Source: Escherichia phage vB_EcoS_Uz-1. From it: a DNA stretch of 64,000 nucleotides. The notes under the pieces are model-generated. The model was not told the DNA's origin, did no database searches, and saw only the letters and a list, made by a program, of their open reading frames with translations. Every line of letters starts with the position of its first letter. The first letter of the stretch is position 1. Both the position numbers and the translations under genes were made by a program. The stretch lies in the sequence record OP312987.1. One strand, given 5' to 3'. Below, in pieces: positions 1-64,000 of this stretch.

Positions 1-268
1 CGTTTTCTGAATCTTTGCAGAATTCCTCAATACTTTTCTTACGCAGAGTCTCGTTCATAGCTGTTTCTTCAGCTAATTTGTTTACGAATGTATGCATTTC
101 TAACTTAGTACGGATGGCTTGTTTCTCTGCCATAGTAGATACATATGAGTTAAGCATACCTACTGCTTTAGTAGCTGTGCCAAATGTATCTGCAACAGTA
201 GTAGCAGCTGAGTTAACAGTACCAAGTAAAGTTCCTGCGGTCATACGTACAGTAGCTTGAGTAGTCAT
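1..268 (-). CDS. hypothetical protein, 3' end truncated by window edge
   Basis: Minus-strand frame opens at ATG 268..266 with GGAG about 9 nt upstream and stays open to position 1; Thr/Ala-rich product (MTTQATVRMTAGTLLGTVNSAATT...). The plus ORF 15..260 is its antisense. Confidence 0.45.
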   Translation of the reverse strand, partial: MTTQATVRMTAGTLLGTVNSAATTVADTFGTATKAVGMLNSYVSTMAEKQAIRTKLEMHTFVNKLAEETAMNETLRKKSIEEFCKDSEN

Positions 269-469
269 GATGATAGCTCCAATAGTTGATGATAGGACGA
301 CATGTCCATAACATGCGGAGCATGTGTAACGTGTAAGGTGGGGTAGGGTAGTGGCTACAGGGTCAACATACCGGGGGGGCTAGTTGAGTGTAAGGGTGTA
401 GCCCCTGCCACACCACTACAGCCATACATAGCTATCACAATTTTGGTATGCAAAAATAATATAGCTATC

Positions 470-796
470 TCACTTATAAGCAGTTAAATAGGAGGAAATA
501 ACCAGTGAGGGGTTGTAGTCATGGTAATACCAATATGCGTCACTATGGGTAGTGTTTATAGGCATACCAATGTAATCAAATACCCATAAGCAGAAGTGGT
601 TTACTTCATGGATAAGTGTTGGTAAGGGTTCCTGAAAGATACCCATAAGAACCTTATTACCGGAGTAAGAAGTAAACCCTTTACAACCTTCTATGTCTGG
701 TTCATACCCTTTAAGTTTCTTGTACTTCTTAACGAAGGTATCCTGATCAAATACTACCTCTAACTGCACTGGGTAGGGAGATGTGTTTAGTTTCAT
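470..796 (-). CDS. small hypothetical protein, possible sixth member of the paralog array (HEVNH motif)
   Basis: ORF track 108 aa; start overlaps the upstream gene stop (ATGA); contains LIHEVNHF, loosely alignable to the HExxG core of neighbouring paralogs. Confidence 0.5.
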   Translation of the reverse strand: MKLNTSPYPVQLEVVFDQDTFVKKYKKLKGYEPDIEGCKGFTSYSGNKVLMGIFQEPLPTLIHEVNHFCLWVFDYIGMPINTTHSDAYWYYHDYNPSLVISSYLTAYK

Positions 797-1076
797 TGTC
801 TTTCCTTATAGATTGGGGTGTTATCCTCGAAGGATAGGATGTACTTGTCTGTATTGAGATGCCATGGACTGAATCTACCCTGCCAGGACATTGGTGTACC
901 TGGTTCAAGTAGATGTACTTCTGCTTTCTTATTGTGTAAGAAAAGCAATCCTTGTAGTTCATGCAAGGACTGTTCGTCTGGAACCAGGATAAGTATATCA
1001 GCATCTAGGTTAGCTACTTTTTATGGTGGGTGTATTCATCCCAAGGTATTTCTGAATAAATTTTACTGATAACCAT
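793..1076 (-). CDS. paralog-family small protein, frame-shifted in this assembly
   Basis: Hand translation: ATG 1076..1074 gives MVISKIYSEIPWDEYTHHKK then a stop; the adjacent frame continues ...LDADILILVPDEQSLHELQGLLFLHN...YKERQ with the family core motif. The frames join if the T5 run near 1018-1023 gains one base. Not in the ORF track. Confidence 0.4.
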
Positions 1077-1306
1077 TAGATGCTCTCGTCGCTAGATAAA
1101 TATGAGGTAGATGGGTAGAGGGTAATGAGTCTACCGGTTAGAGTAGTTACTACCATAGGTTCTGTAGTGGAGTAGATGTACACAACTATGTGCTCCGGTA
1201 TTTCTACGGAATCTTCTATCTTAATGAATTTGATAGGTTGCCCCAGCATTAAGCAAGTACCAATGAACACTTCTGCTTCTTCGCATTGTTCGTAGTACAT
1301 GGTCAT
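1076..1306 (-). CDS. paralog-family small protein
   Basis: ORF track 76 aa; core EQCEEAEVFIGTCLMLG matches the family motif; N-terminus may lie upstream in another frame. Confidence 0.5.
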   Translation of the reverse strand: MTMYYEQCEEAEVFIGTCLMLGQPIKFIKIEDSVEIPEHIVVYIYSTTEPMVVTTLTGRLITLYPSTSYLSSDESI

Positions 1307-1395
1307 AGGCGTGCTTATTCTAATCCAGTGAGATTTACCTACCCCAGATTAAGGGGACTGGTACTACGATAACTCAAACCATAGAAGCGCATAAC

Positions 1396-1710
1396 TTACT
1401 TCCTTACATAGTAGTAACGGTACTCCTCATCATCATGCCTACAATCCCATTGGTAGTCATCGGATACCATCATGAAAGGTAGAGCGTCTACGCACTTAAA
1501 GTTGGTATATACTGATGGAGGAATGATACATACAACTTTACGGTCATTGCCTGCTAAGAAGAGCTGACCCCTTACTTCATGATAATCCTCTAAGGTAGGA
1601 ACCAAGATTACATGCTGGGGGTTGCTATCTATGACTTCCTCTAAAGTAAAGTCTGTTGTGTACAAGGCTCCCCTTCTAACAAAACTAGGGACGGTCAGTA
1701 TGAATTTCAT
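1396..1710 (-). CDS. paralog-family small protein
   Basis: ORF track 1396..1785; likely start at the internal Met (MKFILTV...); core VILVPTLEDYHEVRGQLFLAGN. Confidence 0.5.
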   Translation of the reverse strand: MKFILTVPSFVRRGALYTTDFTLEEVIDSNPQHVILVPTLEDYHEVRGQLFLAGNDRKVVCIIPPSVYTNFKCVDALPFMMVSDDYQWDCRHDDEEYRYYYVRK

Positions 1711-2074
1711 GGTTGATTTTCCTTCCTTTAGGGATAGGTCTGAAGTAAATGGAAAGTGTTTTATTAAAGAGGTTATGTTCAACAATCATTTCCCAGTCAG
1801 GTACTTTATAGAACCTGACTCCTGGGAAGAACTGTTTGAAGTCTGCATAATCAGTAAGGTCATACACAACTGGTTCAGTAAGTATCACAGTATTGATTTG
1901 CAGGTTTGATAAGAAAAGAGAGCCAACTATCTCGTGGGATTCTTCACAGTCTGGTAGGAAGACTACTTGTTTAGGAGCTAGGAACTTACTTACCATCTCT
2001 GGTTCCCCAGGTAGATAGGGTTCCTGCTTACGAAGTACTCCGGTAATATCAATATCAAAAGCGTAGATGCTCAT
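1685..2074 (-). CDS. paralog-family small protein
   Basis: ORF track 129 aa; core VVFLPDCEESHEIVGSLFLSN clearly related to the 1396, 1076, 793 and 2274 genes. Confidence 0.55.
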   Translation of the reverse strand: MSIYAFDIDITGVLRKQEPYLPGEPEMVSKFLAPKQVVFLPDCEESHEIVGSLFLSNLQINTVILTEPVVYDLTDYADFKQFFPGVRFYKVPDWEMIVEHNLFNKTLSIYFRPIPKGRKINHEIHTDRP

Positions 2075-2273
2075 AATTGCATACCTCCAGAAAAAGAAAT
2101 GGGGTAGAGCCTCTCGACTCTACCCTTACCGTTTTCTATCACGGGTCAGTTCATCACCCTAGATACTTGTGTATCGTTAGCCTACCAGGTAGGAAAGGAG
2201 CCGGGTAACCCTGACTGTAGAAGTTATTAACTCTTTACGAGTACCGCCACTGTCTACTAGGCGGTATGACTAA

Positions 2274-2564
2274 TCACATCGTCACCATCATCCGAACACT
2301 GTCTTTACTTCGTTTGATGGAAACACTATGAGGTAATTTTGTGAAGAACACAAGAGCTGAAAGTCTCTTTTCTAAAGAGTAAGTTTCTCTTGGTTCTAAG
2401 ATCTTAATGCCCGGACGATTCTCTAATAGCATCATCCCAGCTAATTCATGGTAGGAATCTTCATCATGTGTAATGATAATATCATCTGAAAGAATACCAG
2501 CCTTGGTGTGGTCTAGCTCTTTGTATTCATCTTTAGAGTCTAGGACTCTCATATAGATTCTCAA
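2274..2564 (-). CDS. paralog-family small protein
   Basis: ORF track 96 aa; core IIITHDEDSYHELAGMMLLEN. Confidence 0.5.
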   Translation of the reverse strand: MRIYMRVLDSKDEYKELDHTKAGILSDDIIITHDEDSYHELAGMMLLENRPGIKILEPRETYSLEKRLSALVFFTKLPHSVSIKRSKDSVRMMVTM

Positions 2565-2733
2565 AGGTTACTCCTTTTGGGAATAGGGTCATCGGAACAT
2601 TACATACTATTTAGTATCATGAACTTTTTCTATATCATGACTAAAGTGTAACTGTATGGTATGGTTTCTTCAAGGGTAACTCACCCCAAGAAAGAATCTT
2701 CTTTAATAGACATAACTTTGTAGAGAGATAAGT

Positions 2734-3423
2734 ATGAGTGAGCTAACTAAGCAGCAGATTGTTAATGCCCTTCCTGCTAACTTCAAGAACAGTGTAACCC
2801 AGGAGTTGGTGGACACAATTAACAACATTACCCAAGACCAACTGGTTGCTGAAGCATTCCGTGAAAACTTCATCTCTTACTCTGGTGTTATGAAGGAAGG
2901 TAAGTTTAAGACACAGGACTACATGAATGCAGTTCAGTATGTGACTTATAAACACATGGGCTACTCAAATAAGGAAGCCTACTTCAAAACATTCCCTAAC
3001 CGACAAGCAGAACTTGTGGCACGAGGAACCAGTGAAAAAGATATTAGTGCTTATGTATCTGCTTATCACAGAGGTAAGTTAGTTAACCTCATCATGGAAC
3101 AAAGTTTGGTTCCAGTGTGGATTGTTAACCAGGACAATTATCAAAAGGCTATCAACGTTCAGGTTGAACTAATGACCACAGCAGCAAGTGAGAAGGTAAG
3201 ATGTGATGCAGCTAACTCTATCCTTACTCACTTGGCTAAACCAAAAGACCAGGTAACGAATATCAATCTGGACTTGAGAGAGAACTCTGGGTTGACTGAC
3301 CTCAAGGCAACACTTGCTGCATTAGCTGAACAGCAAATTAATGCAATCAATAGTGGAGTACCTACTAAAGAGATTGCTGGTTCTAAACTAGTACGTGCAG
3401 ATGAGGACATTACAGATGTCTGA
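2734..3423 (+). CDS. hypothetical protein, candidate small terminase subunit (by position only)
   Basis: 229-aa ORF immediately upstream of and overlapping the large terminase gene; no motif verified. Confidence 0.5.
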   Translation: MSELTKQQIVNALPANFKNSVTQELVDTINNITQDQLVAEAFRENFISYSGVMKEGKFKTQDYMNAVQYVTYKHMGYSNKEAYFKTFPNRQAELVARGTSEKDISAYVSAYHRGKLVNLIMEQSLVPVWIVNQDNYQKAINVQVELMTTAASEKVRCDAANSILTHLAKPKDQVTNINLDLRENSGLTDLKATLAALAEQQINAINSGVPTKEIAGSKLVRADEDITDV

Positions 3424-5005
3424 GTTAATTAAGCAGGAACTAGATGAATGGTTGGACCAGGTGGATTACTCCTACCTTAATTCATCCAACTATGTTCCTA
3501 GTCAGTTTGCCCTTACCTTTGCCAACTTTATTAAGTTGGTTAATGGCAAGGAAGGTGAATCCAACAAAACACCCCCAGTTCACTTAAAGATGCTGGATAA
3601 GATGATTAGTCCGAACCAGTATGTAGTTAACCTGTGCTTCCGTGGTGCAGGTAAGACTGCTGTGTTCATGGAATACTTTACTTTGTTCCTGGCAGTGTTT
3701 GGTCACTTACCCAGTCTTGGTAAAGTAGAAGGAATGATTTACGTATCCGATTCAATGGATAACGGTGCTAAGTCTGCACGTAAGAATATTGAGTTCCGAT
3801 ATAAGAACAGTGAGTTCCTTCAGCAGTGGATACCTGAAGCTACCTTTACGGATAACCTGTTAGAGTTCCGTAATGCAGAGGGACATAGACTGGGGGTTAA
3901 GTTGTTTGGTGCTAAGACAGGTCTTCGTGGTACGAAGATATATGGTAAACGTCCAACACTCTGTGTACTGGATGACTTGATTAGTGACAGTGATGCAAAC
4001 TCCAAGACAAGCATGGAGGCTATTAAAGATACTGTTTATAAAGGTGTGAACCATGCTCTTGACCCAACCCGTCGTAAAGTAATTTTCAATGGTACTCCCT
4101 TTAATAAGGAAGACATTATCATTGAAGCAGTTGAGTCTGGTGCATGGGATGTCAACGTATGGCCTGTATGTGAGAAGTTCCCTTGTAGCAGAGAAGAGTT
4201 TCAAGGTGCATGGGATGACCGTTTCTCATACGACTACATCAAAGCCCAATATGACATGGCAGTTAAGACAGGTAAGCTGGCTGGCTTCTATCAGGAACTT
4301 ATGCTTCGTATTAGTTCTGAAGATGAGAGACTGGTTCAGGATAGTGAAATTAAATGGTACAGCAGGCAGCAACTATTAAGGATGAAGTCCTGCTACAACT
4401 ATTATATTACAACTGACTTTGCTACTTCGGAGAAACAGACCAGTGACTACAGTGTCATATCAGTTTGGGCTTACAGTTCTAATGGAGATTGGTTCTGGGT
4501 TGATGGTGTGGCTAATCGTCAGCTTATGGATAAAAACTTTGATGACTTATTCCGTCTGGTTCAAGAATACCAACCACAAAACGTTGGGGTCGAGATCACG
4601 GGACAGCAGAATGGGTTTATCTCCCTTCTCCAGAAAGAAATGATTAACCGTAACGTCTTCTTTAACTTTGCATCTTCTGAGGGTGGTAAGCCAGGCATAC
4701 GTCCTGTAACCTCTAAGCTGTCACGATTTAACCTGGTAGTTCCATGGTTCAAAGCTGGTAAGATGTACTTTCCAGAAGAGTTGAGAGATACAACTATTAT
4801 GGGTCTGTTCATGGGCCAGCTTAAACTAGCTACCATTAATGGAATTAAAGGTAAGGATGACTGTATTGATACTATCTCCATGCTGGGTTATCTCAATCCT
4901 TGGAAACCACAAGCAGGCATGACTATGGTGGATAACAAGGGTGATCCGATGTGGGATGACGAAGAAGAAGATAGTGTTAACCCTCTACGTTCATACATTG
5001 TGTGA
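3416..5005 (+). CDS. terL: terminase large subunit
   Basis: About 530 aa with P-loop-like FRGAGKT near the N-terminus, upstream of tail and portal genes in N4-like order. Start chosen at ATG 3416 (GAGG 9 nt upstream, overlaps upstream stop); the ORF track begins at GTG 3395. Confidence 0.8.
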   Translation: MSELIKQELDEWLDQVDYSYLNSSNYVPSQFALTFANFIKLVNGKEGESNKTPPVHLKMLDKMISPNQYVVNLCFRGAGKTAVFMEYFTLFLAVFGHLPSLGKVEGMIYVSDSMDNGAKSARKNIEFRYKNSEFLQQWIPEATFTDNLLEFRNAEGHRLGVKLFGAKTGLRGTKIYGKRPTLCVLDDLISDSDANSKTSMEAIKDTVYKGVNHALDPTRRKVIFNGTPFNKEDIIIEAVESGAWDVNVWPVCEKFPCSREEFQGAWDDRFSYDYIKAQYDMAVKTGKLAGFYQELMLRISSEDERLVQDSEIKWYSRQQLLRMKSCYNYYITTDFATSEKQTSDYSVISVWAYSSNGDWFWVDGVANRQLMDKNFDDLFRLVQEYQPQNVGVEITGQQNGFISLLQKEMINRNVFFNFASSEGGKPGIRPVTSKLSRFNLVVPWFKAGKMYFPEELRDTTIMGLFMGQLKLATINGIKGKDDCIDTISMLGYLNPWKPQAGMTMVDNKGDPMWDDEEEDSVNPLRSYIV

Positions 5006-5011
5006 GGAACC

Positions 5012-5722
5012 ATGCAAAAATTATCAGAAGTATACCGTGGCTTGGCACTAAGTACCTTGAAGGGTACTGGTGCAATCACGGATGATAGATTAGGTATTGA
5101 ACCAGATAGTAAGCCTGAAATACTGGCAGCTATTAATGAAGGACTGGTTCGACTGCATAGTCGTTTCCCCCTTAGGACTAATAGCTGTATTGTGGAGATG
5201 AAGGAAGGACGTACTGATTATCCTCTTCAATCCAAGTATGCTTACTCCAGGTTTACTAAACCTACTCTTGAGATTCAGTATCCGTATATCATGGATGGGT
5301 TCATGAAGCCTTTCCAGGATGATGTTATTAAAATCTTAAATGTGTTTGATAACTCAGGTAACCGACGTAGATTGAACGATGATTCAGACCCCCGTGCTAT
5401 CTTCACCCCACGGCCTGATACTATTCAGTGTATGCGACCTCGACACTTCGAAGCACTTAACGTAACTTATCAGGCAAAGCACCCAGTACTTACGGGTGAT
5501 GAAGAACAGGAAGTTGATTTAGCTGATACGCTAATGACGGCACTTCATAACTGGGTGGGTTATCGTTACCACACTGGTTTGAATACCCCAGAAGCTAATG
5601 CTAAAGCAGCAGAGTATCTGCAAACGTATGAAAGCATCTGTGGTGAGGTTGTTGATTACGACCTGGCTAATGGAAGTATTTCAATTACCGAAACTAAATT
5701 TGAACAACGAGGATGGCGATGA
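5012..5722 (+). CDS. hypothetical virion protein
   Basis: 236-aa ORF with GAGGA upstream of ATG 5012, inside the late structural block. Confidence 0.6.
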   Translation: MQKLSEVYRGLALSTLKGTGAITDDRLGIEPDSKPEILAAINEGLVRLHSRFPLRTNSCIVEMKEGRTDYPLQSKYAYSRFTKPTLEIQYPYIMDGFMKPFQDDVIKILNVFDNSGNRRRLNDDSDPRAIFTPRPDTIQCMRPRHFEALNVTYQAKHPVLTGDEEQEVDLADTLMTALHNWVGYRYHTGLNTPEANAKAAEYLQTYESICGEVVDYDLANGSISITETKFEQRGWR

Positions 5723-7515
5723 ACTCACATACCCCCTTTGATGCAAATCAGGATTGGACCAATCCTTACTGTCATAACAGTTCCAATGACCCTATGGTAG
5801 ATGCACTGCTTGGTAATGCTTACCATGTGGTACGTACTGTCTACTGTAATTTAGGTAACCTCAAACTCATTTATGATTTCTTGAATAAATATGGAATGGT
5901 GCTTGGTGTACAGTCTGAAGCAGAACTTAAAGCATTAACTACTAAAGCTAAGTATGCACGTATCTACGGCTTCTCTCGTACAGGTGACCGTCAGGTAACT
6001 GACTACTTATACGTAGAGGGTGACCGTACAGGTATTTTACCCGATGACACTACTGCAACCGGTTCATGGATTACTGTTGCTACTTCTGGCTCTACTGGTG
6101 GTGGTGGTACTTCTTCCAGTGAAGGTGCTTATATTCCTTGGGTATACAGCAATGGTTCCGCTACTGGTGGTGAAACCACAATTAACGTACCTGACGGTAC
6201 TGTGGGTGTACCTTTTATCATTATTAATGGTGACATGCAGTATGTAGGGCGAGGCTTTGAGTTTAACGCAGATAACCTGTCCGTAACTCTGGCTCAGCCT
6301 CTGGAAGAGGGTGATGAAGTAGTATTCCTTCTGACTGGGGTTCCTGCTGTACCAGATAATCCTAACGTTAACGACTGGGTTCAGATTAATTGGTTATACA
6401 ACAATGGTGCTGCTGTAGGAGGTGAGCAGGTTATTGCTATCCCTTATACCTTCCAGTCTATTCCTGCCGTGTATAAGAATGGACTTCGTTTGTATAAAGG
6501 ATTAACTACTGAGTCCTATACTGCTGACCCGGATAGCCAACGTATACTTCTTACTGAACCACTGACAACCAATGACCGGTTGATTGTGCAAATTGGTGGG
6601 GAAGCACAGGTACTGGAAGCATCAGACCATACTCTTCAGGAAGTTGCTCGTGCTGCTAATGTTAAAGATAGTGAAGTAATCCTTAGTACTGATACTTCTC
6701 AGATACTTAATGGTAAAAAGGTAATTTTTGATGTAGCTACCCAACACTGCTATGCCTTACCTACTTTGCCCAGTAATGTTTATATTACGTCTGTTAATGA
6801 AGGTCAGTTAACATTTTCCCCGGGTAATATAACAGTTGATTTGTTACCACTGGTTGACTCAAAGGAAAACATTGTTGCTGTGGTTAAGGATATCTATTCA
6901 CAGTCAACTGGTTCGGTATCCGTTGGGCATGGTTCAAGAACTGTTGCTGACAATCTAGATGATATCAAGCATTCAGCTAACTACCCTGATTTACAAGCTG
7001 CAATTGACGCTACAAATCCACGTGATGATCTGCTCATTACAGCAGGTACATACCCAGGTGGGTATACTTCAGGTAATGCAAACCTAATCGGTGTAGGTTA
7101 TGGTGTCAATTTTACCCCGGGTATTGGTAAAACTTCTCTTACACTTTCCGAGTCTTCTCGTTTATGGCAATACCGCCATGCGGAAAACTTTCTAATAACT
7201 GGGTCAGTAGATGTACCACAGGGCATCGGCATTACTTTTGGTGGTTCGCCTACACCGAACCTGGATGGGCGTTGGAATTTTAAACACATTGCATTTGACG
7301 GGCTTGACATTGGTGTATTTAAACCTAAAGGGAATATTGGTAATACATACCAACACTGCAGCTATTTAGGGTGTAATTACGGGCATAAAACTGAGTCAGA
7401 TCCAAATATGCACGTGGGGCTGATACATGGAGGGATTGCCATTTTGCAGGCATCAATACTTATGGTATTTACCTTAACGGTTCTGTTGGTGGCCCTGCTC
7501 CAGGTGGTGGTCTAG
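5713..7515 (+). CDS. tail fiber / tailspike-like protein (N-terminal part)
   Basis: 600-aa ORF, Gly/Thr/Ser-rich with an internal tandem repeat of an NG..GGE module; the last ~25 residues are hydrophobic and look out of frame. Confidence 0.65.
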   Translation: MAMNSHTPFDANQDWTNPYCHNSSNDPMVDALLGNAYHVVRTVYCNLGNLKLIYDFLNKYGMVLGVQSEAELKALTTKAKYARIYGFSRTGDRQVTDYLYVEGDRTGILPDDTTATGSWITVATSGSTGGGGTSSSEGAYIPWVYSNGSATGGETTINVPDGTVGVPFIIINGDMQYVGRGFEFNADNLSVTLAQPLEEGDEVVFLLTGVPAVPDNPNVNDWVQINWLYNNGAAVGGEQVIAIPYTFQSIPAVYKNGLRLYKGLTTESYTADPDSQRILLTEPLTTNDRLIVQIGGEAQVLEASDHTLQEVARAANVKDSEVILSTDTSQILNGKKVIFDVATQHCYALPTLPSNVYITSVNEGQLTFSPGNITVDLLPLVDSKENIVAVVKDIYSQSTGSVSVGHGSRTVADNLDDIKHSANYPDLQAAIDATNPRDDLLITAGTYPGGYTSGNANLIGVGYGVNFTPGIGKTSLTLSESSRLWQYRHAENFLITGSVDVPQGIGITFGGSPTPNLDGRWNFKHIAFDGLDIGVFKPKGNIGNTYQHCSYLGCNYGHKTESDPNMHVGLIHGGIAILQASILMVFTLTVLLVALLQVVV

Positions 7516-7520
7516 ATGGA

Positions 7521-8435
7521 TTGGCAATTCGTGATTGCATCATGGAGGCAAGCCCAGGTGGTGGCATTTATTTTAAAGGCAATGGATTAGCTCCTGTAGT
7601 ACCACCTACCATCAGCAATGTATGGTTCGAATTGGTAGCCACTGCAGACACAGTAACTGTTGACGGAGTTCCGCAAGCACCTAGACAGTTGAAACTAGAA
7701 AACGTTCCGGTAACTGTTGCAGAGGGATGCTATTTTAACAATATTGAGTTAATAAACTCTACTCTAGTGGCGAAAAACTGCAGGTTTGATAATGCGTCCG
7801 GTGTGTATGACATTAATGTCAATTCCGGTAGTCAAATCATTGCACATGACCTGATTGTTGGTGGCTCTGTTGGGCCAAAGGTTTTTGTAGAATCTGTATC
7901 GGATGTGTCATTCCCTGTTGCTAATAGTCTGGATTTATCCTTAAGAGGAACCTGTCTGAAAGGACGAATTAAGAGGCTTTCCAATGGTCAGGCAATGCTA
8001 TCTGAATCTTTCGCTGGTGCAGGTCCATGGCAGTTCCTGGGTACTTCTACTGTTGATGCAACTTCCGTAACGGATGGTGTATTGTCAGACACTTGCGGTC
8101 AAATAGTAGTACCAGCAGGAGCTACAGTAATGCTAAATGTACCCGCTAGTTTGGCTCAGTACTACACCCTAGTTTGGGGAGCAAGCCTGAAATTGGTATC
8201 CGGCGATGTAACAGCAACTCTATCGGATAGTATTAATATAGGTAGCTTGTATACCAGTACTGGTGAATGGGTGCACACCTTTGGGGTTGGGCAGTTAGGT
8301 ACTGCTGGTACAGTTAAACTAACCTTTTCCTCCGTGGCAGGTTGCGTTTTACGTATGAGTGATGTGTTTGTTGCTCAGTTTGCTAACAAGTATGATGCAT
8401 ATAATTTTGCTAACTCTCGTATGTCTATTGGCTAA
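7521..8435 (+). CDS. tail fiber / tailspike-like protein (probable C-terminal continuation of 5713 gene)
   Basis: ORF track start is TTG with no SD; this frame is open back to 7395 and reads protein-like sequence (GINTYGIYLNGSVGGPAPGGG...). Confidence 0.5.
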   Translation: MAIRDCIMEASPGGGIYFKGNGLAPVVPPTISNVWFELVATADTVTVDGVPQAPRQLKLENVPVTVAEGCYFNNIELINSTLVAKNCRFDNASGVYDINVNSGSQIIAHDLIVGGSVGPKVFVESVSDVSFPVANSLDLSLRGTCLKGRIKRLSNGQAMLSESFAGAGPWQFLGTSTVDATSVTDGVLSDTCGQIVVPAGATVMLNVPASLAQYYTLVWGASLKLVSGDVTATLSDSINIGSLYTSTGEWVHTFGVGQLGTAGTVKLTFSSVAGCVLRMSDVFVAQFANKYDAYNFANSRMSIG

Positions 8436-8483
8436 ACAGACTGCCTTCGGGGCAGTTCCTTATAGAAAAACAATGAGGTTTAT

Positions 8484-10598
8484 ATGAACGAAATGTTCTC
8501 ACAAGGCGGTAAAGGCTCTACTGGTATTCTTACCAATAAGCAAGCCATTGCCCGTAAGTTTGGTGTTAAGCAGAATGAAGTAGTCTATTTTTCTGTAGGT
8601 GTAGACTTGGGTGGATACAAAGTCATTTATGATAAGACTACTCAACGCGCTTACTCATTGCCCGTACTTCCAGTAGGAACCACTGCTGTAAGTCTTAGTG
8701 AACATGCAGTCTTGGTTCATTCGGCAGGTACAGTTGATTTGGGTGAACTGGCTGCTGCACGTAGAGAGTTTGTATGCTTATCTGATTCATTTACTACGGG
8801 CTTAGTAGTAAATACTCGAAATGAGCTTTTGATGCATAATGGTATTGGTTATACCTACTTAGGTTCTCTACCCGTAACTATTGTTGAAGGGGCCAACCCT
8901 GTTGGCAACACGGATTGGAAGTCCCAAACGGATCCTAATTTGCGTGCTCAGTTGGCATCTCAGGATGGTATGACTTTAATTGGTAGTGTACCCGACGTAA
9001 CTGCCCTGGCTTCTGTTGGAGCAACAGTAGGGTCTAGTATAATGCTAGATTCGTACTCAGGCTCTTCCGTTGGTGGGGGTATTATGATTGCGGTTCCTAA
9101 TACTACTCCTGTAGATGAAGTTGTAACTTTCACCGGTGCAGGAGTGGTCTGGAAGCGTAAGTTCTTTGATGGCACTGCTACGGTATACGATGCAGGTTAT
9201 ACTGGTACGGGGGATATTGCCCCATTCATTAACAAGGTAAACTCTGCCGGTTACGATTGTCTTGTACCTACATCAGGGACTATTAGTACACCTATCTTAC
9301 TGGATGTAGCTAAGGGGGCTTTAGTAGGAGCCAATAAGTGTACCCTTACGGAAATGGAAGGTGTAACAGGAGAGTATTATTTAACCGTAATCAATTCTAA
9401 TACAGATTACACAGCCCGTGATGCCATTAATGCTACTGCCCTATTAACAGGTATTTCCTTTGTAGGTAAAGGTACTCGAAAGATGTGCTTGGGCAGTAGT
9501 ACTGGAGGGGAGATAGCAGAATTACGTATATCTAACTGCGGGTTTATATCTACCGCAGGTATTGAGTTTAAAGATAATGCATACCGTATCCTGTTTGATA
9601 AGTGCACCATTTCTCGCAGTTTTACTAACTCTGTAATCTTTAATTCCCCGGTTAATGCTGGTGAGGTTATAAAATTCAACCACTGCTGGATGGTTGATAA
9701 TGGGGGTCCATTTACATTTGAGAATGGGCAGTTCATCTTTGATTCATGCTCATTACCAGCAGGTAAAAAGGCAGGCTACTTCGATCCAGTAGTGGCATTA
9801 AGTGATAATGCTACCTTAGTATTTGCTAACGGTAATATTGAGTATCAACCCGGGCAGAGTTTTGTAGGCTTTACTGTGAGTGGAAGCTCACGCCTCAGTA
9901 TTAAAGATTCTACTATTCTGCTTCCAGAAGGCTACAGTACAGTGCCTATTGTTAGTAATGGTGATGGGGTAGTTAGTTTAAATAACTGCTCATTGCCCCT
10001 CTACGGTAACACAACGATTGCTACTGGATTTGCTACAAGACAGTTGATAGGCGGTGCAAGTAAAAAAGTAATGTCCAGAGGGTGCTTCCCTCGTGCAGGA
10101 TTTATTACAACTAACTGGAATCTAGGGAGCATTGTAAGCCCATATATTAATAGTATTAGCAATGGCTCAGGACAGTTTGGAAATACATCTAACTGGACAC
10201 TCTCGCAAACTGGAACAGGTGCTGTCACTGCTACTACAGCAAATGATGTTCCTAACGATTTAATGTTTACAACTTCTTTTGTTTTATCTGTACCATCAGC
10301 AGATGCAGCAGCTAACTTCACTCAAACAATCATTGATTGTGAACCGGGTCGTTATTTTCAGTTTGGTTTTTGGGCTAAAAATACAACAACCACCTTGGCG
10401 TCAATTAGATTCCTGGACCAGCAAGGAAATGCTGTTGCGGATTCCATAGGATATATCATTCCAGTAGTAAACACGTTCAACTTTTACGCTTTGGTGGATT
10501 GCGTTCCTCCAGGAGCTTACAAAGCTGAAATTAATTTTAATGTTTCTTCAGTTGTTGGAGGCGTCGTAATACACAATGCAGTTTATGGATTGATTTAA
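8484..10598 (+). CDS. tailspike / receptor-binding-like protein
   Basis: 704-aa ORF, ATG 8484 with GAGG upstream; N-terminal ~45 aa share a motif (..TQ..Y.LP.LP) with an internal segment of the 5713 gene; beta-rich, Gly/Thr/Asn-rich. Confidence 0.7.
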   Translation: MNEMFSQGGKGSTGILTNKQAIARKFGVKQNEVVYFSVGVDLGGYKVIYDKTTQRAYSLPVLPVGTTAVSLSEHAVLVHSAGTVDLGELAAARREFVCLSDSFTTGLVVNTRNELLMHNGIGYTYLGSLPVTIVEGANPVGNTDWKSQTDPNLRAQLASQDGMTLIGSVPDVTALASVGATVGSSIMLDSYSGSSVGGGIMIAVPNTTPVDEVVTFTGAGVVWKRKFFDGTATVYDAGYTGTGDIAPFINKVNSAGYDCLVPTSGTISTPILLDVAKGALVGANKCTLTEMEGVTGEYYLTVINSNTDYTARDAINATALLTGISFVGKGTRKMCLGSSTGGEIAELRISNCGFISTAGIEFKDNAYRILFDKCTISRSFTNSVIFNSPVNAGEVIKFNHCWMVDNGGPFTFENGQFIFDSCSLPAGKKAGYFDPVVALSDNATLVFANGNIEYQPGQSFVGFTVSGSSRLSIKDSTILLPEGYSTVPIVSNGDGVVSLNNCSLPLYGNTTIATGFATRQLIGGASKKVMSRGCFPRAGFITTNWNLGSIVSPYINSISNGSGQFGNTSNWTLSQTGTGAVTATTANDVPNDLMFTTSFVLSVPSADAAANFTQTIIDCEPGRYFQFGFWAKNTTTTLASIRFLDQQGNAVADSIGYIIPVVNTFNFYALVDCVPPGAYKAEINFNVSSVVGGVVIHNAVYGLI

Positions 10599-10603
10599 TT
10601 AAA

Positions 10604-10628
10604 ACTAAGGCCCAAACTGGGCCTTTTC
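10604..10628. terminator. bidirectional intrinsic terminator between convergent genes
   Basis: Hairpin GGCCCAAACTGGGCC with T-rich flanks on both strands, between the stop of 8484..10598 (+) and the stop of 10629..11282 (-). Confidence 0.6.
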
Positions 10629-11282
10629 TTATATAGAGTTTACTGTTTGCATTACCTCAACCGATACTGCTGTTAGGGTAATTACTTGCCCGGATAAGTT
10701 AAACATACCCAACTGAATACCATCTACCATGAAAGGGTCAGATGAACCAAGTGTGTAAGTAGCTAGTACGTTATCCCTATTAGCTATGTCCGTACCCTGT
10801 ACCTTAACACTAGTGTCTGAACCAACTACTGTAGTTCCATTGGTTCGTCTTGTTTGTGTTCTCCATTCTCTTGCTGTACCAGCACCTCCTGTAATAGTTC
10901 CTGATATACGTACACTGAACATTACCTGGGTATTCCTGGTTCTAATAGGGAATTTAAGATTACCTCCTTCAATTGTTAATGCTGCTGTACCCCCAGGTGA
11001 TTTAGTTATCCATGGTAATGAAAAGTAATTGAGCCAGGACTGGTCATTTACTACCTGGCTCCCGGTCCATGTATACAAGTCCAGAAGGAAAGTATCTTCT
11101 AACTCTGTTGGTGGGATGGGTAGTAGTTCAGGGGGAAGCTCTGAAACGTTATTAGCAGAAACTATTCGTTCCCCATAGCTTCCCACGACCAACAAACCAC
11201 CCTTCATTTTGCACACAACATCCTTACCACTTTGGAAAATATCTTTAATAGACATAGATACCTCGTAGTTGATACCAGACAC
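10629..11282 (-). CDS. hypothetical protein encoded opposite to the late operon
   Basis: 217-aa minus-strand ORF inside the plus-strand late module, bounded by the bidirectional terminator and a ~100 bp AT-rich upstream region. Confidence 0.6.
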   Translation of the reverse strand: MSGINYEVSMSIKDIFQSGKDVVCKMKGGLLVVGSYGERIVSANNVSELPPELLPIPPTELEDTFLLDLYTWTGSQVVNDQSWLNYFSLPWITKSPGGTAALTIEGGNLKFPIRTRNTQVMFSVRISGTITGGAGTAREWRTQTRRTNGTTVVGSDTSVKVQGTDIANRDNVLATYTLGSSDPFMVDGIQLGMFNLSGQVITLTAVSVEVMQTVNSI

Positions 11283-11379
11283 TATGTCTGGATGTACTCC
11301 ATCATACTAAGTATTATCTAAGAGTCATCTTATGATACGACCCTATTGGGGTTTCTAACTTTACAACTACGGTAATATT

Positions 11380-11709
11380 ATGAATGAATCGGGTGAACTG
11401 CTCCTAGTCAGACTGGAGGAACGATTGAAGACTCTGTTTGAGAACCATACAAGGGAAAGGCAGGACCGTGAGAAACTGGAGGAAACTCTGGTGGAACTAC
11501 GGGATTCAATCAATGACATAGGCAATAGACTGAAAAATGTGGAAGAGAGCATCACTAAGTCTGAACCCACCATTGAAGAGTTCATCACCATTAAACATAA
11601 GGTTGCTGGTGCTGGGATTTTTGGTAAGTGGGTATGGGCTGGAGCAGGTGCAATTATTGGTGTATTGGCTGCTGCAAGACGGGAGATATTCGCATGGTTC
11701 GCAGGCTAA
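11380..11709 (+). CDS. membrane protein with coiled-coil N-terminus and C-terminal TM anchor (holin/antiholin candidate)
   Basis: 109 aa; charged coiled-coil-like N-terminal half, C-terminal hydrophobic stretch GIFGKWVWAGAGAIIGVLAAA; sits at the head of the lysis cassette. Confidence 0.5.
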   Translation: MNESGELLLVRLEERLKTLFENHTRERQDREKLEETLVELRDSINDIGNRLKNVEESITKSEPTIEEFITIKHKVAGAGIFGKWVWAGAGAIIGVLAAARREIFAWFAG

Positions 11710-11954
11710 AAAGAAAAGTAGAGTTAGTACCTAACTGGAAAAGATGCTGGAAGTGGGCATCCATTCAGATTAGTACATTTGGGTTAATTATGTTTTCTGC
11801 TATAGATATCATTCAACCAATGCTGACAGGATTACCCCGTCACATCCTAGAAGACATTCCCCATGGTTCAAATATTGCAATCGCACTCTTTGCCTTAAAC
11901 ATCATAGGCAGATTAATACGATTCCGACCAAAGGAAGATTCACATGAAAGCTAA
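11694..11954 (+). CDS. putative holin (two predicted TM segments)
   Basis: In-frame ATG 11694 inside ORF 11628..11954; product MVRRLKRK... has two hydrophobic segments; directly upstream of and overlapping the endolysin gene. Confidence 0.5.
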   Translation: MVRRLKRKVELVPNWKRCWKWASIQISTFGLIMFSAIDIIQPMLTGLPRHILEDIPHGSNIAIALFALNIIGRLIRFRPKEDSHES

Positions 11955-12579
11955 ACAGAAACTTGCTGCTAAAGGTGGTGCAGTGGGAGGAGTTGTCGCT
12001 GCTATCCTGGGGGCAGTGTTCTATATGGAAGGGGGATATGTAAATAATCCCCGTGACCCAGGTGGGGAAACTAATCATGGTATTACCCAATCGGTAGCTA
12101 AGACTCATAAAGAAGTTCTGGCTACTGAGTACGGTTGGGATGGTTCTATGAAGGGTTTATCTAAAGAGATGGCTGCTGAGATATACATTGATGACTACGT
12201 ACTCAAACCTAACTTCGTAGCCTTCGCTGATATATCCCCTGCTGTAACACATAAGCTGGTAGATGCTGGTGTTAACACTGGTGTAACCCGTCCGGCTAAG
12301 TGGTTACAGTTATCTCTTAATGAAATGTCCCGTGATGGCAAAGACTACCCTAAAATACAGGTTGATGGTAAAGTCGGTACAAGTACTGTTAATGCATATA
12401 AAGCATTACAGAAAAAACGAGGCAAAGTTGCAGCATGTCAGGTAATGATTAAGCTGCTTGATGCTAAACAACTGAACCACTATACCTCATTAAACATGCC
12501 AGACTTTACGTATGGTTGGGTAGCTAACCGAATTGGCAATGTGCCACTGGAGGCATGTAATGAAGATGCTAATCTCTAA
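11944..12579 (+). CDS. endolysin, GH108-type N-acetylmuramidase with N-terminal signal-anchor
   Basis: N-terminal hydrophobic GGAVGGVVAAILGAVF followed by the GH108 signature EGGYVNNPRDPGGETNHGIT and a C-terminal peptidoglycan-binding-like region; GGAAG SD before ATG. Confidence 0.85.
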   Translation: MKAKQKLAAKGGAVGGVVAAILGAVFYMEGGYVNNPRDPGGETNHGITQSVAKTHKEVLATEYGWDGSMKGLSKEMAAEIYIDDYVLKPNFVAFADISPAVTHKLVDAGVNTGVTRPAKWLQLSLNEMSRDGKDYPKIQVDGKVGTSTVNAYKALQKKRGKVAACQVMIKLLDAKQLNHYTSLNMPDFTYGWVANRIGNVPLEACNEDANL

Positions 12580-13066
12580 AGGTTGGCCTTATCTTCTGGT
12601 GGTGGTCCTTGGGGCCACCATTTACTTTTGGGGTAATTCCAATGGACAGTCTACTGTTCAAAAGAAGTGGGATGCCCAAAAGGTTGAAGACCAGAAGGCA
12701 ACGCAAAAACTACAGGATAAATACAATGCTCTCCAAAGAAACCATAGTTATGAAGTCGGGTTACTTACTTCCCGGTTGCAGACGGCTGAGAGTAATTACG
12801 CAAGTGAGCTTGCTCGCGTTAGCAGTGATTACGACAGCCGGATGCAACAGTCTGAAAGACGAGCATCGGTATATAAACGTCAAGCCGAAGCCGGAACCCT
12901 TGAGTGCAGAAGTCTTGCAAGCCATGCAGCCAGACTCGACAACAGTCTTGAAGAAGGCAGACGTTTGGTTGAAGAACTCCGGGCAACTGTTAGACTCCGT
13001 GACAACCAACTAATTGAGTTGGGTAAACAAATTCAGGCTGACCGTAAACTTTTTGAACAGGAATAA
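12560..13066 (+). CDS. i-spanin (Rz-like)
   Basis: Start at ATG 12560 (GGAGG 6 nt upstream; ORF track begins 12533); N-terminal [27 protein letters not shown] then long coiled-coil-like region; overlaps the endolysin 3' end. Confidence 0.7.
12750..13013 (+). CDS. o-spanin (Rz1-like lipoprotein) embedded in the i-spanin gene
   Basis: Alternate frame wholly inside 12560..13066; ATG 12750 gives [32 protein letters not shown] with a lipobox (TAGC) and Pro-rich mature part. Confidence 0.65.
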   Translation: MKSGYLLPGCRRLRVITQVSLLALAVITTAGCNSLKDEHRYINVKPKPEPLSAEVLQAMQPDSTTVLKKADVWLKNSGQLLDSVTTN

Positions 13067-13068
13067 CT

Positions 13069-15339
13069 ATGGAACACCAAGACACTTTTAAGCCTTTACC
13101 AGACCCGGCTCAATCAGATAAGTTAACGGACTGGAAGAAGGAACCAAGTATCCAATTACTGAAGGGTGATTTGGAATCTGCTAAACCTGCTCACGATGCA
13201 ATCATGGCACAGATTCGTGAGTGGAATGACTTAATGGAAGTTAAGGGTAAGGCTAAACCCCCAAAGGTTAAAGGACGCTCACAAGTCCAACCCAGACTGG
13301 TTCGCCGTCAGGCAGAGTGGCGATATGCTCCATTGTCTGAGCCGTTCCTCTCATCTAATAAACTCTTTAAGGTAACTCCGGTTACTTTTGAAGATGAGTT
13401 AGCTGCTCGTCAGAATGAACTAGTCCTTAACTACCAATTCCGTACTCAGCTTAATAAAGTAAAACTGGTAGATGATTACGTGCATAGTGTCGTAGATGAC
13501 GGTACTGGTATTGCTCGTATTGGTTGGGAACGTAAGACTGTTAAGATTAAAACGGAAACTCCAGTCTTCCAGTTGTATCCTATTGAGAACCAGGAACAAG
13601 CAGATGTTCTTCAGCAGGCTTTGCAGCTTCAGGCAGAGAATCCTCGTGAGTATGACGAAACAATGCCAGAAGATATTAAGGAAGCTGTTAACTACTTCAA
13701 TGAAACTGGGGAAGCTACTTACGCAATCCAGACAGGAGTTACTGAAGTAGAAGTAGAGAAAGCACTGGTTAACAGACCTACCGTTGAGATGCTTAACCCT
13801 AATAATGTAGTTATTGACCCAAGCTGTAATGGTGATTTGGATAAGGCTCTGTATGCAGTTATCTCCTTTGAAACTTGCAAAGCAGACCTTATGAAAAACA
13901 AAGACCGTTATCACAATCTGGATAAGATTGACTGGGAGAGTTCCAGTCCCATTACTGACCCAGACCATGAAAGTAAAACTCCTAGCGACTTCCAGTTTAA
14001 GGATGCTCTGCGTAAGAAAGTAGTTGCTTATGAGTACTGGGGATTCTACGACATTAATGATGACGGTTCCCTGGAACCAATTGTTGCTACCTGGATTGGT
14101 TCTACTCTTATTCGTATGGAGAAGAACCCATTCCCGGATGGCAAGTTACCATTGGTAGTTGTTCCTTACATGCCACGTAAACGTGAACTTTACGGTGAAG
14201 CTGATGCTGAACTCTTGGGTGATAACCAAGCAATCCTTGGTGCAACTATACGTGGGATGATTGACTTGTTGGGCCGAAGTGCAAATGGGCAACGTGGTTA
14301 CCCTAAAGGGATGTTAGATACTCTGAACCGACGTCGATATGATGATGGACAAGACTATGAATATAACCCAATGCAGGGTAATCCTAGTCAGTCCATTATG
14401 GAACACAAGTTTCCTGAGTTACCACAGTCGGCAATAGTGATGACTCAGATGCAAAACCAGGAAGCAGAAGCATTAACTGGGGTTAAGGCATTCTCCGGTG
14501 GTGTAACTGGTTCAGCTTACGGTGATGTTGCTGCTGGTATTCGTGGTGCACTTGATGCAGCATCCAAACGTGAGATGGCAATCCTTCGTCGATTAGCTAA
14601 GGGTATGGCAGACATTGGTACTAAAATTTGTGCAATGAATGCTGTGTTCTTATCTGAGAAAGAAGTAGTACGTATTACTAACGAGCAGTATGTAGAGATT
14701 AACCGTGAAGATCTTAAAGGTAATTTCGACATTGAGGTTGATATTAATACTGCTGAAATTGATAACCAGAAATCCCAGGACTTAAGCTTCATGGTTCAAA
14801 CGTTAGGTAATACAGTTGACCAGACTATTACGTTATCCCTTGTAGCTAAGATTGCAGAACTTAAACGTATGCCAGACCTTGCACATGAGTTACGTACATG
14901 GCAACCACAACCAGACCCTATGGAAGAACAGCTTAAGCAATTGGCAATTCAGAAAGCACAGCTTGAGAATGAAGAGTTGCAAAGTAAGATTGCACTCAAT
15001 ATGGCTAAGGCTAAAGAGGCTGCTTCTAGTGGTGACCTTAAAGACCTGGATTATCTGGAGCAAGAATCTGGTACTAAACATGCTCGTGATATGGAGAAAC
15101 AAAAAGCACAATCCCAAGGAAACCAGAACCTTCAGATAACTAAGGCGTTGACAACACCTACTAAAGAAGGTGAAACTACCCCCAACATATCTGCTGCTGT
15201 TGGATATAACGCTTTGACTAATGGGAACTCTATACCAGAACGTGATTTAGCTGCTCAGCAAGACCCAGCTTATTCGCTTAGTTCCCAATACTATGACCCT
15301 AGCCAAGACCCAGCATCGGCTCTTGGCATGAACTTGTAA
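13069..15339 (+). CDS. portal protein
   Basis: 756-aa ORF with AGGA SD, positioned between lysis genes and scaffold/capsid genes as in N4-like phages; assigned by size and synteny. Confidence 0.75.
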
Positions 15340-15352
15340 GGCAGACCTTCAT

Positions 15353-15697
15353 ATGAGTAAAGAATCAACAATCGCTGGACTGGAACATCGACTGGAAGCT
15401 GCTAAAGGTGCAGTTGCACATGCAGAAGATGTACGTAAACTTCTGGAGAATCCACTGTTCCGTAAAGTAATTCTTCGCCAGTTCTGTGTGGAAGATTGTG
15501 CACGTTACGTGCAAGAGTCTGGTGACCCACTGCTTGAACCAAATAACCGTGCAGATGCATTGAACATGGCTCAAGCTGCTGGTCACTTACGTCGTTGGCT
15601 CGACCTCGCCATTCGTATGGGCGAAAACGAAGCTGACGTTATTCTACAGGTAGAAGAAGAACTCGACGCAGTTCGTGCTGAACCTGAAGACGAATAA
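15353..15697 (+). CDS. hypothetical protein
   Basis: 114-aa ORF between portal and scaffold-like gene. Confidence 0.55.
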   Translation: MSKESTIAGLEHRLEAAKGAVAHAEDVRKLLENPLFRKVILRQFCVEDCARYVQESGDPLLEPNNRADALNMAQAAGHLRRWLDLAIRMGENEADVILQVEEELDAVRAEPEDE

Positions 15698-15716
15698 TTA
15701 ACCGGAGATATTTCCT

Positions 15717-16937
15717 ATGACTACGGAAGCTGCAACCACAGCTTCCGACATTCTCGCAATGTCGGATGATGAGATTCTGAATATGGAAGCCCCAGCAATT
15801 ATTGCTGAGGAAGATACTTCCACTCAGAACAACCCAGAAACCAACGGCGTACAGGCTCCTGAAGAAGAAGTTGACACCCCTGCTGTTGAAGACCTACCAA
15901 CCGAAGAAACCTCCCCCGAAGCCGAACCAGATGAAGAAGATTCAGCAAATCCTTTAACTTCTGATAAAGTTGATGATAAAGTTGTTGACACAGAAGTTGA
16001 TAGTAACGGCGAGCCGATTACTAAAGCTGAACCTTCTACTACTGAACCAGGCCAGGAACAGGAAGAAGAAGGCAAACAGTCTGAAGGTCTGCCTGCTGAC
16101 TTCAACTATAAGGAAGGTTACGAGAAGTTGATGGCTCCTTTTAAAGCTAACGGCAAAGTGATTACTCCCCGTTCACCGGAGGAGGCCATTAGCCTGATGC
16201 AGATGGGTGCTAACTATACTCGTAAGATGCAAGAACTAAAGCCTTACCGTAAGGTAATGCTGATGTTACAGAACAACGGTTTAATGGATGAGGATAAACT
16301 TTCTTTCCTGATTGATCTGGATAAAAAGAATCCTGAAGCTATTAAGAAGTTGCTCAAAGACTCTGGTACAGACCCTCTGGATTTTAACCCAGATGAGGAA
16401 ATTAACTACCAGGGTGGCAATCACCGTGTTACCGACACCGAAGCAGATTTTGCAACCGAAATTGACGACTTAAAGTCTACTCAAGAAGGACAAGCTACAT
16501 TAGGTGTTATCGGCTCGACATGGGATGCTGCCAGTAAAGATGCTCTTTACCAGAATCGTGGCCTACTTCAGACTATTCACGAACAACGTGAGAATGGTAT
16601 TTATGACACCATTGCAAACGAAGTGAACCGTCTTCAGATGTTAGGCCAGATTCCGGTAGGTACTCCGTTCATTCAGGCTTATAACCACGTCGGTAACCTC
16701 CTTGCACAGCAAGGGGCATTTAACCGAGTGACTAAGCCTGAACCGGTACAAGCAGTTAAACCAGTAGTTCAGCCGGTAGTGCGTGTAGCACAACCTAAGC
16801 AGACTCTGGCTAACAGTGAGCAAGCTAAAGCAGCTTCCCTTAATCGGGCTGCTACACGTAAAGCTACACCTATTGTAAACCCACTCGCTATGAGTGATGA
16901 AGATTTCGCTAAACTCCCAGTACCGGGTAGTCTTTAA
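15717..16937 (+). CDS. scaffold-like protein (acidic, low-complexity N-terminus)
   Basis: 406 aa, highly acidic Glu/Asp/Pro/Thr-rich N-terminal third, immediately upstream of the major capsid gene. Confidence 0.5.
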   Translation: MTTEAATTASDILAMSDDEILNMEAPAIIAEEDTSTQNNPETNGVQAPEEEVDTPAVEDLPTEETSPEAEPDEEDSANPLTSDKVDDKVVDTEVDSNGEPITKAEPSTTEPGQEQEEEGKQSEGLPADFNYKEGYEKLMAPFKANGKVITPRSPEEAISLMQMGANYTRKMQELKPYRKVMLMLQNNGLMDEDKLSFLIDLDKKNPEAIKKLLKDSGTDPLDFNPDEEINYQGGNHRVTDTEADFATEIDDLKSTQEGQATLGVIGSTWDAASKDALYQNRGLLQTIHEQRENGIYDTIANEVNRLQMLGQIPVGTPFIQAYNHVGNLLAQQGAFNRVTKPEPVQAVKPVVQPVVRVAQPKQTLANSEQAKAASLNRAATRKATPIVNPLAMSDEDFAKLPVPGSL

Positions 16938-16953
16938 ACAGGAATAAGATGAT

Positions 16954-18156
16954 ATGTTAAACTATAACGCCCCAATTGACGGCCAGAAATCTAGCATTGA
17001 TGGTGCTGGTTCCGACCAGATGAATACCTATTACTGGCTGAAGAAAGCTATTATTCAGTCTCGTAAAGATCAGTACTTCATGCCACTGGCTAACACCATT
17101 AACATGCCGAAGAACTATGGCAAGACTGTTAAGGTGTATGAGTACGTTCCGCTGCTTGACGATAAGAACATTAACGACCAGGGTATTGATGCCAACGGTG
17201 CTACCATTGTTAATGGTAACCTGTACGGTTCTTCCAGAGACGTTGGTAACATCACCTCTAAACTGCCTCTGCTGACAGAGAATGGTGGTCGTGTTAACCG
17301 TGTAGGCTTTACTCGTCTGTCTCGTGAAGGTTCCATCCATAAGTTTGGTTTCTTCTACGAATTTACTCAAGAGTCCCTGGACTTTGATTCTGATGACCAA
17401 CTGAAAGAACACCTGTCTCGTGAGCTGATGAACGGTGCTGTACAGTTGACTGAAGCTGTTCTCCAGAAAGACCTGTTGGCTGCTGCTGGTACTGTACTGT
17501 ATGCAGGTGCTGCTACCTCTGATGCTACCATCACTGGTGAAGGTGCTACCCCGTCTGTAGTTTCTTATAAGAACCTGATGCGTCTTGACCAGATTCTTAC
17601 TGAGAACCGTACTCCGACTCAGACTACTATCATCACTGGTTCTAAACTTACTGATACCAAAGTACTCGGTGGTACTCGTGTAATGTACGTTGGTTCTGAA
17701 CTGGTTCCAGAACTGAAAGCGATGAAAGACCTGTTCGGTAACAAAGCATTCATCGAGGTTCAGCACTATGCTGATGCTGGTACTCTGATGAATGGTGAGA
17801 TTGGTTGTATCGACAAGTTCCGTATTATCCAGGTTCCTGAGATGCTGCATTGGGCAGGTGCTGGTGCTCAGGTTACTACTAACCCGGGTTATCGTTCTTC
17901 TATGGTTAGTGGTCAAGAACACTACGACGTATTCCCAATGTTGGTAGTTGGTGATGACTCCTTCTCTACTATTGGCTTCCAGACTGATGGTAAGTCTGTT
18001 AAGTTCTCCATCATGACTAAGATGCCTGGTCGAGAAACTGCTGACCGTAATGACCCGTATGGTGAGACTGGCTTCAGTTCCATCAAGTGGTACTACGGTA
18101 TCCTGGTTAAACGTCCGGAACGTCTGGCTCTGATTAAGACTGTTGCTCCTCTGTAA
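16954..18156 (+). CDS. major capsid protein
   Basis: 400-aa ORF with AGGA SD, strongly expressed-gene codon usage (antisense strand stays open for 472 codons), followed by a strong hairpin; N4-like position. Confidence 0.8.
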
Positions 18157-18172
18157 TAGTCCTAAATAAAAC

Positions 18173-18194
18173 GAGGGGGACTTATGTCCCCCTC
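18173..18194. other. stable GC hairpin downstream of capsid gene
   Basis: GAGGGGGAC-TTAT-GTCCCCCTC, 9-bp stem; a T-tract follows only on the minus-strand reading. Confidence 0.4.
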
Positions 18195-18223
18195 TTAACA
18201 AAACTAATTGAACCACAGGAAAT

Positions 18224-18865
18224 ATGAACATGAGCATTAACGATAAACCGACCACTGACGTAGAACTGGGCGTACAGGGCAACGAAGATACCGTTAACGA
18301 TATTGCAATGCCTAGCGAACTTGAAGTTCTTAAGCAACGTGCAACGTTGATGAATATTAAGTTCTCTAACAACATCTCCGTTGAGAAACTCCGTGAGAAG
18401 ATTGAAGCTGCACAAGCAAAAGATGAACCAGAAGTAAAAGAAGCTGCTGTTAACCCTTTAGGCGAAAAACAAGAAGCTGGTGTTAAGAAAATGACTCTGG
18501 GTCAGAAGATTCGTGCAGAGCAGACTCGACTGATTCGTGTACGTATTCAGAACCTTGACCCTAAGAAGAAAGATCTGCCAGGTGAGATTATCACCGTAGC
18601 TAACGAATATATGGGTACTGTACGTAAGTTTGTTCCATTCGGTGAAGTCACCGACAATGGTTATCATATTCCGTACTGTATCTACGAGTTCCTTAAAGAA
18701 CGTAAGTTCATCAACATTACGACTCGTAAAGGTAAGAATGGCTTACCGGATATCCGTGCAACAGAAGCACGAGAGTTCTCCATTGAAGTATTGCCTCCGC
18801 TGACTGAAGCAGAATTGGCTCAACTGGCTCAAGCACAGATTGCTGCTGGTAGCCTGAACGATTAA
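18224..18865 (+). CDS. hypothetical virion protein
   Basis: 213-aa ORF, AGGAA SD, followed by an intrinsic terminator. Confidence 0.6.
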   Translation: MNMSINDKPTTDVELGVQGNEDTVNDIAMPSELEVLKQRATLMNIKFSNNISVEKLREKIEAAQAKDEPEVKEAAVNPLGEKQEAGVKKMTLGQKIRAEQTRLIRVRIQNLDPKKKDLPGEIITVANEYMGTVRKFVPFGEVTDNGYHIPYCIYEFLKERKFINITTRKGKNGLPDIRATEAREFSIEVLPPLTEAELAQLAQAQIAAGSLND

Positions 18866-18886
18866 CGTATAAGCTACAGTTCAACA

Positions 18887-18924
18887 CGGCTCACTGGGGT
18901 AACTCCGTGGGCCGTTTCTTTTTG
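18887..18924 (+). terminator. intrinsic terminator
   Basis: CGGCTCAC...GTGGGCCG stem followed by TTTCTTTTTG. Confidence 0.7.
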
Positions 18925-18935
18925 AACCAAGAGGA

Positions 18936-19778
18936 ATGATTATGTCTTGTTCTGCTGAGGTAGAAGCTAACCGACTCCTAGAAGAGTTGACTAAGGGTGA
19001 TGACTTTACCCTTCCCGATGTTGATATGACTGGTCCCGAATGGGATATCCCTGGTGGGGATGATTCTCCAATCTTTGGTGCTATTGATAAAATATCCAAC
19101 GAATCTCTTACTACTCGAGAAGTGGGTGGTAGTGGTACGTTTGATGCATTAATGGAATCTGCTCACAATCATCTTAAAGCTGAGTTTAAAGCTAACCGTA
19201 TTACTGGTGGTGAATATACCAAAGCATACATTGCTATGATGGAATCTTGCATGAGCAATGCTGTTCAGTTCTTACTTGGTCGTGACCAGGCATACTGGGC
19301 TGCTGCTATGGCACAGATTCAAGCAGTTACTGCTCGTGTTCAACTGGCAACGTCTAAAGCACAGTTTGTGCTGGCTAAGATTCAGGCACTGTCTGCTAAG
19401 AGTGAGTATGCTCTTACTAAGATGAAGATTGCTACTGAGTCTGAAACGTACTGTGCTGCACTGTTTAACGCTAACCAGATGTTACCTCAACAGCTTAAAT
19501 TGCTTACTGAGCAGACTGAAGCACAACGTGCACAGACACTTGATACCCGTAGTGATGGAGCTACTGTTACTGGTTCTGTAGGTAAACAGAAAGAGTTGTA
19601 CTCACAACAGATTACTTCTTACCAACGTGATGCAGAAGTTAAAGCATCCAAGCTGTTTACTGATGCATGGATTACTCAGAAGACTATTGATGAAGGCTTG
19701 AATCCACCTAATGGTTTCACTAATGCAAGTATTGATACCATTCTGACCAAGCTGAAGTCTAACAACGGGCTGAACTAA
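18936..19778 (+). CDS. hypothetical virion protein
   Basis: 280-aa ORF with AGAGGA SD (ATG 18936 or 18942). Confidence 0.6.
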
Positions 19779-19779
19779 T

Positions 19780-20916
19780 ATGGGCTTATTCAGTGGGAAG
19801 ACCAAAGTATACGTAGCATCCTCTGTCTATAACATGGCAGGGGATATACATAAGCGTCCAAACTATATGAAGACTGTAGTCATCGGTAAGATTGTTGCTG
19901 ATACAGGATTCACTATGGCAGATACTATCTCTGATAGTTATCTGAATGGACCGGGTATTCGTATGCGACTGTTCTCCAGCTGGAGTAAGAACCACTATGA
20001 CTCAGAAGTTGGTATGGCAGGAGCTTCATTAGGTGTGCTGGCAAAGATTGACCCTACTGTTATAGAGGGTCAAATTACCCCACCTGCTGGAGAATCAGTC
20101 TATGTTCAGGCAGCAGAGATTGGCTTTGCTGACTTTGAGCAATGGTGTGACCAGTATCTTTATGAGAATGCTCCAAGTCGAATCATGGAACGATTCGACA
20201 TAGACATTGATGAAGATACCAATGAAATTACTATGACCTCCCTTGATGGAGGTTCTACCATTACATTCACACCTACTAACTTTGAACCAGGTGCTTTATA
20301 TCTCTATGCTGATTACTCATTCTATAAGTCCCCGGCTACCAATCCACCGGTAGTAGGACCGACTACTGTCTATGATGATGAAGATGACTTACCGTCTACT
20401 TTGTTGTGGACTACCATCTCAAGTGATACGACAGCTAATACAACCAATCTTACTAAGACTATACAGACCCATTCTGTTTACTCTGATGGTAGGCCGGATG
20501 AAGACAGTACTGTTACTGAACCAAGTGTGGATAACTGGAACTCTTATGTTAAGGTTTACCGTAGAGGATTCACTGAAAAGCCTGATGACGTAACTGTAGT
20601 TGTATCTGACAGAGTAATGACTCATACAAAGTTTGGTGAGGTTCAATCCAGTACTACTGTAACTACCAATGTTGTTAATTTAGGTGGTGGTGTTACTCGC
20701 ACTGACACAATCACCACAACTACAGAGACACTGGTTCGTAAGTACTCATCCCAGACTACTCGTACTGATACTGAGATGACTGCTGTTGGTACACCTAAGA
20801 TGCTTATCTATAAGCAGAACTCTGGCAACGTTGCACTTGATTCCCTGTTTGAGACTGAAGCTACTGATAATCGATTCTACCATTTATTCCAATCAGGAAT
20901 GATAAACAATGGGTAG
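19780..20916 (+). CDS. hypothetical virion protein
   Basis: 378-aa ORF, Thr-rich C-terminal half; the next ORF frame is open across its 3' end. Confidence 0.6.
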   Translation: MGLFSGKTKVYVASSVYNMAGDIHKRPNYMKTVVIGKIVADTGFTMADTISDSYLNGPGIRMRLFSSWSKNHYDSEVGMAGASLGVLAKIDPTVIEGQITPPAGESVYVQAAEIGFADFEQWCDQYLYENAPSRIMERFDIDIDEDTNEITMTSLDGGSTITFTPTNFEPGALYLYADYSFYKSPATNPPVVGPTTVYDDEDDLPSTLLWTTISSDTTANTTNLTKTIQTHSVYSDGRPDEDSTVTEPSVDNWNSYVKVYRRGFTEKPDDVTVVVSDRVMTHTKFGEVQSSTTVTTNVVNLGGGVTRTDTITTTTETLVRKYSSQTTRTDTEMTAVGTPKMLIYKQNSGNVALDSLFETEATDNRFYHLFQSGMINNG

Positions 20917-20987
20917 AGAATGACCCAATCTATCCTCACTGTAAGAAGGCACTCTATAAAGCTACTGGTGGTAAGCTCAATAAAGTA

Positions 20988-22433
20988 GTGACGGAGCTTA
21001 AGAAGAATGACGACATAGGTGATATTCAATACATCTATGGTACATTTGGTGTATCTCTTAATACTCCAGAAGATACGGCTAAGGAATACATCTACCGTTT
21101 CTTTCAGATGGCTACTGAAGCATTCCCACCTGACCCAACTTACCCTACATTGGAAGCAGTGATTGCAGGTTATCAGGCAGCAAATGATGCAGTCGATGCA
21201 TACGTAGAATGGTGGAACAGGCAGGAAGGTCAGATTGTTGGAACACCTCCATCTCTTCCAGAATACCCTGTTATACCTAAGCGAGAGTTTAGGATACATA
21301 GTAATAAGCAGTATAAGTACGACATGACCATTGGTTGGAACTACGTGTCTGAAACTACCCATTCCGGTGAAGCATGGGCTGGTGCTAAGCAAGGACAACT
21401 TCGAGCCAGATATGCAGGAGATATAACTCTTACCCGTAAGAACATACGTACTGCTAGTACCTACTGCTATGCTAACAAACTAGAAGTTACCACTACGTTT
21501 TATTCTATGCAGGAATACGAGTTACTTTGGCAGGATGGTAATGACACTTACCGTAAACTTAGAGTACTGGGTCTAAATCACAACAATAGGGTATATAAGA
21601 ATAAATCAGTAAGTATTGATGTTGCCGAAGCAATGGGAGATGCAGAGGAGAGTGGGTTCATTATCCCACTACACACTAATATTTACCGTTCAATGTCACT
21701 GGTTCGTAGTACACAACTGTCTACTGCCTGTTCCTACTTAGTGATGAACTCATACAAGAAAGTTAAGCAGAAATGGTATCAAACCTCTGCTTTTAAGATT
21801 GTGGTCGTTGTAGTTGCTGTCGTTGTATCTGTATTCACTATGGGTACGGGTGGTGCAGGTATACTTGGGGCATATGGTGCAGTTGGTGCATCTCTGGGTT
21901 TTGTTGGATTAGCTGCTGTAATAGTTGGTGCTGTAGCAAACGCCATAGCTGCAATGATTCTGGTATCCATTATTACTAAAGTATCTACTTCACTGTTCGG
22001 TGATAAGCTAGGTTTTATCATTGCTGCTATTGCCTCAATGGTAGCCATGAACGTTGGTACTGCTTTGTCTACTGGTACATCCTTATCCTCCCTAGCTGGT
22101 GAAATGATGAATGCTCAAAACATCATGCAACTTACCAGTTCGGTAGGTAATGGTATTAGTCAGTATATTAATGCATCCACGGCTGCTACTATTCAGAAAG
22201 CAGAGAATGTAATGCAGCAGTACAATACTGATATGATGGCAATCAATAAGCAGTATGAAGAAATGTTTGGTACTGCTGGGCAGGGTGTAATTGACCCTAT
22301 GCAATTTGTGTCAATGGAGTCGTTGGATTCTTTCCTCTCACGTACTCTTATGACTGGTTCGGATATAGCTGACATGTCTTTAAACATGGTTGGCAGCTAC
22401 TCTGATATGACTCTTAATACAGACCTTGTTTAA
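20988..22433 (+). CDS. virion protein with Gly/Ala-rich multi-TM segment
   Basis: 481 aa; ORF track start is GTG and the frame is open upstream to 20871 with no ATG; central ~110 aa hydrophobic Gly/Ala/Val-rich region. Confidence 0.55.
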   Translation: MTELKKNDDIGDIQYIYGTFGVSLNTPEDTAKEYIYRFFQMATEAFPPDPTYPTLEAVIAGYQAANDAVDAYVEWWNRQEGQIVGTPPSLPEYPVIPKREFRIHSNKQYKYDMTIGWNYVSETTHSGEAWAGAKQGQLRARYAGDITLTRKNIRTASTYCYANKLEVTTTFYSMQEYELLWQDGNDTYRKLRVLGLNHNNRVYKNKSVSIDVAEAMGDAEESGFIIPLHTNIYRSMSLVRSTQLSTACSYLVMNSYKKVKQKWYQTSAFKIVVVVVAVVVSVFTMGTGGAGILGAYGAVGASLGFVGLAAVIVGAVANAIAAMILVSIITKVSTSLFGDKLGFIIAAIASMVAMNVGTALSTGTSLSSLAGEMMNAQNIMQLTSSVGNGISQYINASTAATIQKAENVMQQYNTDMMAINKQYEEMFGTAGQGVIDPMQFVSMESLDSFLSRTLMTGSDIADMSLNMVGSYSDMTLNTDLV

Positions 22434-22890
22434 CAGGAGAATCCCCATGGATTTGTCATTCTTAACAGGCAACCAAACCCCACAGCCAGCTGCTATGTCT
22501 TGGATGTCTAATAACAATCAGAACTTTAATACCCCAGCTATGAACTACAATCCGGGTGCAGCTATTGGTATGAATGCAGGTACAGGATTAACTACCCCTA
22601 CCTCTTTCTTATCTGGTTCAGCTAATCAGTTGGGTATGAACGTACCTACCTTCCAGCTAGGACTTGGTGCACTTGGTTCATTAGCCAATATCTATAGTGG
22701 TTTCCAAGCTAATAAGTTAGCCAAAGACCAGTTGAACTTTACTAAGAGTGTTACTAACACTAACCTGAATAACCAGATTAAGTCTTATAACACTGCACTG
22801 GAAGATCGTGCTCGTAGCCGTGCTACAGCAGAGAACCGTGACCAGTCTACTGCTGATGCTTATATTGCAGCTAATAAACTAACTCGTTAA
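22426..22890 (+). CDS. hypothetical virion protein
   Basis: 154-aa ORF overlapping the upstream gene end. Confidence 0.5.
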   Translation: MFNRRIPMDLSFLTGNQTPQPAAMSWMSNNNQNFNTPAMNYNPGAAIGMNAGTGLTTPTSFLSGSANQLGMNVPTFQLGLGALGSLANIYSGFQANKLAKDQLNFTKSVTNTNLNNQIKSYNTALEDRARSRATAENRDQSTADAYIAANKLTR

Positions 22891-22902
22891 TAGGAAACTA
22901 TC

Positions 22903-23769
22903 ATGGCTCAGATAACCTGGCGTAATGTTGATGCACCTAACTTCTCTGGAGTTGGTGACAGCATTCGCACATTTGGCAACATGATTGGTAACGCCACCTC
23001 CGGCTTAAGTGATGCACTGGGTAATTTCCAGAACGCTGCCAAGCAGGAGGCTGGTAATGCCGTCATGATGAATGCTATGCAGTACCAAGACCCAACTGAG
23101 TATCGTAATGCATTAGCATCTGGTGCACTGTTTCAGGGGGTTGACCCTTCATTGGTAAACCAGCGTACTCTCCAGAATCTGGATGAGCGAGCAGGTACTC
23201 TTCTGTCTCAGCAAGGTCAGCAGGGGATCAATGACTACAATGCTTATCGTTTTGGTCGTTTACAGAATACTGACTCTGCATTAGATAATGCTTCCCCAGC
23301 TATTCGTTTACTGTCTGAGGCTTATCAGTCTGGTGACCAGAATCGTATTAATGCTGCATTAGGTCAGACCCGTGAGGCATTATCTGCATTACCTGCTGAC
23401 CAACAACTGGATATGTTGAGTCGTCTACAAGGACAAGGTGGTCAGGCTATTAACCAAGCACAGAATCGTTTTGATTTGGGTGTGGCTCAACGTAATGATG
23501 CGGATAGTCAGGCAGCTATGGGTGTAATGTCACAGATTACCCGTGGTTCTGAGAACCTAATGATGCTCGTTTGTTGGCAGAGGCGTATAGTAAAAACCTG
23601 TCCCCTGTTGCACAGGCACGTTTACAGGAAATGCTTGCTCGTGCATACCGGTGTTTATGGTAATAATGTTGGTGCTACGTCTGCTCCGGGTACTGCTGGT
23701 ACTCGTCAGGGTTCCCCTTATGATGTTACTTACCAATTTGCTGGTACATCTACCCTATTACTCAAATGA
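22903..23769 (+). CDS. hypothetical virion protein
   Basis: 288-aa ORF with AGGAAA SD; Gln/Asn/Ala-rich; the 3' part has an alternative protein-like frame between 23570 and 23660. Confidence 0.55.
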   Translation: MAQITWRNVDAPNFSGVGDSIRTFGNMIGNATSGLSDALGNFQNAAKQEAGNAVMMNAMQYQDPTEYRNALASGALFQGVDPSLVNQRTLQNLDERAGTLLSQQGQQGINDYNAYRFGRLQNTDSALDNASPAIRLLSEAYQSGDQNRINAALGQTREALSALPADQQLDMLSRLQGQGGQAINQAQNRFDLGVAQRNDADSQAAMGVMSQITRGSENLMMLVCWQRRIVKTCPLLHRHVYRKCLLVHTGVYGNNVGATSAPGTAGTRQGSPYDVTYQFAGTSTLLLK

Positions 23770-24029
23770 GTATTGGTGATGTAATTAAACACCAGGATGG
23801 TATGAAGACGAACCAAGGTGCTTCACCTGTTGGTGCATTCCAAATTAACCAAGCTACTCTGAAAGACTTCGCTCCTAAAGTTCTTGGTTCAGATTGGCAA
23901 AGCCAGCCTCTTTCTCCTGAGAACCAGGATAAGATTGGTAAGGCTATCTTTGAGGCCCGTAAGAATGGCAACCTTAAAGATACCTGGGCTGCACTTCCTA
24001 ACTCTACCCAGGTGCTTATAAGGATATGA
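23766..24029 (+). CDS. hypothetical protein
   Basis: 87-aa ORF, ATGA start-stop overlap with neighbours on both sides. Confidence 0.45.
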   Translation: MSIGDVIKHQDGMKTNQGASPVGAFQINQATLKDFAPKVLGSDWQSQPLSPENQDKIGKAIFEARKNGNLKDTWAALPNSTQVLIRI

Positions 24030-24862
24030 CTTGGGAACAGATTAAACCTGTTATTGCTCAAGCCGAGGTGGGAGCTGACCCACTCGCTATGGTTCAGAAT
24101 AATCAAGGTAATCAGGCAGTATCTACTCTGGCTCAGGGTATGATTGGTACACGTTCTATGCAGGATAACACCGGTAGTCTTAACACTGACTTCCTTGGTA
24201 CTGTCACTGATAATACCCCAGTAGGTGAGATTGCTAACCGTTTGTTGGAAGGTGACTTTAAAGGTGCTGACCGTAACTGGGTACTGAACCGACTGAATGA
24301 TATTTCTCAACGTGGGAATATGTCACCAGCTATGGCTGCTGCTGTTATGCAACGTGCACAGACCGGTGTTCCAGAAGGTTATATTAGTCGTGCTATTGAT
24401 GCAGTTAACCCATTCATTACCAATGAAGCTGGTAATGGTATGCGTCTTAATGACCGTCTGGTAGATCAGTTAATTGAGGGTGTACAACGTGGTGAACCAC
24501 TGGAAGGTAGTGTGCGTAATCTTGGACGTGCTCAAGCTATGCAGAATATTCAGGCAGCACAGACTGCTTATGATGCTGCTGTAGCTGCACTGACAAATAC
24601 CCAGAACAAGATTAACACTGGACAAACTGGACTTACTGCACTGTTACCTGCACGTCAGGAAGCTGTTACTAAAGCTGCTGCAATGCTTCAAGCTGCCCAA
24701 GCTCAAGTACAGGCTGACCCAGCTAACCTGGCTCCAAGAGGTTTTCAGTCTCAGGCTAGTGTGGACAGGGCACGAGCCAAGGAAGATGAAGAACGTGCTG
24801 CACGATACTTACGTCAGGCACAAGGTTTGCCTGAGTATATGCAACCAAGACAAAATCGGTAA
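24026..24862 (+). CDS. hypothetical virion protein
   Basis: 278-aa ORF, ATGA overlap with upstream gene, followed by a strong terminator. Confidence 0.55.
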   Translation: MTWEQIKPVIAQAEVGADPLAMVQNNQGNQAVSTLAQGMIGTRSMQDNTGSLNTDFLGTVTDNTPVGEIANRLLEGDFKGADRNWVLNRLNDISQRGNMSPAMAAAVMQRAQTGVPEGYISRAIDAVNPFITNEAGNGMRLNDRLVDQLIEGVQRGEPLEGSVRNLGRAQAMQNIQAAQTAYDAAVAALTNTQNKINTGQTGLTALLPARQEAVTKAAAMLQAAQAQVQADPANLAPRGFQSQASVDRARAKEDEERAARYLRQAQGLPEYMQPRQNR

Positions 24863-24871
24863 TACTAATAA

Positions 24872-24894
24872 AAGCCCTTCGGGGCTTTTTTCTT
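24872..24894 (+). terminator. intrinsic terminator
   Basis: AAGCCC-TTCG-GGGCTT hairpin followed by TTTTTT. Confidence 0.8.
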
Positions 24895-24955
24895 AACAGG
24901 CTTACTGTAGAGTAAGCTTCCTATATACGATATAAGTTTGAACAGGAAACATGCT

Positions 24956-27900
24956 ATGTCAACATTTGACCGTCTGGCAGGTTTCGCAGACAGCATCACT
25001 AATGCTAAGCAAGTCGATGTCTCTACTGCAACCTCCCAGAAGCAAGCTGCACAAGGGCAAAGCCCTTTCCAATTAACCCCAGAGAATGCTTACAATCTCC
25101 AAACAGGTCGTGTAGGTAATCTTGGAATCGGTGCATTCGAACCAGGTTCACTTCAGGCAGATTTCACTCAAGCCTCCCCATTAGAAATTCTTAATAAATA
25201 CGGTAATGAGCAAGGTCTACAGATTCTTAATAGCCGAGCTAATGCTGCTGATGCTGTACGTCAGGACTTATCTAAACAACGTACTAACGCAGAAGCATTT
25301 GGCGATACTCTTTCTGGTGTTGGTCTTGGTGTTGCTAATACCCTTGGGGGCATTGCTGCTCTTGGTACAGGTCTGGTCAATGATAATGCCGGGGCATCCA
25401 TTGCTTCTGGGATGGATTGGCTGAATGAAGGTGTACATAATCTACAGTCTGATGCACTGAATGCTACCCGTAAGGTTGTTCAGAATCAGAACCAGATTTC
25501 TGCACAAAAGAACCAGAAGCTCTATAAGCAAGACATTAAAAATGGGGAGAGCAATTTAGTTGCCTCCTTGTCTCGTATTGGTCGTGACGCTTTTGATTCT
25601 GTTGCTAATACACTCGATAATGGTATGTCTGCTACTGACGGGTTAAGTGAGGGTGTTGGTTCCCTCTTTACTGGTGGTCCACTCATCCGTGGTGTATCTG
25701 CACTTGGTAAAGTAATGGTAGGTGGTAATAAAGCTGTTAAAGGCATTACCCTAGCTGCTGAGTTAGGTTCACGTCCTGCACAGGTTGCATTGTCTGCTGG
25801 TCGTGTTGCTGCACCTGCTATTGCAATTGGTGGTATGGAAGCAGGTGGTGCATACCAACAGACTGCTTCTGAAATCATGAAGATGCCCATCAATGAATTG
25901 GCAAGTAAGTCTCCTGTTTATCAACAACATATTGCTGATGGTTTATCTCCTGATGAAGCACGTCGTCAGACTGCATCTGAGACAGGTATCACTGCTGCTG
26001 GCTTAACTGCTCCAGTTGCTGCTGCTACCGGTCCACTGGTATCTCGCTTTGAACTTAACCCACTTAAGGTAGGTTCACTGGCTGGTGCTGGCTCTAATAT
26101 GCTGCGTGAAACTGTAGAAGAAGGTATTCAGTCTGGTACAAGTCAGTTTGCACAGAACAAGGCAATTCAGGGTAATGTAGATGCTAAGCGTGATTTGCTT
26201 AAAGGTGTCGGTGAGCAAGCAGGTCTTGGTGCACTTTATGGCTTCGGTAGTGCTGGTGTTGCTCAGGCTCCAGGTGCAACTGTTAAAGCTGTTGGTGCTT
26301 CTGCTGGGCCTGCTTTACGTACTACTCTGGCAGGTGCTTCTCTGGTTGGTAAGGCATTAGCAAAAGTAGCCTCTCCTCTTACTAACATCCTGGTTCAACG
26401 TGGGGAAGAAGTTGCTAAGCGCAATGAGCAAGCATCCCCTGTAGCTGATGCTACGGTTAATGCTGCTGCACAGGAAGCTGCTTCTCAGGCAGAACAAGCA
26501 CAGGCAACTGTACAGGAAGCAGTAGATGCAATGGACATCTCTCCAGAAGAGAAGGCTGCTGCTACCCAGTATGCTGCTGACTTAACTCAGGCAATGAAGT
26601 TTGACCCTGTAGAATTGGAACAAGCTAACCCAGTAATCCGTGAAGCTGTTTCTGGTTCCACTAACCGTGTAGAAGCTATTCAGAAAATGGCTGACTTGGT
26701 TAATACTGCTGAAGACCCTAACGTTCAAATGGAAGCTGCAATCCAGATGTATGACAATATCATGTCTATGGATAGCTTCATTAATCGTGACCCGGGTGCT
26801 CTGGCTAATCTGGAACAGGGATCTCCTGCTGCTACAATCGTAGACCAGTTCTCCGGCCTGATGGCTAACGTACAGAATACCCCTAAAGTACTTCGTGCAT
26901 TCCGTGCCATCCATTCCATGATTCAGGAACAGGCTGAAGCAGGTAAGCTGAAGGCTACTGAAGAAGCTAATCAAGCCCAAGCAAACAACATTGCTATGGC
27001 TGCCGATGTATCTCCAGAAGTACTGGATGCAGATTCAGTGAACATGGTTCTGAAACATGCAAGTGAAGGTAAGATTACACTGGGGAATCGTCAACGTGCT
27101 GCCCTGCAATCTGCTGCTGCCTTGTTACAGGGTGCACGAGAGTTCGACGCTAAAGCAGAAGAACTAGGCTTACGTCCTCAGGACATTGTTAGTAAACAGA
27201 TTAAAACCGACGAGTCTCGTTCTAATGAAGGACAGTACTCTGCGTTGCAACATGCGAAACGCATTCGTTCTGCGTATAACTCTGGTAACTTCGATTTGGC
27301 CTCCGCTTATCTGAGCGACTTTATGAAGTTCGCCCAGCACATGCAGAATAAGGTCGGAGCGTTGAATGAGCATCTGATTTCGGGGAATGCGGATAAGAAT
27401 AAGTCTGTCCATTATCAGGCTCTCTCGCCTTCCCGTGAATGGGTACGTAGTCGTACTGGTCTTGGTGTCAATCCGTATGATACCAAGTCGGTTAAGTTTG
27501 CCCAGCAAGTAGGACTGGAGGCCAAGACCGTAGCTGATATTGCTAACGCACTTGCTACGGCTTACCCGGAGCTTAATGTTTCTCATGTGAAAGTTACCCC
27601 ATTGGATTCACGTCTGGACAAGCCTGCTGCCCAGGTAGTTAAAGAGTTCCGTCAAGGTGGTCTTGATGCCACTCAGTCTCAACAGACTAATGAACCAGTG
27701 AATCAGGTTGATGAAACTCCTGCACCTGTGCAAGAGGCCACTACTACTGTACAGCCTAAAGCTAAACCAGTGGTAGAAAATAAGACTGTTCCTGTTAAGG
27801 AGACTAGTTCAAAAGCAGAAGAAGTCTCTACTACCGAATCCGAAAGGGATGCTTATGTGAAAGAAAATACTATTTCACAGGACATCCTCAATAAGAGTGG

Positions 27901-30900
27901 TGATCGTAGAGAGAGTCCTTGGCTCTTTGCTGATGGTACTGTTGTTGGTTCTAACGGTGATCACATTAGCCTGTCCGATGTATTTGGTCACGATGGTTAT
28001 CGTGATATGTCTCTGGACACTGGTGCTGTACGCTCCACTTTCTACAAAGGTAGTGAGCAACCATTTGTATCTCTGCAATTGTTTGATAATCAGAAGTTGA
28101 CTGCTAAACAGTTTGATACTGTTAAGTCCTTTGTTGATGCTAACAATGCACTGATTCAAGTAGGTGTAGATACTTCTGGTCGTAATACCAATAACGTTGA
28201 GAAGGTAGAGGTATCACTGGCTCAACTGAAAGCAGACTATACTGTTGGTGGTAAACCTTTGTCTGAGATGGAAACAGTGTTCCCTGTTTATAACAATGAC
28301 AAGACACCGAACCAGTTCCTTAAAGCATTTACCCTACCAGAAGAACCTAAGTCTCGTACCATTGGCTCTGAATCTCCTTTGACTGATGTTAAGAAAGCAC
28401 TGTCTTCTGCTGCTCGCTTTGAAGCATTCACTCAAAAAGAAAATAACGCTCTCACAAGTGATGTGATTAAGCGTTATCAGGACTTAATGGACTTTGGTGA
28501 AACCCTGAAGACTACCCTGTCTGACCGTCTGACTAAGTTCCTTGCTAACAAGAATGTCGGTAAACGCTTTGCAGAAGGTACTGAGGCTAACCGTTGGGTA
28601 GGTGGTAAGTTACTTAACATCGTAGAGAAAGATGGGGATACCTTTAAGTTTAATGACCAGTTGTTAGAGACTGCTGTACTTGCTGGTCTGCAATGGCGAT
28701 TGACTGCTACACAGAATGCTGCCGTTAAAGATATGAAAGACGTAGCTGCTATTACTGGTGTAGAAGCATCTCTGTTACCTGAAGGTATTCTGGCTGACTT
28801 CGAGAATGCTCAGACCCTGGTTGAAGCTACTAACTCACTGGCTCAAAAGATTGAATCTTATTGGGGTCTGAATCGTAATCCTAATGCACCACTGGGTTAT
28901 ACCAAAGGTATCCCAATGGCAATGGCTACGGAGATTCTGTCTTCTCTCATTGAGATGGGTGAAGTTAAAGAATCTATGCTTGATGTGTCTGAGATTGACC
29001 CAGATTCCAATAAGACTGTTGGTCTGTATACCATTGAGAAGCTGGATGACAATGATGCCATTAATAAATTCCCTACTGCTATTGAGGAAGCTGTCCTCTT
29101 AGAACCAGAAGAGAAAATGTACTTCGGTGACGACATTCCTTCCGTGGCTCAAACTCAGTTACGTAACCCGGCTGTTAAGAATACCCCTGAGCAGAAAGCT
29201 GCACTGAAAGCCGAACAGGCTACCGAGTTCCGTGTACACATGCCGATGGTTAACTTCTATGAAGCATTGGGACGTGACAACATTCTGGAACTGATGGGTG
29301 CTGGTACTCTTAACCCAGAACTACTGAACGTGAACACTGCTAAATCTCTGGAAGGTAAAAACCTGTCCGTATCCATGGCATATGATTCTCTGTTTGGTGT
29401 AATCAGCCAGATACGGGAACAAGAGAATGGACTGGATACACCTATCCATTACGGTTACAACATGACCCGTGTAGGTCGTATGCAGATGCTTGGTAAGAAC
29501 AACCCACAATCCAGTAAACTGGTTCGTGAAGCAATCTTACCGACTTTCTCTACTATCGACTTGAGTAATGAAAACAGCCAAGCGTTCTCTGACTTCCAGT
29601 TAGGACTGGCTCAGGCATTAGGCATCAAGGTACATAACATGTCCCGTGAAGCTATGTCTGAAAAGTTGACCAAGGCTCTGGAAGGTAATCTGAAACCTGC
29701 TGTTGATATGATGGTTGAGTTTGATAAGTCTGGGCACTTACCTGCTGATGCAGTAGATATTCTGAAGACCTCCTGGGTGGATGATAAATCCTTCGTAGCT
29801 CTCATGGCTCTGATGGAATATGCCCGTTACCTGAACAGTGATGACCGTGCCAACTTTACTACTCCACTTTACGTTGAAGCTGATGGAGTAACCAACGGCC
29901 CGATTAACGCAATGGTATTAATGACTGGTGGTAAGTTCACCCCAGACTGGATTAAGAATACTGCCAAAGGTGGCTTGTTCTTCGGCAAAGCTGGTAAGAC
30001 TATGAACGAACATCGTTCACAGGATGACAGTGTTGACCTGTATGAAGCATCTACCAATGGTCTGCAACAAGCCCTGAATGAGTTACGTACTACTTACCGT
30101 AACAACGTTCCGGTTATGAGCCAGATGAATCATCTCCAGAAGTTAATGGACCTGTTCATCAAAGACTTTAACCTGAACGAAGACGGTACTCTGGACCTGA
30201 AACGTGGTATCGCTAAAAACCCACTGACCATTACCATCTATGGCTCTGGTGCACGTGGTATTGCTGGCAAGATGGTTAGTGCAATTACTGACACCATCTA
30301 TGAACGCTTCAGTGACGTTCTGCAAGCACGGGCTGCTGACCCTAGCATTTCCCCGGCTATGGCAATGTTTGGTAAGGAGGCTGCGTCTGAGGCTGATGCT
30401 CAGGCTATGCTGGATACTTTCCTTACTTCTATGGAAGCACTGACTGGTAATGTTCCAGTTATGCGTAAAGGTGAATTGTCTATTCAGCAAGTAGAGGGTG
30501 CTCTGACTGGTAAGTTAGACCCTCAGAAATTTACCGTATCCGGTAACGCCCTGAAGAACTTACAGGAGAACATGCTCCATCTGTTCGTTGAACCAATGCG
30601 TACTGGTATCCGTAATACTGTTGGTGAAGGTCTGATGCACTCTACCGAGAACTTGCAGAAGGCTACCCAGATTCAGTCTCTGGTATTGCAGGATATGTTC
30701 CAACAAGCAGTACAGGCTAAGCTGGCAGAAAAAGAAAAAGACCCAACCTGGAAGAAGGGTGATTTCTTAACCCAGAAAGAACTGAATGAAATCCAGGAAT
30801 CATTGTCTCCATTGGCTCCAATGATTGAGACTGGTTCGCAGACTTTCTACATTGCTGGTAGTGAGAATACTGATGTTGCTAACCAAGTGCTGGCTACCAA

Positions 30901-39045: not shown

Positions 39046-39486
39046 TTAACTACGTTTAAGGCCAGCGAACAGTGAAGGCTTAGTAGCAGGTTTCTCTGCT
39101 GGTTCTTCAGCCTTAACTACTTCCTGCACAATTTCTTCTTGTGCTTCTGGTTCAGCTACAGCTTCTTCGTTAGGCTCCGACGTAGAACTCCCGTTCGGAC
39201 CACCAGTAGAGGTCTGGGTTTCTTCTTCCTTTACCTCTTCAACCACTTCTTCCGGTTCCGGTTCTACCGGACGGTGTTTGGCTTCCTGTGGGTTCTTACG
39301 AGAACGACGTGTCTTCTTCTCTACTCCCACGGGTGGAGCATCATGACTTACCTCTTCGTTGATACCAACGGAGGCTGTACCATCTGCATTGATGACAATA
39401 CTAATGTCACCTGCAAGATTGATTTGATCATCGACATAAGCCTGTACAGCAGCTTCTACTTCGGACTGGTTCAAAATGATTTGCAT
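39046..39486 (-). CDS. acidic hypothetical protein
   Basis: 146-aa ORF with Glu/Pro-rich C-terminal half, ahead of the resolvase gene in the minus-strand operon. Confidence 0.55.
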   Translation of the reverse strand: MQIILNQSEVEAAVQAYVDDQINLAGDISIVINADGTASVGINEEVSHDAPPVGVEKKTRRSRKNPQEAKHRPVEPEPEEVVEEVKEEETQTSTGGPNGSSTSEPNEEAVAEPEAQEEIVQEVVKAEEPAEKPATKPSLFAGLKRS

Positions 39487-39487
39487 G

Positions 39488-40042
39488 TTACGCCTTTAAT
39501 AATTTAATGAGGTTCTGGAAAGCTGGGAGATTTACACCAGCGTGGATTGCACCGATTGCATCTGCTAAGTGCTCATTCTTATTCAGAAGTTTGCCTTTCT
39601 TATCAGTGAGCCAGTTGGCTTCTGGATAGATGGCATGAGCAGCACGAATCATCGTGTCCTTAGATGCAGTTTTATCACCGACCAGTGCAAGTTTGTTTTC
39701 AATTGGGGATACTTCAAAGATTGGACAACCCAATGCACGAAATGCACCAATTAATCCTACGCATACACCATAGGATTTCATACCGTTAGCAGACTGGGAG
39801 CCTACTGGTACTTCTACGAATACTGCTTTAGCAGACCGTAACCATTCCTCGCAACCGAGAAACAAATCATGAGCGGCTTGTATATCTTTGGAGTTGGTTC
39901 GAACTTGTTTGTTGTGGTCAACTTCAGTTTGAACCAGTTTAAGTTCGACCTGCTCGAAAACGCCGGACTCAATGTCCAGCATCCCACGAGCTAAACCCCA
40001 ATTGCGGAGACTAATGTCTGCACCAACAATTGGGATTTTCAT
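39488..40042 (-). CDS. RuvC-like Holliday junction resolvase
   Basis: N-terminal MKIPIVGADISLRNWGLA and C-terminal NEHLADAIGAIHAGV resemble RuvC-family catalytic regions; 184 aa. Confidence 0.55.
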   Translation of the reverse strand: MKIPIVGADISLRNWGLARGMLDIESGVFEQVELKLVQTEVDHNKQVRTNSKDIQAAHDLFLGCEEWLRSAKAVFVEVPVGSQSANGMKSYGVCVGLIGAFRALGCPIFEVSPIENKLALVGDKTASKDTMIRAAHAIYPEANWLTDKKGKLLNKNEHLADAIGAIHAGVNLPAFQNLIKLLKA

Positions 40043-40845
40043 TAACGCTTACCGAACAGTGATTTACCACCAGCAGGAGCAGTACCCGTGCCAGCACCTG
40101 GTTTAGGTTTAGGAGGCAAGCCACCTTTGCCATTACCACCAGCAGAACCCTTGGTCTTATCACGGGTTTTGCCTTTGTTTTTCTCCAGCCATGCTGCATA
40201 GAATACAGCCAGTTCTGGGGTCAGTTCTTTTTCAGCCTTCTCTGCTTCCTGAGCCTCGACGACTGTGACCAGCAGTTCCGGATGAAATACTTTCTGAATC
40301 TCGTTTACTTCACGAGTTTCACCGGAATCAACGTAACCGTTGTCACCCTTAACCTGCTTGGATTCCAGAACTTTTTCCAGAGCGAAGGTAACAGTCTGAC
40401 CAACCAGGTCAACTGGAACCATGACAGATTTATTAACTTCTGCTTTGGCATCGAAGTCATAGACTTTAACAATCTTCTCTTCGAAGTCAGCTTCAGGCAG
40501 TTCCGTACCGGTAGCCATCAGCATCATGTCATTGATGACGGTATAACCTGGCAGGAAGTATTCTTTACCGTTCTTCTCGTAAGTAGGCTTATTACCTTTA
40601 GAATTACCAGAAGTGAAGTACACCTGTGCACGGAACTCACCAGCATGCATGCCAGCGGAACCTTTCAGGTTTTCAATGATTAACTGCATCCAGTCTGCAC
40701 CAGAGTCAGCTTTACCAACGTAAGCTACTTTGACCTCTCCGGTGTAGATATCAGTCTCTTTTGCACCGAATCCACCACCACCAAGGGTGTCTTTTACAGC
40801 TTCAACGTTTTTGGTTTTTTCTTTCAAGTTACTGAACAGGGACAT
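40042..40845 (-). CDS. single-stranded DNA-binding protein candidate (N4 SSB-like by position)
   Basis: 267-aa ORF next to ATPase and primase genes, the position of the SSB gene in N4-like genomes as I recall; Gly/Pro/Lys-rich C-terminal tail. Confidence 0.45.
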   Translation of the reverse strand: MSLFSNLKEKTKNVEAVKDTLGGGGFGAKETDIYTGEVKVAYVGKADSGADWMQLIIENLKGSAGMHAGEFRAQVYFTSGNSKGNKPTYEKNGKEYFLPGYTVINDMMLMATGTELPEADFEEKIVKVYDFDAKAEVNKSVMVPVDLVGQTVTFALEKVLESKQVKGDNGYVDSGETREVNEIQKVFHPELLVTVVEAQEAEKAEKELTPELAVFYAAWLEKNKGKTRDKTKGSAGGNGKGGLPPKPKPGAGTGTAPAGGKSLFGKR

Positions 40846-40884
40846 AATATTTTCCTAATAAGTGATTAACAACCAGGCAAACGC

Positions 40885-41637
40885 TTAAGCGTAGTATTCA
40901 GCCAGATGGTCTAAGAGTTTCTGGGCATCGTTATCAATATAAGTCTCGGACTTATCGAACATACCCATTGGGGAACGAAGTCGTTTACCAACCGACTTCT
41001 TAGTTGGACGGGTCTGGAATACGTGCTTATACCCTAAGTCACGTTCTTCTTCCGTAATTTCAAGCATCTTGTTGCCATACTTCTCCAGTTCCTTAATGTC
41101 TACACGCTCTGCGTAAACCACTGTAGAGAAGTAAGCCTCAAGGCCATTGTTCTTCAGAGAGCCTTTCACTGGGATGAACGTTTTAATCACACCAGCAGCT
41201 TCGTCGAGTTCATCTTTGGCATGGGCAGTAATAATTACCGGCTTACCAAACTTAACAACTTTCTGTTGCAGCAGTATTTTAAAGAACTGTGCAAAGTCAC
41301 CCCATGCTTTCTGGGTATTAGCAGATGGCAGTACATACTGGGATTCCAGCATATCCATCATGAAGGTAGCAGAGTCGATAATGATACCGTCAACATCGTC
41401 TGCCATTTCTCCACCCGGGGATGCAACATCAAACGCTTCCCAAATCTGGTATGGGTCTTCAATGTTGTAGGTATTGAACTTGTTACGGAAAGGCAGACGT
41501 TTACCTGCTTCTGTATTCAGGTAGAGCCAGCGTTCCTGGTTCCTGATGTTACGCAGTGATGCTGATTTACCACTCGCTGAGAATCCTGCAATCAGGATTA
41601 GCTGAGTGTTCATATCATTGGAGATTTCTTCGGACAT
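40885..41637 (-). CDS. P-loop ATPase (replication/recombination associated)
   Basis: Walker A GFSASGKS near the N-terminus; 250 aa. Confidence 0.65.
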   Translation of the reverse strand: MSEEISNDMNTQLILIAGFSASGKSASLRNIRNQERWLYLNTEAGKRLPFRNKFNTYNIEDPYQIWEAFDVASPGGEMADDVDGIIIDSATFMMDMLESQYVLPSANTQKAWGDFAQFFKILLQQKVVKFGKPVIITAHAKDELDEAAGVIKTFIPVKGSLKNNGLEAYFSTVVYAERVDIKELEKYGNKMLEITEEERDLGYKHVFQTRPTKKSVGKRLRSPMGMFDKSETYIDNDAQKLLDHLAEYYA

Positions 41638-41693
41638 TATTTTTCCTCGTTTAATTTAGGAGTCCTTCAAACCAAAGAAAGACTCCTGTTTAC

Positions 41694-43586
41694 TTATTTG
41701 CCAGCGTAGCGTTTAGCCACGGTGACCATTACGGTTGCATTCAATTCATCATCAGGTAATGGATTAGCCAGCTTCTTATTGAATGAGTGGACGGCTTGCT
41801 GTACTTGAGCAAAGTCCCAACCACTGTCAACCAATGCCAGTGCGTACTTAATCATTTGATTATTACGATTACCGGAGGCAATACGACTAGCGAACCAACG
41901 CTCCAGATTATCCAACGACTGTACTTCCTTCATCTGGTTCTGGAACTGCTCGTTCTTACTAGTACGAGGAATAAAGTCACGCACATCTAACAGATTTGCA
42001 TCAAGGTTGTAATGATAAGAACCAGTCTCACAGGACATCCACTTCTTGGCTCGTTGGTTAGCTGACTCATCTGTTTCGAATGGTAGCCAAGCCATAACGT
42101 TATTCATGAACTCTTTGTATTCCTCTGTATCGAGGTGTAACTCATAGTTCATTGGAATAATCAGACGGAAGCGGTTCTCTTCATCAGTATGACGCTTGGT
42201 GGTATAGGTCATGAACTTATATTCCTTCATCAGTTCATGGCACGTATGCAGTGGTACTCCACCATCACAGTCAATAACAATCATGTTAAATCCTGGGATA
42301 ACGTTCTCTTCAGAACGATGCCCATTCTTCATGTGATGGTTTACCCAGTGCATACCGGGAGCTTGGGTTAATACATGCAACTGGTCGAACGGTACGCGTT
42401 CACCAATGTAGTCATAAGCAAAGCTATCACTATATGCCACTATCATCTCATTGATGTCAGTCTCTTTAAGAGTTTCACCACGGAAGAACTCAATACCCTC
42501 ATTGAAGGTCTTCTTAATGATGATGTGCTGTTTGTAACCCCATGCAGTAGCAAGAGTCATCATTTCATTACGAGCTGCATTACCACTCTTATAGAATGGT
42601 AAAGACTCCAGCAAGTCAGCATGAGTTACTTCTTTACCTACGGAGGCAATGTACTTAGCCAGCTTCACATAGGCTTTTTCACGATTAAGGATTGTCTGGA
42701 ATGCTGCCCCAGATTCCTCTACAAGCAGAATTGCTTGTTTAAGGTGAGCCATCTCAATAAATGAACTCTGGTCAACAAATGCCAGTGCACCTGCCAGCTT
42801 AAGAGCTTTGAAGTAACGGTGGGAGATTTCAGCTTTACGAATCTCTTCGTGGTCAGCCATAGCTTCTGCTTGTTTCTCACAATCAATTTTGTAAGTAATC
42901 AGGGCAATACCTACAGCATCTTCCACAATCATCTTAAAGCCAAACAAGTTTGGGTCAGCCAGACTATGGAAGTGGTTAGCCCATTTACCAAGAGACTGTA
43001 CGTTATCCTGTTTAATCAGGTTACGGTAGATTTCTTCTGGGGTTAGTGTTGCATGTGCTCGTTTGTCTAAATGCCCGATGGCAAACAAACAACGACGTGC
43101 ATAACCTGTATCAAGGAAGTCATAGAACTGGTCCTCAGTCTGACCACCATCCAGCAGTTTACTCGGAGTACCAAACAACAGCAGGTTAGTTGGAGTCTTA
43201 CCGTCCAGTTCTTCACCACGAACGCTTTCAGCAGTATTCTTGGTCAGCTTCTGCTTAACCTTACCCTGGTCATATAGCTCCAGAAACAGAGTTAATACAT
43301 CAGAGTTAGCCAACAGATTTGAACCAATTTCATCAATTTGAAGATTGATTGAACCACATCCAGCCATTAACAGTTTATGACGTAGCTGTTTAACTGCTGG
43401 TGGAGTACCTGAGTCAAACGTAAACGGATATGCTCCGGCACGTTTATATTCTGCTTCAACTTTATCAAACTCTTCCTGCTGGTCAGTACCTTGACGTGCA
43501 GAGCGTTCGTTAGCAATCTTCCATAGACGGTCATTTGCAATGACGGGCATGGTGTCTTCCATAAAACGTTTACGGAAGCCAGTCAT
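41694..43586 (-). CDS. DNA primase-like protein (AEP-type motif in C-terminal half)
   Basis: 630 aa; Walker B-like LQIDEIGS in the N-terminal part, hhhDxD-like NMIVIDCDGG in the C-terminal part; start overlaps upstream ORF stop (ATGA). Confidence 0.5.
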   Translation of the reverse strand: MTGFRKRFMEDTMPVIANDRLWKIANERSARQGTDQQEEFDKVEAEYKRAGAYPFTFDSGTPPAVKQLRHKLLMAGCGSINLQIDEIGSNLLANSDVLTLFLELYDQGKVKQKLTKNTAESVRGEELDGKTPTNLLLFGTPSKLLDGGQTEDQFYDFLDTGYARRCLFAIGHLDKRAHATLTPEEIYRNLIKQDNVQSLGKWANHFHSLADPNLFGFKMIVEDAVGIALITYKIDCEKQAEAMADHEEIRKAEISHRYFKALKLAGALAFVDQSSFIEMAHLKQAILLVEESGAAFQTILNREKAYVKLAKYIASVGKEVTHADLLESLPFYKSGNAARNEMMTLATAWGYKQHIIIKKTFNEGIEFFRGETLKETDINEMIVAYSDSFAYDYIGERVPFDQLHVLTQAPGMHWVNHHMKNGHRSEENVIPGFNMIVIDCDGGVPLHTCHELMKEYKFMTYTTKRHTDEENRFRLIIPMNYELHLDTEEYKEFMNNVMAWLPFETDESANQRAKKWMSCETGSYHYNLDANLLDVRDFIPRTSKNEQFQNQMKEVQSLDNLERWFASRIASGNRNNQMIKYALALVDSGWDFAQVQQAVHSFNKKLANPLPDDELNATVMVTVAKRYAGK

Positions 43587-43903
43587 GAACCCGTCTTCGA
43601 TGATATTACTGAGTGACCTTTACCGAAACCAGATGTAGCCAACGCTATAGCGTAGATGTTTACCGGCAGGTCACCACGGTCTTTAGTTACGATGGTTGCA
43701 CCCATGCAGGATGCCATTTTAGCCAAGAAGTAGGCTACTTCGACACGGAAGAATCCCCGGTCATTGTTCTGGGTTTTATTGCAGAGCACATCTACGATTT
43801 CTTCAATCGCTGGATGGTGCACTACTCCGGTAAGGTCAATACTCATGATGGAAAATATCTCTCTCTTTGTTTGCAAATGGTCGCGACAGGGCAGTATAAA
43901 CAA
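43583..43903 (-). CDS. small hypothetical protein, possibly the N-terminal segment of the primase gene
   Basis: 106-aa ORF ending ATSGFGKGHS..., ATGA overlap with the primase ORF. Confidence 0.4.
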   Translation of the reverse strand: MFILPCRDHLQTKREIFSIMSIDLTGVVHHPAIEEIVDVLCNKTQNNDRGFFRVEVAYFLAKMASCMGATIVTKDRGDLPVNIYAIALATSGFGKGHSVISSKTGS

Positions 43904-44823
43904 CGCTTAACCTGCCCCTCCACGACCTTGATAGCACCCTTGCCACCTTTTTCAGCCATGAAGATACGGGCAGATGCCATATCGTCAAAGTTTTTGGTAC
44001 TTCTGGCTCCAGGCACATCTACCTTAGAAGCATCAGAGAAGTATTTGAATTGTGGCTCTGTTCGCCACAACTCCTCGTCAGTACATTCAGGAATTTCCTC
44101 TTCAGGAGCATCCCAGTACTTTTCGATGAGGTGAATCTTCTCTTCCACCCAACGTTCAGTCTTCTCGACAGATAGCAGCGGAATATCCTTATGCATAATA
44201 CGATTAGCAGGATAGTTCGGGTTGCTATTAGCCATGTGTTTCATGAAGTCAGTGAAGATGTAGTTAATACGGATTACATCCTCCGTAATGATGTCGTTAT
44301 GAATCCAACGGTACAAGCTGCCTTGCATCTTGTGTTCATCATCACGGGAACCGGCAACCCAGGAATAGGTTGAGGTAGACTTAAAGTCTTGCAACAGACC
44401 TTCCGTTACGATGTCGAACTTACCACCGATAGTCCAACCCTTAACTACCCTGGTTCCACGTTGTTCAATGTAGATTGGGATAAGGTCTGGGTTAGCATCA
44501 AAGTCTGCTTTGGTTGGGTTAATGACTACTGCATCAATGACTCGCTGAGGATAGCCTAGTTTCTTCAATGCAGTCTTATGCCCCAGCTTCCAGGCTTTCT
44601 CAATAGAATCATGCAAGCCAGTACCCATTGATGTGGAGACGAAATCCATAACATCAATGGATTGTTCACTGAGATCTACGCGATGCTTCATGACGATTTG
44701 CTTAATGGGTTTAAGCAATGTAGTAGCAGACAAGTACTTAGGATTGTCTACATAATCATACTCGTCATGTAATAGCCATACAGCTAGTGCAAGACTAACG
44801 TCGTGTTTGTTGGTAAGTTTCAT
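43843..44823 (-). CDS. PD-(D/E)XK nuclease, Cas4-like exonuclease with C-terminal Cys cluster
   Basis: GKFDIVTEG...QDFK nuclease-like motifs and C-terminal C-x2-C-x5-C (KRCLYCPVATICK); 326 aa. Confidence 0.5.
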   Translation of the reverse strand: MKLTNKHDVSLALAVWLLHDEYDYVDNPKYLSATTLLKPIKQIVMKHRVDLSEQSIDVMDFVSTSMGTGLHDSIEKAWKLGHKTALKKLGYPQRVIDAVVINPTKADFDANPDLIPIYIEQRGTRVVKGWTIGGKFDIVTEGLLQDFKSTSTYSWVAGSRDDEHKMQGSLYRWIHNDIITEDVIRINYIFTDFMKHMANSNPNYPANRIMHKDIPLLSVEKTERWVEEKIHLIEKYWDAPEEEIPECTDEELWRTEPQFKYFSDASKVDVPGARSTKNFDDMASARIFMAEKGGKGAIKVVEGQVKRCLYCPVATICKQRERYFPS

Positions 44824-45317
44824 AACAGTCCCAATTGCTTATTAGTTTTAGCAAACTCACCATAATGAGTTATAGCAGCTTCATCATAGAGAACAGCAGC
44901 TTCTCTTGGGTCATCTGTAAAACCTAATGTAATTGGTTTACTGTTAACCCAAATAGTTGCTCTGTATTTACCTAAATTCTTTGAAAAGGATACCCCCTTA
45001 AATCCAGATGTGTTTGTTTTAGATAAAACAGCACTCTGGTTATTCTGCTTGTGGGTCGCTTCTCTGAGGTTATCTATCCAGTTGTGATGGCGAATATTGT
45101 CCTTATGGTCAATCCTATCCGTAGGCCATACACCGTGCACATAGAACCATGCAAGGATATGCCCATAGTACAACACACTATCTACACGGAGTTGAACGTA
45201 ACCACTCTTCATTAGGTAACCAGATACCTTTCCGGTATTCCTACGAGTAAAAATCCCGGAAATAGGGTCATAACTAACAAGCTGTAAAAGCCTGTCATGG
45301 GCAATCCTCTGTTTCAT
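44820..45317 (-). CDS. HNH homing endonuclease with AP2-like DNA-binding domain
   Basis: HNH motif IDHKDNIRHHNWIDNLREATHKQN followed by GFKGVSF...YRATIW...LGFTDDPREAAVLYDEAA; 165 aa; flanked by a duplicated fragment of the downstream gene. Confidence 0.85.
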   Translation of the reverse strand: MKQRIAHDRLLQLVSYDPISGIFTRRNTGKVSGYLMKSGYVQLRVDSVLYYGHILAWFYVHGVWPTDRIDHKDNIRHHNWIDNLREATHKQNNQSAVLSKTNTSGFKGVSFSKNLGKYRATIWVNSKPITLGFTDDPREAAVLYDEAAITHYGEFAKTNKQLGLL

Positions 45318-45324
45318 AATTAGT

Positions 45325-45392
45325 TACTCGTCATGCAATAGCCATACAGCCAGGGCCAGTGATACATCATGGTTGTTGGTTATCTTCATTAG
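45325..45392 (-). repeat. duplicated 5' fragment of the exonuclease gene (direct repeat with 44757..44823)
   Basis: About 77% identical over 64 nt to the first 64 nt of the exonuclease gene, first 34 nt nearly identical; encodes MKITNNHDVSLALAVWLLHDE-stop versus MKLTNKHDVSLALAVWLLHDEYDY... Confidence 0.7.
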
Positions 45393-45865
45393 TAAGTAAT
45401 CCTGTATCTGTGAACCCAGTTCCACTTAATTTCACTTAGCTGATTGAAGTTATACGAGTAAATTTCATCTCGTTCATCTTTATAAACAATCTCAATGAAT
45501 GAAAATTCTTTAGTGAAGTGAGGTTTACCATTGTTTGTATGGTGCCAATAACTACCAACGGTATTTACATTCGTAGCAGGATCCGGAAATAACTCACTAG
45601 CTAACTTCTCTTTAGCGAGAATACGATTAGCGTAATGAACCAGCTTCTCAGCATCATACACCGAAGAGTTTCCTGGTTTACCATTACCCATACGGGCAGC
45701 AGCATTTCGCCATAGAGCCTTAAAGGCACAACCTTCATCGAAGGTCATGCCCAGTGCCTGGATAATATCCTCACACTCTGCTTGGTATGGCTCTTGCTCT
45801 TTCCGTTGGGGGTTCTTAACTGGTACTACATACCAGTTATTCAATCCACCGGAGAGCTTAGTCAT
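45389..45865 (-). CDS. hypothetical protein
   Basis: 158-aa ORF; its stop overlaps the ATG of the duplicated exonuclease fragment (TAATG). Confidence 0.55.
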   Translation of the reverse strand: MTKLSGGLNNWYVVPVKNPQRKEQEPYQAECEDIIQALGMTFDEGCAFKALWRNAAARMGNGKPGNSSVYDAEKLVHYANRILAKEKLASELFPDPATNVNTVGSYWHHTNNGKPHFTKEFSFIEIVYKDERDEIYSYNFNQLSEIKWNWVHRYRITY

Positions 45866-46170
45866 TATTCCCCCTTGGGAATCATGTTTGCCTGGAACTC
45901 TGGTTCAGACATCAGACCCAGGTTGTTAATGGACAGATAAACAATGTCTTTCAAATCAACCGAAGTGTCGAAACGCTGGTCCAGACTAATTTTAAGAGAG
46001 TGATTGGCACGGGCCAAATCTTTATAGGTCACATGAGGCTCGTCAGTGAGCAGCATTGTGTTCATAGTAAGCAGGGAGCCATCATCAGCTTTGGGAAGCT
46101 GGAAGATTACCTGTGCTGCTACCATCCAATGATATTTTCTGACAACGGTTTCTTTAGTACTTTTAGTCAT
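45865..46170 (-). CDS. hypothetical protein
   Basis: 101-aa ORF directly downstream of the DNA polymerase gene. Confidence 0.5.
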   Translation of the reverse strand: MTKSTKETVVRKYHWMVAAQVIFQLPKADDGSLLTMNTMLLTDEPHVTYKDLARANHSLKISLDQRFDTSVDLKDIVYLSINNLGLMSEPEFQANMIPKGE

Positions 46171-46661
46171 GCGAATGCCTTTTGAATTATTTGATGAACT
46201 TCATCTGGGGTAGCGTGATTTGGAATTTCAATCTCGTTAGCCCACGTTGGATAAAACAAGGATAGTTCCCCACCCAAACCAACTTCTGGATGAGCAATAT
46301 CAGGATGGTCTTGCCAGTTAACGGCTTCAACCAAGTGCTTGTTCGTATACTGTAAGGTATCCATGTTGTCACGGATCATGAAGTATTGGGCATCATGAAT
46401 GTGAATACAAGGACGGATATCTAACCTGAACTCACTGGTTCTGACTTTACGCATAAACTCTGAGCCAGCACGGTTATTAAGTAGACACCAGCTTTGACCT
46501 AATGCATTACCAGCAGTTCTGCCTTCAGCTTCTGCTTCATACGGAGTCTTACATGTCCCACGTAATACCTGAGCCAGTAAAGGAGTACGCACTCTTAAAC
46601 CAAATGCAGCAGTTACATAACCAGTCTTAGCAGCTTCGTCTAGCTTAGCCTGAACCCACAA
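46167..46661 (-). CDS. DNA polymerase family A, C-terminal fragment
   Basis: ...GYVTAAFGLRVRTP ... AEGRTAGNALGQS ... IHIHDAQYF resemble the Pol I C-terminal region and motif C; frame is open upstream to about 46739. Confidence 0.8.
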   Translation of the reverse strand: MWVQAKLDEAAKTGYVTAAFGLRVRTPLLAQVLRGTCKTPYEAEAEGRTAGNALGQSWCLLNNRAGSEFMRKVRTSEFRLDIRPCIHIHDAQYFMIRDNMDTLQYTNKHLVEAVNWQDHPDIAHPEVGLGGELSLFYPTWANEIEIPNHATPDEVHQIIQKAFA

Positions 46662-46669
46662 ATCACTAA

Positions 46670-47122
46670 CTACATAGAGATCGTGATAACGTTTCTCCGT
46701 AGTTTTAGCCTTCTCTTCGGAGAAGCCACAGTTTTCATTAAGCCCATGTAAGTACCACCATAGGTAAGCAGGAAGGTTGGAGCCTTCGAGTCACTACGTA
46801 ATGATTTGTACTTATGCTGAATGGAATTAATGGATTCTACTGTGTCTTCTATGTCTGGCATCTGCTCACCAAAATAAGCATATGCACGGAGACTGTGACC
46901 ATCATAGCCATCGGTATATACCTTAAGCTTCTGCGGGTCTTTAGTAGTTAAAGCTGAGATACGGTCTTCAAGGCTTGCAAAGTCCAGTCCACAAAATATC
47001 CAACCTGGTGGTGCTTCGAAGCATTTCTTAATCTTCTTGGCGTATTTGGAACCACTGGGGATGGTCTGTAGATTAGGCTCGGACGCTGAGAGACGTCCTG
47101 ATACTGTGCCTCCAAATTGAGG
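46670..47122 (-). CDS. DNA polymerase family A, middle fragment (motifs A and B)
   Basis: Hand translation of a second frame: PQFGGTVSGRLSASEPNLQTIPS ... CGLDFASLEDRISA ... KAPTFLLTYGGTYMGL; the ORF track shows only its last 63 codons (46670..46861). Confidence 0.7.
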   Translation of the reverse strand, partial: PQFGGTVSGRLSASEPNLQTIPSGSKYAKKIKKCFEAPPGWIFCGLDFASLEDRISALTTKDPQKLKVYTDGYDGHSLRAYAYFGEQMPDIEDTVESINSIQHKYKSLRSDSKAPTFLLTYGGTYMGLMKTVASPKRRLKLRRNVITISM

Positions 47123-48633
47123 TTACCGAACAGGTAGTGCCATCCATCTGGTCCAGGTTGTGCATTACGGAAAGCTGGGATGAATGAAGTGATGATCTTA
47201 TCCACCAGCTTATAGTCGATAAGTGCATTGAGCAGTTCCTTAACATCTTCACTCTGCGTATGTGTACGCAGTGCTTTAATAGTGTCACCGTCAGTAGCAG
47301 GTTGCTTGCTCTTAGTAAGACCAAGAACCGGTAAGCCGATGTAGTCAAATAACAATTTCTGTAATTGTGGACCAGAGTTAGGATTAAACTCTATGTCACA
47401 ATCAGCCAACGTTACCTGCTTCTTCTTAAGCTTGGCATTCTTATCGTCTACCCATTCCTGACGAAGCATCAGGGTGAAGTTCTTCATGAGCTTAGACTCA
47501 CGAATAGTTTTCAGAGCCTGGTTCCTGTCAGTTTCCATTTCTTCAGCTACTTGGTTAACGGTTTCCATATTCATGGGCATACCGGTTAACTGCATCTGAA
47601 TAATGTCTTCGCAGGCTGGTTTAAAGATGTTGTTATAAACATCTAGTTGGTTATCAGCTACCAGGGTATCCCAGTGTTTCTCGTAGGTGTACCAGGTACA
47701 CAAACCATCAATAAGGTTGTATCGTAACAGTTGCTCATTAGGAATGAGACGAATGTCTTTAATATCATCCTGAGCATAGTTACCAGCATACTCCTGAGCC
47801 TGCTCTTTTAGACTAAGGTGATTACCAGCACAACTGTTAGTAGCTAAATAAGTAATTAATTTAGTACAGTCCCAGTTACGCAGCATGATGTCCATGCCAT
47901 GCAGTAAGCCTCCAGTATCAATCAGGTTATCCATGAATAACTGATAAATAAGTATGTACACATCATAACTAATGTTGTGATACATCTGCCGTTGGGTGTA
48001 CTTAATGAAGAACTCACGGAGAAGATTTCGAACAATATCATTACGATTGATTCTCCCATAAGGTGCTTCAGTAGCTCCCCTAATTGGCTCGTAATCCACA
48101 TTAAAGGCTATGCCCTGTGTCTTACTCCAACAGAACGTAATTGTTCCTATACCTGCGTTATAGTGCTTTAAACCGAATGCCTCGATGTCTATAGCCAGAG
48201 GCTTATTCATCTCAAGCAACTGGTCTAGCCAGGCTTTAATCTTTTCTGGAGTATCTGGATAGGCTTCAAACTCAATGATTCCCTGACCTGGTTCAGCATA
48301 CTGCCCACGTATGTGGTTTAGTAATGCATCCATACCCTGAGCAATTTTGGCTCTCACTACAGGTGGGTCATAAAAGACCTGTCTGTAACTAGGCGTATAG
48401 ATAACTTTCTGTTTACCCCATACTGAATCACAAACATAGCCGAGATTAGCCTCTGCTTTAGCCTCTTTAGTCAGTATTTTGAAGTAATCAGAATCGGTGC
48501 AGATAATGTACTGGGTCTCTGCATCATCCAGTACTTGCTGCAATTCCTGCTTTATGAACTCCTTAATCTCTCTTGCTGGGGTCTTCTTCTTGCCCGGAGC
48601 AGAGTGAAGTTCAATAAAGATGAAGTCTTCCAT
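46948..48633 (-). CDS. DNA polymerase family A, N-terminal fragment with 3'-5' exonuclease motifs
   Basis: LAIDIEAFGL (Exo I-like) and HNISYDVY (Exo II-like) in a 561-aa ORF; authentic sequence ends near 47100; a strong SD plus ATG at 48670 joins this frame if the T3 run at 48658-48660 is one base longer. Confidence 0.8.
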   Translation of the reverse strand: MEDFIFIELHSAPGKKKTPAREIKEFIKQELQQVLDDAETQYIICTDSDYFKILTKEAKAEANLGYVCDSVWGKQKVIYTPSYRQVFYDPPVVRAKIAQGMDALLNHIRGQYAEPGQGIIEFEAYPDTPEKIKAWLDQLLEMNKPLAIDIEAFGLKHYNAGIGTITFCWSKTQGIAFNVDYEPIRGATEAPYGRINRNDIVRNLLREFFIKYTQRQMYHNISYDVYILIYQLFMDNLIDTGGLLHGMDIMLRNWDCTKLITYLATNSCAGNHLSLKEQAQEYAGNYAQDDIKDIRLIPNEQLLRYNLIDGLCTWYTYEKHWDTLVADNQLDVYNNIFKPACEDIIQMQLTGMPMNMETVNQVAEEMETDRNQALKTIRESKLMKNFTLMLRQEWVDDKNAKLKKKQVTLADCDIEFNPNSGPQLQKLLFDYIGLPVLGLTKSKQPATDGDTIKALRTHTQSEDVKELLNALIDYKLVDKIITSFIPAFRNAQPGPDGWHYLFGNLNLEAQYQDVSQRPSLIYRPSPVVPNTPRRLRNASKHHQVGYFVDWTLQALKTVSQL

Positions 48634-48752
48634 GCTTAGGTCATAAGGCAGCAGGTAGGTTTAATCATCTCCTCCCTTCGGATTTGATGACCGAGGATAG
48701 CAATAGGATACTTACCAGTATCCTGAGAGGTGATGTAACGCATAGCTTTACC

Positions 48753-49283
48753 TTAAAAGATCAGATGGGAAGCTGCATAATACTCAATAGAGGGCAGAAT
48801 CTTCTCATACTGCTTGATTGCCATAGCATCACCAGCAAGTGTCCAGGCTGCTTCACGAGTACGTGGCAGACCTTTGTACTGACCAGTCTGATCTTGTGCT
48901 ACCAGACATTCAGGCAGGGCATCTCGTACATCCTGATAAGACATACAACCACGAACCAGGCGATATACAGTCTGGTTCACAAGGTGTACTTCCATAATCA
49001 GACGACTGGAGGCTTTCAGATACTTGTCCATTGCAGGCCATAGTTCTGGATTAAGCGTTAATCGTTCACCATAGGTTGGGGGTCTGGTAGCATTAGAACG
49101 CTGATAGAACTCCCCTTGGTGAAGGAATCCAGCCGATACATCTACACCATTGATGCGATCATTCTTATCAATGATACCGTTTAACACACCATCAAGACGA
49201 ACCAGTTCTGCTAAGAACAGGTGTTTGACTATCTCGCTGCTATTGGCAACTTGACCAATAGTCGCTGAACCAATCTGAGGCAT
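48753..49283 (-). CDS. hypothetical protein
   Basis: 176-aa ORF between helicase and polymerase genes. Confidence 0.55.
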   Translation of the reverse strand: MPQIGSATIGQVANSSEIVKHLFLAELVRLDGVLNGIIDKNDRINGVDVSAGFLHQGEFYQRSNATRPPTYGERLTLNPELWPAMDKYLKASSRLIMEVHLVNQTVYRLVRGCMSYQDVRDALPECLVAQDQTGQYKGLPRTREAAWTLAGDAMAIKQYEKILPSIEYYAASHLIF

Positions 49284-49293
49284 ATATCCTCCC

Positions 49294-50604
49294 TTAGAAA
49301 GTTAGACCACCATACTTACTGGCAAGATTGCCATAGAACACTACACGCTTACGGGCACGAGACACAGCTACGTAAAGCAGACGAGCAACCATATCCGGTT
49401 GGCGACAACTTGAGAGGTCATTTGCATCAATGAAGATTGTGTCGTAAGTAGAGCCTTGTGATTTATGGACAGTACATGCATGGGTAGCACGTAGGTCTGG
49501 AATGGTTTCTTTAAGACGGAAGTAAGGTTCCCAGTTTTTCTCTTTACCTAACCATTTAACCAAACGGTTGAAGTAGTCTGGATCAGTAGGAACTGGAACT
49601 TCACTTACGATACCACCGTAACCAAGGTCAAGAGTACTATCACGAACTTCCAGTTCCAGGTCACCTGTAACCTTAATCATGCGAGTACTACTATCCTGGT
49701 CGATGAGTTTTACGTCTTGCTCGATAGACAGACGATTATCCACACCTAAGCGAACAGCAGAGTTAGATACTAGTTGCTCGCCGATGGAGTACTCACCTAC
49801 GTAACCATTAGCTTCACGGATGTAGTTATTGTAATTAATAACCTGGTCATTCGTATAAGCAACAATACGGCTGTTGGTAGGTTGAGTGAAGTGACTGAGA
49901 ACCAGTCTCTCCATCTCTTCTTCCTGTACCCAGTCAATGATACCCGGAATACATTTAATAGGCAGGAAGCCTGTCTTACCCTCCACCGTATCACGCAATT
50001 GCTGGTGCAATGCTTTAAGTTCCGGTGCATCAGTACGCATCTGTTCAGTCAGATAGTGTGTTGGGATATTACCTGCATACACTGGAGACTTATTCTCTTT
50101 AACAGGTAAAAGCTGAGAAGCATCGCCTACGAATACCAGTTTGCACTGGTGAGTACCTTCACGAGCATACTTAAGTAACTGGCGGTCAATCATGGATGCT
50201 TCATCTACGAAGATGATTTTGTTCTTCTTAATATTGAATGATTTAGATGGTACGACATTAGCCTCACCAGTCTTAAAGTCATTCTTAACAATCAGACCCT
50301 GGAAGGAGTGATAGGTAGATGTTGGACGTCCTGTAGCTTGAGCCAGTACTTCAGCAGCTTTGTTCGTGGTCGCAGTCATGACAACTTCGTTATACAGAGG
50401 CTTGGTTCCCATTAGAGAACAAGTTTCTATATATGCAGGCATAGTGTCATCAATGAGGTGCGACATCAGGAATGTCTTACCAGTTCCCCCAGGTCCACTA
50501 ATATTGAATTCTGAGGCATTAGGGTCGAGCAGGAAGTCGAAGAACTCCTTCGCAACCGCTTCTTGCCCCTGGTTCAGTGGGGCTTTGGTAGGTTTGGAAA
50601 ACAT
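49294..50604 (-). CDS. SF1 DNA helicase (Dda/RecD-like)
   Basis: Walker A GPGGTGKT, Walker B IFVDEASMI, LVFVGDASQLLPV motif; 436 aa. Confidence 0.8.
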   Translation of the reverse strand: MFSKPTKAPLNQGQEAVAKEFFDFLLDPNASEFNISGPGGTGKTFLMSHLIDDTMPAYIETCSLMGTKPLYNEVVMTATTNKAAEVLAQATGRPTSTYHSFQGLIVKNDFKTGEANVVPSKSFNIKKNKIIFVDEASMIDRQLLKYAREGTHQCKLVFVGDASQLLPVKENKSPVYAGNIPTHYLTEQMRTDAPELKALHQQLRDTVEGKTGFLPIKCIPGIIDWVQEEEMERLVLSHFTQPTNSRIVAYTNDQVINYNNYIREANGYVGEYSIGEQLVSNSAVRLGVDNRLSIEQDVKLIDQDSSTRMIKVTGDLELEVRDSTLDLGYGGIVSEVPVPTDPDYFNRLVKWLGKEKNWEPYFRLKETIPDLRATHACTVHKSQGSTYDTIFIDANDLSSCRQPDMVARLLYVAVSRARKRVVFYGNLASKYGGLTF

Positions 50605-50637
50605 TAAAATCTCCAGTAAAAAACCCTCCGTAGAGGG

Positions 50638-51105
50638 TTAGATGTATGGGGTTAAATCCGGGGGAGTGTAGTCTTTCCCCTTCATGACTTTCTTGTTCTC
50701 ATTGAAGACAGGTTCCCCATCCTCAAACTTAGAGTAGTTAGAGCGATTGACCTCACTCAATGCTCCCGGGACATTCATCCCAAGGAAAGTACCGACGCCA
50801 GTTGCTGTAACAATCTGGTCTGCCAGTGAATCCAGCAAAGCCAAGCGATTGCTATTTGCTGGGAAGATAGCCATGTGGTCTGCTTTCATCAGCAGAGATA
50901 ATTTACCCAAAGCAGCCTGTGCATCGGCTAACACTTGCATACTATCCTCGCAGGATGGGGTCAACTCATCTAACATTTCTGCTACTTCTTCCAGATGACA
51001 ACCAATCTGGGTACTAATGTTCTTACTCGTCGGATTTGGTACTGCTTTCCGGAACCAGGCTTCCGTATTTACCAGCGTACAAACGGATGAACTTGTCATG
51101 CTCAC
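50638..51105 (-). CDS. hypothetical protein (acidic helical; weak MazG-like resemblance)
   Basis: 155-aa ORF; HLEEVAEMLDE segment loosely resembles an EExxE pyrophosphohydrolase motif; true start may be internal since it overlaps the upstream gene by ~80 nt. Confidence 0.4.
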   Translation of the reverse strand: MSMTSSSVCTLVNTEAWFRKAVPNPTSKNISTQIGCHLEEVAEMLDELTPSCEDSMQVLADAQAALGKLSLLMKADHMAIFPANSNRLALLDSLADQIVTATGVGTFLGMNVPGALSEVNRSNYSKFEDGEPVFNENKKVMKGKDYTPPDLTPYI

Positions 51106-51418
51106 TCTCTTGGTTAAGGTGGCGATTATTATATGCTTCCAGAATCAAGTCTCTTACATATGAGCGAATCTCATAAGCAGGACCAACTTGTTCTGACAGC
51201 CAATCTGCCACATGGGTTGGTAATGGACGGAGTACATTCTCCATGAACGTCCGACGTGTGTCGGCTGGTTCAATGTTTAAAGAACGCAATCGCAGAGTAA
51301 CCGTAGTGGGGTGAACCCCCAACGTCTTAGCGATAGTTGCGAGGGACAGACCAACAGCATTCATACGAATGATGTCTTCATCAGTTGCTTTGCGATTACT
51401 TCTGAATACTTTAGACAT
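51023..51418 (-). CDS. helix-turn-helix DNA-binding protein
   Basis: N-terminal MNAVGLSLATIAKTLGVHPTTVTLRL resembles an HTH; 131 aa. Confidence 0.55.
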   Translation of the reverse strand: MSKVFRSNRKATDEDIIRMNAVGLSLATIAKTLGVHPTTVTLRLRSLNIEPADTRRTFMENVLRPLPTHVADWLSEQVGPAYEIRSYVRDLILEAYNNRHLNQESEHDKFIRLYAGKYGSLVPESSTKSDE

Positions 51419-51480
51419 AGCTTATTTCCTCTTCAAAGATAGCCTCACTTTATTACAAGTGAGGGCATTTGAACAGGCTA

Positions 51481-53529
51481 TTACTTAACGTGCTTTGACA
51501 GCTTAGTAGCCAATTTGCTCTCTTCTTCAGTCAGACCCATTGCAGCTGAAGACTTCTTAGCTGCACGCTTATAGTCTTGTAGGGCATGACCTTTCTGATA
51601 GTCAGAGATAGGACTATCTTCAGGATGTACGCAGATTATCATGGCATGTTTACCAGTAATGGCAGGCTTATATTTAGTGGGTAGAACGGTCTTAGCTTGC
51701 TTCACTGGTTTTGGTTTGCCGATGGGTTTAGCTGTGTAAGTTGTACGTACATCAGCAATCTTAGCCACTACATCGGAACCAACTCCTAAAGCAGCCCATG
51801 GCTTACGGGCCTTGCCTCGCATTTCCACAAGCAAATCAGCAGCAGCTAATTTATCTTCTGGGGTTGTTGCATTGAGGAACTCTTTGACCAGTTCCTGGAT
51901 TTGTTCTTTCACAGTAGGAGCCTTCTTAATAACGGGTTTAAGGTCAGTAGCCTTCACTGGTTCAGAAGCTACAGTTTCATTCAGTGACTCTTCCATATTC
52001 AGTGCTTCTTTATTAGCAACTGTACGGAATTGTTCTACAGAACCAGATGTGAGATTAGTATATTTGAGGTTAGTACCACGATGTCCACCAACCATAACAA
52101 GTGTGGTAGGTGAACTATGGTTCCCAACGATGGCATCATTAAGCAACTTCTTACCTACTTCTGTCTTAGACAGATAGATACCGTTGTTAACGTTGCAACG
52201 TTCCTCTTCCGGCAGTTCAGCAATAATGTGATATGCAGATACACGCATCTTATTAGTGCTGTACTGAGGAACAGCAAATACATCTTCTGGTGCTACTTTA
52301 CCAAGGATAGTTACGTTACCACCGAAGCTACGAATGTAGCTCATGGATGCTACATGCAGACCATTAGAACAGTCCTGGCGACGGTCAGGGTCTACCAGGT
52401 CTTCGCGTACCTGCACTTTACATCCTACCCATTGACGAATGTTGCCTGAGTGACAATCAACGAATACACGTTTACCATTCTCTAGACTTCTATACTTCAG
52501 ACGTTTCAGGAACAGGATTGAACCATCATCAGCAATAGGTAGCTCAGCAGTTTCCATGAACTTCATCAGGTCTTCAACTGAGTGTAGACGGTCTTTAATT
52601 ACTGGAGCCAGACGCTCAAGGAACTTAGTAAAGCCCTTGTAGTCTTTCAGTTGGGCAGACTGACGCAAGTGACGTTGCAGGTTCTCAACTCCAGGGATAA
52701 CCCCATCGTTGGTAACAGCAACAACCACTTCATCTTCCTTCACATCAGTGTGGAAGTTAGCGTCATCAGTACTAATAGCACCCAATGCAGCCAGTTTCTC
52801 AGAAGCAGCAGCCAGCTTATCCTGATTCGTAACTTTAACCTCTTCTACATAAGGCAGTGGAGTTTCATCGCGACTGGTAAATACAATGTGTACTCCTTTG
52901 ATATGTTTGGCTTGTTTAGCAAACTCACTCATTTCATCATCGGATACTGCACGAATTGCAATAGGCCATTCTTGCTTAAGAATGCTGTCAGTATGCTTAT
53001 AACTCCAACACAGTACATCATTAATAAAACGAACCAGTGCAGGATGGTTATGGTCCTTGTCCCAACCAGTAACCCACATCAGATTGTCACGTTTATCGTA
53101 ACAACCGTCTGCTACTGTTACTTCTGGTTCATTAGCCTGGACAGCCAGGAAGGTATCCATAGCTCTAGACACCAGCGTCTTAGTGGGATTTCCCAGCTTA
53201 ATATCTGAGACGATTCGGGCTGGTTGAGTACTTGTACCATCTTCGAAGAACTCTTTGAGTTTAGCCTTAGCTACCTTGAAGAAACGGACGAATCCGTTAG
53301 TGTTCTTCTCTGCTTCCAGATATTCAGTACGCAGGTTTACTTCTGGTGCAATGTTTACTTCTATCTGGTCTTTGGTAGTTCCCAGACCTTTGGTTTGTGC
53401 TTCAGATACAATACGAGCAACCCGTGGGTCGCTCTGAGGATATACAATCGTGGAGCCATCAGGCTTCCACAGTGTAAGGTTACGACTGTCAACTGCCAGT
53501 GCGATGATAGAAATCAGTTCGATTTTCAT
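51481..53529 (-). CDS. large hypothetical protein, rIIB-like candidate by position
   Basis: 682-aa ORF downstream of the rIIA-like gene; no motif verified. Confidence 0.4.
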   Translation of the reverse strand: MKIELISIIALAVDSRNLTLWKPDGSTIVYPQSDPRVARIVSEAQTKGLGTTKDQIEVNIAPEVNLRTEYLEAEKNTNGFVRFFKVAKAKLKEFFEDGTSTQPARIVSDIKLGNPTKTLVSRAMDTFLAVQANEPEVTVADGCYDKRDNLMWVTGWDKDHNHPALVRFINDVLCWSYKHTDSILKQEWPIAIRAVSDDEMSEFAKQAKHIKGVHIVFTSRDETPLPYVEEVKVTNQDKLAAASEKLAALGAISTDDANFHTDVKEDEVVVAVTNDGVIPGVENLQRHLRQSAQLKDYKGFTKFLERLAPVIKDRLHSVEDLMKFMETAELPIADDGSILFLKRLKYRSLENGKRVFVDCHSGNIRQWVGCKVQVREDLVDPDRRQDCSNGLHVASMSYIRSFGGNVTILGKVAPEDVFAVPQYSTNKMRVSAYHIIAELPEEERCNVNNGIYLSKTEVGKKLLNDAIVGNHSSPTTLVMVGGHRGTNLKYTNLTSGSVEQFRTVANKEALNMEESLNETVASEPVKATDLKPVIKKAPTVKEQIQELVKEFLNATTPEDKLAAADLLVEMRGKARKPWAALGVGSDVVAKIADVRTTYTAKPIGKPKPVKQAKTVLPTKYKPAITGKHAMIICVHPEDSPISDYQKGHALQDYKRAAKKSSAAMGLTEEESKLATKLSKHVK

Positions 53530-53533
53530 CAGA

Positions 53534-53779
53534 TTAGTTACCTTTCAGTTTATTTAGACGATTACGGTAGAGGGACTTAAACCCAGGAATATCCTCTGGA
53601 TTCTTCTTAAGGTGTTTGACCAAACTACCTAAGTCCAGCGTCTGTAGGATGTCATTTTTATTCCAGCTATAACTGAATAATTCTTTGTAATCATTAAGTA
53701 TTTTAAAGTACTTATGATTACGCGGATTAGTCATTATTGCATATGGCTCTAAGTCATCCACTGACTTAATACAACCCAT
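53534..53779 (-). CDS. hypothetical protein
   Basis: 81-aa ORF between the rIIA-like and 682-aa genes. Confidence 0.45.
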   Translation of the reverse strand: MGCIKSVDDLEPYAIMTNPRNHKYFKILNDYKELFSYSWNKNDILQTLDLGSLVKHLKKNPEDIPGFKSLYRNRLNKLKGN

Positions 53780-53880
53780 TTCAACAAGTTTTTCTTTGTT
53801 GTCGTGTGGTCGATTCCGTAGAAAGTCATATGCCCATTCATATTCTGGTTTAAAAATCAGATTCTGTAATGGTTTGAAGG

Positions 53881-55263
53881 TTAGACCAGTATGTCTAGGA
53901 TTTCCCAGTATTCCCTGTCATCCAGTCCTACGTATTCCAGAATACCAATACGGTGTTCAGTAACATATTTCTTGAAGCCTTTACTGGTAATAACTGGCAT
54001 CAGCTCCATAAAGCGAACATCATCAATGTGGATAGCACCTCTCCGTTTGGCCTTGTTAGCTTCGATTTGATTACGGCAGACAACAGTCTCTGCTCTCATC
54101 TCATCAGATAACTCATACCATTTCCACATGGTTCCAATTCGAGCAGTTACTGGGCTACCTGAACCAACCTGATTGGCTAGTACGTAGTACTTAGGTTGCT
54201 CTACTTCAACGAAACCAGACTTATCATGGCGACTTGGGTCTGCAAATTCCTTCTGAATATAAGGCTTTGGTTCCCAATCCCCATTTTTATTCCGTATTTG
54301 GGTAGCACCAAGAACTGCATTCAATGAAATCAGAGAATTAGTTTTACCTCCTGCCTTGGTTTTATTGGCAGCGATTGTCTTAGACCGTTTCTCAGCAGCT
54401 ATCTTAGCTTTCTCTCTACGGAAGTTAGTTGGTTTGTCCCACTCATTATATTGAGTAAGGTCGATTACCCGATAACCCATAGCAGTGAACTTAGCCACAG
54501 CTTCTTCTGCTGCACCCTTCTTAGGTCCAACGACGTGAACAAAAGCTGTACGCTCCAGGTCACCTCGATCGTACTCAGGGAAGTACGAGAAAGAGTCTGC
54601 ACAGTCAGACAAACGTCGGGTAACTACAACGTTTTTGGTAGTGAATATGCCAATACTTTGGTGGGAGTTATTGTATATCCTAAAGTAGTCAGTAAGTTTA
54701 CCTTTTACCAAGTCAACACGGTTACCTTGATTCATTATGTAACCAGACCACTTAATACCAGAGGTTTTCAAAGCAGCCAGCTGAGGTAAGTGCAGATGGC
54801 GATATACTAATTCCGAGAATGGGGAGTATGTACTTTCTTCACGAGTATCCTTAAGAGCACGCATAGCCTTACCATACAGTTTCTTAAGACCTGCGTATTC
54901 AGGACGAGCTAATAATGCCTTATTGGATAAATTACGCCAGTGCTTGATGTAATGCTTACGTTGCTTAGCCCACAAACTAGAGGACATATAGCGTTGAACA
55001 GTTCTGTCTGTAACAGCACCCAGGAATGATGGATACTCCCAGAAGCGAGTAGAGGATTTAGAAGCATATTCTTCAACCTGCTTAATGGCTTCAGGAATCT
55101 TAGCCTTAATCTCTTTCTCCATACGGTCTACTAAATCTACACATAGAGTAGTAATACCATCGTCGGTTAACTTCTGGTTAGACAGCGTTTCTCGACTAGG
55201 AGCAATAGCTAAAGTGTCTGGTGCAGCCTGAACTACTAGATTAGAAGCACCAATAATATTCAT
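53881..55263 (-). CDS. rIIA: rIIA-like protein, C-terminal fragment
   Basis: 460-aa ORF starting 17 nt after the GHKL-ATPase ORF in another frame with no SD; its frame is open ~20 codons upstream into the other ORF's end. Confidence 0.55.
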   Translation of the reverse strand: MNIIGASNLVVQAAPDTLAIAPSRETLSNQKLTDDGITTLCVDLVDRMEKEIKAKIPEAIKQVEEYASKSSTRFWEYPSFLGAVTDRTVQRYMSSSLWAKQRKHYIKHWRNLSNKALLARPEYAGLKKLYGKAMRALKDTREESTYSPFSELVYRHLHLPQLAALKTSGIKWSGYIMNQGNRVDLVKGKLTDYFRIYNNSHQSIGIFTTKNVVVTRRLSDCADSFSYFPEYDRGDLERTAFVHVVGPKKGAAEEAVAKFTAMGYRVIDLTQYNEWDKPTNFRREKAKIAAEKRSKTIAANKTKAGGKTNSLISLNAVLGATQIRNKNGDWEPKPYIQKEFADPSRHDKSGFVEVEQPKYYVLANQVGSGSPVTARIGTMWKWYELSDEMRAETVVCRNQIEANKAKRRGAIHIDDVRFMELMPVITSKGFKKYVTEHRIGILEYVGLDDREYWEILDILV

Positions 55264-55280
55264 GAAGTTGAGGATAAGGC

Positions 55281-56099
55281 CTACAGCTTCTTCACTAGCT
55301 GGGCTGGATACAATTGGTACATTACATTACCGTAGCGAACGTATATGTTACTGCTACCCATATAGCCTTGATACCATCTATCAGACATATCATATGAACC
55401 AGGTTCAAATGGCATGCCTAGTGTATCCAGTAGAGTGTAGTCGCCTTGTTGAATACTATTACTCTCGTCTGTTCTAATGAGTTTGGGAGTACTTAGCTCA
55501 GCTTTAATTTCACCGTTAAACACAATTGATTTGATGTAATGAATAAAGGTATTTAAATCATGTTTGCCTAACTGGAATTTAACTTCCAGACCAGATTCCT
55601 CAGTAGGAATACCAGTAATAATAGGAACAATACCAGGCTTACCATCATTCTCAATTGCAGCCTTAGCTACGTTATATACAGACATCTTCCCTTGGTTCCA
55701 TGATGTAACCTGGAAGCTATCTGTATAAGCGAATGGGGATTTACATCCCAGACCAAAGCCACCAGTAACACTACTGTTGGACTTCTTGGTAGATGCACCA
55801 TAGACACCATAAATGGAGCCAATGAGTTCATCTTGGATACCGTTACCGAAGTCACGGAAGGTAATAAAGTTGTCAGTATCAATGGTAATACGGATAGGAG
55901 TATCAGTCTTACCTGCTTCAATATGGGCATCCCAACTGTTACAGATAGTTTCACGGACTACTGCCAGAGTAGGGTTGTTATACAAGGAAGTACTTAATAC
56001 ATGAAAGAATGCCGGGTCATCAGAGATGCCAAAGGCGATTGCTTCTTTGCCACCCAGTGTCGCTGAAGTGGCTGATTGATTGGTATCTGCAACTAACAT
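55281..56099 (-). CDS. rIIA: rIIA-like protein, N-terminal GHKL (Bergerat-fold) ATPase fragment
   Basis: ExxxNxxDA-type VRETICNSWDAH, DxGxG-type FRDFGNGI and Gly-rich VTGGFGLGCKSPF motifs, as in GyrB/Hsp90/MutL-type ATPase domains found at rIIA N-termini. Confidence 0.65.
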   Translation of the reverse strand: MLVADTNQSATSATLGGKEAIAFGISDDPAFFHVLSTSLYNNPTLAVVRETICNSWDAHIEAGKTDTPIRITIDTDNFITFRDFGNGIQDELIGSIYGVYGASTKKSNSSVTGGFGLGCKSPFAYTDSFQVTSWNQGKMSVYNVAKAAIENDGKPGIVPIITGIPTEESGLEVKFQLGKHDLNTFIHYIKSIVFNGEIKAELSTPKLIRTDESNSIQQGDYTLLDTLGMPFEPGSYDMSDRWYQGYMGSSNIYVRYGNVMYQLYPAQLVKKL

Positions 56100-56126
56100 T
56101 TATTTACTCTCCAGTTTAAATGTTGC

Positions 56127-56375
56127 TTACATTAGAACTTGTTTACACTTATCAAAAATAGCTTTACGAAGTTCAGCTTCTTCCCGTGGTTCATCATTAG
56201 GATGGTGACCTACAGGACTATTTTGAAAAGCATTCATTAGGAATAAGACCTGATACTCGGTTAAACCATTAATCTGAATGCTATACGTTTTCTCTGAGGC
56301 GATATTTACATTAGCCATTGCGTTTACCTGCCATTGCTTGTAATACAAACACAGCCATATCTGATGCCATGTCAT
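56127..56375 (-). CDS. small hypothetical protein
   Basis: ORF track 82 aa; probable start at internal Met (MANVNIAS...) near 56318 because of overlap with the upstream ORF. Confidence 0.4.
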   Translation of the reverse strand: MTWHQIWLCLYYKQWQVNAMANVNIASEKTYSIQINGLTEYQVLFLMNAFQNSPVGHHPNDEPREEAELRKAIFDKCKQVLM

Positions 56376-56685
56376 CTGTTATATCGTTGACCGTTCCATA
56401 TGGTAGTGGGCCGTTCTCTTCCCAGTTATCTAACGTGTTTTGTACTTCAGCTAAACCAGCCTGAATCATTTCCTTGCTTGGTTCCAGCCATAACTTACGT
56501 TCCTCTGCTAGTGCAGCGATGCATATGCATAGAGAGGCAATGTTAGCTGGACAAGCAGCAATATCACCAGTTACTGCAATCTCACTGAGTGGGACAGCCT
56601 TACCGGTTTTACTATGAATTACTTCAGGGTTAATCATGAATTTGCTCCAGGTTATGGGCAGGAATAGGGAAGCATGGATAGTCAC
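56311..56685 (-). CDS. hypothetical protein
   Basis: 124-aa ORF. Confidence 0.45.
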   Translation of the reverse strand: MTIHASLFLPITWSKFMINPEVIHSKTGKAVPLSEIAVTGDIAACPANIASLCICIAALAEERKLWLEPSKEMIQAGLAEVQNTLDNWEENGPLPYGTVNDITDDMASDMAVFVLQAMAGKRNG

Positions 56686-56842
56686 CGGTAGGGTCCAGTG
56701 TTACTGACACATGCAGTGTATTTGTCATTTGGGTTAGCATCTGAGCAGCATTGAAATCATCCTGGATACAGGCATATACAATGTCGCCCTTCTCACCCTC
56801 ACACATTACGGGTGTGTCTTTGATACGGTATTTAGCAGGCAT
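56630..56842 (-). CDS. small hypothetical protein
   Basis: 70-aa ORF immediately downstream of a minus-strand terminator. Confidence 0.4.
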   Translation of the reverse strand: MPAKYRIKDTPVMCEGEKGDIVYACIQDDFNAAQMLTQMTNTLHVSVTLDPTGDYPCFPIPAHNLEQIHD

Positions 56843-56867
56843 ATGCCCTCCTGAAAGAGTTAATTGA

Positions 56868-56897
56868 AACCAAAAAAGACCTCCCGGAGGAGGTCTT
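56868..56897 (-). terminator. intrinsic terminator
   Basis: AGACCTCC-CGGA-GGAGGTCT hairpin followed on the minus strand by TTTTTTGG. Confidence 0.7.
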
Positions 56898-56901
56898 AGG
56901 T

Positions 56902-57117
56902 TTACTTACGATTTTGTTCTACAAATCGTATCATTTGTTTTTTCACTTCTTCTTGCTCACGAATTGCTTCGTAGTCACGAGCAAAGTAGTAAACACACCA
57001 TAAACCAATCTCGCTTACAAAGAACAGAATACTAGCTCGAATGAACTGCATATCTGTTTCTACGACAAAGGCAACTTTGTATGCGTAGGTCAGTGTTAGT
57101 AGGGTACTAATTAGCAT
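56902..57117 (-). CDS. small membrane protein
   Basis: 71 aa with two hydrophobic segments. Confidence 0.5.
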   Translation of the reverse strand: MLISTLLTLTYAYKVAFVVETDMQFIRASILFFVSEIGLWCVYYFARDYEAIREQEEVKKQMIRFVEQNRK

Positions 57118-57136
57118 TGCGTATAGAGCTAGTTTT

Positions 57137-58081
57137 TCATTCTGTAATTGTTTCTCCGGGGATTAGTTTACGGAATTGGATGAAATCCAGTAAGTTGCCA
57201 GAATACAGCTTACCTTCACGGTCCATAGATGTAACACCCTGTTCCCATGTTAATGGGTTCTGGTTGTTCACATACTTATCACCAACAGTCATAGGAGTTG
57301 CCTGGTGTTCGGTAGGGGATGCATGAATAGGTTGGTTTTCAACTAACTTAGCAAACAATCCTAAGTCCTCTTCAATAGTAGATGGACGGCCTTCGAAATT
57401 GTTGTAAGAAGCACGAGCACAACGAGCAGCACTTACTTTAAGAAGTAAGCCATACACTTCTTCACGACTTGGCTCATCACGAGTAATTCGCTGATGTTTG
57501 CAGTAATTATAAGCCCCGACACGATCAATATGAGCAATATACGGTAAATGCCATTCCCCTTGTGGGAGTGCTCTCGTAGTGCTTTCATTGTGTGCCTTAC
57601 GCATTGCTTGAGCCAGTTCACGAATCTCTGGTTGAGCGTCCTCATGGTCACGCAATCCATAGAAGTTAGTCCAGCTAGTTGAAGTTACCACTACACGGAT
57701 ATGTGTGAATGGTTCCAGAATACGGTTAACAATCTGCTTATGTACTTGACCACGACGAAGCATTTCTGCATAGGTAGCAGCACTGGACGCAGCCTGATTC
57801 CAGATAAAGATTGCATCTACGTTGGTCTTCGGACTGAGTTCCTCAAATGCCTGCATACCCTTCTGGTTCTTACCCCAGTGACTTGGCATCACTGGTTCAT
57901 TACGAACCTGTTCGATGAACTTAGAAGTAGGGATAGCACGACTACTTGAAGCATTTCGGTTGAATACACGGTGAGTCATAAACTCACTGTGGATGAATCG
58001 GGGGTAAACCAATTCAAAGGTAGTAATACGAGTTCCTGTTTCTGGGTGAACGGAATCTGCAATGACAGTTGCCTTAATCAT
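57137..58081 (-). CDS. thyX: ThyX-like (flavin-dependent thymidylate synthase family) protein, tentative
   Basis: Segment TTFELVYPRFIHSEFMTHRVFNRNASSSR resembles the ThyX core around the RHR...S.R signature as recalled, with T in place of the first R; 314 aa. ThyA motifs absent. Confidence 0.45.
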   Translation of the reverse strand: MIKATVIADSVHPETGTRITTFELVYPRFIHSEFMTHRVFNRNASSSRAIPTSKFIEQVRNEPVMPSHWGKNQKGMQAFEELSPKTNVDAIFIWNQAASSAATYAEMLRRGQVHKQIVNRILEPFTHIRVVVTSTSWTNFYGLRDHEDAQPEIRELAQAMRKAHNESTTRALPQGEWHLPYIAHIDRVGAYNYCKHQRITRDEPSREEVYGLLLKVSAARCARASYNNFEGRPSTIEEDLGLFAKLVENQPIHASPTEHQATPMTVGDKYVNNQNPLTWEQGVTSMDREGKLYSGNLLDFIQFRKLIPGETITE

Positions 58082-58524
58082 TAGAATGACCTTAGATAGT
58101 TGGTGATACCACTTCTCGTCTCTGTAATCCTCTTAACCTGAACATATACCAGCTTAAACTCACTACGAGGTAGTTCTTGTAATACTGCTATACCTTCGGT
58201 AAGGGCCACAGAACACGCTACAGCGGTTTCTTTTTTAAAGGAGTACAAGTCTTCATACATGAGGGCTTCATACTCCCTACGGAGCATACAGAGAGCATCT
58301 CTTGCTTTATCACTTACTTCTTGTGAACCAGCAGACATAGCTAAGCTGTATATGATAAAGACTTGTTCAAAAACAAAGTCCAGTAATCTATCAGGATTGT
58401 TAGTCCCCATAAATAATTTTGTTGTGTAGGAACGAGCTTTACGGTTGAGTTCATACTCATCCTCTATGCCTTTATTGTAAAGAACAGGATTTCGTTCCCT
58501 TTTCCGTAGGAATGGGATACGCAT
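58081..58524 (-). CDS. hypothetical protein
   Basis: 147-aa ORF. Confidence 0.5.
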   Translation of the reverse strand: MRIPFLRKRERNPVLYNKGIEDEYELNRKARSYTTKLFMGTNNPDRLLDFVFEQVFIIYSLAMSAGSQEVSDKARDALCMLRREYEALMYEDLYSFKKETAVACSVALTEGIAVLQELPRSEFKLVYVQVKRITETRSGITNYLRSF

Positions 58525-58904
58525 TAGTATTTACTGCCTCTTCTATACCAAGGATAGTGATGGGTAGTACTTTTACCTTTGAACACATCCTTAGTACGCG
58601 GATTCTTTTGTATTTGAGCCAGGTAAAGAGGTATTTCGTCATAACACGGGTTAAGCCAAAACAAATCTATGATTCGGTCTACCTTAGTTTTCAGATTAGG
58701 TTCTAGGGGAATGTATGAATTAAAAGGTCTGCTAGTAGTCCATCCTCTCTGAACAAGAACCTGCATTGTTGTATAAAGATCTAATTCATTTCCATTCTCT
58801 ACTTGATCATGAATAGTTTTACCTAAAGTAAGCATTGCAGTTTGTTCCAGCTTACTTAAGTCCAATCCTTGCAGGATAGACTTACCATTTTGTCTACTTG
58901 ACAT
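58524..58904 (-). CDS. hypothetical protein
   Basis: 126-aa ORF. Confidence 0.5.
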   Translation of the reverse strand: MSSRQNGKSILQGLDLSKLEQTAMLTLGKTIHDQVENGNELDLYTTMQVLVQRGWTTSRPFNSYIPLEPNLKTKVDRIIDLFWLNPCYDEIPLYLAQIQKNPRTKDVFKGKSTTHHYPWYRRGSKY

Positions 58905-58912
58905 AAGAGTAC

Positions 58913-58945
58913 CTGTAAATAAAAAAGCCCACTGGTTAGGTGGGC
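58913..58945 (-). terminator. intrinsic terminator
   Basis: AGCCCAC...GTGGGCT hairpin followed on the minus strand by TTTTTTATTTAC. Confidence 0.7.
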
Positions 58946-59059
58946 TTGGGTTAGGAGATGGATAAGCAATGAGCTGGAAGTAACTTCCGCAAGCACCACT
59001 ATGTAATGATGCTTAGATTAGTTACTCTGCTTTGCTACTACCGTTTGAGACTACAACAG

Positions 59060-59299
59060 TTACGATTGTAGTCTGAGACTGCCTTTATTAGACAGTGCCC
59101 AAATTAGTGCTACTACCCAGAAGACTAAAGACCAGCCTAATACGATATTGAGCACACCAATGCCCCACTTGGAGGCATGGCCTCGTGCAAAAGCAATGAT
59201 AGTAGGGATGAGGTATACAGCTATTATGAATAAGAAAACAAGGATTGCTGCTAAAGATTCCATGATGGTTCCTATGTGGGGTTGAGTTAGTTTCTTCAC
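59060..59299 (-). CDS. superinfection immunity (Imm-like) membrane protein
   Basis: 79-aa two-TM protein with YLIPTIIAFARGHASKWGIGVLNIVLGWSLVFWVVALIWAL, matching the recalled signature of the T4 Imm-like family. Confidence 0.65.
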   Translation of the reverse strand: MKKLTQPHIGTIMESLAAILVFLFIIAVYLIPTIIAFARGHASKWGIGVLNIVLGWSLVFWVVALIWALSNKGSLRLQS

Positions 59300-59336
59300 A
59301 AATAGCCCAACTATGCTGGGCTATTTAGGCAGCTAC

Positions 59337-59546
59337 TTACTCAGCATCTTTGCTTGCAGAAGCAAGAGCTTTCTTCAGGTAATTACGTACTGAACGATAG
59401 GTTTCTTTAGTATCCATAGCATTATCATTTACGAAAGTGATACGTGCACAATCAGACAGCGGAATCTGCTCCACTGCAATTACATTTGCAGCATTAATGG
59501 TTACACGTACATCTGAGGTTGCATGAGTTACTTGAAATACTGACAT
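59337..59546 (-). CDS. small hypothetical protein
   Basis: 69-aa ORF. Confidence 0.45.
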   Translation of the reverse strand: MSVFQVTHATSDVRVTINAANVIAVEQIPLSDCARITFVNDNAMDTKETYRSVRNYLKKALASASKDAE

Positions 59547-59555
59547 GTTGTTTCC

Positions 59556-60062
59556 TTAATTAAGCCGTCTAGCAGCTACTGGTTTATCTTCCTGGTTCTG
59601 ATACTTGCCATTGTAATTAGCAGGTTCTTGAACCAGATGAAATAATACTTGAGCTATCCCAGCACCAGCCGGGATATGCAATTTCTTACGACCATGATAG
59701 ACCAGTTCGAGGGTAAGATACCCTTTCCATCCTGGTTCTATTACGGTATTGAACACTGATAATGCACGTCTTGCCCACGTAGACTTATCGTGAACGATGG
59801 CTACACAGGACGGGGACATATTAAACTTCTCAATTGCTGAGGCCAAGGCGAACTTACCGAGATGGCGTGATACTTGATTTCCATCAACGACTTTCACCAT
59901 TGGAATCAACCCAAATAAGCGATAGAAGGTAATATCCTGTTTGATACGAATATCATAACCAGCTTCACCTAATCCGTAGCTTACACCATGCTTAGATACC
60001 TTACGGTCTGGGACATCCAGCAGCTGAGATGAACGGTATAGAGAATTACCATTAACAACCAT
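59556..60062 (-). CDS. dCTP deaminase-like protein (dUTPase superfamily)
   Basis: AGYDIRI and VIEPGWKGYLTLELVYHG resemble dCTP deaminase/dUTPase motifs; 168 aa. Confidence 0.55.
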   Translation of the reverse strand: MVVNGNSLYRSSQLLDVPDRKVSKHGVSYGLGEAGYDIRIKQDITFYRLFGLIPMVKVVDGNQVSRHLGKFALASAIEKFNMSPSCVAIVHDKSTWARRALSVFNTVIEPGWKGYLTLELVYHGRKKLHIPAGAGIAQVLFHLVQEPANYNGKYQNQEDKPVAARRLN

Positions 60063-60580
60063 TATTTCATTCCTTTAGGGATATGAACTACCTCCCCAAA
60101 AGGTACGGTAGCATTGGGATTATTCAGAACACACCAGATGATAGGAATATCAAATGGCAATTCTTCCATTGGACGAACATACATATCGGAGAATATGATT
60201 GCAGCGGTTGGCTTATTCTTAATAATCCAATCACGTACTGGTTCCAGGTTTGTACCACCACGACCTGTAATCTTAATCTCTTCAAATGTATCTTCTTCAG
60301 TGATGTCTATCTCTTCTTGGATAATATCGTCGAAGGTAATTAGGGACATCTTCTTAGGATTGAACTGGCTTTTAACGTAGGCAACCTCTGAGTTAAATCG
60401 CAGAGAGTCTGCACTACTAATAGAACCAGATACATCTTCAAAGTAGGCCAGGTGTCGTAAACGTCCTTCATCATCTTCCATAGAAGGTAGATAGATATCA
60501 GTAAAACGACGGTTAGGTCTGGCCCATGTATAACGTGATTCATCAATGTCGGTAAAAAGTTCATCAGAACTTCTTGCCAT
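60062..60580 (-). CDS. VWA-like domain fragment (C-terminal part of a metallopeptidase-VWA protein)
   Basis: MIDAS-like EDVSGSIS and ITGRGGT motifs; upstream region continues in other frames toward the metallopeptidase ORF. Confidence 0.55.
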   Translation of the reverse strand: MARSSDELFTDIDESRYTWARPNRRFTDIYLPSMEDDEGRLRHLAYFEDVSGSISSADSLRFNSEVAYVKSQFNPKKMSLITFDDIIQEEIDITEEDTFEEIKITGRGGTNLEPVRDWIIKNKPTAAIIFSDMYVRPMEELPFDIPIIWCVLNNPNATVPFGEVVHIPKGMK

Positions 60581-60634
60581 GGAACCACTGGTTTAAGAAA
60601 TTGGGTAATAACCTCTTCCATACGACCAGCACCC

Positions 60635-61234
60635 TTACCTGGCATCTGTCCACCAGCCATTTTCTGGCTTTGCATTGCACGTACTACGTTGTTGACAACA
60701 GCACCCTGGGACTGCCCGGAGTGGGGATTTCATGTCGCCAGCAAGACCTGCTCCAGCACCCCCTGACGGCTTCTGCCTTTTCTGAGGGTTCTTCATCAAG
60801 TCATCGTAGATATCTTCTTCGACCCATCCTTTATATTGAGGGTCTTTGCAAATACCTTTGTCGATACCAGTGAATTTGTAACCATCTTCTTCTAACTGAA
60901 GGTTAATGAAGTGGTCACATGCCTGGTTCCAGACTTCTGGGTCACGGCTTCCACGACGGATGTCATGTAGATATGCCACATGCCAGAGTTCGTGCATTAA
61001 CACTGTTTCTCTTGCGTCTGGACACATCCAGATAAAGAAATCTGGATTGAAATGGAGTTCTATCCCATCGGTACATGCAGTGGGACAATCCTCGCGTTTC
61101 CACGAGAACTTAAGACTACATAGTAATGAACCAAAGAACGCAGCGCTTCGACCTAGGAAAGCCTGAGCTTGAATACGATCATATTCACGCATGAGTTGTT
61201 CATCTGTGAGACTATGCGTAGGTATACTGTTCAT
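60635..61234 (-). CDS. zinc metallopeptidase-like fragment (HExxH), N-terminal part of metallopeptidase-VWA protein
   Basis: HELWHVAYLH motif; C-terminal ~40 aa of the ORF look out of frame (Cys/Gln-rich). Confidence 0.55.
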   Translation of the reverse strand: MNSIPTHSLTDEQLMREYDRIQAQAFLGRSAAFFGSLLCSLKFSWKREDCPTACTDGIELHFNPDFFIWMCPDARETVLMHELWHVAYLHDIRRGSRDPEVWNQACDHFINLQLEEDGYKFTGIDKGICKDPQYKGWVEEDIYDDLMKNPQKRQKPSGGAGAGLAGDMKSPLRAVPGCCCQQRSTCNAKPENGWWTDAR

Positions 61235-61712
61235 TAGGGTGCTCCATGATTGGGGTGATAGCCATACAGTTTTTCAGCCGCTTTTCTGGCGTCTATGGCA
61301 TCTTGCTTGTCTGCAAAAGTGCCCAAACTTACCAGACGTGTTCCATCAGATATAGCTGCATACCAGATGGAATCACGCTTGTGCCAGTACACACCAGTAA
61401 CACCACTGGAATTAGTTACCCGTTTCTTTTGGTTTCTGGTGTTAGTTCTGCTGTCTACTAATCTAAAGTTACTTAGAAGGTTATTAACCCTATTGTGGTC
61501 TAGGTGATCAATCTGCATACCTTTCGGGATAGGTCCATTGTGCATTTCCCATATGACACGGTGCACTTTGTAACTTTTGCCCTTATAGTTGAAGCATAAA
61601 TAACCATCGCTATTTAGATTACCTACCTTTTTCCAGCAATGCCTCTGGAGGCTACTGTAACTTTCCAGAATAGCTCCCCATTTATGTAAACGAGTATGTC
61701 ATTCCAGTTCAT
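61234..61712 (-). CDS. HNH homing endonuclease with AP2-like domain, frame-shifted in this assembly
   Basis: ORF track 61234..61566 has HNH motif IDHLDHNRVNNLLSNFRLVDSRTN and AP2-like tail; the N-terminal ~50 aa (MNWNDILVYINGELFWKV...) lie upstream in another frame from ATG 61712, joined if an A5 run gains one base. Confidence 0.75.
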
Positions 61713-61719
61713 GTTGTGA

Positions 61720-62220
61720 TTATCCGTGAATGTAGCGGGAGATGTTAGCAGCAGCCTTACGCCATTCAGGGGTAGCCTGAAGTTCTGGCAATGCTCTGCC
61801 TACTGTACGAAAGTACAGAATCTTATGAGTGAACGTTTTAAAGCGTTCAATGTACTGAAGAACATCAGCGAAGTTTTCCTCAGTAGTTTTGTTAGCCAGA
61901 TGGTTAACGGTAGCCCAACACAGGTTATTATCTTCCGGTAGTGTACAGCCCATAGGGTCTTTGACTACCTTATCAATCGTAATGATACGATTGTACACCT
62001 GTGTAAATTGAACAAACTCTGTAGCCTTACCAGCAGTAACGTGTCCTGCATAGTAGATAGAATCTTCATCAGGCAGAGCACCTTCAGGACGGTTCTTGAG
62101 GTCTTTGTTAACAAAGTCCCAGGTACGAGGGCAACAGAACGTTTTGTTCTTATGTGCTGGGTCGAAGTCATGCAGATAACCGGGGTTAGCATGTAAGAAT
62201 GCAACCAGACGTTCATCCAT
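61720..62220 (-). CDS. MoxR-like AAA+ ATPase, C-terminal fragment
   Basis: 166-aa ORF overlapping the 3' part of the ATPase ORF in another frame; protein-like sequence. Confidence 0.5.
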   Translation of the reverse strand: MDERLVAFLHANPGYLHDFDPAHKNKTFCCPRTWDFVNKDLKNRPEGALPDEDSIYYAGHVTAGKATEFVQFTQVYNRIITIDKVVKDPMGCTLPEDNNLCWATVNHLANKTTEENFADVLQYIERFKTFTHKILYFRTVGRALPELQATPEWRKAAANISRYIHG

Positions 62221-62771
62221 TGTTGTGGAATCATTACGTCTTCAACAAAGATGTCGAAGTTAAGTTCCATTTCGAAGTGGACAACACGGGACTGCATTGC
62301 AGTACCCAGTGGGTTAACGATGGCACGGTCAGTAGCTTTGTTACCAGCACAGATAATCATCACATTAGGATGAAGTTTTTTCTGACCAGTCATACGGTCT
62401 AGAATCAGTTTATATGCAGCAGCTATTACTTCTTTGCGAGCAGATGGGAACTCATCAAGGAATAAGAGCCAGCCATTATATCCTTCCGGTATTTTATCCC
62501 CTTCAATTGGGAATAAGTCAGCGAATGGAATAAACTCTGCACGGTCACCATTACGGAATGGTAAGCCAGAAAGGTCTTCCGGGGCAGAAGTTGACAGACG
62601 ATGGTCTATCAACTTCATACCAAATTCTTCTGCAATAGAACGAATGATTGCAGATTTACCCATGCCAGGTGATGAAGTCAGGAACGGTACGTTACCTGCT
62701 TTCAAAGCACGGATAATAAAGTTACGAGCTTGACGTGAATTACATACGGTCAAGGAGTCAATGCTTGCCAT
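61965..62771 (-). CDS. MoxR-like AAA+ ATPase, N-terminal part
   Basis: Walker A SSPGMGKSA, Walker B LLFLDEFPSA, ICAGN sensor-like motif; last ~60 aa look out of frame. Confidence 0.7.
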   Translation of the reverse strand: MASIDSLTVCNSRQARNFIIRALKAGNVPFLTSSPGMGKSAIIRSIAEEFGMKLIDHRLSTSAPEDLSGLPFRNGDRAEFIPFADLFPIEGDKIPEGYNGWLLFLDEFPSARKEVIAAAYKLILDRMTGQKKLHPNVMIICAGNKATDRAIVNPLGTAMQSRVVHFEMELNFDIFVEDVMIPQQWMNVWLHSYMLTPVICMTSTQHIRTKRSVALVPGTLLTKTSRTVLKVLCLMKILSTMQDTLLLVRLQSLFNLHRCTIVSLRLIR

Positions 62772-62805
62772 TTACTTACTCTCCTAAAGCTAATGGAATT
62801 ACTGA

Positions 62806-63135
62806 TTAAGATTTAGTGCAGGGATAGGCCTTGTGTACTGAGTACACAACAATTTGAGATGTATTCTTCATCTTGAGGATTGCAGAGTCATAAATAACCA
62901 CTTTGGCAATCTTAGGCAGAATGACCGAATATTTAATACCTTCTGGAACACAGTTATCTGTGCTCTCGATGTAAGAGATCATACTGCCCATGAAGAAACC
63001 TTGTCCGAACGCATCACGAGTGTCATCCAGGTAAGCCTGAGCACCTTCCAGAATTGGTTCTGGTTCAATTGCTTGTGCACTTGGGGCTAAAGCTATCAGT
63101 GCAGCTACTGCAATACCTTTAAGTAAAGTTTTCAT
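62806..63135 (-). CDS. secreted/periplasmic hypothetical protein
   Basis: N-terminal signal-peptide-like MKTLLKGIAVAALIALAPSAQA; 109 aa. Confidence 0.55.
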   Translation of the reverse strand: MKTLLKGIAVAALIALAPSAQAIEPEPILEGAQAYLDDTRDAFGQGFFMGSMISYIESTDNCVPEGIKYSVILPKIAKVVIYDSAILKMKNTSQIVVYSVHKAYPCTKS

Positions 63136-63321
63136 TTAGTTACCTTTCATTTCATTGAGTTTAAGTACACCGATAGGGGTTAATGACCACCCAAGACCAG
63201 CATTGAACTGAACTAAGCCCAGCTTCTTAAGAGACTGTGCGGTTTTGTTATTACGGTTGCTGGTGGCAGAACCACCTTGAACCATACGAAGGAAGATTGC
63301 TTGGGACTGAGTTAATTTCAA
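63136..63321 (-). CDS. small hypothetical protein
   Basis: 61-aa ORF abutting neighbours in a compact operon. Confidence 0.4.
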   Translation of the reverse strand: MKLTQSQAIFLRMVQGGSATSNRNNKTAQSLKKLGLVQFNAGLGWSLTPIGVLKLNEMKGN

Positions 63322-63527
63322 AGGTAATATCCTTCCAGGTTTATTGGTGTTACAAATGTATTTGCTGATAGATAGAATGATTTACCAGTTTCTACAGCAA
63401 CAGCAGCAGGTTTGCCTTCAGGTAGGTGAATCTTTAAACACACTGTCTGGTTATAAATAAAACCATTAGCAGGCTCTACATCACCGAAAGTTACTTCATT
63501 GTTCTCAGAACGATTTGTTACTTTCAC
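63318..63527 (-). CDS. small hypothetical protein
   Basis: 69-aa ORF, 4-nt overlap with neighbours. Confidence 0.45.
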   Translation of the reverse strand: MKVTNRSENNEVTFGDVEPANGFIYNQTVCLKIHLPEGKPAAVAVETGKSFYLSANTFVTPINLEGYYL

Positions 63528-63784
63528 TCATCTTCTCCTTCATCCGGTAGCGGTGATAAATCTACACCTAAATGCTTCAGGCGTTTCTCTAAGTCATCTA
63601 CCTTATTTTGATAAAATGACAGTAGCTCAGGTAGTATTCTTGTACGAGCTTGCGGTCCTAAATCCTTATCGTAAAAGGATACTTTCACCATATGTGGAGC
63701 TTTCTTCAAACTAGCTAATTGCTGTCGGTTGTCGTTGTATTCTTCATACAATTTCTCAACCAAATGTAGATTGTGGATATTCAT
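63524..63784 (-). CDS. hypothetical protein
   Basis: 86-aa ORF, 4-nt overlap with neighbours. Confidence 0.5.
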   Translation of the reverse strand: MNIHNLHLVEKLYEEYNDNRQQLASLKKAPHMVKVSFYDKDLGPQARTRILPELLSFYQNKVDDLEKRLKHLGVDLSPLPDEGEDE

Positions 63785-63969
63785 TTCTTCTCCGGTACGA
63801 ACTGCATTACACAGCTTTGATTACGAGGGATATTAAGTTCACATTCATGCTTGAGGGTTTGTGTTACAGAGTTTGGAGTAGAACCAAAATAGGTATTGGA
63901 GATAGCTACGAATCCTGCACCTATTAAACCACCTAGTAAGAATGAGAAGAATGCAATCTCTTTATACAT
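63781..63969 (-). CDS. small membrane protein
   Basis: 62 aa with N-terminal hydrophobic segment IAFFSFLLGGLIGAGFVAI. Confidence 0.45.
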   Translation of the reverse strand: MYKEIAFFSFLLGGLIGAGFVAISNTYFGSTPNSVTQTLKHECELNIPRNQSCVMQFVPEKK

Positions 63970-64000
63970 TTCCTGGCTCCAGATGTAGAAAACCCAGTCA

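Follow-up and report, generated by a model that had tools for sequence, protein, structure and literature searches.

The region 11380–13066 of the window (the whole stretch of DNA that was analysed, 64,000 nucleotides) is the five-gene lysis cassette of an N4-like E. coli phage, made up of a pinholin, a holin, a membrane-tethered muramidase and two nested spanins, and as such it is known already. Sequence comparison indicates that it is very probably the gene-for-gene orthologue of gp63–gp62–gp61–gp60/gp60a of N4 and would act by the N4-type lysis mechanism. All five genes lie on the + strand, overlap one another and occur in the order and at the coordinates given in the initial annotation, whose reading of the region as a complete lysis cassette with a signal-anchored GH108 muramidase and nested spanins is backed by the sequence, by family searches and by the comparison with N4. 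Hydrophobic segments, a lipobox and the GH108 catalytic Glu, the features whose absence had been named as grounds for abandoning that reading, are all present. As a discovery it carries little weight: dozens of near-identical phage genomes have it annotated, and the N4 prototype has been dissected by experiment.

Identity and conservation of the cassette

The DNA derives from a Gamaleyavirus of the G7C/Bp4-like type within the N4-like family Schitoviridae, whereas N4 itself belongs to the genus Enquatrovirus. The cassette region is 96% identical in DNA to that of Escherichia phage Bp4 and 95–96% identical to the Gamaleyavirus records Bp4, G7C, St11Ph5, UE-M6, pSb-1 and others, from which it departs by point differences only, mostly at third codon positions. 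In these records the cassette is annotated as holin, N-acetylmuramidase, Rz-like spanin and embedded Rz/Rz1 spanin. Third codon positions and transitions are over-represented among the differences from Bp4, and for this reason we rejected the idea that the sequence had been made by mutating Bp4 artificially.

Compared with N4 gp63, gp62, gp61, gp60 and gp60a, the five products have protein identities of 65.5%, 62%, 66.8%, 55% and 62%, respectively, and the number of genes, their order, their overlaps and their location, with the tail genes on one side and the portal gene on the other, are all as in N4. Also common to the two cassettes are the LIN-domain residues of gp63, the SAR segment and EGGY motif of the endolysin, the position of the lipobox and a mature o-spanin of 56 aa. 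They differ in that gp63 here is without the N4 alternative start at Met17, the long gp62 frame begins with GTG instead of ATG, and the o-spanin lipobox reads TAGC instead of IVGC. The gene order is kept across 10 further Schitoviridae genomes, which, along with the dual-coding signature of the embedded frame, speaks against a chance arrangement. The comparison set of 11 genomes consists of the present sequence, St11Ph5, G7C, KP8, Zuri, Piffle, RG-2014, N4, Frozen, phiAxp-3 and HN04. A gp60 search of viral contigs returned nine close relatives only (83–99% identity), and GenBank phage records were used in their place for the divergent comparisons. Topology calls are based on hydropathy and regex scans, together with the DeepTMHMM result reported for the UE-M6 holin. 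No sigma-70-like promoter was found on the + strand upstream of 11380, with promoter counts at or below the shuffled expectation in a scan that is uninformative for N4-type late promoters.

Two membrane proteins precede the endolysin

The first gene (11380..11709, +) encodes a gp63 orthologue of 109 aa, by its N4 orthology a probable pinholin and lysis-timing protein, with the layout of the tail-anchored coiled-coil membrane protein that had been claimed for this position. The N-terminal part is an extended helix or coiled coil (aa 3–60), which leads into the conserved juxtamembrane 'LIN domain', SEPTIEEFITIKHKV (aa 61–75, nt 11560–11604, +), and from there into a Gly/Ala-rich C-terminal TMD (aa ~76–98, nt 11605–11673, +), which is the single hydrophobic segment in the hydropathy scan. 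An AF2 single-sequence model places helices at residues 3–60 (pLDDT ~90), 65–76 and 82–108 and is confident for the N-terminal helix only. All five positions at which rapid-lysis mutations occur in N4 (S62, T65, I70, T71, I72) are kept, here as S61, T64, I69, T70 and I71, and the juxtamembrane motif PTIEEFITIKHKV together with the Gly-rich TMD is kept in the 11 genomes, which span at least six genera. The protein matches phrog_5211 at 4e-49, a family listed as 'unknown function', and the Pfam search returned no family, holin families included, and coiled-coil noise only. Its architecture is like that of the XhlA-type lysis proteins of Bacillus prophages (a coiled coil plus a C-terminal TMD, encoded beside a holin gene). 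The PHROG search gave only weak 'hemolysin' matches (phrog_1193 in four of the 11 gp63 members, best 5e-4; phrog_937 in two of the 11, 1.4e-3), no Pfam XhlA match was obtained at E <= 1, and the similarity, a lead at most, may be compositional.

The second gene (11694..11954, +) encodes an 86-aa gp62 orthologue, assigned by Pfam, PHROG and N4 orthology as a class II holin with two TMDs. Its 5′ end overlaps the 3′ end of gp63 by 16 nt, and its start codon, ATG 11694, has a GGGAG Shine–Dalgarno sequence 8 nt ahead. The two-TM holin-like protein expected in second place is recovered in full, as the hydropathy scan gives two hydrophobic segments (aa 22–40 and 59–77), the N-terminus is basic and the C-terminus charged, in line with both ends being cytoplasmic, and the product matches Pfam DUF7940 (1.2e-13, 51.8 bits against a cutoff of 27) and phrog_1356 'holin' (7e-30). 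The ~95% identical UE-M6 orthologue has been cloned and reported as a holin, with 2 TMDs according to DeepTMHMM (PMC12661215).

Upstream of ATG 11694 the gp62 frame stays open for a further 22 codons (GTG 11628, ATG 11634), allowing a possible long form of 106–108 aa whose start codons fall within the region coding for the gp63 TMD. This extension is open in most genera but not in all, being absent in Zuri and Piffle. Its Shine–Dalgarno sequence is poor, and the GTG/ATG-GGT-ATG starts and the preceding TAA arise automatically from the conserved gp63 codons for G-K-W-V-W. On these grounds we rejected a conserved dual-start motif, and the open frame is no evidence of translation.

The pinholin is most likely the single-TMD gp63 orthologue and not the two-TMD protein, because experiments on N4 assign this role to gp63. 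In that phage the cassette is by itself enough to lyse E. coli in ~25 min, and gp63, a tail-anchored coiled-coil protein, is the pinholin that sets lysis timing; on its own it kills >99% of cells, its small lethal holes let out a SAR endolysin but no soluble one, and it makes up for a defect in the S21 pinholin while leaving one in lambda S105 uncorrected (Awuah et al., bioRxiv 10.1101/2025.11.12.688109). N4 gp62, which has two TMDs, is a late, dispensable large-hole holin. It is lethal after CCCP and complements late, its deletion leaves plasmid lysis unchanged, and no gp62 mutant occurred among >60 rapid lysers (bioRxiv 10.1101/2025.11.12.688109). The assignment of roles to gp63 and gp62 comes from one preprint, on N4 proteins 62–66% identical to those here. 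The initial annotation had expected a pinholin alongside the SAR endolysin, which the N4 experiments bear out, with the refinement that the pinholin is gp63 while the two-TMD gp62 is the late, non-essential large-hole holin. The gp63 type works like a pinholin but is not a member of the S21 family: no S21 similarity was found, and its cytoplasmic coiled coil is followed by one TMD at the C-terminus, whereas S21 of phage 21 has two TMDs, the first of which is a SAR domain.

Reversed or otherwise different roles for these proteins, with the gp62 type as the real holin or pinholin and the gp63 type as an antiholin or regulator and not a hole-former, are unlikely. Such an arrangement would have a precedent in phage 21, whose pinholin has two TMDs, and would agree with the CPT annotation of Stenotrophomonas phage Piffle, where the gp63 homologue is a 'putative antiholin' and the gp62 homologue a 'holin class II', as well as with the lytic or antibacterial activity reported for the UE-M6 gp62 orthologue (PMC12661215). 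The N4 gp63 rapid-lysis mutations, which cluster in the cytoplasmic juxtamembrane region, also have a regulatory look (bioRxiv 10.1101/2025.11.12.688109). However, the killing and the S21 complementation achieved by N4 gp63 and the indifference of N4 plasmid lysis to loss of gp62 argue against a reversal, as does Delftia phage RG-2014, which has kept gp63 and has no gp62, so that gp63 can stand alone beside a SAR endolysin.

That the first gene is a structural 'tail length tape-measure protein' lying outside the lysis cassette is highly improbable, for although the gp63 gene carries the label 'tail length tape-measure protein (T)' in Bp4, PD38, UE-M6, KP8, Zuri and others, and matches a tape-measure PHROG family very weakly (E = 0.055), the protein has only 109 aa with a C-terminal TMD, the match is insignificant coiled-coil noise, the 3′ end of the gene translationally overlaps the holin gene, N4 genetics put gp63 in lysis, and the gene annotated as the tape measure in these records is gp57. 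With the gp63 orthologue read as the probable pinholin, the cassette matters for annotation hygiene: in most records the gp63-type pinholin still goes under 'tail length tape-measure protein' or 'hypothetical', and they frequently leave out the embedded o-spanin.

The endolysin combines a SAR-type segment with a GH108 muramidase

The third gene (11944..12579, +) encodes a gp61 orthologue of 211 aa which, by orthology with N4 and by its Pfam domains, is predicted to be a SAR endolysin with GH108 N-acetylmuramidase function and a PG_binding_3 domain. The claimed combination of a hydrophobic N-terminus with the GH108 EGGY...DPGG signature was found: the basic N-terminus (MKAKQKLAAK) puts a net +4 charge ahead of a Gly/Ala-rich SAR-type segment seen in the hydropathy scan (aa 11–28, nt 11974–12027, +), and directly after this segment follows the catalytic Glu of EGGY, E29 (nt 12028–12030, +). 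Gly and Ala make up 11 of the 19 residues at aa 7–25, and the SAR segment is kept in all 10 relatives examined, across genera. The motifs are EGGY at aa 29–32, DPGG at aa 38–41 and T43. The profile check that had been proposed for this protein places both domains above their Pfam cutoffs, GH108 (PF05838, aa 24–113) with E = 7.3e-20 and 71.7 bits against 21.2, and PG_binding_3 (PF09374, aa 117–196) with E = 1.5e-7 and 31.9 bits against 24.6.

Among solved structures the endolysin matches Sen1395 (6v3z, 9e-27) and 6v40 (PG_binding_3 domain-containing protein, 6e-20), and its EGGY Glu and GG-x-T Thr align with the EGGY...GGPT of Sen1395 and of the 6v40 chain. The two-domain fold of GH108 plus PG_binding_3 is thus common to the endolysin and the Salmonella type 10 secretion muramidases (TtsA, Sen1395; 6v40, 6v3z), which according to the literature derive from an N4-type phage enzyme. 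The TtsA/Sen1395 chains align from endolysin residue 19–23 on, past most of the SAR-type segment, and their role is in protein secretion whereas that of the phage enzyme is in phage release. The catalytic residues of TtsA are Glu14, Asp19 and Thr28 (PMC6996933); the equivalent of Asp19 is Asn34 in the endolysin here, and the same holds for the active N4 enzyme.

N4 gp61 is the founding GH108 enzyme (Stojkovic & Rothman-Denes 2007, as cited in bioRxiv 10.1101/2025.11.12.688109), and its muramidase activity has been demonstrated (bioRxiv 10.1101/2025.11.12.688109). It is a SAR endolysin that functions with either holin type and complements an R21 defect, and charge insertions in its SAR domain result in rapid lysis, which is the genetic evidence for its uncleaved tethering to the membrane and its release on depolarisation (bioRxiv 10.1101/2025.11.12.688109). 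Closer to the present phage, the gp61 orthologue of UE-M6, with which the cassette DNA is ~95% identical, has been cloned and reported active (PMC12661215).

The o-spanin gene is embedded in the i-spanin gene

The fourth gene (12560..13066, +) encodes a gp60 orthologue of 168 aa, named gp60.2 in St11Ph5, and overlaps the 3′ end of gp61 by 20 nt. The earliest start in its frame is TTG 12533, and ATG 12560 has a GGAGG Shine–Dalgarno sequence 6 nt ahead. An N-terminal TMD (aa ~9–24), followed by a helical periplasmic domain with one periplasmic Cys (C116), and a match to phrog_6197 'Rz-like spanin' at 8e-78 agree with the Rz-like i-spanin of the initial annotation and with N4 orthology. The gp60a/gp60.1 orthologue, a predicted o-spanin lipoprotein, lies inside gp60 in the +1 frame (12726 or 12750..13013, +) and would start at either ATG 12726, which has an AGGA Shine–Dalgarno sequence, or ATG 12750. 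Its nesting in another frame and its T-A-G-C lipobox (12834–12845, +, Cys codon 12843–12845, by PROSITE-type regex) are as had been described, but the description of the mature part as Pro-rich was overstated, since its 56 residues contain 4 Pro (PKPEP patch). The only Cys of the mature protein is the lipid-modified one, and the +2 residue is Asn and not the Asp of the inner-membrane retention signal.

Judged from its sequence conservation, the embedded frame is a real gene under selection, because every one of the 11 genomes keeps it open and with a lipobox and because it carries a dual-coding substitution signature. The PROSITE-type lipobox, followed in the same frame by a mature part of 56–59 aa, is present in our sequence and in St11Ph5, G7C, KP8, Zuri, Piffle and RG-2014, and in N4, Frozen, phiAxp-3 and HN04 the lipobox was seen by eye. 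The mature sequence is conserved throughout the set as INVKP..PL...LQAMQP.ST.LLKKAD.W..NSG.LLDSVT, while the surrounding gp60 diverges by up to about 70–80%. The mature o-spanin is the only stretch over which third-position divergence in gp60 falls, from 0.66–0.67 to 0.12–0.16 (Fisher p = 2.5e-8 and 3.6e-9). It is hardly credible that the +1 frame is an untranslated chance frame and gp60 alone a unimolecular spanin: the frame is unannotated in several records (among them those of Bp4, KP8, Frozen and Zuri) and has no Pfam and no significant PHROG match, but against this stand its conservation despite the divergence of gp60, the codon-position divergence profile, which is flat only across the mature o-spanin, and the complementation of lambda Rz/Rz1 amber mutants by N4 gp60 and gp60a together, which makes these functional embedded spanins (bioRxiv 10.1101/2025.11.12.688109).

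By the family searches gp60/gp60a is a functional analogue of lambda Rz/Rz1 and not a demonstrable homologue. Neither spanin gave a Pfam match to lambda Rz or Rz1 at E <= 1, and the DUF2514 match of the i-spanin is sub-threshold (16 bits against a cutoff of 26). The architecture is the same as in lambda, with the o-spanin lipoprotein gene fully within the i-spanin gene in the +1 frame, and in both phages the i-spanin is anchored by an N-terminal TMD and has a helical domain in the periplasm. Rz1 of lambda is the shorter o-spanin, with a much higher Pro content and a Cys that forms a disulfide.

Proposed lysis mechanism

The steps that follow were demonstrated in N4 and are transferred to the present phage by orthology. 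The endolysin would be exported by Sec and held inactive in the inner membrane by its weakly hydrophobic, Gly/Ala-rich SAR segment, with Glu29 placed right at the membrane face. The gp63-type protein would build up in the inner membrane until it triggers as a pinholin and depolarises the membrane, and as a consequence of this depolarisation all of the SAR endolysin would be freed at once and refold to the active muramidase. The gp62-type protein would be a second, late-triggering and dispensable holin, able to free the endolysin should the pinholin be restrained. After degradation of the peptidoglycan, the i-spanin in the inner membrane and the o-spanin, an outer-membrane lipoprotein, would fuse the membranes and bring about the burst.

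The S21/R21/Rz–Rz1 system of phage 21 follows a like logic, in which a small-hole holin depolarises the membrane, the SAR endolysin is freed and the spanins act last, but its lysis proteins have no sequence relationship to those of the present cassette. The endolysin here is of the GH108 type, unlike R21 of phage 21, which belongs to the T4-lysozyme type (GH24).

G7C, a close relative of the present phage, is reported to have no lysis inhibition (bioRxiv 10.1101/2025.11.12.688109). The regulatory behaviour may therefore differ from that of N4, despite the identical 'LIN domain'. This combination also suggests that the strictly conserved 'LIN domain' may be a general trigger or gating element of a new class of single-TMD, tail-anchored pinholins, and not a LIN-specific module. 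In addition, gp62 with its 22 extra upstream codons may be a dual-start gene that also yields an antiholin isoform. We regard these two readings, a general trigger or gating element in gp63 and an antiholin isoform from the gp62 long form, jointly as speculative and improbable. With an identical 'LIN domain' and from a group reported to have no lysis inhibition, the Gamaleyavirus cassette is a natural control for the lysis delay and very large burst size of N4.

Organization and relatives of the lysis cassette

Five closely packed ORFs, each overlapping its neighbour, occupy positions 11380-13066 (+) of the window, and reading them from the sequence bears out the coordinates and gene order of the initial annotation. 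Named after their phage N4 orthologues, they are gp63 (11380-11709, +, 109 aa), gp62 (11694-11954, +, 86 aa, 16-nt overlap with the preceding gene), gp61 (11944-12579, +, 211 aa), gp60 (12560-13066, +, 168 aa, 20-nt overlap with the preceding gene) and a +1 frame outer-membrane (o-) spanin ORF that starts at 12726 or 12750, ends at 13013 (+) and lies entirely within the gp60 orthologue. A portal gene (756 aa) begins at 13069, 3 nt past the cassette.

Across this region, identity is 96% to Escherichia phage Bp4, which has the same coordinates, and 95-96% to PD38, UE-M6, St11Ph5, pSb-1 and further phages of the genus Gamaleyavirus (Schitoviridae, N4-like phages). Within the cassette, differences from Bp4 are mostly transitions (191, versus 67 transversions) and mostly at third codon positions; judged from the sequence, they represent natural variation under purifying selection. 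Every sequence-level hallmark of an N4-type lysis cassette was found, and on these grounds we assign the window cassette to that type. It is an ordinary phage lysis cassette, previously annotated and characterized: the St11Ph5 record labels gp63 as hypothetical, gp62 as holin, gp61 as N-acetylmuramidase, gp60.2 as Rz-like spanin and gp60.1 as embedded Rz/Rz1 spanin, followed by the gp59 portal, and the G7C record has gp60 plus an embedded gp60'. Elsewhere in the window, a 3576-aa ORF (24938-35668, +) fits the giant virion RNA polymerase by which N4-like phages are defined, which confirms the N4-like family assignment.

The endolysin

The gp61 orthologue exceeds the Pfam thresholds for both GH108 and PG_binding_3, shares 66.8% identity with the founding GH108 enzyme, N4 gp61, and matches the solved structures Sen1395 (6v3z, 9e-27) and 6v40 (6e-20). 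Its E29 (in EGGY) and T43 align to Glu14 and Thr28 of TtsA, two of the three catalytic triad residues, whereas the TtsA Asp19 position is Asn, as it likewise is in the active N4 enzyme. The N-terminus reads MKAKQKLAAK, then GGAVGGVVAAILGAVFYM, giving a net +4 charge upstream of a segment with 11 Gly or Ala among the 19 residues of its best scanning frame, and the catalytic Glu follows directly. Such an N-terminus has the predicted anatomy of a signal-arrest-release (SAR) domain. The basic N-terminus/Gly-Ala segment/Glu arrangement is kept in every relative checked. The window protein also has a Gly where N4 gp61 has G12, one of the rapid-lysis sites of the SAR domain. The endolysin of Delftia phage RG-2014 has EQGY in place of EGGY.

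The embedded spanin gene

The gp60 orthologue has an N-terminal transmembrane domain (TMD), matches phrog_6197 'Rz-like spanin' at 8e-78 and is 55% identical to N4 gp60. The signal peptide of the embedded ORF ends at a Cys that satisfies the PROSITE-type lipobox rule, with Asn at +2 and a mature part of 56 aa (62% identical to N4 gp60a). The initial annotation called the mature part Pro-rich, an overstatement given that its only 4 Pro lie in a PKPEP patch.

Each of the 11 genomes examined carries a lipobox-bearing +1 frame ORF whose mature part is 56-59 aa long, and these ORFs share the sequence INVKP..PL...LQAMQP.ST.LLKKAD.W..NSG.LLDSVT; the N-terminal half of gp60 shows 63-83% protein-level divergence in the same genomes. 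In codon alignments of gp60 (window vs N4 and KP8, an N4-like phage), third-position divergence is 0.66-0.67 upstream of the overlap, 0.12-0.16 in the 57 codons that double as mature o-spanin sequence and 0.40-0.53 in the 15 codons past its stop. Relative to the N-terminal part this is a significant drop (p = 2.5e-8 and 3.6e-9 by Fisher test), and within the overlap third positions diverge as much as positions 1 and 2, a flat profile that bears the signature of two frames under selection. This substitution pattern, together with conservation in all 11 genomes, shows that the embedded o-spanin gene is real. The pair would work like the embedded lambda Rz/Rz1 spanins, yet without being sequence members of those families, and a Pfam search of the cassette products returned no lambda Rz or Rz1 match.

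Right after the endolysin stop, within the codons of the inner-membrane (i-) spanin TMD, lies a terminator-like hairpin (12598-12622; 11 pairs, 6 G-C, T-rich tail), which may be due to chance or may modulate spanin expression.

Probable pinholin and proposed order of lysis

To the anatomy observed here, orthology with N4 would add the activities of the products. The N4 cassette, cloned as gp60-63, takes about 25 min to lyse E. coli (Awuah et al., bioRxiv 10.1101/2025.11.12.688109). According to the same preprint, N4 gp61 makes up for a defective endolysin whether it is paired with a large-hole holin or with a pinholin and by itself leaks slowly, and is therefore a SAR endolysin; N4 gp60/gp60a complement lambda Rz/Rz1 amber mutants. 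N4 gp63 alone kills cells and complements an S21 pinholin defect but not a lambda S105 defect, and is therefore a pinholin, whereas N4 gp62 kills only at late times or once CCCP is added, releases soluble and SAR endolysins, and is described as a late canonical holin that is dispensable (bioRxiv 10.1101/2025.11.12.688109). The holin and endolysin of UE-M6, a phage with about 95.6% DNA identity to the window over the cassette, have been cloned and reported active (PMC12661215).

By orthology with N4, the pinholin of the window is most likely the tail-anchored coiled-coil gp63 orthologue and not the two-TMD 'holin-like' protein. The SAR endolysin would most likely be tethered in the inner membrane until the gp63-type pinholin triggers and depolarizes the membrane; the endolysin would then be freed and activated, and the spanins would fuse both membranes, with gp62 as a back-up, late holin. 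The initial reading of a complete lysis cassette with a signal-anchored GH108 muramidase and nested spanin genes is supported, corrected for pinholin identity and o-spanin Pro content. The cassette would function in the manner of the pinholin and SAR endolysin of phage 21, yet is no sequence member of that system, and its gp63 has a single TMD, at the C-terminus, and not two.

A hydropathy scan of the gp63 orthologue (65.5% identical to N4 gp63) finds a single, C-terminal hydrophobic segment (aa ~76-98; Gly+Ala 9/19) behind 72 highly charged residues, and in a single-sequence AlphaFold model aa 3-60 of the N-terminal part form a single long helix (pLDDT ~90). No Pfam family was found in a Pfam search, and its PHROG family, phrog_5211, is listed as 'unknown function'. 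It may resemble XhlA-type proteins of Bacillus prophages, which likewise combine a coiled coil with a C-terminal TMD and are encoded beside a holin. Two of its motifs, the juxtamembrane SEPTIEEFITIKHKV and GAG.FGKWVW, show almost no variation among 11 genomes, from phages of Escherichia, Klebsiella, Achromobacter, Erwinia, Pseudomonas, Stenotrophomonas, Burkholderia and Delftia. Rapid-lysis mutants of N4 map to the SAR domain of gp61, as charge insertions, and to gp63 residues S62, T65, I70, T71 and I72, the 'LIN domain' (bioRxiv 10.1101/2025.11.12.688109), and 5/5 of these gp63 positions are conserved in the window protein. The domain is identical in G7C-group phages, which according to the preprint are without lysis inhibition (bioRxiv 10.1101/2025.11.12.688109); the label 'LIN' may stand for a gating element of more general use.

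Many records (e.g. Bp4, PD38, UE-M6, KP8, Zuri and Erwinia phages) label gp63-type genes 'tail length tape-measure protein (T)', and two Klebsiella phage records label the match 'RIIB lysis inhibitor' or 'virion RNA polymerase'; these look like propagated mis-annotations. Gp63-like coding sequences (69-84% identity) also occur at the very start (positions 1-186) of JX181829.1 (Salmonella phage SKML-39, a T4-like record) and inside PQ433349.1 (vB_Ec-G1, 151 kb), probably because these records are contaminated by, or chimeric assemblies with, N4-like phage DNA. In Delftia phage RG-2014 (2511-3450 of the compared sequence, L019) the endolysin directly follows the gp63 homologue, with no gp62-type holin between.

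The gp62 orthologue has two hydrophobic segments in a hydropathy scan, matches Pfam DUF7940 (above threshold) and phrog_1356 'holin', and is 62% identical to N4 gp62, which the N4 preprint takes as 109 aa with alternative starts (bioRxiv 10.1101/2025.11.12.688109). Its frame is open for 22 codons 5' of the annotated ATG (11628-11693), within the gp63 TMD-coding region, with in-frame starts at GTG 11628 and ATG 11634. The extension is open in most of the genera, with N4, KP8, G7C, phiAxp-3, Frozen and HN04 also having it. We do not count this long form as supported because its starts and bounding TAA simply follow from the conserved gp63 codons for G-K-W-V-W, its Shine-Dalgarno is poor, and, among the genomes compared, Zuri and Piffle lack the extension.

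The neighbouring tailspike region

The window aligns with Bp4 (NC_024142.2) coordinate for coordinate, and for at least 25 kb no indel separates the two. Between 5902 and 11543 the match is 100%, with flanks that differ by 5-17%; this stretch runs from the C-terminal part of a tail fibre gene through orf12, the 704-aa tailspike and minus-strand orf14 into gp63, where it takes in the initial 165 nt and ends at about codon 55. A very recent exchange of a tailspike/host-range module could account for this, as could a reference-guided consensus assembly filled with Bp4 sequence. The 217-aa ORF between tailspike gene and lysis cassette (10629-11282, -) corresponds to Bp4 orf14 and to phrog_17779, listed as 'unknown function'; between it and the tailspike gene stands a perfect bidirectional terminator-like hairpin (10607-10625, AAGGCCCAAACTGGGCCTT).

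Follow-up and report, generated by a model that had tools for sequence, protein, structure and literature searches.

An N4-type virion RNA polymerase gene in a Gamaleyavirus coliphage and its genus-specific linker segment

Introduction

The closest well-described counterpart of the locus analysed here is gp50, the virion RNA polymerase (vRNAP) of phage N4 (YP_950528.1, 3500 aa), for which structures of the mini-vRNAP (2po4, 3c2p and 3q0a) and of the full-length protein (9pnq, 9pnr and 11gp) are available. The gp52, gp51 and gp50 genes of N4 form an ejection operon in which gp52 comes first (PMC13434306). The N-terminal domain (NTD) of N4 gp50 is lipid-binding and related to injection, and its C-terminal domain (CTD) is needed for encapsidation and autoinhibits the polymerase (Pol) domain (PMC13434306, PMC13492108). 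In the Pol domain, the plug is an autoinhibitory element of the apo enzyme, and R119 and W129 have a role in reading the -11 base of the promoter (PMC13492108). The link between N4 vRNAP and the T7-like RNA polymerases is a structural and motif-level one, drawn from N4 genetics and structure (PMC13492108). At the genome level, the family Schitoviridae has a core of 17 proteins (gp15, 16, 24, 25, 39, 42, 43, 44, 50, 52, 54, 56, 57, 59, 67, 68 and 69), the genus Gamaleyavirus is delimited by at least 70% nucleotide identity over the genome, and the species Gamaleyavirus Bp4 by at least 95% (PMC7650795).

In this study, we examined a giant open reading frame (ORF) in a 64,000-nt stretch of phage DNA, the whole of which is called the window below, and we followed up an initial annotation that had proposed an N4-like vRNAP. 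We conclude that 24956..35668 is almost certainly the gene of an N4-type virion RNA polymerase, orthologous to gp50, in a G7C/Bp4-type coliphage (Schitoviridae, Enquatrovirinae, Gamaleyavirus), and its mode of action is proposed by analogy with N4. This vRNAP is already known, and the finding is real but ordinary.

Results and discussion

Gene, reading frame and translation start

The single ORF of about 3570 codons reported in the initial annotation was confirmed. The coding sequence occupies 24956..35668 on the plus strand, comprises 3570 codons and a TAA stop, and is uninterrupted over 10.7 kb. The open frame listed with a TTG initiation codon is slightly longer (24938..35668), but we took the ATG at 24956 as the biologically supported start, because a Shine-Dalgarno sequence AGGA (24944..24947, plus strand) is located 8 nt upstream of it and because the resulting N-terminus, MSTFDRLAGFADS, is aligned with residue 1 of N4 gp50. 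The ATG of N4 gp50 is preceded by the same GGAAAC context. All residue numbers given below are counted from this ATG.

Seven antisense ORFs of 106-138 aa within the gene gave no PHROG match and were treated as chance ORFs. An Rfam scan of 24000-39000 found nothing within the gene and only one tRNA in that range, and a sigma-70 promoter scan of the gene region returned fewer sites than shuffled sequences (7 versus 17.8). When the gene was compared with that of phage Bp4, the codon changes were 622 synonymous to 157 nonsynonymous and the third codon position held 645 of the 852 nucleotide differences; every domain of the protein is under purifying selection.

Overall relationship to N4 gp50

A phmmer search matched the protein to the full-length N4 gp50 chains 11gp, 9pnq and 9pnr with 4994 bits, in two blocks that pair residues 1-973 and 1118-3569 with N4 residues 1-982 and 1028-3499, and to the mini-vRNAP crystal chains 3q0a, 3c2p and 2po4 with 1689-1693 bits. 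The family profiles of the N4-type vRNAPs (PHROG 2206; Pfam PF21867, PF21624, PF21894 and PF21769) gave the same picture. PHROG 2206, 'virion RNA polymerase', was matched with 4121 bits over positions 5-3405 of its 3406, and four vRNAP-specific Pfam domains (vRNAP_dom_2, vRNAP_plug, N4_RNAP_helical and vRNAP_dom) scored above their gathering cut-offs with E values of 1e-26 to 1e-101. Matches of this strength are far above chance level. A Pfam search at E<=1 with the NTD, the linker and the CTD yielded sub-threshold noise only. The product is thus a giant single polypeptide in the size range of about 3400-3600 aa that is collinear with gp50 over the NTD, Pol domain and CTD.

Polymerase domain and catalytic residues

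The Pol (mini-vRNAP) domain, delimited with phmmer and Pfam, comprises aa 1118-2190 (28307..31525, plus strand) and corresponds to N4 residues 998-2103. The initial annotation had asked for a comparison of the central 1100 aa or so with N4 mini-vRNAP and had named missing similarity as the evidence that would count against its proposal; the two are 71% identical, and the catalytic and promoter-reading residues that we examined are kept. Each of the three motif peptides quoted there occurs exactly once in the ORF. Motif A, YVEADGVTNGPINAM, spans aa 1639-1653 (29870..29914) and contains the catalytic D1643, the counterpart of N4 D559. Motif B, KRGIAKNPLTITIYGSG, spans aa 1749-1765 (30200..30250) and contains R1750, K1754 and Y1762 (N4 R666, K670 and Y678), and motif C, LKIFDGMN, spans aa 2031-2038 (31046..31069) and contains the second catalytic residue, D2035 (N4 D951); all three are on the plus strand. 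In the alignment, N4 D559, K670, Y678 and D951 fall on D1643, K1754, Y1762 and D2035 within identical 11-mers. The distances are 111 residues from D1643 to K1754, 8 from K1754 to Y1762, 273 from Y1762 to D2035 and 392 between the two aspartates, all identical to those of N4. The earlier spacing figures of about 107, 10 and 390 residues were right in substance but approximate; 390 holds for the Asp-to-Asp distance only.

The sequence TRVGR (29465..29479, plus strand) lies in an 11-mer, MTRVGRMQMLG, identical to that of N4, and its R1508 corresponds to N4 R424; this is the T/DxxGR motif of the N4 literature. The domain contains this motif together with motifs A, B and C and the counterparts of all four catalytic residues of N4. 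The plug insertion was recognized at aa 1544-1625 (29585..29830, plus strand; Pfam PF21624 vRNAP_plug, E 4.5e-26), and the alignment keeps the two readers of the promoter -11 base as R1204 and W1214 (28565..28597, plus strand; mini-vRNAP R119 and W129). Most of the eight N4 residues that are kept (D559, K670, Y678, D951, R666, R424, R119 and W129) are located within identical 11-mers. Codon changes in the Pol domain relative to Bp4 are 203 synonymous to 43 nonsynonymous.

Terminal domains and linkers

The NTD comprises aa 1-905 (24956..27670, plus strand), is 58% identical to N4 residues 1-997, and shares with N4, at about aa 224-300, a hydrophobic stretch rich in Gly and Ala. The CTD comprises aa 2191-3570 (31526..35665, plus strand), is 69% identical to N4 residues 2104-3500, and was aligned to the cryo-EM chains 9pnr and 11gp. 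N4 residues 2111-2118 have no counterpart here, which shortens linker 2 by 8 aa.

Linker 1 consists of two dissimilar parts. The first, aa 906-973 (27671..27874, plus strand), is of low complexity and rich in P, E, S, T, Q and K, with 65% disorder-promoting residues and 5 synonymous to 7 nonsynonymous changes relative to Bp4; its N4 counterpart is the linker at residues 907-1006 (PMC13434306). The second is a genus-specific segment of 144 aa, aa 974-1117 (27875..28306, plus strand), that has no N4 counterpart, being unaligned to N4 in phmmer and shown as insertions in MAFFT. It has a globular composition (31% hydrophobic residues and 13 aromatics), and its 39 synonymous to 8 nonsynonymous codon changes indicate purifying selection. 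When we searched with the segment by tblastn, matches were obtained in 28 Gamaleyavirus records only, and a protein homologue search with the linker insert returned a single 277-aa fragment. The segment matched nothing in Pfam, in PHROGs at E<=1 or in the PDB at E<=10, and local tblastn showed no internal duplication or paralogue of it within the window. Single-sequence AlphaFold2 gave a pLDDT of 45.8, too low for a fold search. It is possible, though somewhat less likely than not, that the segment folds by itself and adds one more 'bead' to the linker between the NTD and the Pol domain. Such a bead could serve in ejection or in anchoring to the membrane, perhaps by spacing the NTD, bound to the inner membrane, from the cytoplasmic Pol domain or by acting as an interaction module between them. 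We found no description of the segment in the searchable literature, and it is the sole mildly new item of this analysis.

Hairpin promoter

An N4 P1-type vRNAP promoter hairpin, ACATGC-GGA-GCATGT, is located at 311..325 as the terminal-repeat copy, with the plus strand as template and a predicted +1 at C307 for leftward transcription. It is one of only two hairpins in the window with the pattern GC-(purine x3)-GC and a stem of at least 5 bp, where shuffled sequences gave a mean of 0.33. The sequences on either side of it, acatgtccata and gtgtaacgtgta, are an almost exact match to those around N4 P1 (N4 90-102). Bp4 carries the identical hairpin at 311-325 and 72483-72497, inside its 411-bp terminal repeat, and its P2- and P3-type hairpins are seen at N4-equivalent positions that lie beyond the edge of the window. 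The second such hairpin, with the pattern GC-AAA-GC, lies within the ORF (25053-25067) but does not have flanks like those of an N4 promoter and was rejected as a chance occurrence. The conservation of R1204 and W1214, together with the P1-type hairpin, suggests that the enzyme would recognize hairpin promoters.

Genome context and taxonomy

The proposed N4-like nature of the genome was upheld by comparison of the whole window, which places it in the Schitoviridae and, more narrowly, in Enquatrovirinae/Gamaleyavirus. Of the 17 core proteins, 15 were located in the window by tblastn with the N4 proteins, arranged as in N4. The other two, gp15 and gp16 (the RNAPII genes), gave no tblastn match in the 64-kb window, and their Bp4 copies are at 65.5-67.8 kb, beyond it. 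The gene order and minus-strand replication module cited in the initial annotation are likewise present, with SSB, primase, DNA polymerase and helicase all encoded on the minus strand and running towards the vRNAP gene. Over 64,000 nt, the window and Bp4 share 94.03% ungapped identity, and PD38, PhAPEC5, ECBP1 and others are 91-94% identical to the window, values that lie well within the genus Gamaleyavirus (G7C-like). The species threshold of Gamaleyavirus Bp4 is narrowly missed at 94.03% over 64 kb with 8.5 kb missing (PMC7650795), and this species-level result is uncertain because of the missing 8.5 kb and a possible reference-guided consensus.

The vRNAP gene is the third gene of the gp52-gp51-gp50 operon. 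The gp52 homologue, an ejection protein, is at 22447..22890 on the plus strand (tblastn with N4 gp52: 59% identity, E 5e-35). The gp51 homologue, also an ejection protein, is at 22903..24862 on the plus strand and is divided into three overlapping ORFs (22903-23769, 23766-24029 and 24026-24862); positions 1-294 and 388-666 of PHROG 6126 fall on separate ORFs and the tblastn HSPs are in three frames. If this three-ORF gp51 is real, ejection would be compromised. At the gp51/gp50 junction, a GC-rich hairpin followed by a T-run, AAAAGCCCTTCGGGGCTTTTTT (24870..24891, plus strand), is a candidate terminator or attenuator-like element; its RNA fold has -11.1 kcal/mol (z -2.4), and the identical 22-mer is found at the N4 gp51/gp50 junction. 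Downstream of the gene, scanning of both strands revealed a putative bidirectional intrinsic-terminator hairpin at 35673..35698, between the convergent vRNAP and gp49-like genes, with folds of -17.8 and -18.9 kcal/mol (z about -4.4) that none of 200 shuffles equalled in stability.

Alternative readings and sequence provenance

Here, we need to consider that the window might be a reference-guided consensus or composite built on Bp4 coordinates, so that the gene family would be real while the exact allele would be a product of assembly. We give this somewhat less than an even chance. The window has zero indels relative to Bp4 over 64,000 positions and identical ORF coordinates, and blocks of 5642, 2413, 1498, 1027, 837 and 786 nt are 100% identical to Bp4 amid regions of about 92%. 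In addition, five gaps of 1-2 nt in C/G runs of gp51, of the homopolymer type, are common to the window and Bp4, while gp51 is intact in VTCCBPA_322 as one 1965-nt CDS of about 654 aa; the frameshifted gp51, gp53, DNA polymerase and primase genes are all common to the window and Bp4, and rIIA also appears to have a frame break. On the other hand, the substitutions look natural, with 2105 transitions to 953 transversions and most of them at the third codon position, and a phylogenetic signal is present: of the 852 positions in the vRNAP gene where the window departs from Bp4, 522 match VTCCBPA_322. The vRNAP ORF itself is unbroken, and natural recombination can also give mosaic blocks. The Bp4-identical blocks are only partly Bp4-unique regions; the rIIA block matches Bp4 at every position, yet 55 records contain it at 92-94%. 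If the window is such a consensus, its exact combination of alleles may not exist in one phage; the functional assignment is unchanged.

It is very improbable that the gene encodes an early or middle single-subunit RNA polymerase of T7 type (Autographiviridae-like) with unrelated domains fused to it, one that stays out of the virion and acts on double-stranded promoters. Motifs A, B and C are indeed of the single-subunit (T7-like) type (PMC13492108), but the T7 kinship implied by the initial annotation is undetectable by sequence. Pfam RNA_pol (PF00940) was not matched at E<=0.01, which leaves the protein outside that family by sequence, and a phmmer search of the PDB with the Pol domain returned, at E<=10, N4 vRNAP entries and one chance TatA match, with no T7, T3, SP6 or mitochondrial RNAP chain. 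These searches, the collinearity with gp50 over all three domains, the N4-specific plug and -11-base readers, and the schitoviral genome context refute a T7-type fusion. An inactivated or decaying copy, serving as a structural ejection protein with no polymerase activity, is just as improbable: the neighbouring gp51 and gp53 genes appear frameshifted, but the 10.7-kb ORF runs through, all catalytic residues are kept and purifying selection extends to every domain. Nothing that we found contradicts the assignment as an N4-type vRNAP.

Proposed mode of action

The mechanism proposed here is carried over from N4 gp50 on the strength of close orthology (66.6% identity), and we infer from it virion packaging, injection and early transcription independent of the host RNA polymerase. 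Transcription of the gene would take place late, with gp52 and gp51 ahead of it in the ejection-protein operon that it closes, and its 3570-aa product would be packaged into the capsid, in a few copies, via the CTD. Upon infection, the vRNAP would leave through the tail after gp52 and gp51, its domains loosely linked like 'beads on a string', and the NTD would then associate with the inner membrane. The plug, the loop of motif B and the CTD would hold back the central single-subunit Pol domain until it binds a DNA hairpin, with a stem of 5-7 bp and a loop of three purines, that supercoiled early promoters extrude; the central loop base, at -11, would be read by R1204 and W1214. To transcribe the early genes, the enzyme would then rely on D1643 and D2035 for catalysis and, in motif B, on K1754 and Y1762.

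The value of these results lies mainly in correct annotation, with little beyond it. The window is placed with the G7C/Bp4-type N4-like coliphages, which have been used in phage-therapy work against avian and uropathogenic E. coli, and the full-length N4 vRNAP structures of 2026 have been mapped residue by residue onto an orthologue. The genus-specific linker module offers a small lead to those who study the threading of a 390-kDa enzyme along a tail channel of about 35 A.

Comparison with known polymerases

The nearest relatives are orf31 of Bp4 (YP_009113218.1, 'virion RNA polymerase; gp50'; NC_024142.2, 24956..35668), with the same coordinates and the same 3570 aa, and the vRNAP of VTCCBPA_322 (XFC51929.1), of the same length. 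The protein of the window is 95.6% identical to that of Bp4 and 97.7% identical to that of VTCCBPA_322 (92.0% and 93.8% at the nucleotide level), with 157 and 81 amino acid substitutions, respectively, no indels and no substitution at the examined catalytic and promoter-reading residues. Both relatives have the neighbouring genes and the 144-aa linker segment in common with the window. More widely, the annotated vRNAP genes in 59 Gamaleyavirus-type records are 92-94% identical in nucleotide sequence.

With N4 gp50, the protein shares the tripartite NTD-Pol-CTD organization at 66.6% overall amino acid identity (NTD 58%, Pol 71%, CTD 69%), the catalytic residues and their spacing, the plug, the T/DxxGR motif, R119 and W129, the operon position, the junction hairpin and the class of hairpin promoter. 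It exceeds N4 gp50 by 70 aa, and the 144-aa segment, globular in composition, takes the place of a flexible low-complexity tether of about 45 aa in N4. N4 K267 is replaced by Asn, with Lys at the next position. In the P1 hairpin, the stem is 6 bp long and the loop is GGA, compared with 5 bp and GAA in N4. The T7-like RNA polymerases (T7 RNAP and POLRMT; PF00940) have in common, by way of N4, the right-hand chemistry, the aspartates of motifs A and C and the Lys and Tyr of motif B (PMC13492108). Compared with them, the protein is about four times larger and, by analogy with N4, would be packaged and injected and would use single-stranded hairpin promoters rather than duplex ones.

Virion RNA polymerase gene and family identity

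The ORF list of the window contains a very long open frame at 24938..35668 on the plus strand. ATG 24956, with AGGA 8 nt before it, is favoured as the start, and the resulting N-terminus (MSTFDRLAGFADS) pairs with residue 1 of N4 gp50 in phmmer. Reading from this ATG to the TAA gives 3570 codons plus the stop, and once this start is taken, the ORF coordinates of the initial annotation (24956-35668) match exactly. When the virion RNA polymerase (vRNAP) protein was compared with all PDB sequences using phmmer, solely N4 'virion RNA polymerase' chains were found. The 3500-aa full-length chains 11gp, 9pnq, and 9pnr scored 4994 bits, with the match split into two collinear segments, residues 1-973 and 1118-3569 of the query, and the mini-vRNAP crystal chains 3q0a, 3c2p, and 2po4 scored about 1689 bits. 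The protein shares 66.6% identity overall with N4 gp50 (58% in the N-terminal domain, NTD; 71% in the polymerase domain, Pol; 69% in the C-terminal domain, CTD), and the proposed check against the N4 mini-vRNAP returned a strong match. Four vRNAP-specific Pfam domains (vRNAP_dom_2, vRNAP_plug, N4_RNAP_helical, and vRNAP_dom) were detected with E values of 1e-26 to 1e-101, and PHROG 2206 'virion RNA polymerase' spans the entire protein.

The three peptides quoted earlier as T7-like motifs were each found once in the ORF: numbered from the ATG, motif A (YVEADGVTNGPINAM) lies at aa 1639-1653, motif B (KRGIAKNPLTITIYGSG) at aa 1749-1765, and motif C (LKIFDGMN) at aa 2031-2038. We translated N4 gp50 from the N4 RefSeq record and aligned it to the window protein. 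In this alignment, D559, K670, Y678, and D951 of N4 correspond to D1643, K1754, Y1762, and D2035, each within an 11-mer that is the same as in N4. R666, the T/DxxGR arginine R424, and R119 and W129, which read the -11 base of the promoter, are also kept. The D-K, K-Y, and Y-D spacings are 111, 8, and 273 residues and the D-to-D distance is 392, exactly the values of N4. The spacings first proposed, about 107, 10, and 390, were roughly right, but 390 is the Asp-to-Asp and not the Tyr-to-Asp distance. The gene belongs to the gp50 vRNAP family, and all defining features that can be tested on sequence were found. Membership of the T7 RNAP family was rejected on sequence grounds; kinship with T7 RNAP comes via the N4 structural literature.

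Genome context

Megablast of the vRNAP gene gave 59 records with at least 80% coverage, nearly all of them Gamaleyavirus (G7C-like) phages of E. coli or Shigella with 91-94% identity. VTCCBPA_322 was the top record, and the flanks of the gene showed the same pattern of relatives. Protein identity is 95.6% to the Gamaleyavirus phage Bp4 (NC_024142.2) and 97.7% to VTCCBPA_322. The window and Bp4 correspond nucleotide by nucleotide over all 64,000 nt, with 94.03% identity and zero indels. Published cut-offs (PMC7650795) are 95% nucleotide identity for a species and 70% for a genus; the phage is assigned to Gamaleyavirus and falls slightly short of the species cut-off when compared with Bp4.

The suggestion of an N4-like genome was borne out by tblastn with N4 proteins, which located 15 of the 17 family-core proteins (PMC7650795) in N4 order; in Bp4 the other two, gp15 and gp16 (RNAPII), map to 65.5-67.8 kb, past the window edge. 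PHROG scans of the window ORFs recovered terminase, portal, major head protein, gp51, SSB, primase, DNA polymerase, and helicase. The orientation is the reverse of the N4 record. On the plus strand, the late genes begin with homologues of gp69 (2743-3420) and gp68/TerL (3416-5002), which Bp4 notes number one higher, followed by portal, capsid, gp52, gp51, and gp50. On the minus strand, gp49, gp48, tRNAs, SSB, primase, DNA polymerase, helicase, and rII converge on the vRNAP gene, and the replication module had been placed correctly on this strand.

Several other features were observed. The tail fibre and tailspike genes (5713-10598) show 100% identity to Bp4 and 99.9% to PD38, whereas in other Gamaleyaviruses this cassette is replaced or just 34-60% covered, with an endosialidase and a K5 lyase in its place in UE-S5a; these differences are usual host-range cassette swapping. 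An HNH endonuclease gene (44820-45317, minus strand) sits immediately upstream of the gene for the gp42 exonuclease. Just upstream of the HNH gene in turn, at 45327-45389, the first 21 codons of gp42 recur with 95% identity. This arrangement, which looks like the footprint of a homing-endonuclease insertion, differs from N4, which has no HNH gene at this position. ARAGORN made three minus-strand tRNA calls, Ile(aat) at 37006-37084, Cys(aca) at 37785-37863, and Ala(cgc) at 38155-38226; anticodons with A34 are unusual. Only Ile(aat) reaches the Rfam gathering score, Bp4 annotates Ile(aat) and Cys(aca), and the Ala(cgc) call may be spurious. In addition, rIIA (53534-56099), gp25 (60062-61234), and gp24 (61720-62771) are split over two or three ORFs in different frames, as in Bp4.

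Sequence provenance

Blocks with 100% identity to Bp4 occur at 5902-11543 (the largest, 5.6 kb), 53267-55679, 62503-64000, 56116-57142, 44774-45610, and 37465-38250, and the regions around them are about 92% identical. Broken genes, several of them essential, are also common to both records: gp51 (22903-24862) is read as three ORFs, and gp53 (19780-22433), DNA polymerase (46167-48633), and primase (41694-43840) as two each, while VTCCBPA_322 carries gp51 and gp53 each as a single CDS. Five gaps in gp51, near 23555, 23649, 23753, and 24006, coincide with C/G homopolymer runs and resemble sequencing-type errors. Together with the zero-indel match, the identical blocks and shared broken genes point to an unusual mosaic or to a consensus guided by the Bp4 reference. 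The substitutions nonetheless look natural, being rich in transitions and mostly at third codon positions, and of the 852 sites at which the vRNAP gene differs from Bp4, 522 match VTCCBPA_322. A consensus of this kind would account for these observations, and the sequence may also be a natural mosaic with shared frame breaks. The identity of the vRNAP gene is the same whether the sequence is a consensus or a mosaic.

Selection and the linker segment

In the vRNAP gene, the third codon position accounts for 645 of the differences from Bp4. Synonymous codon changes number 622 and nonsynonymous ones 157, a pattern that holds in the NTD, Pol, and CTD. Judged by its sequence, the gene is clearly functional. 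In N4, the linker between NTD and Pol (residues 907-1006) is of low complexity (PMC13434306). In the window protein, low-complexity sequence covers aa 906-973, and after it come 144 aa (974-1117; nt 27875-28306) that phmmer could not align to N4. This segment has 31% hydrophobic residues and 13 aromatics, same as the Pol domain, whereas the N4 linker has 16% and 0. Its synonymous to nonsynonymous changes are 39:8 against Bp4 and 29:7 against VTCCBPA_322, compared with 5:7 and 3:4 in the neighbouring low-complexity stretch. Only 28 Gamaleyavirus records, with 89-96% identity, were found by tblastn; Pfam, PHROGs, PDB, and a large protein collection gave no match, and no paralogue was found within the window. 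A single-sequence AlphaFold2 model (pLDDT 46) was too poor to read. By these searches, the segment is Gamaleyavirus-specific and globular in composition, with no detectable relatives beyond the genus, and it may be an extra folded module.

Flanking signals and early-promoter hairpins

Between gp51 and gp50, a terminator-like hairpin with a T-run (AAAAGCCCTTCGGGGCTTTTTT) lies at 24870-24891, and the identical 22-mer occurs at the N4 gp51/gp50 junction. A conserved leader, GATATAAGTTTG...AGGAAAC, lies downstream of this hairpin, which may be an attenuator or a mark of separate late gp50 expression. At 35673-35698, a strong bidirectional intrinsic-terminator hairpin separates the vRNAP stop from the convergent gp49-like (DUF2829) gene; its fold z-scores are about -4.4 on either strand.

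The N4 P2 hairpin, GAAGC-GGA-GCTTC, was confirmed at N4 559-571, just upstream of gp2. In the early region of N4, we listed the hairpins whose loop is 3 nt long and kept those with a GC-GRA-GC top, which left three: 90-102 before gp1, 557-573 before gp2, and 4546-4562 before gp15. The same scan gave two in the window, against a shuffle mean of 0.33. One of the two, a predicted P1-type vRNAP promoter, ACATGC-GGA-GCATGT, lies at 311-325 with the plus strand as template, and its flanks are nearly identical to those of N4 P1. Counting as in N4, +1 would be template C307, with transcription leftward. Bp4 contains the P1-type hairpin twice (311-325 and 72483-72497), within an exact 411-bp terminal repeat, and P2-like and P3-like hairpins before its gp2 and gp15 homologues. 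Since Bp4 has copies in both terminal repeats, the window hairpin would be the terminal-repeat copy, probably inside a repeat of about 411 bp, with the other hairpins outside the window. This position implies a record that begins at one of the physical ends of the genome and runs opposite to N4.

Proposed mode of action and comparison with known systems

By orthology (PMC13434306, PMC13492108), gp50 would be the third gene of a gp52-gp51-gp50 ejection operon. A few vRNAP copies would be packaged, with the CTD needed for packaging, and on infection the polymerase would pass through the tail after gp52 and gp51 with its domains loosely linked. The NTD is predicted to bind lipid. The plug, the motif-B loop, and the CTD would keep Pol autoinhibited until it is switched on by the hairpin promoter, whose -11 base R119 and W129 would read. 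At 24956..35668, where the ORF lies in the window, the Bp4 RefSeq record likewise carries 'virion RNA polymerase; gp50'; the assignment is correct, unsurprising, and already annotated in public records.

Follow-up and report, generated by a model that had tools for sequence, protein, structure and literature searches.

A probable HNH homing-endonuclease cassette supplying a foreign start to the exonuclease gene of G7C-like phages

Introduction

Some integrating elements, such as phage 21 and e14 in icd and the islands found in tRNA and tmRNA genes, bring with them a replacement for the gene end at which they insert, and loss of the angiosperm cox1 intron leaves exonic co-conversion tracts behind. 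The closest analogue of the phage locus described here appears to be the hybrid gene formed by mobile ORF elements (mORFs) in fungal mitochondria. These elements carry foreign gene ends and thereby generate hybrid genes, as in atp6, atp9, cox2 and nad3 of Glomus (Beaudet et al., 2013; PMC3630166), with Allomyces macrogynus atp6 as a further case (Paquin, Laforest and Lang, 1994). In mixed infections of T-even phages, double-strand-break repair spreads free-standing homing endonuclease genes (seg, mob) and the DNA beside them, a process termed ‘intronless homing’ (PMC2988022). For T4, illegitimate double-strand-break repair that is one-sided and uses microhomologies has been demonstrated (Parker et al., 1999, as summarized in PMC2988022), and it was proposed to bring endonuclease elements to ectopic sites. 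In Aeromonas phage Aeh1, nrdA is split by mobE (PMC3045599).

The locus analysed here lies in a 64 000-nucleotide stretch of DNA from Escherichia phage vB_EcoS_Uz-1 (OP312987.1), referred to below as the window. We consider it likely that G7C-like phages (Gamaleyavirus) harbour a free-standing HNH(-AP2) homing-endonuclease cassette inserted 64 nt into the exonuclease (gp42) ORF, which would supply that gene with a foreign start.

Results

Gene layout and the direct repeat

All genes at the HNH locus are encoded on the minus strand (Table 1). The copy of the exonuclease 5′ end that precedes the HNH gene is called copy B, and the one that opens the exonuclease gene copy A. The gp41 protein gave no Pfam match in a profile search (polynucleotide kinase/phosphatase in the annotation of some records), while the exonuclease gave a weak match to PDDEXK_1, and the N-terminal motif WLxxD[ED]YDY is conserved among its homologues (n = 1447).

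Table 1. Features of the HNH locus in the window.
Feature	Position	Strand	Remarks
gp41	45865..45389	-	N4 gp41 homologue; TAA stop and orphan-ORF ATG overlap by one base (TAATG)
Copy B / orphan ORF	45324..45389	-	21 codons, MKITNNHDVSLALAVWLLHDE; stop at 45326..45324; putative displaced native exonuclease 5′ end
Copy B, equivalent of exonuclease nt 1–64	45389..45326	-	
Inserted cassette, 566 bp	44760..45325	-	AACTAATT, HNH ORF, then putatively foreign exonuclease nt 1–64
HNH ORF, 165 aa	45317..44820	-	TGA stop overlaps exonuclease ATG (ATGA)
Copy A, exonuclease 5′ end borne by the cassette	44760..44823	-	Joined in frame at codon 22
Exonuclease gene (N4 gp42 homologue, PD-(D/E)XK-like)	44823..43843	-	Full length
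Block identical to phage Bp4, 837 bp	44774..45610	not assigned	Flanks 4–5% diverged

The imperfect direct repeat that a first-pass annotation of the window had placed around the HNH gene is real. It is the single repeat family at the locus (44759–44823 versus 45325–45389; 65 nt, 78% identical, spacing 566 bp), and the probability that it arose by chance is negligible (about 1e-15 per pair for at least 51/65 matches, against some 2.4e6 pairs in the 2.2-kb region). Both gene overlaps given in that annotation, between the upstream gene and the orphan copy and between the HNH and exonuclease genes, can be read in the sequence. Its description of the first 34 nt of the repeat as nearly perfect holds roughly, and for the plus strand: nt 1–26 contain one mismatch, but the next 8 nt contain three. 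Copies A and B agree at 50/64 positions in the window versus 42–45/64 in 15 other cassette carriers (genomes and assemblies, a count that leaves out two loci with a 3-nt deletion in copy B), and of all cassette carriers only the window shows a near-perfect match in the 3′ part.

The HNH gene and the insert

The HNH ORF contains an HNH_3 catalytic core (36.9 bits against a Pfam cut-off of 24.8), and residues H71, N83 and N92 are invariant among its homologues. The C-terminal region gave an AP2 match below the cut-off (19.2 versus 33.3 bits) and weakly matched plant AP2/ERF structures (E = 0.0048 for the WRI1 AP2 structure); many homologues have precomputed PF00847 matches. In 16/16 loci the ORF is intact and free of internal stops, and differences across these loci, mostly synonymous, reach 47 nt yet only 11 amino acids; the ORF is under purifying selection.

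Repeat spacing and empty sites place the insertion point directly after nt 64 of the resident exonuclease gene, which resumes with nt 65. The TAA of the orphan ORF was created by the insertion, its last two bases coming from the insert, and a 6-nt spacer separates this stop from the HNH start. The HNH gene is the sole ORF within the 566-bp insert, which is apparently the mobile unit; the domains found were HNH_3 and the weak AP2 match, with no transposase, and no inverted repeats were found at the insert ends. No group I intron was detected by Rfam at the locus (only chance-level snoRNA matches, E = 1.9–7.2), and a search for RNA structure hiding the HNH start found none (z = +1.4). Since the 6-nt spacer and the overlap of the HNH stop with the start of copy A leave no room for a ribozyme, the HNH gene appears to lie outside any self-splicing intron or intein. 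A second HNH site, between the exonuclease and primase genes (locus L018), has no flanking repeat.

Copy B resembles the native gene start

Copy B is identical to empty-site alleles at 56–64 of 64 positions, compared with 58–64 for empty-site alleles among themselves, and its 11 variable sites comprise only synonymous changes and ATG/GTG start variants. Copy A matches native alleles at only 40–45/64, with four amino-acid changes and a TCA to AGT serine codon switch, and is as divergent as exonuclease genes of other N4-like genera (40–49/64). Fixed differences between HNH-carrying and HNH-less alleles are confined to exonuclease nt 1–64 and stop exactly at nt 64, with polymorphism starting again at about nt 68 and within copy B. 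Native-type starts (MKITNNHD...LLHDE or similar) occur in the N4 outgroup and the approximately 120 exonuclease homologues listed, among which none had a native LVTDD. In all carriers except the window, copy A is cassette-type throughout (MKLTN[K/N]HDVSLALAVWLVTDD); in all carriers it restores a 326-aa exonuclease ORF, and in 16/16 loci it keeps the start codon, reading frame and conserved N-terminal motif.

Because copy B is indistinguishable from empty-site alleles and its variants are synonymous or affect the choice of start codon, we interpret it as the native exonuclease 5′ end, and the downstream, functional copy A as foreign. The first-pass annotation had the upstream copy decaying, which this pattern contradicts, and had the target duplicated from resident sequence, whereas copy A looks like a replacement start brought by the cassette. 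The usual signs of a transposon-style target-site duplication are likewise absent: the two copies are unequally related to the empty-site allele, and there are no inverted repeats and no transposase or integrase.

Empty sites, distribution and mobility

As the first-pass annotation had predicted, gp41 directly adjoins the exonuclease gene where the HNH gene is lacking, the junctions having been read in six HNH-less Gamaleyaviruses and in N4; in HNH-less relatives the gp41 stop overlaps the exonuclease ATG. These empty sites support its proposal of a mobile HNH cassette in the exonuclease 5′ end, flanked by a duplication of that end. No HNH-less genome carried both repeat copies, and the orphan copy is not part of a longer gene. 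In GenBank, the cassette is present in eight phages and absent from about 32.

Synonymous diversity per codon was 0.035 in the HNH gene, 0.024 in copy A, 0.19 in copy B and 0.12 in the rest of the exonuclease gene (Fisher tests of cassette versus exonuclease, p from 0.03 down to 8e-11), a contrast based on synonymous sites only in 10 loci chosen for an identical HNH protein, so that diversity in the cassette is lowered by construction. The diversity of copy B resembles that of the flanks rather than that of the cassette, and copy A appears to be co-inherited with the HNH gene. Near-identical cassettes, sharply bounded on either side of the insert, sit on diverse gp41 and exonuclease backgrounds, and the same cassette adjoins gp41 variants ranging from 94 to 166 aa. 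Between cassette subtypes the HNH gene diverges by up to 9%, close to backbone divergence, and much of the history of the HNH gene may therefore be vertical.

Scar alleles

In a set of HNH-less alleles, here called scar alleles, native 5′ sequence is joined to cassette-type 3′ sequence, codons 17–21 being cassette-type. Their crossovers fall into three classes (before nt 27, at nt 33–36 and at nt 40–50). They come from five assemblies of five separate samples, and 2/15 sampled cluster members were of the scar type; among isolated phages no scar allele was found (best match 92.6%). Since such chimeras exist in independent de novo assemblies, recombination inside the repeat occurs in nature, and we infer that scar alleles record cassette losses or partial conversions.

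A donor-type arrangement in other N4-like lineages

HNH homologues 54–57% identical to the cassette protein were found in three other N4-like lineages, all from a large protein collection, the closest relatives in GenBank being at most 40% identical. In these lineages the HNH gene is free-standing and immediately upstream of the exonuclease gene, its stop either overlapping the exonuclease start or lying 12 nt before it, and the exonuclease N-termini read WLVRDT, WLVDDS and WLVDDN. No orphan copy or flanking repeat was present, as judged by a repeat test in two of the lineages (L033 and L034) and by reading the gap in the third (L037). A free-standing HNH gene upstream of the exonuclease gene without duplication fits import by one-sided illegitimate repair. 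A donor with a native MKLTN.HD...WLVTDD exonuclease start was absent from IMG/VR, the JGI metagenomes and the protein matches listed; a degenerate DNA pattern for WLVTDDYDYV retrieved only G7C and ECBP1 from IMG/VR and two HNH-less scar alleles from the JGI metagenomes.

Discussion

Proposed origin and present behaviour

The cassette would have originated from a divergent N4-like donor in which the HNH gene stood free upstream of the exonuclease gene. A break near exonuclease nt 64/65 in a Gamaleyavirus would have been mended from this donor, with homologous repair on the right side, across the conserved YDY codons, and illegitimate repair on the left for want of homology between the upstream genes; the HNH gene and the donor exonuclease start would thus have been copied in and the resident start retained. 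The insert would provide, in order, the two bases that complete a stop and close the resident frame after codon 21, the spacer, the HNH gene and foreign exonuclease codons 1–21. With its start codon sharing bases with the HNH stop and its reading frame running on into resident codon 22, the foreign copy should still allow a hybrid exonuclease of full length to be made, while the displaced native start would persist as an orphan ORF of 21 codons, putatively coupled translationally to gp41.

Present spread among Gamaleyaviruses would proceed by homing, with copy B as the left homology arm and exonuclease nt 65 onward as the right. The carrier genome would be protected, as the insertion breaks copy B at nt 64 and the sequence of copy A before that position is recoded. 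Loss could come about by recombination between copies B and A, removing the cassette, or by repair of incoming breaks without it, and both routes would leave HNH-less scars.

A bolder combination of these elements is possible, although we offer it tentatively and would not rely on it: this may be the first phage case of gene-end replacement by a homing-endonuclease cassette and a general intron-free route into essential ORFs, with the orphan ORF as a working part and a recognition site spanning exonuclease nt 64/65. The orphan ORF would then serve as a left homology arm renewed from each recipient and would relay ribosomes from gp41 through the orphan and HNH ORFs to the exonuclease gene, while the allelic series (native, recoded copy A, the three scar classes, and the chimera of the window if real) would map the recognition site.

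Alternative explanations

Duplication of the target on insertion, with both copies resident and the upstream one decaying, would account for a direct repeat around the insert and for the empty site in relatives; it is nevertheless very unlikely, as copy B is like functional empty-site alleles and varies only synonymously, the divergence sits in the downstream copy, which is the one in use, and terminal inverted repeats and a transposase are lacking. Adaptive recoding of copy A after an in-place duplication, as a defence against the endonuclease or against deletion through recombination between the repeats, agrees with the mostly synonymous nature of the differences between the copies, and such recoding would both guard against cleavage and stabilize the insert. 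We still regard it as unlikely: it calls for some 20 changes in 64 nt, four of them altering amino acids and one switching serine codon family, next to exonuclease sequence with ordinary polymorphism only, and HNH homologues in other genera are already fused by their stop to a WLV.D.-type exonuclease start, so that import explains both the linkage of the HNH and exonuclease genes and the sequence of copy A. An HNH gene that is resident and no longer mobile, inherited vertically in one Gamaleyavirus clade with ordinary recombination of its flanks giving an appearance of mobility, would suit the divergence of up to 9% between HNH subtypes, which is like that of the backbone, and the mosaic nature of phage genomes in general. 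The near-identical cassettes with sharp ends on varied gp41 and exonuclease backgrounds speak against it, as does purifying selection on the HNH ORF, and we think it quite improbable. Introns containing HNH genes are annotated in the DNA polymerase genes of relatives, and copy B could by analogy be the first exon of a group I intron or intein, with the HNH gene and copy A as intervening sequence and copy B spliced to codon 22. We give this practically no credence in view of the lack of an Rfam match, the absence of space for a ribozyme and the retention by copy A of start codon, frame and N-terminal motif in all 16 loci.

A further alternative concerns the window only and leaves the architecture in other genomes untouched. 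The window copy A is chimeric, with nt 1–50 (44823..44774) cassette-type and nt 51–64 (44773..44760) native-type, and this form was absent from the 15 other carriers, the 15 cluster members sampled, IMG/VR and the protein collection. Over 44 kb the window differs from phage Bp4 by 2850 substitutions and no indels, and it shares with Bp4 a 1-nt deletion that frameshifts the primase, as well as split polymerase ORFs, which are intact in all other assemblies. Seven blocks of more than 500 bp are identical to Bp4 and bordered by locally high divergence; the 837-bp block spans copy B and the HNH gene, with the final 221 bp of gp41 on one side and nt 1–50 of copy A on the other, and represents either a tract transferred recently or sequence filled in from the reference. 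Because the differences from Bp4 are substitutions only and the frameshifting indels are shared, the near-perfect 3′ repeat specific to the window may be an assembly artefact rather than biology. We lean slightly towards the view that the locus in the window is such an artefact, a consensus built on the Bp4 reference in which the block and the chimeric copy A stem from fill-in or read mapping; the phage sampled may then be without the cassette or have a canonical one. Against this, independent de novo assemblies contain reciprocal chimeras in the form of the scar alleles, and common local aligners would on general reasoning be expected to soft-clip reads and not to yield an exact junction. For rIIA, another Bp4-identical block, a test of whether it lies in DNA too divergent to map did not discriminate, as relatives are 88–93% identical there.

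Comparison with known systems

The likeness of the proposed cassette to mORFs lies in an endonuclease ORF inside a host gene with a foreign in-frame substitute for the displaced end, and in a native end kept beside the ORF as a partial duplicate, which is 91–98% identical to relatives in mORFs (PMC3630166) and 88–100% here. The duplicates are 64–81% identical to each other in mORFs (PMC3630166) and 66–70% here, the differences being mostly synonymous. The phage case is mirrored, however, with the 5′ end replaced and the remnant upstream, whereas the mORFs described to date replace the 3′ (C-terminal) end; the endonuclease is of the HNH rather than the LAGLIDADG or GIY-YIG family, the host is a lytic phage and not a mitochondrion, and the phage remnant stays an open mini-ORF, putatively translationally coupled. 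On account of its phage host, HNH enzyme and 5′ position, we regard the cassette as an mORF-like variant and not as a member of that group.

With the T-even system the locus shares an optional HNH gene between conserved genes, outside an intron or intein (PMC2988022), but the T4 enzymes are intergenic and cut hundreds to thousands of base pairs away, while here the HNH gene lies within an ORF and cleavage, to judge from how sharply the cassette is bounded, would take place at the insertion point or close by. As in illegitimate repair in T4, there would be homology on one side and a microhomology junction on the other, with no more than TA shared at the left junction. The T4 result came from a laboratory assay, whereas the product here is apparently natural and fixed, with the target gene restored. 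Aeh1 likewise has a free-standing HNH gene inside an important phage gene whose function is retained, although its nrdA yields two reassembling polypeptides and the exonuclease here would stay whole through the start brought by the cassette.

Integrating elements are similar in that the disrupted gene end is supplied anew, in diverged form, by the mobile DNA, so that a functional hybrid gene results, but they depend on integrases and attachment sites and it is 3′ ends that they replace; no integrase is found in the phage insert. Like cox1 alleles that have lost their intron, the scar alleles lack the element and keep a short foreign tract as its footprint; there the element is an intron and not a free-standing gene, and the phage tract changes four amino acids.

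If correct, this interpretation shows a way for a free-standing endonuclease gene to settle within a conserved replication gene by bringing a substitute start, with no need for an intron, an intein or gene splitting, and it would extend gene-end replacement, documented for 3′ ends in fungal mitochondria, to the 5′ end of a phage gene. The natural series of gain and loss (empty, occupied and at least three classes of scar) opens the target and the homing cycle to direct tests in a phage genus with therapeutic use. In the records inspected, neither the orphan mini-ORF nor the hybrid exonuclease start carries an annotation, and both can mislead gp42 phylogenies and recombination analyses.

Gene order and the flanking repeat

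All relevant genes of the locus lie on the minus strand. The HNH endonuclease gene between gp41 and the exonuclease gene (exo) is already annotated in GenBank, and its product scores above the curated cut-off for Pfam HNH_3; the AP2 match in Pfam is weak, and plant AP2/ERF structures were also matched weakly. A repeat search returned a single strong direct repeat (44759-44823 against 45325-45389; 65 nt, 78% identical, spacing 566 bp) and no inverted repeats at the insert ends. With ~1e-15 per pair against ~2.4e6 pairs, a chance origin is negligible, confirming the flanking repeat described in the first-pass annotation. Its upstream copy (copy B) forms an orphan ORF, and its downstream copy (copy A) is the 5' end of the exo gene in use.

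Features of the exonuclease locus and of related sites (window positions unless a related locus, L, is named)
Feature	Position	Strand	Remark
gp41	45865..45389	-	TAA stop has one base in common with ATG of orphan ORF (TAATG)
Orphan ORF (copy B)	stop 45326..45324	-	21 codons, MKITNNHDVSLALAVWLLHDE; stop TAA
HNH gene	45317..44820	-	165 aa; ATG six bases past orphan stop
exo	44823..43843	-	326 aa; N-terminus MKLTNKHDVSLALAVWLLHDEYDY; ATG overlapped by HNH TGA (ATGA)
Split primase ORFs	43583..~43846 and 41694..43586
DNA polymerase pieces (46167-48633)	46948..48633, 46670..46861, 46167..46661		same split in Bp4
94-aa gp41 variant	L017 2239-2523; L019 696-980; L026 1167-1451; L030 1167-1451		23-nt overlap with exo or orphan start
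Scar allele, L017 and L019	before exo nt 27		crossover
Scar allele, L018 and L021	exo nt 33-36		crossover
Scar allele, L020	exo nt 40-50		crossover
Hairpin and T-run before HNH	L034 2443-2500; L037 2440-2500		GC-rich hairpin
exo/primase HNH site	L011 2549-2698; L013 1986-2135; L006 1723-2083; L018 3478-3993; L035/L036 2501-3016
HNH/NUMOD gene at DNA polymerase	L017 550-1227; L034 441-1037; L037 342-929		interrupts or follows the polymerase gene

The upstream copy is native-like

Every HNH-less genome, and N4, has the exo N-terminus MKITNNHDVSL[A/P]LAVWLLHDE, and the nucleotide sequences of HNH-less exo starts match copy B, not copy A. Over 64 nt, native starts agree with one another at 58-64 positions, copy B with native starts at 56-64, and copy A with native starts at only 40-45, which reverses the polarity first proposed, with the upstream copy as a decaying duplicate. 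Nor is copy B decaying, as all 11 sites variable among 15 carriers are synonymous or concern an ATG/GTG start. Copy A encodes MKLTN[K/N]HDVSLALAVWLVTDD in all carriers except the window. Relative to native starts it has four amino acids exchanged, a serine codon switched from TCA to AGT, and synonymous sites that are almost saturated with change. The fixed differences that separate carriers from non-carriers span exo nt 6-63 and end at nt 64, past which polymorphisms are common to both groups; the foreign block is therefore exactly the duplicated block, the outcome that a simple 566-bp insertion (the cassette, HNH plus copy A) between nt 64 and 65 would be expected to produce. At its 3' end, copy B shows change in 24-32N and EC1-UPM alone (L010, L011, about 1056-1080), where a 3-nt deletion at the left junction (…CATGGGTAACTAGTTATG) cuts the orphan to 20 codons (…LLHG*).

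Carriers, empty sites and co-inheritance

The locus is of the type found in G7C-like N4-like coliphages (genus Gamaleyavirus), with phage Bp4 as best match (96.3%, same coordinates). HNH occupies the site in eight GenBank phages (Bp4, PD38, ECBP1, PW8, G7C, Mimir124, 24-32N and EC1-UPM) and is absent from it in about 32 others. As the first-pass annotation had predicted for HNH-less relatives, the gp41 stop overlaps or directly precedes the exo ATG in ST4, PhAPEC7, phi G17, PhAPEC5, SP5M, U1G and the N4-type outgroup AlfredRasser; no HNH-less genome with both copies was found, and the upstream copy did not prove part of a longer ORF. The HNH ORF is open in 16/16 loci, and although cassette subtypes diverge in it by up to 47 nt, no more than 11 aa are affected, indicating purifying selection on HNH. 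In EC1-UPM it is annotated short, although the 165-aa frame is uninterrupted there.

Exact matches to the HNH protein came from 22 contigs, and the canonical architecture was present in all eight new independent assemblies, beside gp41 variants of 94, 155, 157, 158 and 166 aa. Among these eight, Bp4 and ECBP1, synonymous diversity per codon was 0.035 in HNH and 0.024 in copy A, against 0.19 in copy B and 0.12 in exo codons 22-326. These loci were chosen for an identical HNH protein, which biases cassette diversity downward, but the comparison was made on synonymous sites; in each locus compared with Bp4, synonymous differences were significantly scarcer in the cassette than in exo (p 0.03 to 8e-11). 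Copy A is inherited along with HNH, and copy B follows the background; the picture of one cassette with sharp boundaries on many backgrounds stands despite the selection bias. The gp41 3' end is hypervariable (94 to 166 aa), and GTG replaces ATG at the exo or orphan start overlapped by the 94-aa variant in three of four loci (L017, L019 and L026).

HNH-less exo starts joining native 5' to cassette-type 3' sequence (scar alleles) were detected in five assemblies from five separate samples; 2/15 sampled members of the exonuclease cluster were of this type, and none among isolated GenBank phages. They could arise by deletion through recombination between copies B and A, or from a break repaired from a carrier with HNH left uncopied, and by whichever route are a record of past contact with the cassette. 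Intron loss leaves co-conversion tracts behind, which the scar alleles resemble.

Origin of copy A and alternative explanations

HNH homologues 54-57% identical are found in three further N4-like lineages (L033, L034 and L037/L038), whose upstream genes differ from those of the Gamaleyavirus locus. There the gene is free-standing directly upstream of exo, its stop overlapping the exo start or lying 12 nt before it; an orphan copy is absent, and flanking repeats were not found (L033 and L034 tested, L037 by reading the gap). The exo proteins have 323 and 325 aa in L033 and L034 (that of L037/L038 runs off the contig), and the three N-termini (...WLVRDT, ...WLVDDS and ...WLVDDN) resemble the cassette WLVTDD more than the native WLLHDE. 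Searches of IMG/VR, JGI metagenomes and the listed exo homologues turned up no lineage in which an LVTDD exo start is native. The hairpin and T-run before HNH in L034 and L037 look like a candidate intrinsic terminator; the Gamaleyavirus cassette has no such element.

A transposon-style target duplication with a decaying upstream copy is contradicted by the native-like, synonymously varying copy B and foreign-like copy A, and by their respective association with background and HNH. Duplication in place followed by adaptive recoding is possible, but less economical than import, since copy A matches native starts at 43-44/64, the distance between exo genes of different genera (40-49/64), and the donor-type HNH/exo arrangement occurs elsewhere. 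A purely vertical, immobile HNH agrees with the 9% divergence between subtypes and does not fit the same cassette on diverse flanks. A group I intron was excluded, with no Rfam match and no space for a ribozyme.

We infer that import of HNH together with a donor exo start is the most economical reading. The HNH/exo-start linkage would be ancestral to the HNH family, and an unsampled N4-like donor would have supplied a Gamaleyavirus with HNH and exo nt 1-64. Homology across the YDY codons, which are universally conserved, may have produced the right junction; the left would be illegitimate, with only TA in common, since the genes upstream lack homology. These putative steps would correspond to the one-sided illegitimate double-strand-break repair demonstrated in T4 (Parker et al., 1999, as summarised in PMC2988022).

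At present the HNH enzyme should spare the carrier's own genome, in which the native sequence of copy B is broken off after nt 64, and copy A is recoded to nt 64 and native beyond; its target should therefore span the nt 64/65 insertion site, and such cleavage would fit the sharp cassette boundaries. Copy B may serve as a left homology arm, with every transfer swapping it for the allele of the recipient; this would explain its native-like sequence and synonymous-only variation. Because stops and starts overlap or are closely spaced, a translational relay along gp41, orphan, HNH and exo is suggested; no RNA structure hiding the HNH start was found.

The duplication, orphan ORF and hybrid exo start were not described in the GenBank records inspected or the literature searched. 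Its closest known counterpart is the fungal mitochondrial mORF, described in Allomyces atp6 and Glomus atp6, atp9, cox2 and nad3, in which an endonuclease ORF supplies a foreign C-terminal gene end and the native end is retained as a partial duplicate, 91-98% identical to relatives' alleles, the duplicates being only 64-81% identical to each other (PMC3630166). The phage locus follows this scheme in mirror image, with the 5' end replaced, an HNH enzyme and a phage as host.

Provenance of the window

Window 20001-64000 differs from Bp4 (NC_024142.2, same coordinates) by 2850 substitutions (6.5%) and no indel, with seven identical blocks >500 bp (53267-55679, 62503-64000, 56116-57142, 44774-45610, 37465-38250, 35698-36318 and 61200-61722), the fourth covering the cassette. 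This pattern points to a consensus templated on Bp4 or to a mosaic of an unusual kind. The window and Bp4 both lack one nucleotide of an A-run at 43607-43608 (GGTAAATATC -> AGTAATATC), which frameshifts the primase; the gene is unbroken (717 aa) in G7C, PhAPEC7, phi G17 and the majority of metagenome assemblies (a few are cut at contig ends). DNA polymerase is a single 859-aa protein in relatives and intact in every other assembly, and its splits are probably Bp4 sequencing frameshifts, not introns. The rIIA region (53534-56099) is annotated with three ORFs in Bp4 and has a single gene with 2 extra bases over the same span in PD38, another set of Bp4-specific indels common to the window.

The window's copy A is uniquely chimeric (nt 1-50 cassette-type, nt 51-64 native-type), which brings the repeat up to 78% identity and accounts for its 'nearly perfect' stretch; this form was not found in 15 other carriers, IMG/VR or the protein collection. 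We lean towards a by-product of Bp4-templated consensus; otherwise it would be a true product of recombination, broken within the 11-nt shared core and reciprocal to the scar alleles. The general architecture is independent of this choice.

Other endonuclease genes nearby

Between the exo and primase genes, EC1-UPM, U1G, L018, L035 and L036 have another optional HNH_3 gene (P0133), which is 48% identical to the cassette HNH and missing from the window; no flanking repeat was found at it in L018. EC1-UPM and U1G have the exo C-terminus ...YYP* instead of ...YFPS*. An HNH is also annotated at this site in PhAPEC5. Two more adjacent HNH ORFs are annotated in Bp4 (orf66 and orf67; window 60635-61545), orf67 being covered by the identical block 61200-61722. 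Besides the HNH/NUMOD genes at the DNA polymerase of L017, L034 and L037, a polymerase intron is annotated in PhAPEC5 and PhAPEC7.

Follow-up and report, generated by a model that had tools for sequence, protein, structure and literature searches.

Is the DNA polymerase gene of Escherichia phage vB_EcoS_Uz-1 (sequence record OP312987.1) really broken into several reading frames, or is the sequence as given at fault? DNA polymerase belongs to the 17 core proteins of the Schitoviridae (PMC7650795). In the window, i.e. the whole stretch of 64,000 nucleotides analysed here, the initial annotation had described a family A DNA polymerase split over three frames and had ascribed the breaks to indel errors rather than to biology. 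The split itself was borne out. The exonuclease motifs lie, as claimed, in ORF 46948-48633 (561 aa), while GRLSASEPNLQTIP, LDFASLEDRI and KAPTFLLTYGG were found in a second frame extending from about 47125 to a stop at 46670, and the C-terminal GYVTAAFGLRVRTP...IHIHDAQ in a third, which is closed by the TGA at 46169-46167. Four segments can be delimited (Table 1); as the first and the last share the same phase, this agrees with the earlier count of three frames.

Table 1. Segments and break sites of the polymerase gene (positions are those of the window).
Feature	Position	Strand	Basis
Complete DNA polymerase gene (N4 gp39 homologue)	46167..48743	-	CDS boundaries of relatives; stop-free repaired translation; Pfam; PHROG
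Segment 1, codons 1-27	48663..48743	-	N-terminus conservation; direct reading; as given, runs into TAA 48638-48636
Junction 1, AAA run (plus strand TTT)	48660..48662	-	AAAA in all relatives (alignment)
Segment 2, N-terminal region, Exo I-III and start of polymerase domain	47117..48659	-	Inside ORF 46948-48633
Junction 2, AATTTGG	47112..47118	-	Relatives AAT-CTT/CTG/TTA-GG (Asn-Leu-Gly)
Segment 3, GRLSASEPNLQ, motif A (LDFASLEDR) and motif B (KAPTFLLTYGG)	46736..47111	-	Direct reading; mismatch phases
Junction 3, AAAA run	46732..46735	-	Relatives AAAAA; AAGAA in more distant ones
Segment 4, C-terminal third and motif C (IHIHDAQ)	46167..46731	-	Ends at TGA 46169-46167

Addition of one base at each break site yielded an uninterrupted polymerase frame of 859 aa with no stop codon, the three restored bases lengthening the gene from 2577 to 2580 nt. 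The minus-strand interval 48743-46167 is an N4 gp39-type family A DNA polymerase gene. The Pfam profile DNA_pol_A (PF00476) matched aa 432-786 of the repaired protein with 132.4 bits (cut-off 34.3; E = 2.6e-38), compared with 24.6 bits, under the same cut-off, for the unrepaired ORF 46948-48633 and no match at all for the unrepaired ORF 46167-46661. A second profile, phrog_17 ('DNA polymerase'), covered aa 6-858 in one stretch (E = 1.9e-173), and the Pfam, PHROG and PDB 7r0k alignments all crossed the junctions unbroken. Membership in family A is given by the DNA_pol_A match above the gathering score together with motifs A, B and C. Full-length homology and the gene neighbourhood identify the protein as an N4 gp39-type polymerase of the Schitoviridae/Gamaleyavirus, the gene order (gp37 helicase, gp38, polymerase, gp40, gp41, gp42, gp43 primase) being that annotated for phages Bp4, VTCCBPA_322 and E20.

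The palm and fingers (aa 435-730) could also be aligned with bacterial Pol I large fragments (Klenow, Taq/Klentaq, Bst) and with PDB 7r0k, at E values of 1e-21 to 1e-29. Both groups have RLS..PNLQ, DxSxxE, K..F..YG and HD in common, but identity is low, and the phage enzyme has an N-terminal region of its own (~180 aa) and a putative exonuclease domain too divergent for Pfam. No Pfam exonuclease domain was found in the repaired polymerase even at E values up to 10, and its alignment with the exonuclease region of 7r0k stayed under significance. Exo I (DIE; AIDIEAF), Exo II (HNxxYD; YHNISYD) and Exo III (YNLxD; YNLIDG) are nevertheless kept in all relatives, down to ~40% identity. To the same depth, relatives keep the catalytic motifs A (LDFASLEDR), B (KAPTFLLTYGG) and C (IHIHDAQ), as well as the residues at the junctions, NLGGTVSGRLS and LMKNCGFSEE.

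The initial annotation had placed the start codon at 48670, and this did not hold: the ATG that follows the GGGAGGAG stretch, at 48668-48666, encodes an internal methionine (codon 26). The true start is the ATG at 48743-48741, as indicated by the annotation of relatives and by the N-terminus MRY..YP(I/V)AIL, which is conserved in distant relatives of 57-75% identity. The gene is therefore about 75 nt longer than first described. Nine nucleotides separate this ATG from the stop codon of the upstream gene, and at the other end the polymerase stop overlaps the ATG of the next gene. The accompanying remark that this ATG joins the first frame only if a T3 run is one base longer agrees with the alignment, in which relatives carry A4 in place of the minus-strand A3 at 48662-48660.

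When the gene was aligned with intact relatives, three 1-nt gaps coincided exactly with the three frame switches. Every relative examined reads through all three sites in one frame, and polymerase frames are intact in relatives down to ~40% protein identity. The closest comparisons are the intact Gamaleyavirus polymerases (VTCCBPA_322 XFC51941.1, E20 WAQ79261.1, G7C, IME11, EC1-UPM), orthologues of N4 gp39 (YP_950517.1) that occupy the same neighbourhood; these genes have 2580 nt in a single frame, whereas the window is one base short at three positions, and the repaired protein differs from theirs at 10-39 of 859 residues. The check proposed in the initial annotation, alignment of the repaired protein with N4-like polymerases, gave 98.8% identity to the VTCCBPA_322 enzyme (10 of 859 residues differ). 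The two genes are 94.5% identical in nucleotide sequence, so that ~140 nt changes stand against 10 aa changes. The highest DNA match to the polymerase region had 94.7% identity, and identity to 51 Gamaleyavirus records ranged from 90 to 95%. Among the listed GenBank records, 40 align with the gene without a break, and in every one of them its span is exactly 2580 nt; a span of 2577 nt occurs, among the listed matches, in Bp4 (KJ135004.2) only.

The view that the junctions fall at homopolymer runs stood for site 1 (A3 against A4) and site 3 (A4 against A5) but not for site 2, which has no clean homopolymer. There, the absent base is the C of the CTT/CTG leucine codon or one G of the G-run, within the conserved FGNLNLGGTVSGRLS motif; Bp4 reads TTGGGGGAACG at this position. 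The lack of an obvious homopolymer in relatives at site 2 counts against an artefact. In the repaired protein, the stretches that span junctions read NLNLGGTVSGR and GLMKNCGFSEEK. An apparent fourth disturbance at 46701/46707, suggested by a compensating pair of BLAST gaps, was dismissed as substitutions only (K-T-T versus K-L-T).

Phage Bp4 (KJ135004.2 / NC_024142.2) carries the same three single-base deletions, with identical ORF coordinates (46948..48633 and 46167..46661), and annotates orf46 (561 aa, 46948-48633) and orf45 (164 aa, 46167-46661) as 'DNA polymerase; similar to part of N4 gp39'. Across all loci fetched, the deletions were carried by the window and Bp4 only. Positions 1-64000 of the window align with positions 1-64000 of Bp4 without gaps. 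Between them are 3822 substitutions (6.0%), about 200 of these in the polymerase gene, and zero indels, and the longest identical blocks reach 5.6 kb; by comparison, dozens of indels separate the window from VTCCBPA_322. Being free of indels against Bp4 over 64 kb, the window lies on Bp4's scaffold and is thus no independent confirmation of the deletions. The 6% divergence was counted against an artefact as well, because on its face it means that the same deletions occur in two distinct sequences.

The window is not the Bp4 record itself. In the capsid region it carries 18 of 178 private alleles of Bp4 and groups with natural metagenome contigs, and the capsid and portal proteins differ from those of Bp4 by 9 and 17 aa, respectively. 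As both proteins retained their '.1' accessions in version 2 of the Bp4 record, the possibility that the window is the earlier version, KJ135004.1, was rejected too. The substitutions and the few Bp4 private alleles indicate that the bases of a different lineage are set on the Bp4 scaffold. A randomly mutated copy of Bp4 was considered and rejected, as the non-Bp4 alleles nearly all occur in natural relatives and Bp4 private alleles are few. The capsid protein of the window is common, the contigs that carry it being 96.2-96.5% identical in DNA; for the 561-aa ORF and the helicase, no recorded copy was found in any assembly.

If the deletions were real mutations, the genome would represent a defective or pseudogenised variant, for instance a subpopulation of mutants within the stock, or a genome rescued through co-infection with a helper. 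The frameshifts are present in the window as given and in one GenBank record (Bp4). Moreover, motif A cannot be translated by itself, since the frame of Segment 3 has no ATG, GTG or TTG before 46861, and the gene would accordingly be dead as written. The substitutions between the two deletion-bearing sequences, however, still track the intact frame. Mismatches between the window and Bp4 at first, second and third codon positions of the repaired frame numbered 19/4/108 in Segment 2, 3/1/30 in Segment 3 and 3/1/30 in Segment 4, the third-position share thus amounting to 108/131, 30/34 and 30/34. This excess indicates that the intact protein remained under selection while the two lineages diverged: purifying selection acts on the repaired frame, which is intact, and the deletions cannot predate the divergence of the window and Bp4. 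Three identical deletions arising independently in two lineages are implausible. The deleted alleles of sites 1, 2 and 3 had no match in IMG/VR, nor had that of site 3 in the metagenome collection, as opposed to 12 and 11 matches, respectively, for the intact site-3 allele.

Neither are the losses confined to the polymerase. At least six further conserved genes that are split in Bp4 (gp53, gp51, primase, rIIA, gp25 and gp24) are broken in the window too, and of 20 isolated 1-nt indels, 17 leave the window one base shorter, mostly at runs of three or more bases. Suspect positions outside the polymerase lie at about 20882, 23559, 23650, 23754, 24011 and 43606, and the breaks in rIIA, gp25 and gp24 fall within 53534-62771. 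Real deletions in this many conserved genes would be incompatible with a plaque-forming isolate; Bp4 is a propagated lytic isolate (PMC7650795). We consider real mutation very unlikely.

Programmed recoding, in which a -1 ribosomal shift (or RNA polymerase slippage) at each of the three sites restores a full-length polymerase, could draw on the fact that all three breaks need a shift in the same direction, with one base re-read. Six nucleotides downstream of site 3 there is a 6-bp hairpin (CUUCUC-CGAA-GAGAAG, 46725-46710), and the sequences downstream of sites 2 and 3 fold with z scores of -1.9 and -2.5 (relative to mononucleotide shuffles only). This modest RNA structure was counted against an artefact. 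However, the hairpin coincides with the codons for F-S-E-E-K, is also present in intact relatives and is lost in relatives from Klebsiella phages, and site 1 is without structure (z = -0.27). An X XXY YYZ heptamer is absent, the in-frame codons being AUU AAA CCU, AAU UUG GAG and AUG AAA ACU. Transcriptional slippage involves runs of about 7-9 nt or more, and the runs found here (A3, T3/G2 and A4) are far too short.

The window would need a -1 shift per site, as in the programmed frameshifting of E. coli dnaX (A AAA AAG) and of the phage tail chaperones G/GT, but differs from these in having no slippery heptamer, no conserved shift and three shifts in one gene, which placed in series would multiply inefficiency in an essential enzyme. 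No relative uses a shift, all of them encoding the polymerase in one frame. In sum, neither a heptamer, nor conservation in relatives, nor a shift-specific downstream structure was found at any of the three sites, and we regard programmed recoding as extremely improbable. We give equally little credence to a broader form of this idea, namely that the deletions are real and that a Bp4-type lineage relies on efficient, non-canonical -1 recoding at short A, T or G runs to produce its polymerase along with several other essential proteins whose genes are fragmented. Such recoding, if it were true, would amount to a genome-wide habit in an N4-like phage; likewise, real deletions would imply serial recoding without precedent in an essential phage gene, and nothing that we found supports it.

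The two-part annotation of orf46 and orf45 in Bp4 might also be taken to reflect a naturally split polymerase, whose exonuclease-bearing and C-terminal parts are made as separate polypeptides that assemble. Some relatives are truly interrupted by HNH-endonuclease insertions (PhAPEC5, PhAPEC7, Moonfish, ST4, U1G, SP5M, PGN829.1, phi G17), and their polymerases are likewise annotated as two 'DNA polymerase' CDSs. These genes contain a real mobile element, an insertion of 695-843 nt after codon 559 or near codon 610, which extends them to 3275-3423 nt, whereas the window holds no inserted element and lacks single bases only. The breaks in the window lie inside conserved motifs and not between domains. 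For want of a start codon before 46861, the middle segment of 126 codons, with the catalytic Asp of motif A and with motif B, would stay untranslated, and orf45 starts at a TTG that has no independent support. A natural split is, in our judgement, extremely unlikely. Four IMG/VR contigs (L017-L020) with an open stretch of 576 aa, at first candidates for frameshifted polymerases, have an insertion after codon 559, the same place as in PhAPEC5.

On these comparisons, the three missing bases very probably reflect a sequencing or assembly artefact in a normally uninterrupted polymerase gene of a Gamaleyavirus, an N4-like podophage of E. coli. The deletions are unique to the Bp4-type scaffold, the losses across the genome run in one direction, and selection acts on the unbroken frame; every comparative test supported the earlier view of indel errors rather than biology. 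Under-called bases in the assembly of Bp4 may be the origin of the deletions, which would have reached the window through its construction on, or derivation from, the coordinate scaffold of Bp4; a reference-guided consensus that takes over SNPs only is one possible route. The real phage would then make a single polymerase of 859 aa with a putative 3'-5' exonuclease.

The value of this result lies mostly in quality control. With the substitutions of another lineage on the indel scaffold of Bp4, an error in a reference genome that is copied into a derived sequence can pass for independent confirmation. The polymerase gene is best read as encoding one protein of 859 aa, and the fragmented CDSs of the Bp4 type (polymerase, primase, gp51, gp53, rIIA, gp24 and gp25) should be regarded as neither split genes, nor pseudogenes, nor cases of recoding.

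The DNA polymerase gene of this N4-like phage lies on the minus strand of the window, flanked by homologues of gp38 and gp40. Read directly from the window's ORFs and frames, the gene is written in several pieces. The initial annotation had described it as split over three frames with characteristic motifs, and both the frames and the motifs were found in the sequence. When aligned against relatives whose gene is intact (VTCCBPA_322, PP989839; E20, OP745616; IMG/VR and metagenome contigs), the window showed exactly three single-base gaps in the gene (sites 1 to 3). At site 2 the lost base is ambiguous: it may be a Leu codon's C or a G from the G-run; Escherichia phage Bp4 has five Gs there. 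The junctions had been placed at homopolymer runs, which holds for sites 1 and 3 but not for site 2, where there is no clear homopolymer. An extra gap pair reported by BLAST at 46701/46707 was rejected, as alignment with relatives showed substitutions only. BLAST against VTCCBPA_322 also gave closely spaced compensating gap pairs in the virion RNA polymerase gene (25886-25894 and 29773-29781); taken as gaps, these would shift two to three codons locally, and they may be mis-aligned substitutions like 46701/46707, or paired errors.

Coordinates of the polymerase gene, its junctions and further features
Feature	Position (nt)	Strand	Description
gp38 homologue	48753-49283		polymerase gene neighbour
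gp40 homologue	45865-46170		polymerase gene neighbour
First piece	ATG 48743 to TAA 48638-48636	minus	first frame
ORF	46948-48633	minus	second frame; 561 aa
Stop-free stretch	about 47125 to 46670	minus	third frame; GRLSASEPNLQTIP, LDFASLEDRI, KAPTFLLTYGG
C-terminal stretch	to TGA 46169-46167	minus	first frame again; GYVTAAFGLRVRTP, IHIHDAQ
Site 1	48662-48660	minus	window A3, relatives A4
Site 2	47118-47112	minus	window AATTTGG, relatives AAT-CTT/CTG/TTA-GG
Site 3	46735-46732	minus	window A4, relatives A5
Hairpin	46710-46725	minus	perfect, 6 bp, 4-nt loop (CTTCTC CGAA GAGAAG), just downstream of junction 3
HNH homing endonuclease ORF	44820-45317	minus	between gp42 and gp41 homologues; 100% identical to Bp4; absent at this position in VTCCBPA_322 and E20
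Blocks identical to Bp4	780-1079, 35698-36318, 37465-38250, 53267-55679, 56116-57142, 61200-61722, 62503-64000
Block identical to Bp4	5902-11543		tail fibre and spike
Block identical to Bp4	44774-45610		HNH endonuclease
Fragmented-gene regions	19780-24862, 41694-43726, 53534-56099, 60062-61234, 61720-62771
Intergenic runs	2126, 2677, 2694, 38544, 38657, 40854		window/VTCCBPA_322: C3/C4, G3/G4, A3/A4, G5/G6, T5/T6, T4/T5
Interrupted polymerase loci of relatives	L013, about 2130-2754; L014, 1977-2678; L017-L020 (IMG/VR contigs), from 1977

Addition of one base at each site yielded a stop-free ORF of 2580 nt (859 aa). The repaired protein matched Pfam DNA_pol_A (aa 432-786, E 2.6e-38), while the unrepaired pieces fell under the threshold or had no match; phrog_17 'DNA polymerase' covered aa 6-858 in a single stretch (E 1.9e-173), and Pol I structures (7r0k, Taq, Klenow) aligned unbroken through junctions 2 and 3. 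In the alignment to N4-like polymerases that had been proposed as a check, the repaired protein differed from that of VTCCBPA_322 at 10 of 859 residues (DNA 94.5% identical), and the junction residues (FGNLNLGGTVSGRLS, GLMKNCGFSEE and EEMIKTYL) were kept, as were Exo I-III and motifs A-C, in relatives down to approximately 40% identity. Production of the polymerase as separate functional pieces is disfavored by these breaks, which interrupt conserved motifs, and by the segment with motifs A and B, which has no start codon before 46861. The start at 48670 given in the initial annotation was not upheld: the ATG following the GGGAGGAG stretch lies at 48668-48666 and is codon 26. Because the start annotated in relatives is equivalent to window position 48743, and the first 25 residues (MRY...YP(I/V)AIL) are kept in relatives of 57-75% identity, we assign the gene to 48743-46167. 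The Bp4 annotation begins the N-terminal part at ATG 48633, leaving the first 37 conserved codons (48743-48634) in no annotated CDS.

Among the GenBank matches listed, all 40 phage records with one unbroken match span exactly 2580 nt, the other full-coverage records have the gene lengthened by 695-843-nt insertions with an HNH endonuclease, and a span of 2577 nt occurs in Bp4 only (KJ135004.2 / NC_024142.2). Bp4 carries the same three deletions and annotates two 'DNA polymerase' parts with exactly the window's coordinates. In exact-pattern scans the deleted alleles of all three sites were absent from IMG/VR, and that of site 3 also from the metagenome collection; the intact site-3 allele gave 12 and 11 matches, respectively. 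Among all loci fetched, the window and Bp4 were the only deletion carriers. Interruption by an intron or homing endonuclease is real in several relatives (in GenBank: PhAPEC5, PhAPEC7, Moonfish, ST4, U1G, SP5M, PGN829.1, phi G17 and PD205), with insertions at two positions, one following codon 559, within SEPNLQ, and the other close to codon 610, and with an HNH endonuclease that some records label intron-associated; it does not account for the window, whose polymerase gene has neither insertion.

Substitutions between the window and Bp4 were then tallied per codon position in the repaired frame. Counts at positions 1, 2 and 3 were 19, 4 and 108 for segment 2 (48659-47117), and 3, 1 and 30 for both segment 3 (47111-46736) and segment 4 (46731-46167). 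Where ORF 46948-48633 continues downstream of site 2, substitutions track the real frame of the polymerase instead of the annotated frame. The unbroken protein has thus been under purifying selection for as long as the two lineages have been diverging, which rules out old, inherited frameshifts. A true pseudogene is at odds with this signal and with viability. Recoding, by which a shift at the three sites would restore the full-length polymerase, is likewise poorly compatible with the data: a slippery heptamer is missing from all three sites, transcriptional slippage would need longer runs, the sole notable downstream hairpin is the FSEEK coding sequence, also present in intact relatives, and no relative uses a shift.

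Over positions 1-64000, the window and Bp4 (KJ135004.2) align with zero gaps and 3822 substitutions (6.0%), of which 2575 are transitions and 1247 are transversions; nine blocks at least 250 nt long are 100% identical, while natural relatives of similar divergence are dozens of indels apart. The window's non-Bp4 alleles are natural and occur in other Gamaleyaviruses; in the capsid region, it has 18 of 178 private Bp4 alleles. The simplest reading of these alignments is that another lineage's bases were placed on the Bp4 coordinate scaffold by a substitution-only process, such as a reference-guided consensus. Whichever way the window arose, deletions common to both records travel with this scaffold, so neither record is confirmation of the other.

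Further conserved genes are fragmented identically in both records: gp53, primase, gp25 and gp24 into two pieces each, gp51 and rIIA into three. Losses of 1 base or 2 nt relative to VTCCBPA_322 were seen at approximately 20882, 23559, 23650, 23754, 24011 and 43606. Compared with VTCCBPA_322, the window is the shorter sequence in 17 of 20 clean isolated 1-base indels in the first 50 kb, most of the 17 lying in runs at least three bases long. At six intergenic positions, homopolymers are also one base shorter in the window than in VTCCBPA_322, in the same direction as in genes. With deletions limited to the window/Bp4 scaffold, a repaired frame under selection and base losses genome-wide, the comparisons support the initial view that the 'split' reflects indel errors and no biological feature. 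The family shares 17 core proteins, DNA polymerase among them, and Bp4 has been characterised as a lytic isolate (PMC7650795); a phage would be unable to multiply with this many of its essential genes disrupted. The gene is an ordinary, already known polymerase of the N4 gp39 type.

Follow-up and report, generated by a model that had tools for sequence, protein, structure and literature searches.

Does the rIIA locus of the Escherichia phage vB_EcoS_Uz-1 genome (sequence record OP312987.1) encode a protein that has been divided into separately translated parts, or is it a single gene that only looks divided in the sequence file? The window analyzed here, a stretch of 64,000 nucleotides of that record, is assigned by its sequence to an N4-like Gamaleyavirus of the Bp4 species group, and the original prediction had noticed on its minus strand two ORFs, 55281-56099 and 53881-55263, which it read as one rIIA-like protein of about 730 amino acids split between its GHKL ATPase domain and the rest. 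Both ORFs exist as described, separated by a 17-nt spacer (minus strand), and the frame of ORF 55263-53881 is -1 relative to that of ORF 56099-55281. The view that they belong to a single gene was borne out, because relatives contain a single ORF, but the encoded protein has 855 residues, and the gene lies in three pieces rather than two, since a third fragment and a second 1-nt lesion had been overlooked (Table 1). As argued below, we consider it about 90% probable that the locus contains one ordinary 855-aa rIIA gene, which appears as three ORFs through homopolymer under-calls that originated in the sequence record of phage Bp4.

Table 1. Features of the rIIA locus (positions within the 64,000-nt window; all on the minus strand).
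Feature	Position	Strand	Remarks
Complete rIIA gene (N4 gp33 homologue)	53534..56099	(-)	2,566 nt here; 2,568 nt (855 aa + stop) in relatives
Fragment 1, 272 aa as called	55281..56099	(-)	True rIIA residues 1-260, then 12 residues read out of frame before a stop
Fragment 2, 460 aa as called	53881..55263	(-)	True coding in its frame from 55317 to 53887, residues 262-738
Fragment 3, 81 aa as called	53534..53779	(-)	C-terminal end of rIIA, residues 775-855
Apparent intergenic gap, rIIA coding sequence in a third frame	53780..53880	(-)	101 nt; identical to PD38
Shine-Dalgarno sequence GGAGAG of the true rIIA start	56107..56112	(-)	Upstream sequence AACTGGAGAGTAAATAA, then ATG
rIIB gene (N4 gp34 homologue), intact	51481..53529	(-)	phrog_2886 positions 1-551 of 552, E 1.7e-208
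Lesion 1, coding-strand CC where PD38, ShWW44 and ECBP1 have CCC	55316..55317	(-)	One base missing, codon 261; alignment
Lesion 2, coding-strand GG where relatives have GGG	53886..53887	(-)	One base missing, codon 738; alignment
GHKL N-box ETICNSWD (ExxxNxxD)	55929..55952	(-)	Residues 50-57; motif scan of repaired protein
GHKL G1 box DFGNG (DxGxG)	55839..55853	(-)	Residues 83-87; motif scan of repaired protein
GHKL G2 box GGFGLG (GxxGxG)	55746..55763	(-)	Residues 113-118; motif scan of repaired protein

The three fragments match successive portions of the PHROG 2979 profile (phrog_2979, "RIIA lysis inhibitor", 846 positions), namely positions 1-249 for fragment 1 (E 3e-143), 266-733 for fragment 2 (E 5.5e-119) and 775-845 for fragment 3 (E 7e-7), and the consecutive matches of the first two ORFs are, on these profile scores, far beyond what chance would produce. 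The Bergerat-fold ATPase motifs that had been proposed for ORF 55281-56099 are all present, and fragment 1 also matches the Pfam family PF13589 (HATPase_c_3) over residues 47-155 with 39.6 bits against a cut-off of 25. The comparison with T4 and N4-like rIIA homologues that had been suggested as a check was carried out, and it gave a match of the repaired rIIA with T4 (KJ477686.1) that covers residues 17-326, the N-terminal region only, with 28.8% identity and an E value of 2e-17 in tblastn, and a full-length match with the N4-like family. A sequence search of the repaired rIIA against the PDB returned no solved relative at E<=0.01. Judged from these similarities, the gene is an ordinary N4 gp33-type rIIA with a predicted GHKL-type ATPase at its N terminus and a long C-terminal part that is specific to N4-like phages.

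To place the lesions, the window was aligned with Bp4, PD38, ShWW44 and ECBP1. The alignment revealed that PD38, ShWW44 and ECBP1 have an extra base at both lesion sites, the coding strand reading GTACCAATTG at lesion 1 in the window versus GTACCCAATTG in PD38 and ECBP1 and GTACCCCATAG in ShWW44, and ATACTGGTCTAA at lesion 2 versus ATACTGGGTCTAA in the relatives. The break had previously been located at a CCC run (55303-55301), but this run is also present in the relatives, and the true lesion is the CC at 55317-55316, 14 nt upstream. The overlap of frames that had been noted there, estimated at about 20 codons, was confirmed insofar as the frame of fragment 2 is open upstream of its ATG for 21 codons, where the stop at 55329-55327 closes it, and shares about 15 codons with ORF 1, although the CCC run on which it was centered is not the lesion. 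Similarly, fragment 3 has an open frame that reaches upstream as far as 53917, and its closest upstream in-frame stop is at 53920-53918.

Addition of one base per site generated an ORF of 2,568 nt encoding 855 amino acids, of which residues 1-850 match positions 1-845 of the 846 of phrog_2979 in one stretch (E 2.1e-297). When the PD38 rIIA protein was compared by tblastn with the window, residues 1-263 were found in frame -3, residues 262-738 in frame -2 with 100% identity, and residues 739-855 in frame -1, also with 100% identity. The repaired protein is 99.1% identical by tblastn to that of PD38, from which the window gene differs by the two missing bases and 8 amino acid substitutions, all of which fall within residues 8-111. 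Moreover, the repair turns the 101-nt "intergenic" segment 53780-53880 into conserved coding sequence, the open frame across it encoding GLTFKPLQNLIFKPEYEWAYDFLRNRPHDNKEKLVE as in PD38.

A first alternative would be that the split is genuine, the ATPase module and the C-terminal parts being separate, independently translated subunits in this lineage, a view that could draw on the three 'rIIA-like' coding sequences, fragment 3 among them, that are annotated in the Bp4 record and on the two annotated in that of CU10EC. Nevertheless, inspection of the upstream sequences found no Shine-Dalgarno sequence before the internal ATG at 55263, in agreement with the original prediction, or before the ATG at 53779, so that fragments 2 and 3 lack the ribosome-binding site that the true start at 56099 possesses, and separate subunits would leave 101 nt of conserved coding sequence outside any called ORF. 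The break at codon 261 is not at a domain boundary, because the block conserved with T4 rIIA spans residues 17-326 and encloses it, and the Pfam match ends well before it at residue 155; hence the proposal that the gene is divided between the ATPase domain and the rest was not upheld.

The distribution of the split among relatives argues in the same direction. A tblastn search with the repaired rIIA retrieved 97 phage records at E<=1e-100, all of them covering at least 80% of the protein, and in 57 of the best 60 records rIIA was found in one piece, the exceptions being the two copies of Bp4 (GenBank and RefSeq) and CU10EC. The CU10EC gene was considered as an independently conserved split and rejected, since its break lies elsewhere and the lesion is of another kind, a tandem duplication of 155 nt (gene nt 751-905). 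The two ORFs are therefore not separately conserved in relatives, only the Bp4 record and CU10EC being also split, and with the split conserved in no relative among the best 60 records we regard independently translated subunits as scarcely credible. The Bp4 record (KJ135004.2 / NC_024142.2, EpBp4_0052-0054) has the same three ORF coordinates and the same two lesions as the window, and its fragment 1 (AHN83402.1) differs from that of the window by 37 substitutions and 8 amino acid changes. As the version number.1 of that accession implies an unaltered protein across the versions of the record, the window is probably not an older version of Bp4. In junction scans of IMG/VR and metagenome contigs the deletion was not carried by any independent sequence: the deleted form of both junctions had no exact match in IMG/VR, and when junctions with either CC or CCC were allowed, IMG/VR gave ECBP1 alone, in the intact form, and the metagenome contigs gave nothing. 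When the protein of fragment 1 was looked up by exact match in public assemblies, no record was returned.

The same comparisons bear on the idea of programmed recoding, according to which two -1 ribosomal frameshifts, or transcriptional slippage, would yield full-length rIIA and perhaps shorter products as well. Both shifts are indeed -1, and the downstream frames are open across each junction. However, neither overlap contains an in-phase X_XXY_YYZ heptamer, the sole heptamer, GGGAAAT at 53906 in the second junction, being out of phase, and polymerase slippage requires runs much longer than 2 bases. In addition, none of the 57 single-piece relatives shows the arrangement, not even PD38, only 3 substitutions away from Bp4, and because it is not conserved there is nothing for selection to have shaped. 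Recoding is accordingly given next to no weight here.

To place the rIIA lesions in their genomic context, the length differences along the whole window were examined. The window is in register with Bp4 over its 64,000 nt, with 3,822 substitutions (about 6%) and 0 indels. Between Bp4 and PD38, in contrast, 3 substitutions stand against 39 gap openings over 72.2 kb, that is, indels outnumber substitutions 13 to 1. When compared with PD38, the window presented 36 net 1-nt length differences, and all 36 were deletions in the window. As many as 33 of these 36 net deletions shorten a run that comprises 3 or more identical bases in PD38; such runs make up only 13% of the PD38 bases, and a binomial test, run on 39 events that include 3 compensated ones, gave a p of about 1e-23. 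About 13 of the net length differences are intergenic, and for this reason PD38 cannot simply have been "fixed" by frame-based editing.

The deletions also affect genes other than rIIA. According to tblastn, the DNA polymerase gene lies in 4 pieces in the window, the primase gene in 2 and gp51 in 3, and gp53, the tail fibre gene and gp24 lie in 2 pieces each; the Bp4 record annotates the same genes as split, whereas PD38, a near-identical genome that was sequenced independently of Bp4, has all of them intact. Since vB_EcoS_Uz1 was plaque-purified (PMC9670874), and a plaque-purified viable phage could not carry all of these breaks in essential genes, the set of lesions as a whole is a base-calling artefact. 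The rIIA lesions are among about 34 like homopolymer lesions across the window, a set that also breaks essential genes; the rIIA split is thus part of this artefact and not a property of rIIA, and no separate explanation is needed for it, because the full set of deletions cannot be real in a viable phage.

It could still be argued that the two rIIA frameshifts are genuine, rIIA having been inactivated by two 1-nt deletions as a natural rII-type null or a young pseudogene that would give truncated products or none. T4 rIIA is dispensable on most hosts, and homopolymer runs are natural hot spots for frameshifts. Given that dispensability, the phage would survive a real rIIA null, but not the polymerase breaks. 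The sequence past the breaks is still identical to that of PD38, as it would be after a very recent mutation, and, according to its announcement, Uz1 was assembled de novo into a contig from Illumina reads (PMC9670874). Against this, the two sites lie within a set of 36 one-directional deletions that break DNA polymerase, primase and virion protein genes, the 39 gap openings between Bp4 and PD38 contrast with only 3 substitutions, and the window has the indel state of Bp4 despite a 6% substitution divergence, so that genuine frameshifts would amount to special pleading for 2 of about 34 like lesions. We therefore hold this alternative to be improbable. A little less probable again is its most specific form, in which the stock carries a doubly frameshifted rIIA and grows on its avian-pathogenic E. 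coli host as a natural rII-type null. If true, rIIA would be dispensable on that host. This form presupposes real lesions in rIIA alongside artefacts at the other 32 or so sites.

Inherited under-calls, the explanation that we favor, require a route from the Bp4 record to the window. The vB_EcoS_Uz1 genome (OP312987) was reported to have 72,583 bp, which is exactly the length of Bp4, and a GC content of 43%, to be most closely related to Bp4, PD38 and ECBP1, and to have been processed with Genome Detective (PMC9670874); in agreement with that report, the window has a GC content of 43.4% and its relatives rank in the same order. Outside the blocks of identity described below, the window is about 7.5% diverged, and all of its deletions recur in Bp4, whereas PD38 has none of them. 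Deletions that are common to Bp4 and absent from its near-twin PD38 exclude inheritance by descent and indicate a copied scaffold. In ShWW44, a true relative, several indels of more than one base occur within 5.8 kb, whereas the window is free of indels when compared with Bp4.

The substitutions of the window relative to Bp4 look natural from their positions, with a bias towards the third position of codons (in the virion RNA polymerase gene, 645 of 852), and of 34 deletions, 24 fall within blocks in which the window also carries substitutions of its own. The block 53267-55679 (2,413 nt), which holds both rIIA lesions, is 100% identical to Bp4 and is one of eight such blocks, which may reflect either fill-in from the reference or recombination. 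From the identical length, the identical register and the description of the tool, the deletions apparently propagated through reference-guided assembly.

The sequence of events would then be as follows. Each of two short runs would have been recorded one base short, CCC being read as CC and GGG as GG, the under-calls starting in the GenBank record of Bp4 (KJ135004.2 / NC_024142.2), which would hold about 39 such errors. The window would be the sequence of a roughly 6% diverged phage, built in the coordinate frame of Bp4 with a reference-linking tool, and would have inherited from Bp4 the indel state of the reference. We infer that the extra bases are present in the DNA of the physical phage, which would be expected to make a single rIIA protein with a mass of about 95 kDa, assuming 110 Da per residue. 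A counterpoint is that the Uz1 paper describes a 72,583-bp SPAdes contig obtained from Illumina reads (PMC9670874); taken at face value, such a contig would mean that the deletions had been observed independently, since 3-base runs are rarely under-called by Illumina.

The split is therefore a feature of the sequence file and not real biology, a known gene having been fragmented by inherited homopolymer errors. It has little biological significance and should not be taken as domain-level gene fission, as a pseudogene or as a recoding site. Its practical consequences are wider, since the RefSeq record NC_024142.2 (Bp4) is the exemplar of the species Gamaleyavirus Bp4, and its approximately 39 homopolymer errors fragment at least seven genes and were apparently passed on to at least one later "complete genome" by way of reference-guided assembly. 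Gene-content comparisons, pseudogene counts and protein-family building that make use of these records inherit the false split genes.

The pattern of the errors resembles that of flow-based sequencing (454 / Ion Torrent class), in which homopolymer errors are, as in the window, one-directional 1-base shortenings of runs with 3 or more bases; the likeness extends to both coding and intergenic DNA. As for the gene itself, the repaired protein is colinear from end to end with the N4-like rIIA proteins (N4 gp33; PHROG 2979; PD38 AXY81322.1 and ECBP1 AFR51990.1), and the neighbourhood is also that of N4-like phages, with a gp32 homologue upstream, a thymidylate synthase gene further upstream, and rIIB, co-oriented and found as a single tblastn piece, starting 4 nt downstream of the rIIA stop. 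In the literature, the rIIA family is presented as a counter-defence system that is poorly understood and in which a GHKL N terminus is combined with a variable C terminus (PMC7824862), and in T-even phages the rIIAB operon overcomes RexAB (PMC10312443). In T4, rIIA is required for growth on hosts with RexAB-type exclusion, and its mutants show rapid lysis. By homology with T4 rIIA and rIIB, the two proteins of the window would likewise be predicted to counter RexAB-type abortive-infection systems. The rIIA of the window shares with T4 rIIA the N-terminal GHKL ATPase region and the rIIB partner, and differs from it beyond about residue 330, where the two proteins have no detectable similarity.

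The window could be aligned to the record of Escherichia phage Bp4 (KJ135004.2) in perfect positional register, with 3,822 substitutions and 0 indels over positions 1-64000. Against a background divergence of about 7.5% around them, eight blocks, none shorter than 400 nt, showed 100% identity between the two sequences. In several of them lie modules that are usually variable among relatives, a pattern which suggests that the blocks are reference fill-in of a reference-guided consensus. Most of the rIIB gene (window 51481-53266) encodes a protein sequence with just 88.7% identity to those of PD38 (MH669274.1, a phage record with an intact rIIA gene) and Bp4, and the rIIA segment adjoining this divergent part is 100% identical to both. 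The change takes place abruptly at 53266/53267, within the 5' part of rIIB, and such a sharp switch points to a mosaic junction or, alternatively, to the edge of a filled-in stretch.

Comparison with PD38 revealed that, besides rIIA, six genes of the window are present in 2-4 frame-shifted pieces each, because homopolymer runs are 1 base shorter in the window than in PD38.

Blocks identical to Bp4 and genes in frame-shifted pieces relative to PD38
Feature	Window position	Content
Identical block	5902-11543	tail fibre/spike
Identical block	35698-36318	
Identical block	37465-38250	
Identical block	44774-45610	HNH endonuclease
Identical block	53267-55679	
Identical block	56116-57142	
Identical block	61200-61722	
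Identical block	62503-64000	
Gene in pieces	46170-48743	DNA polymerase
Gene in pieces	41697-43846	primase
Gene in pieces	22903-24859	gp51
Gene in pieces	19780-22430	gp53
Gene in pieces	5719-8432	tail fibre
Gene in pieces	61723-62771	gp24
Run-shortening sites in these genes, among others	46735, 47113, 48662, 43607, 23557-24009, 20881, 7419, 62218	

Over 72.2 kb, alignment of the Bp4 record with that of PD38 shows 39 gap openings but only 3 substitutions; the PD38 record is, in effect, the Bp4 genome without the errors. These errors and the split-gene annotation persist in the RefSeq exemplar of Bp4 (NC_024142.2).

Run-length differences also adjoin the rIIA finding at the thyX stop (A5 versus A6, window 57137-57138) and in an intergenic run (A6 versus A7/A8, window 56877). 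At both runs genuine relatives differ among themselves, with ShWW44 having A5 at the former and ECBP1 and ShWW44 having 7 at the latter, so that a difference in run length need not be an error in every case.

In phage vB_EcoP_CU10EC (PQ435408.1, 301-3020), rIIA is annotated as two CDS, 'TOP6B' and a hypothetical protein, because of a 155-nt tandem duplication (gene nt 751-905) whose length is not a multiple of 3. This duplication may be genuine or may stem from a misjoin during assembly.
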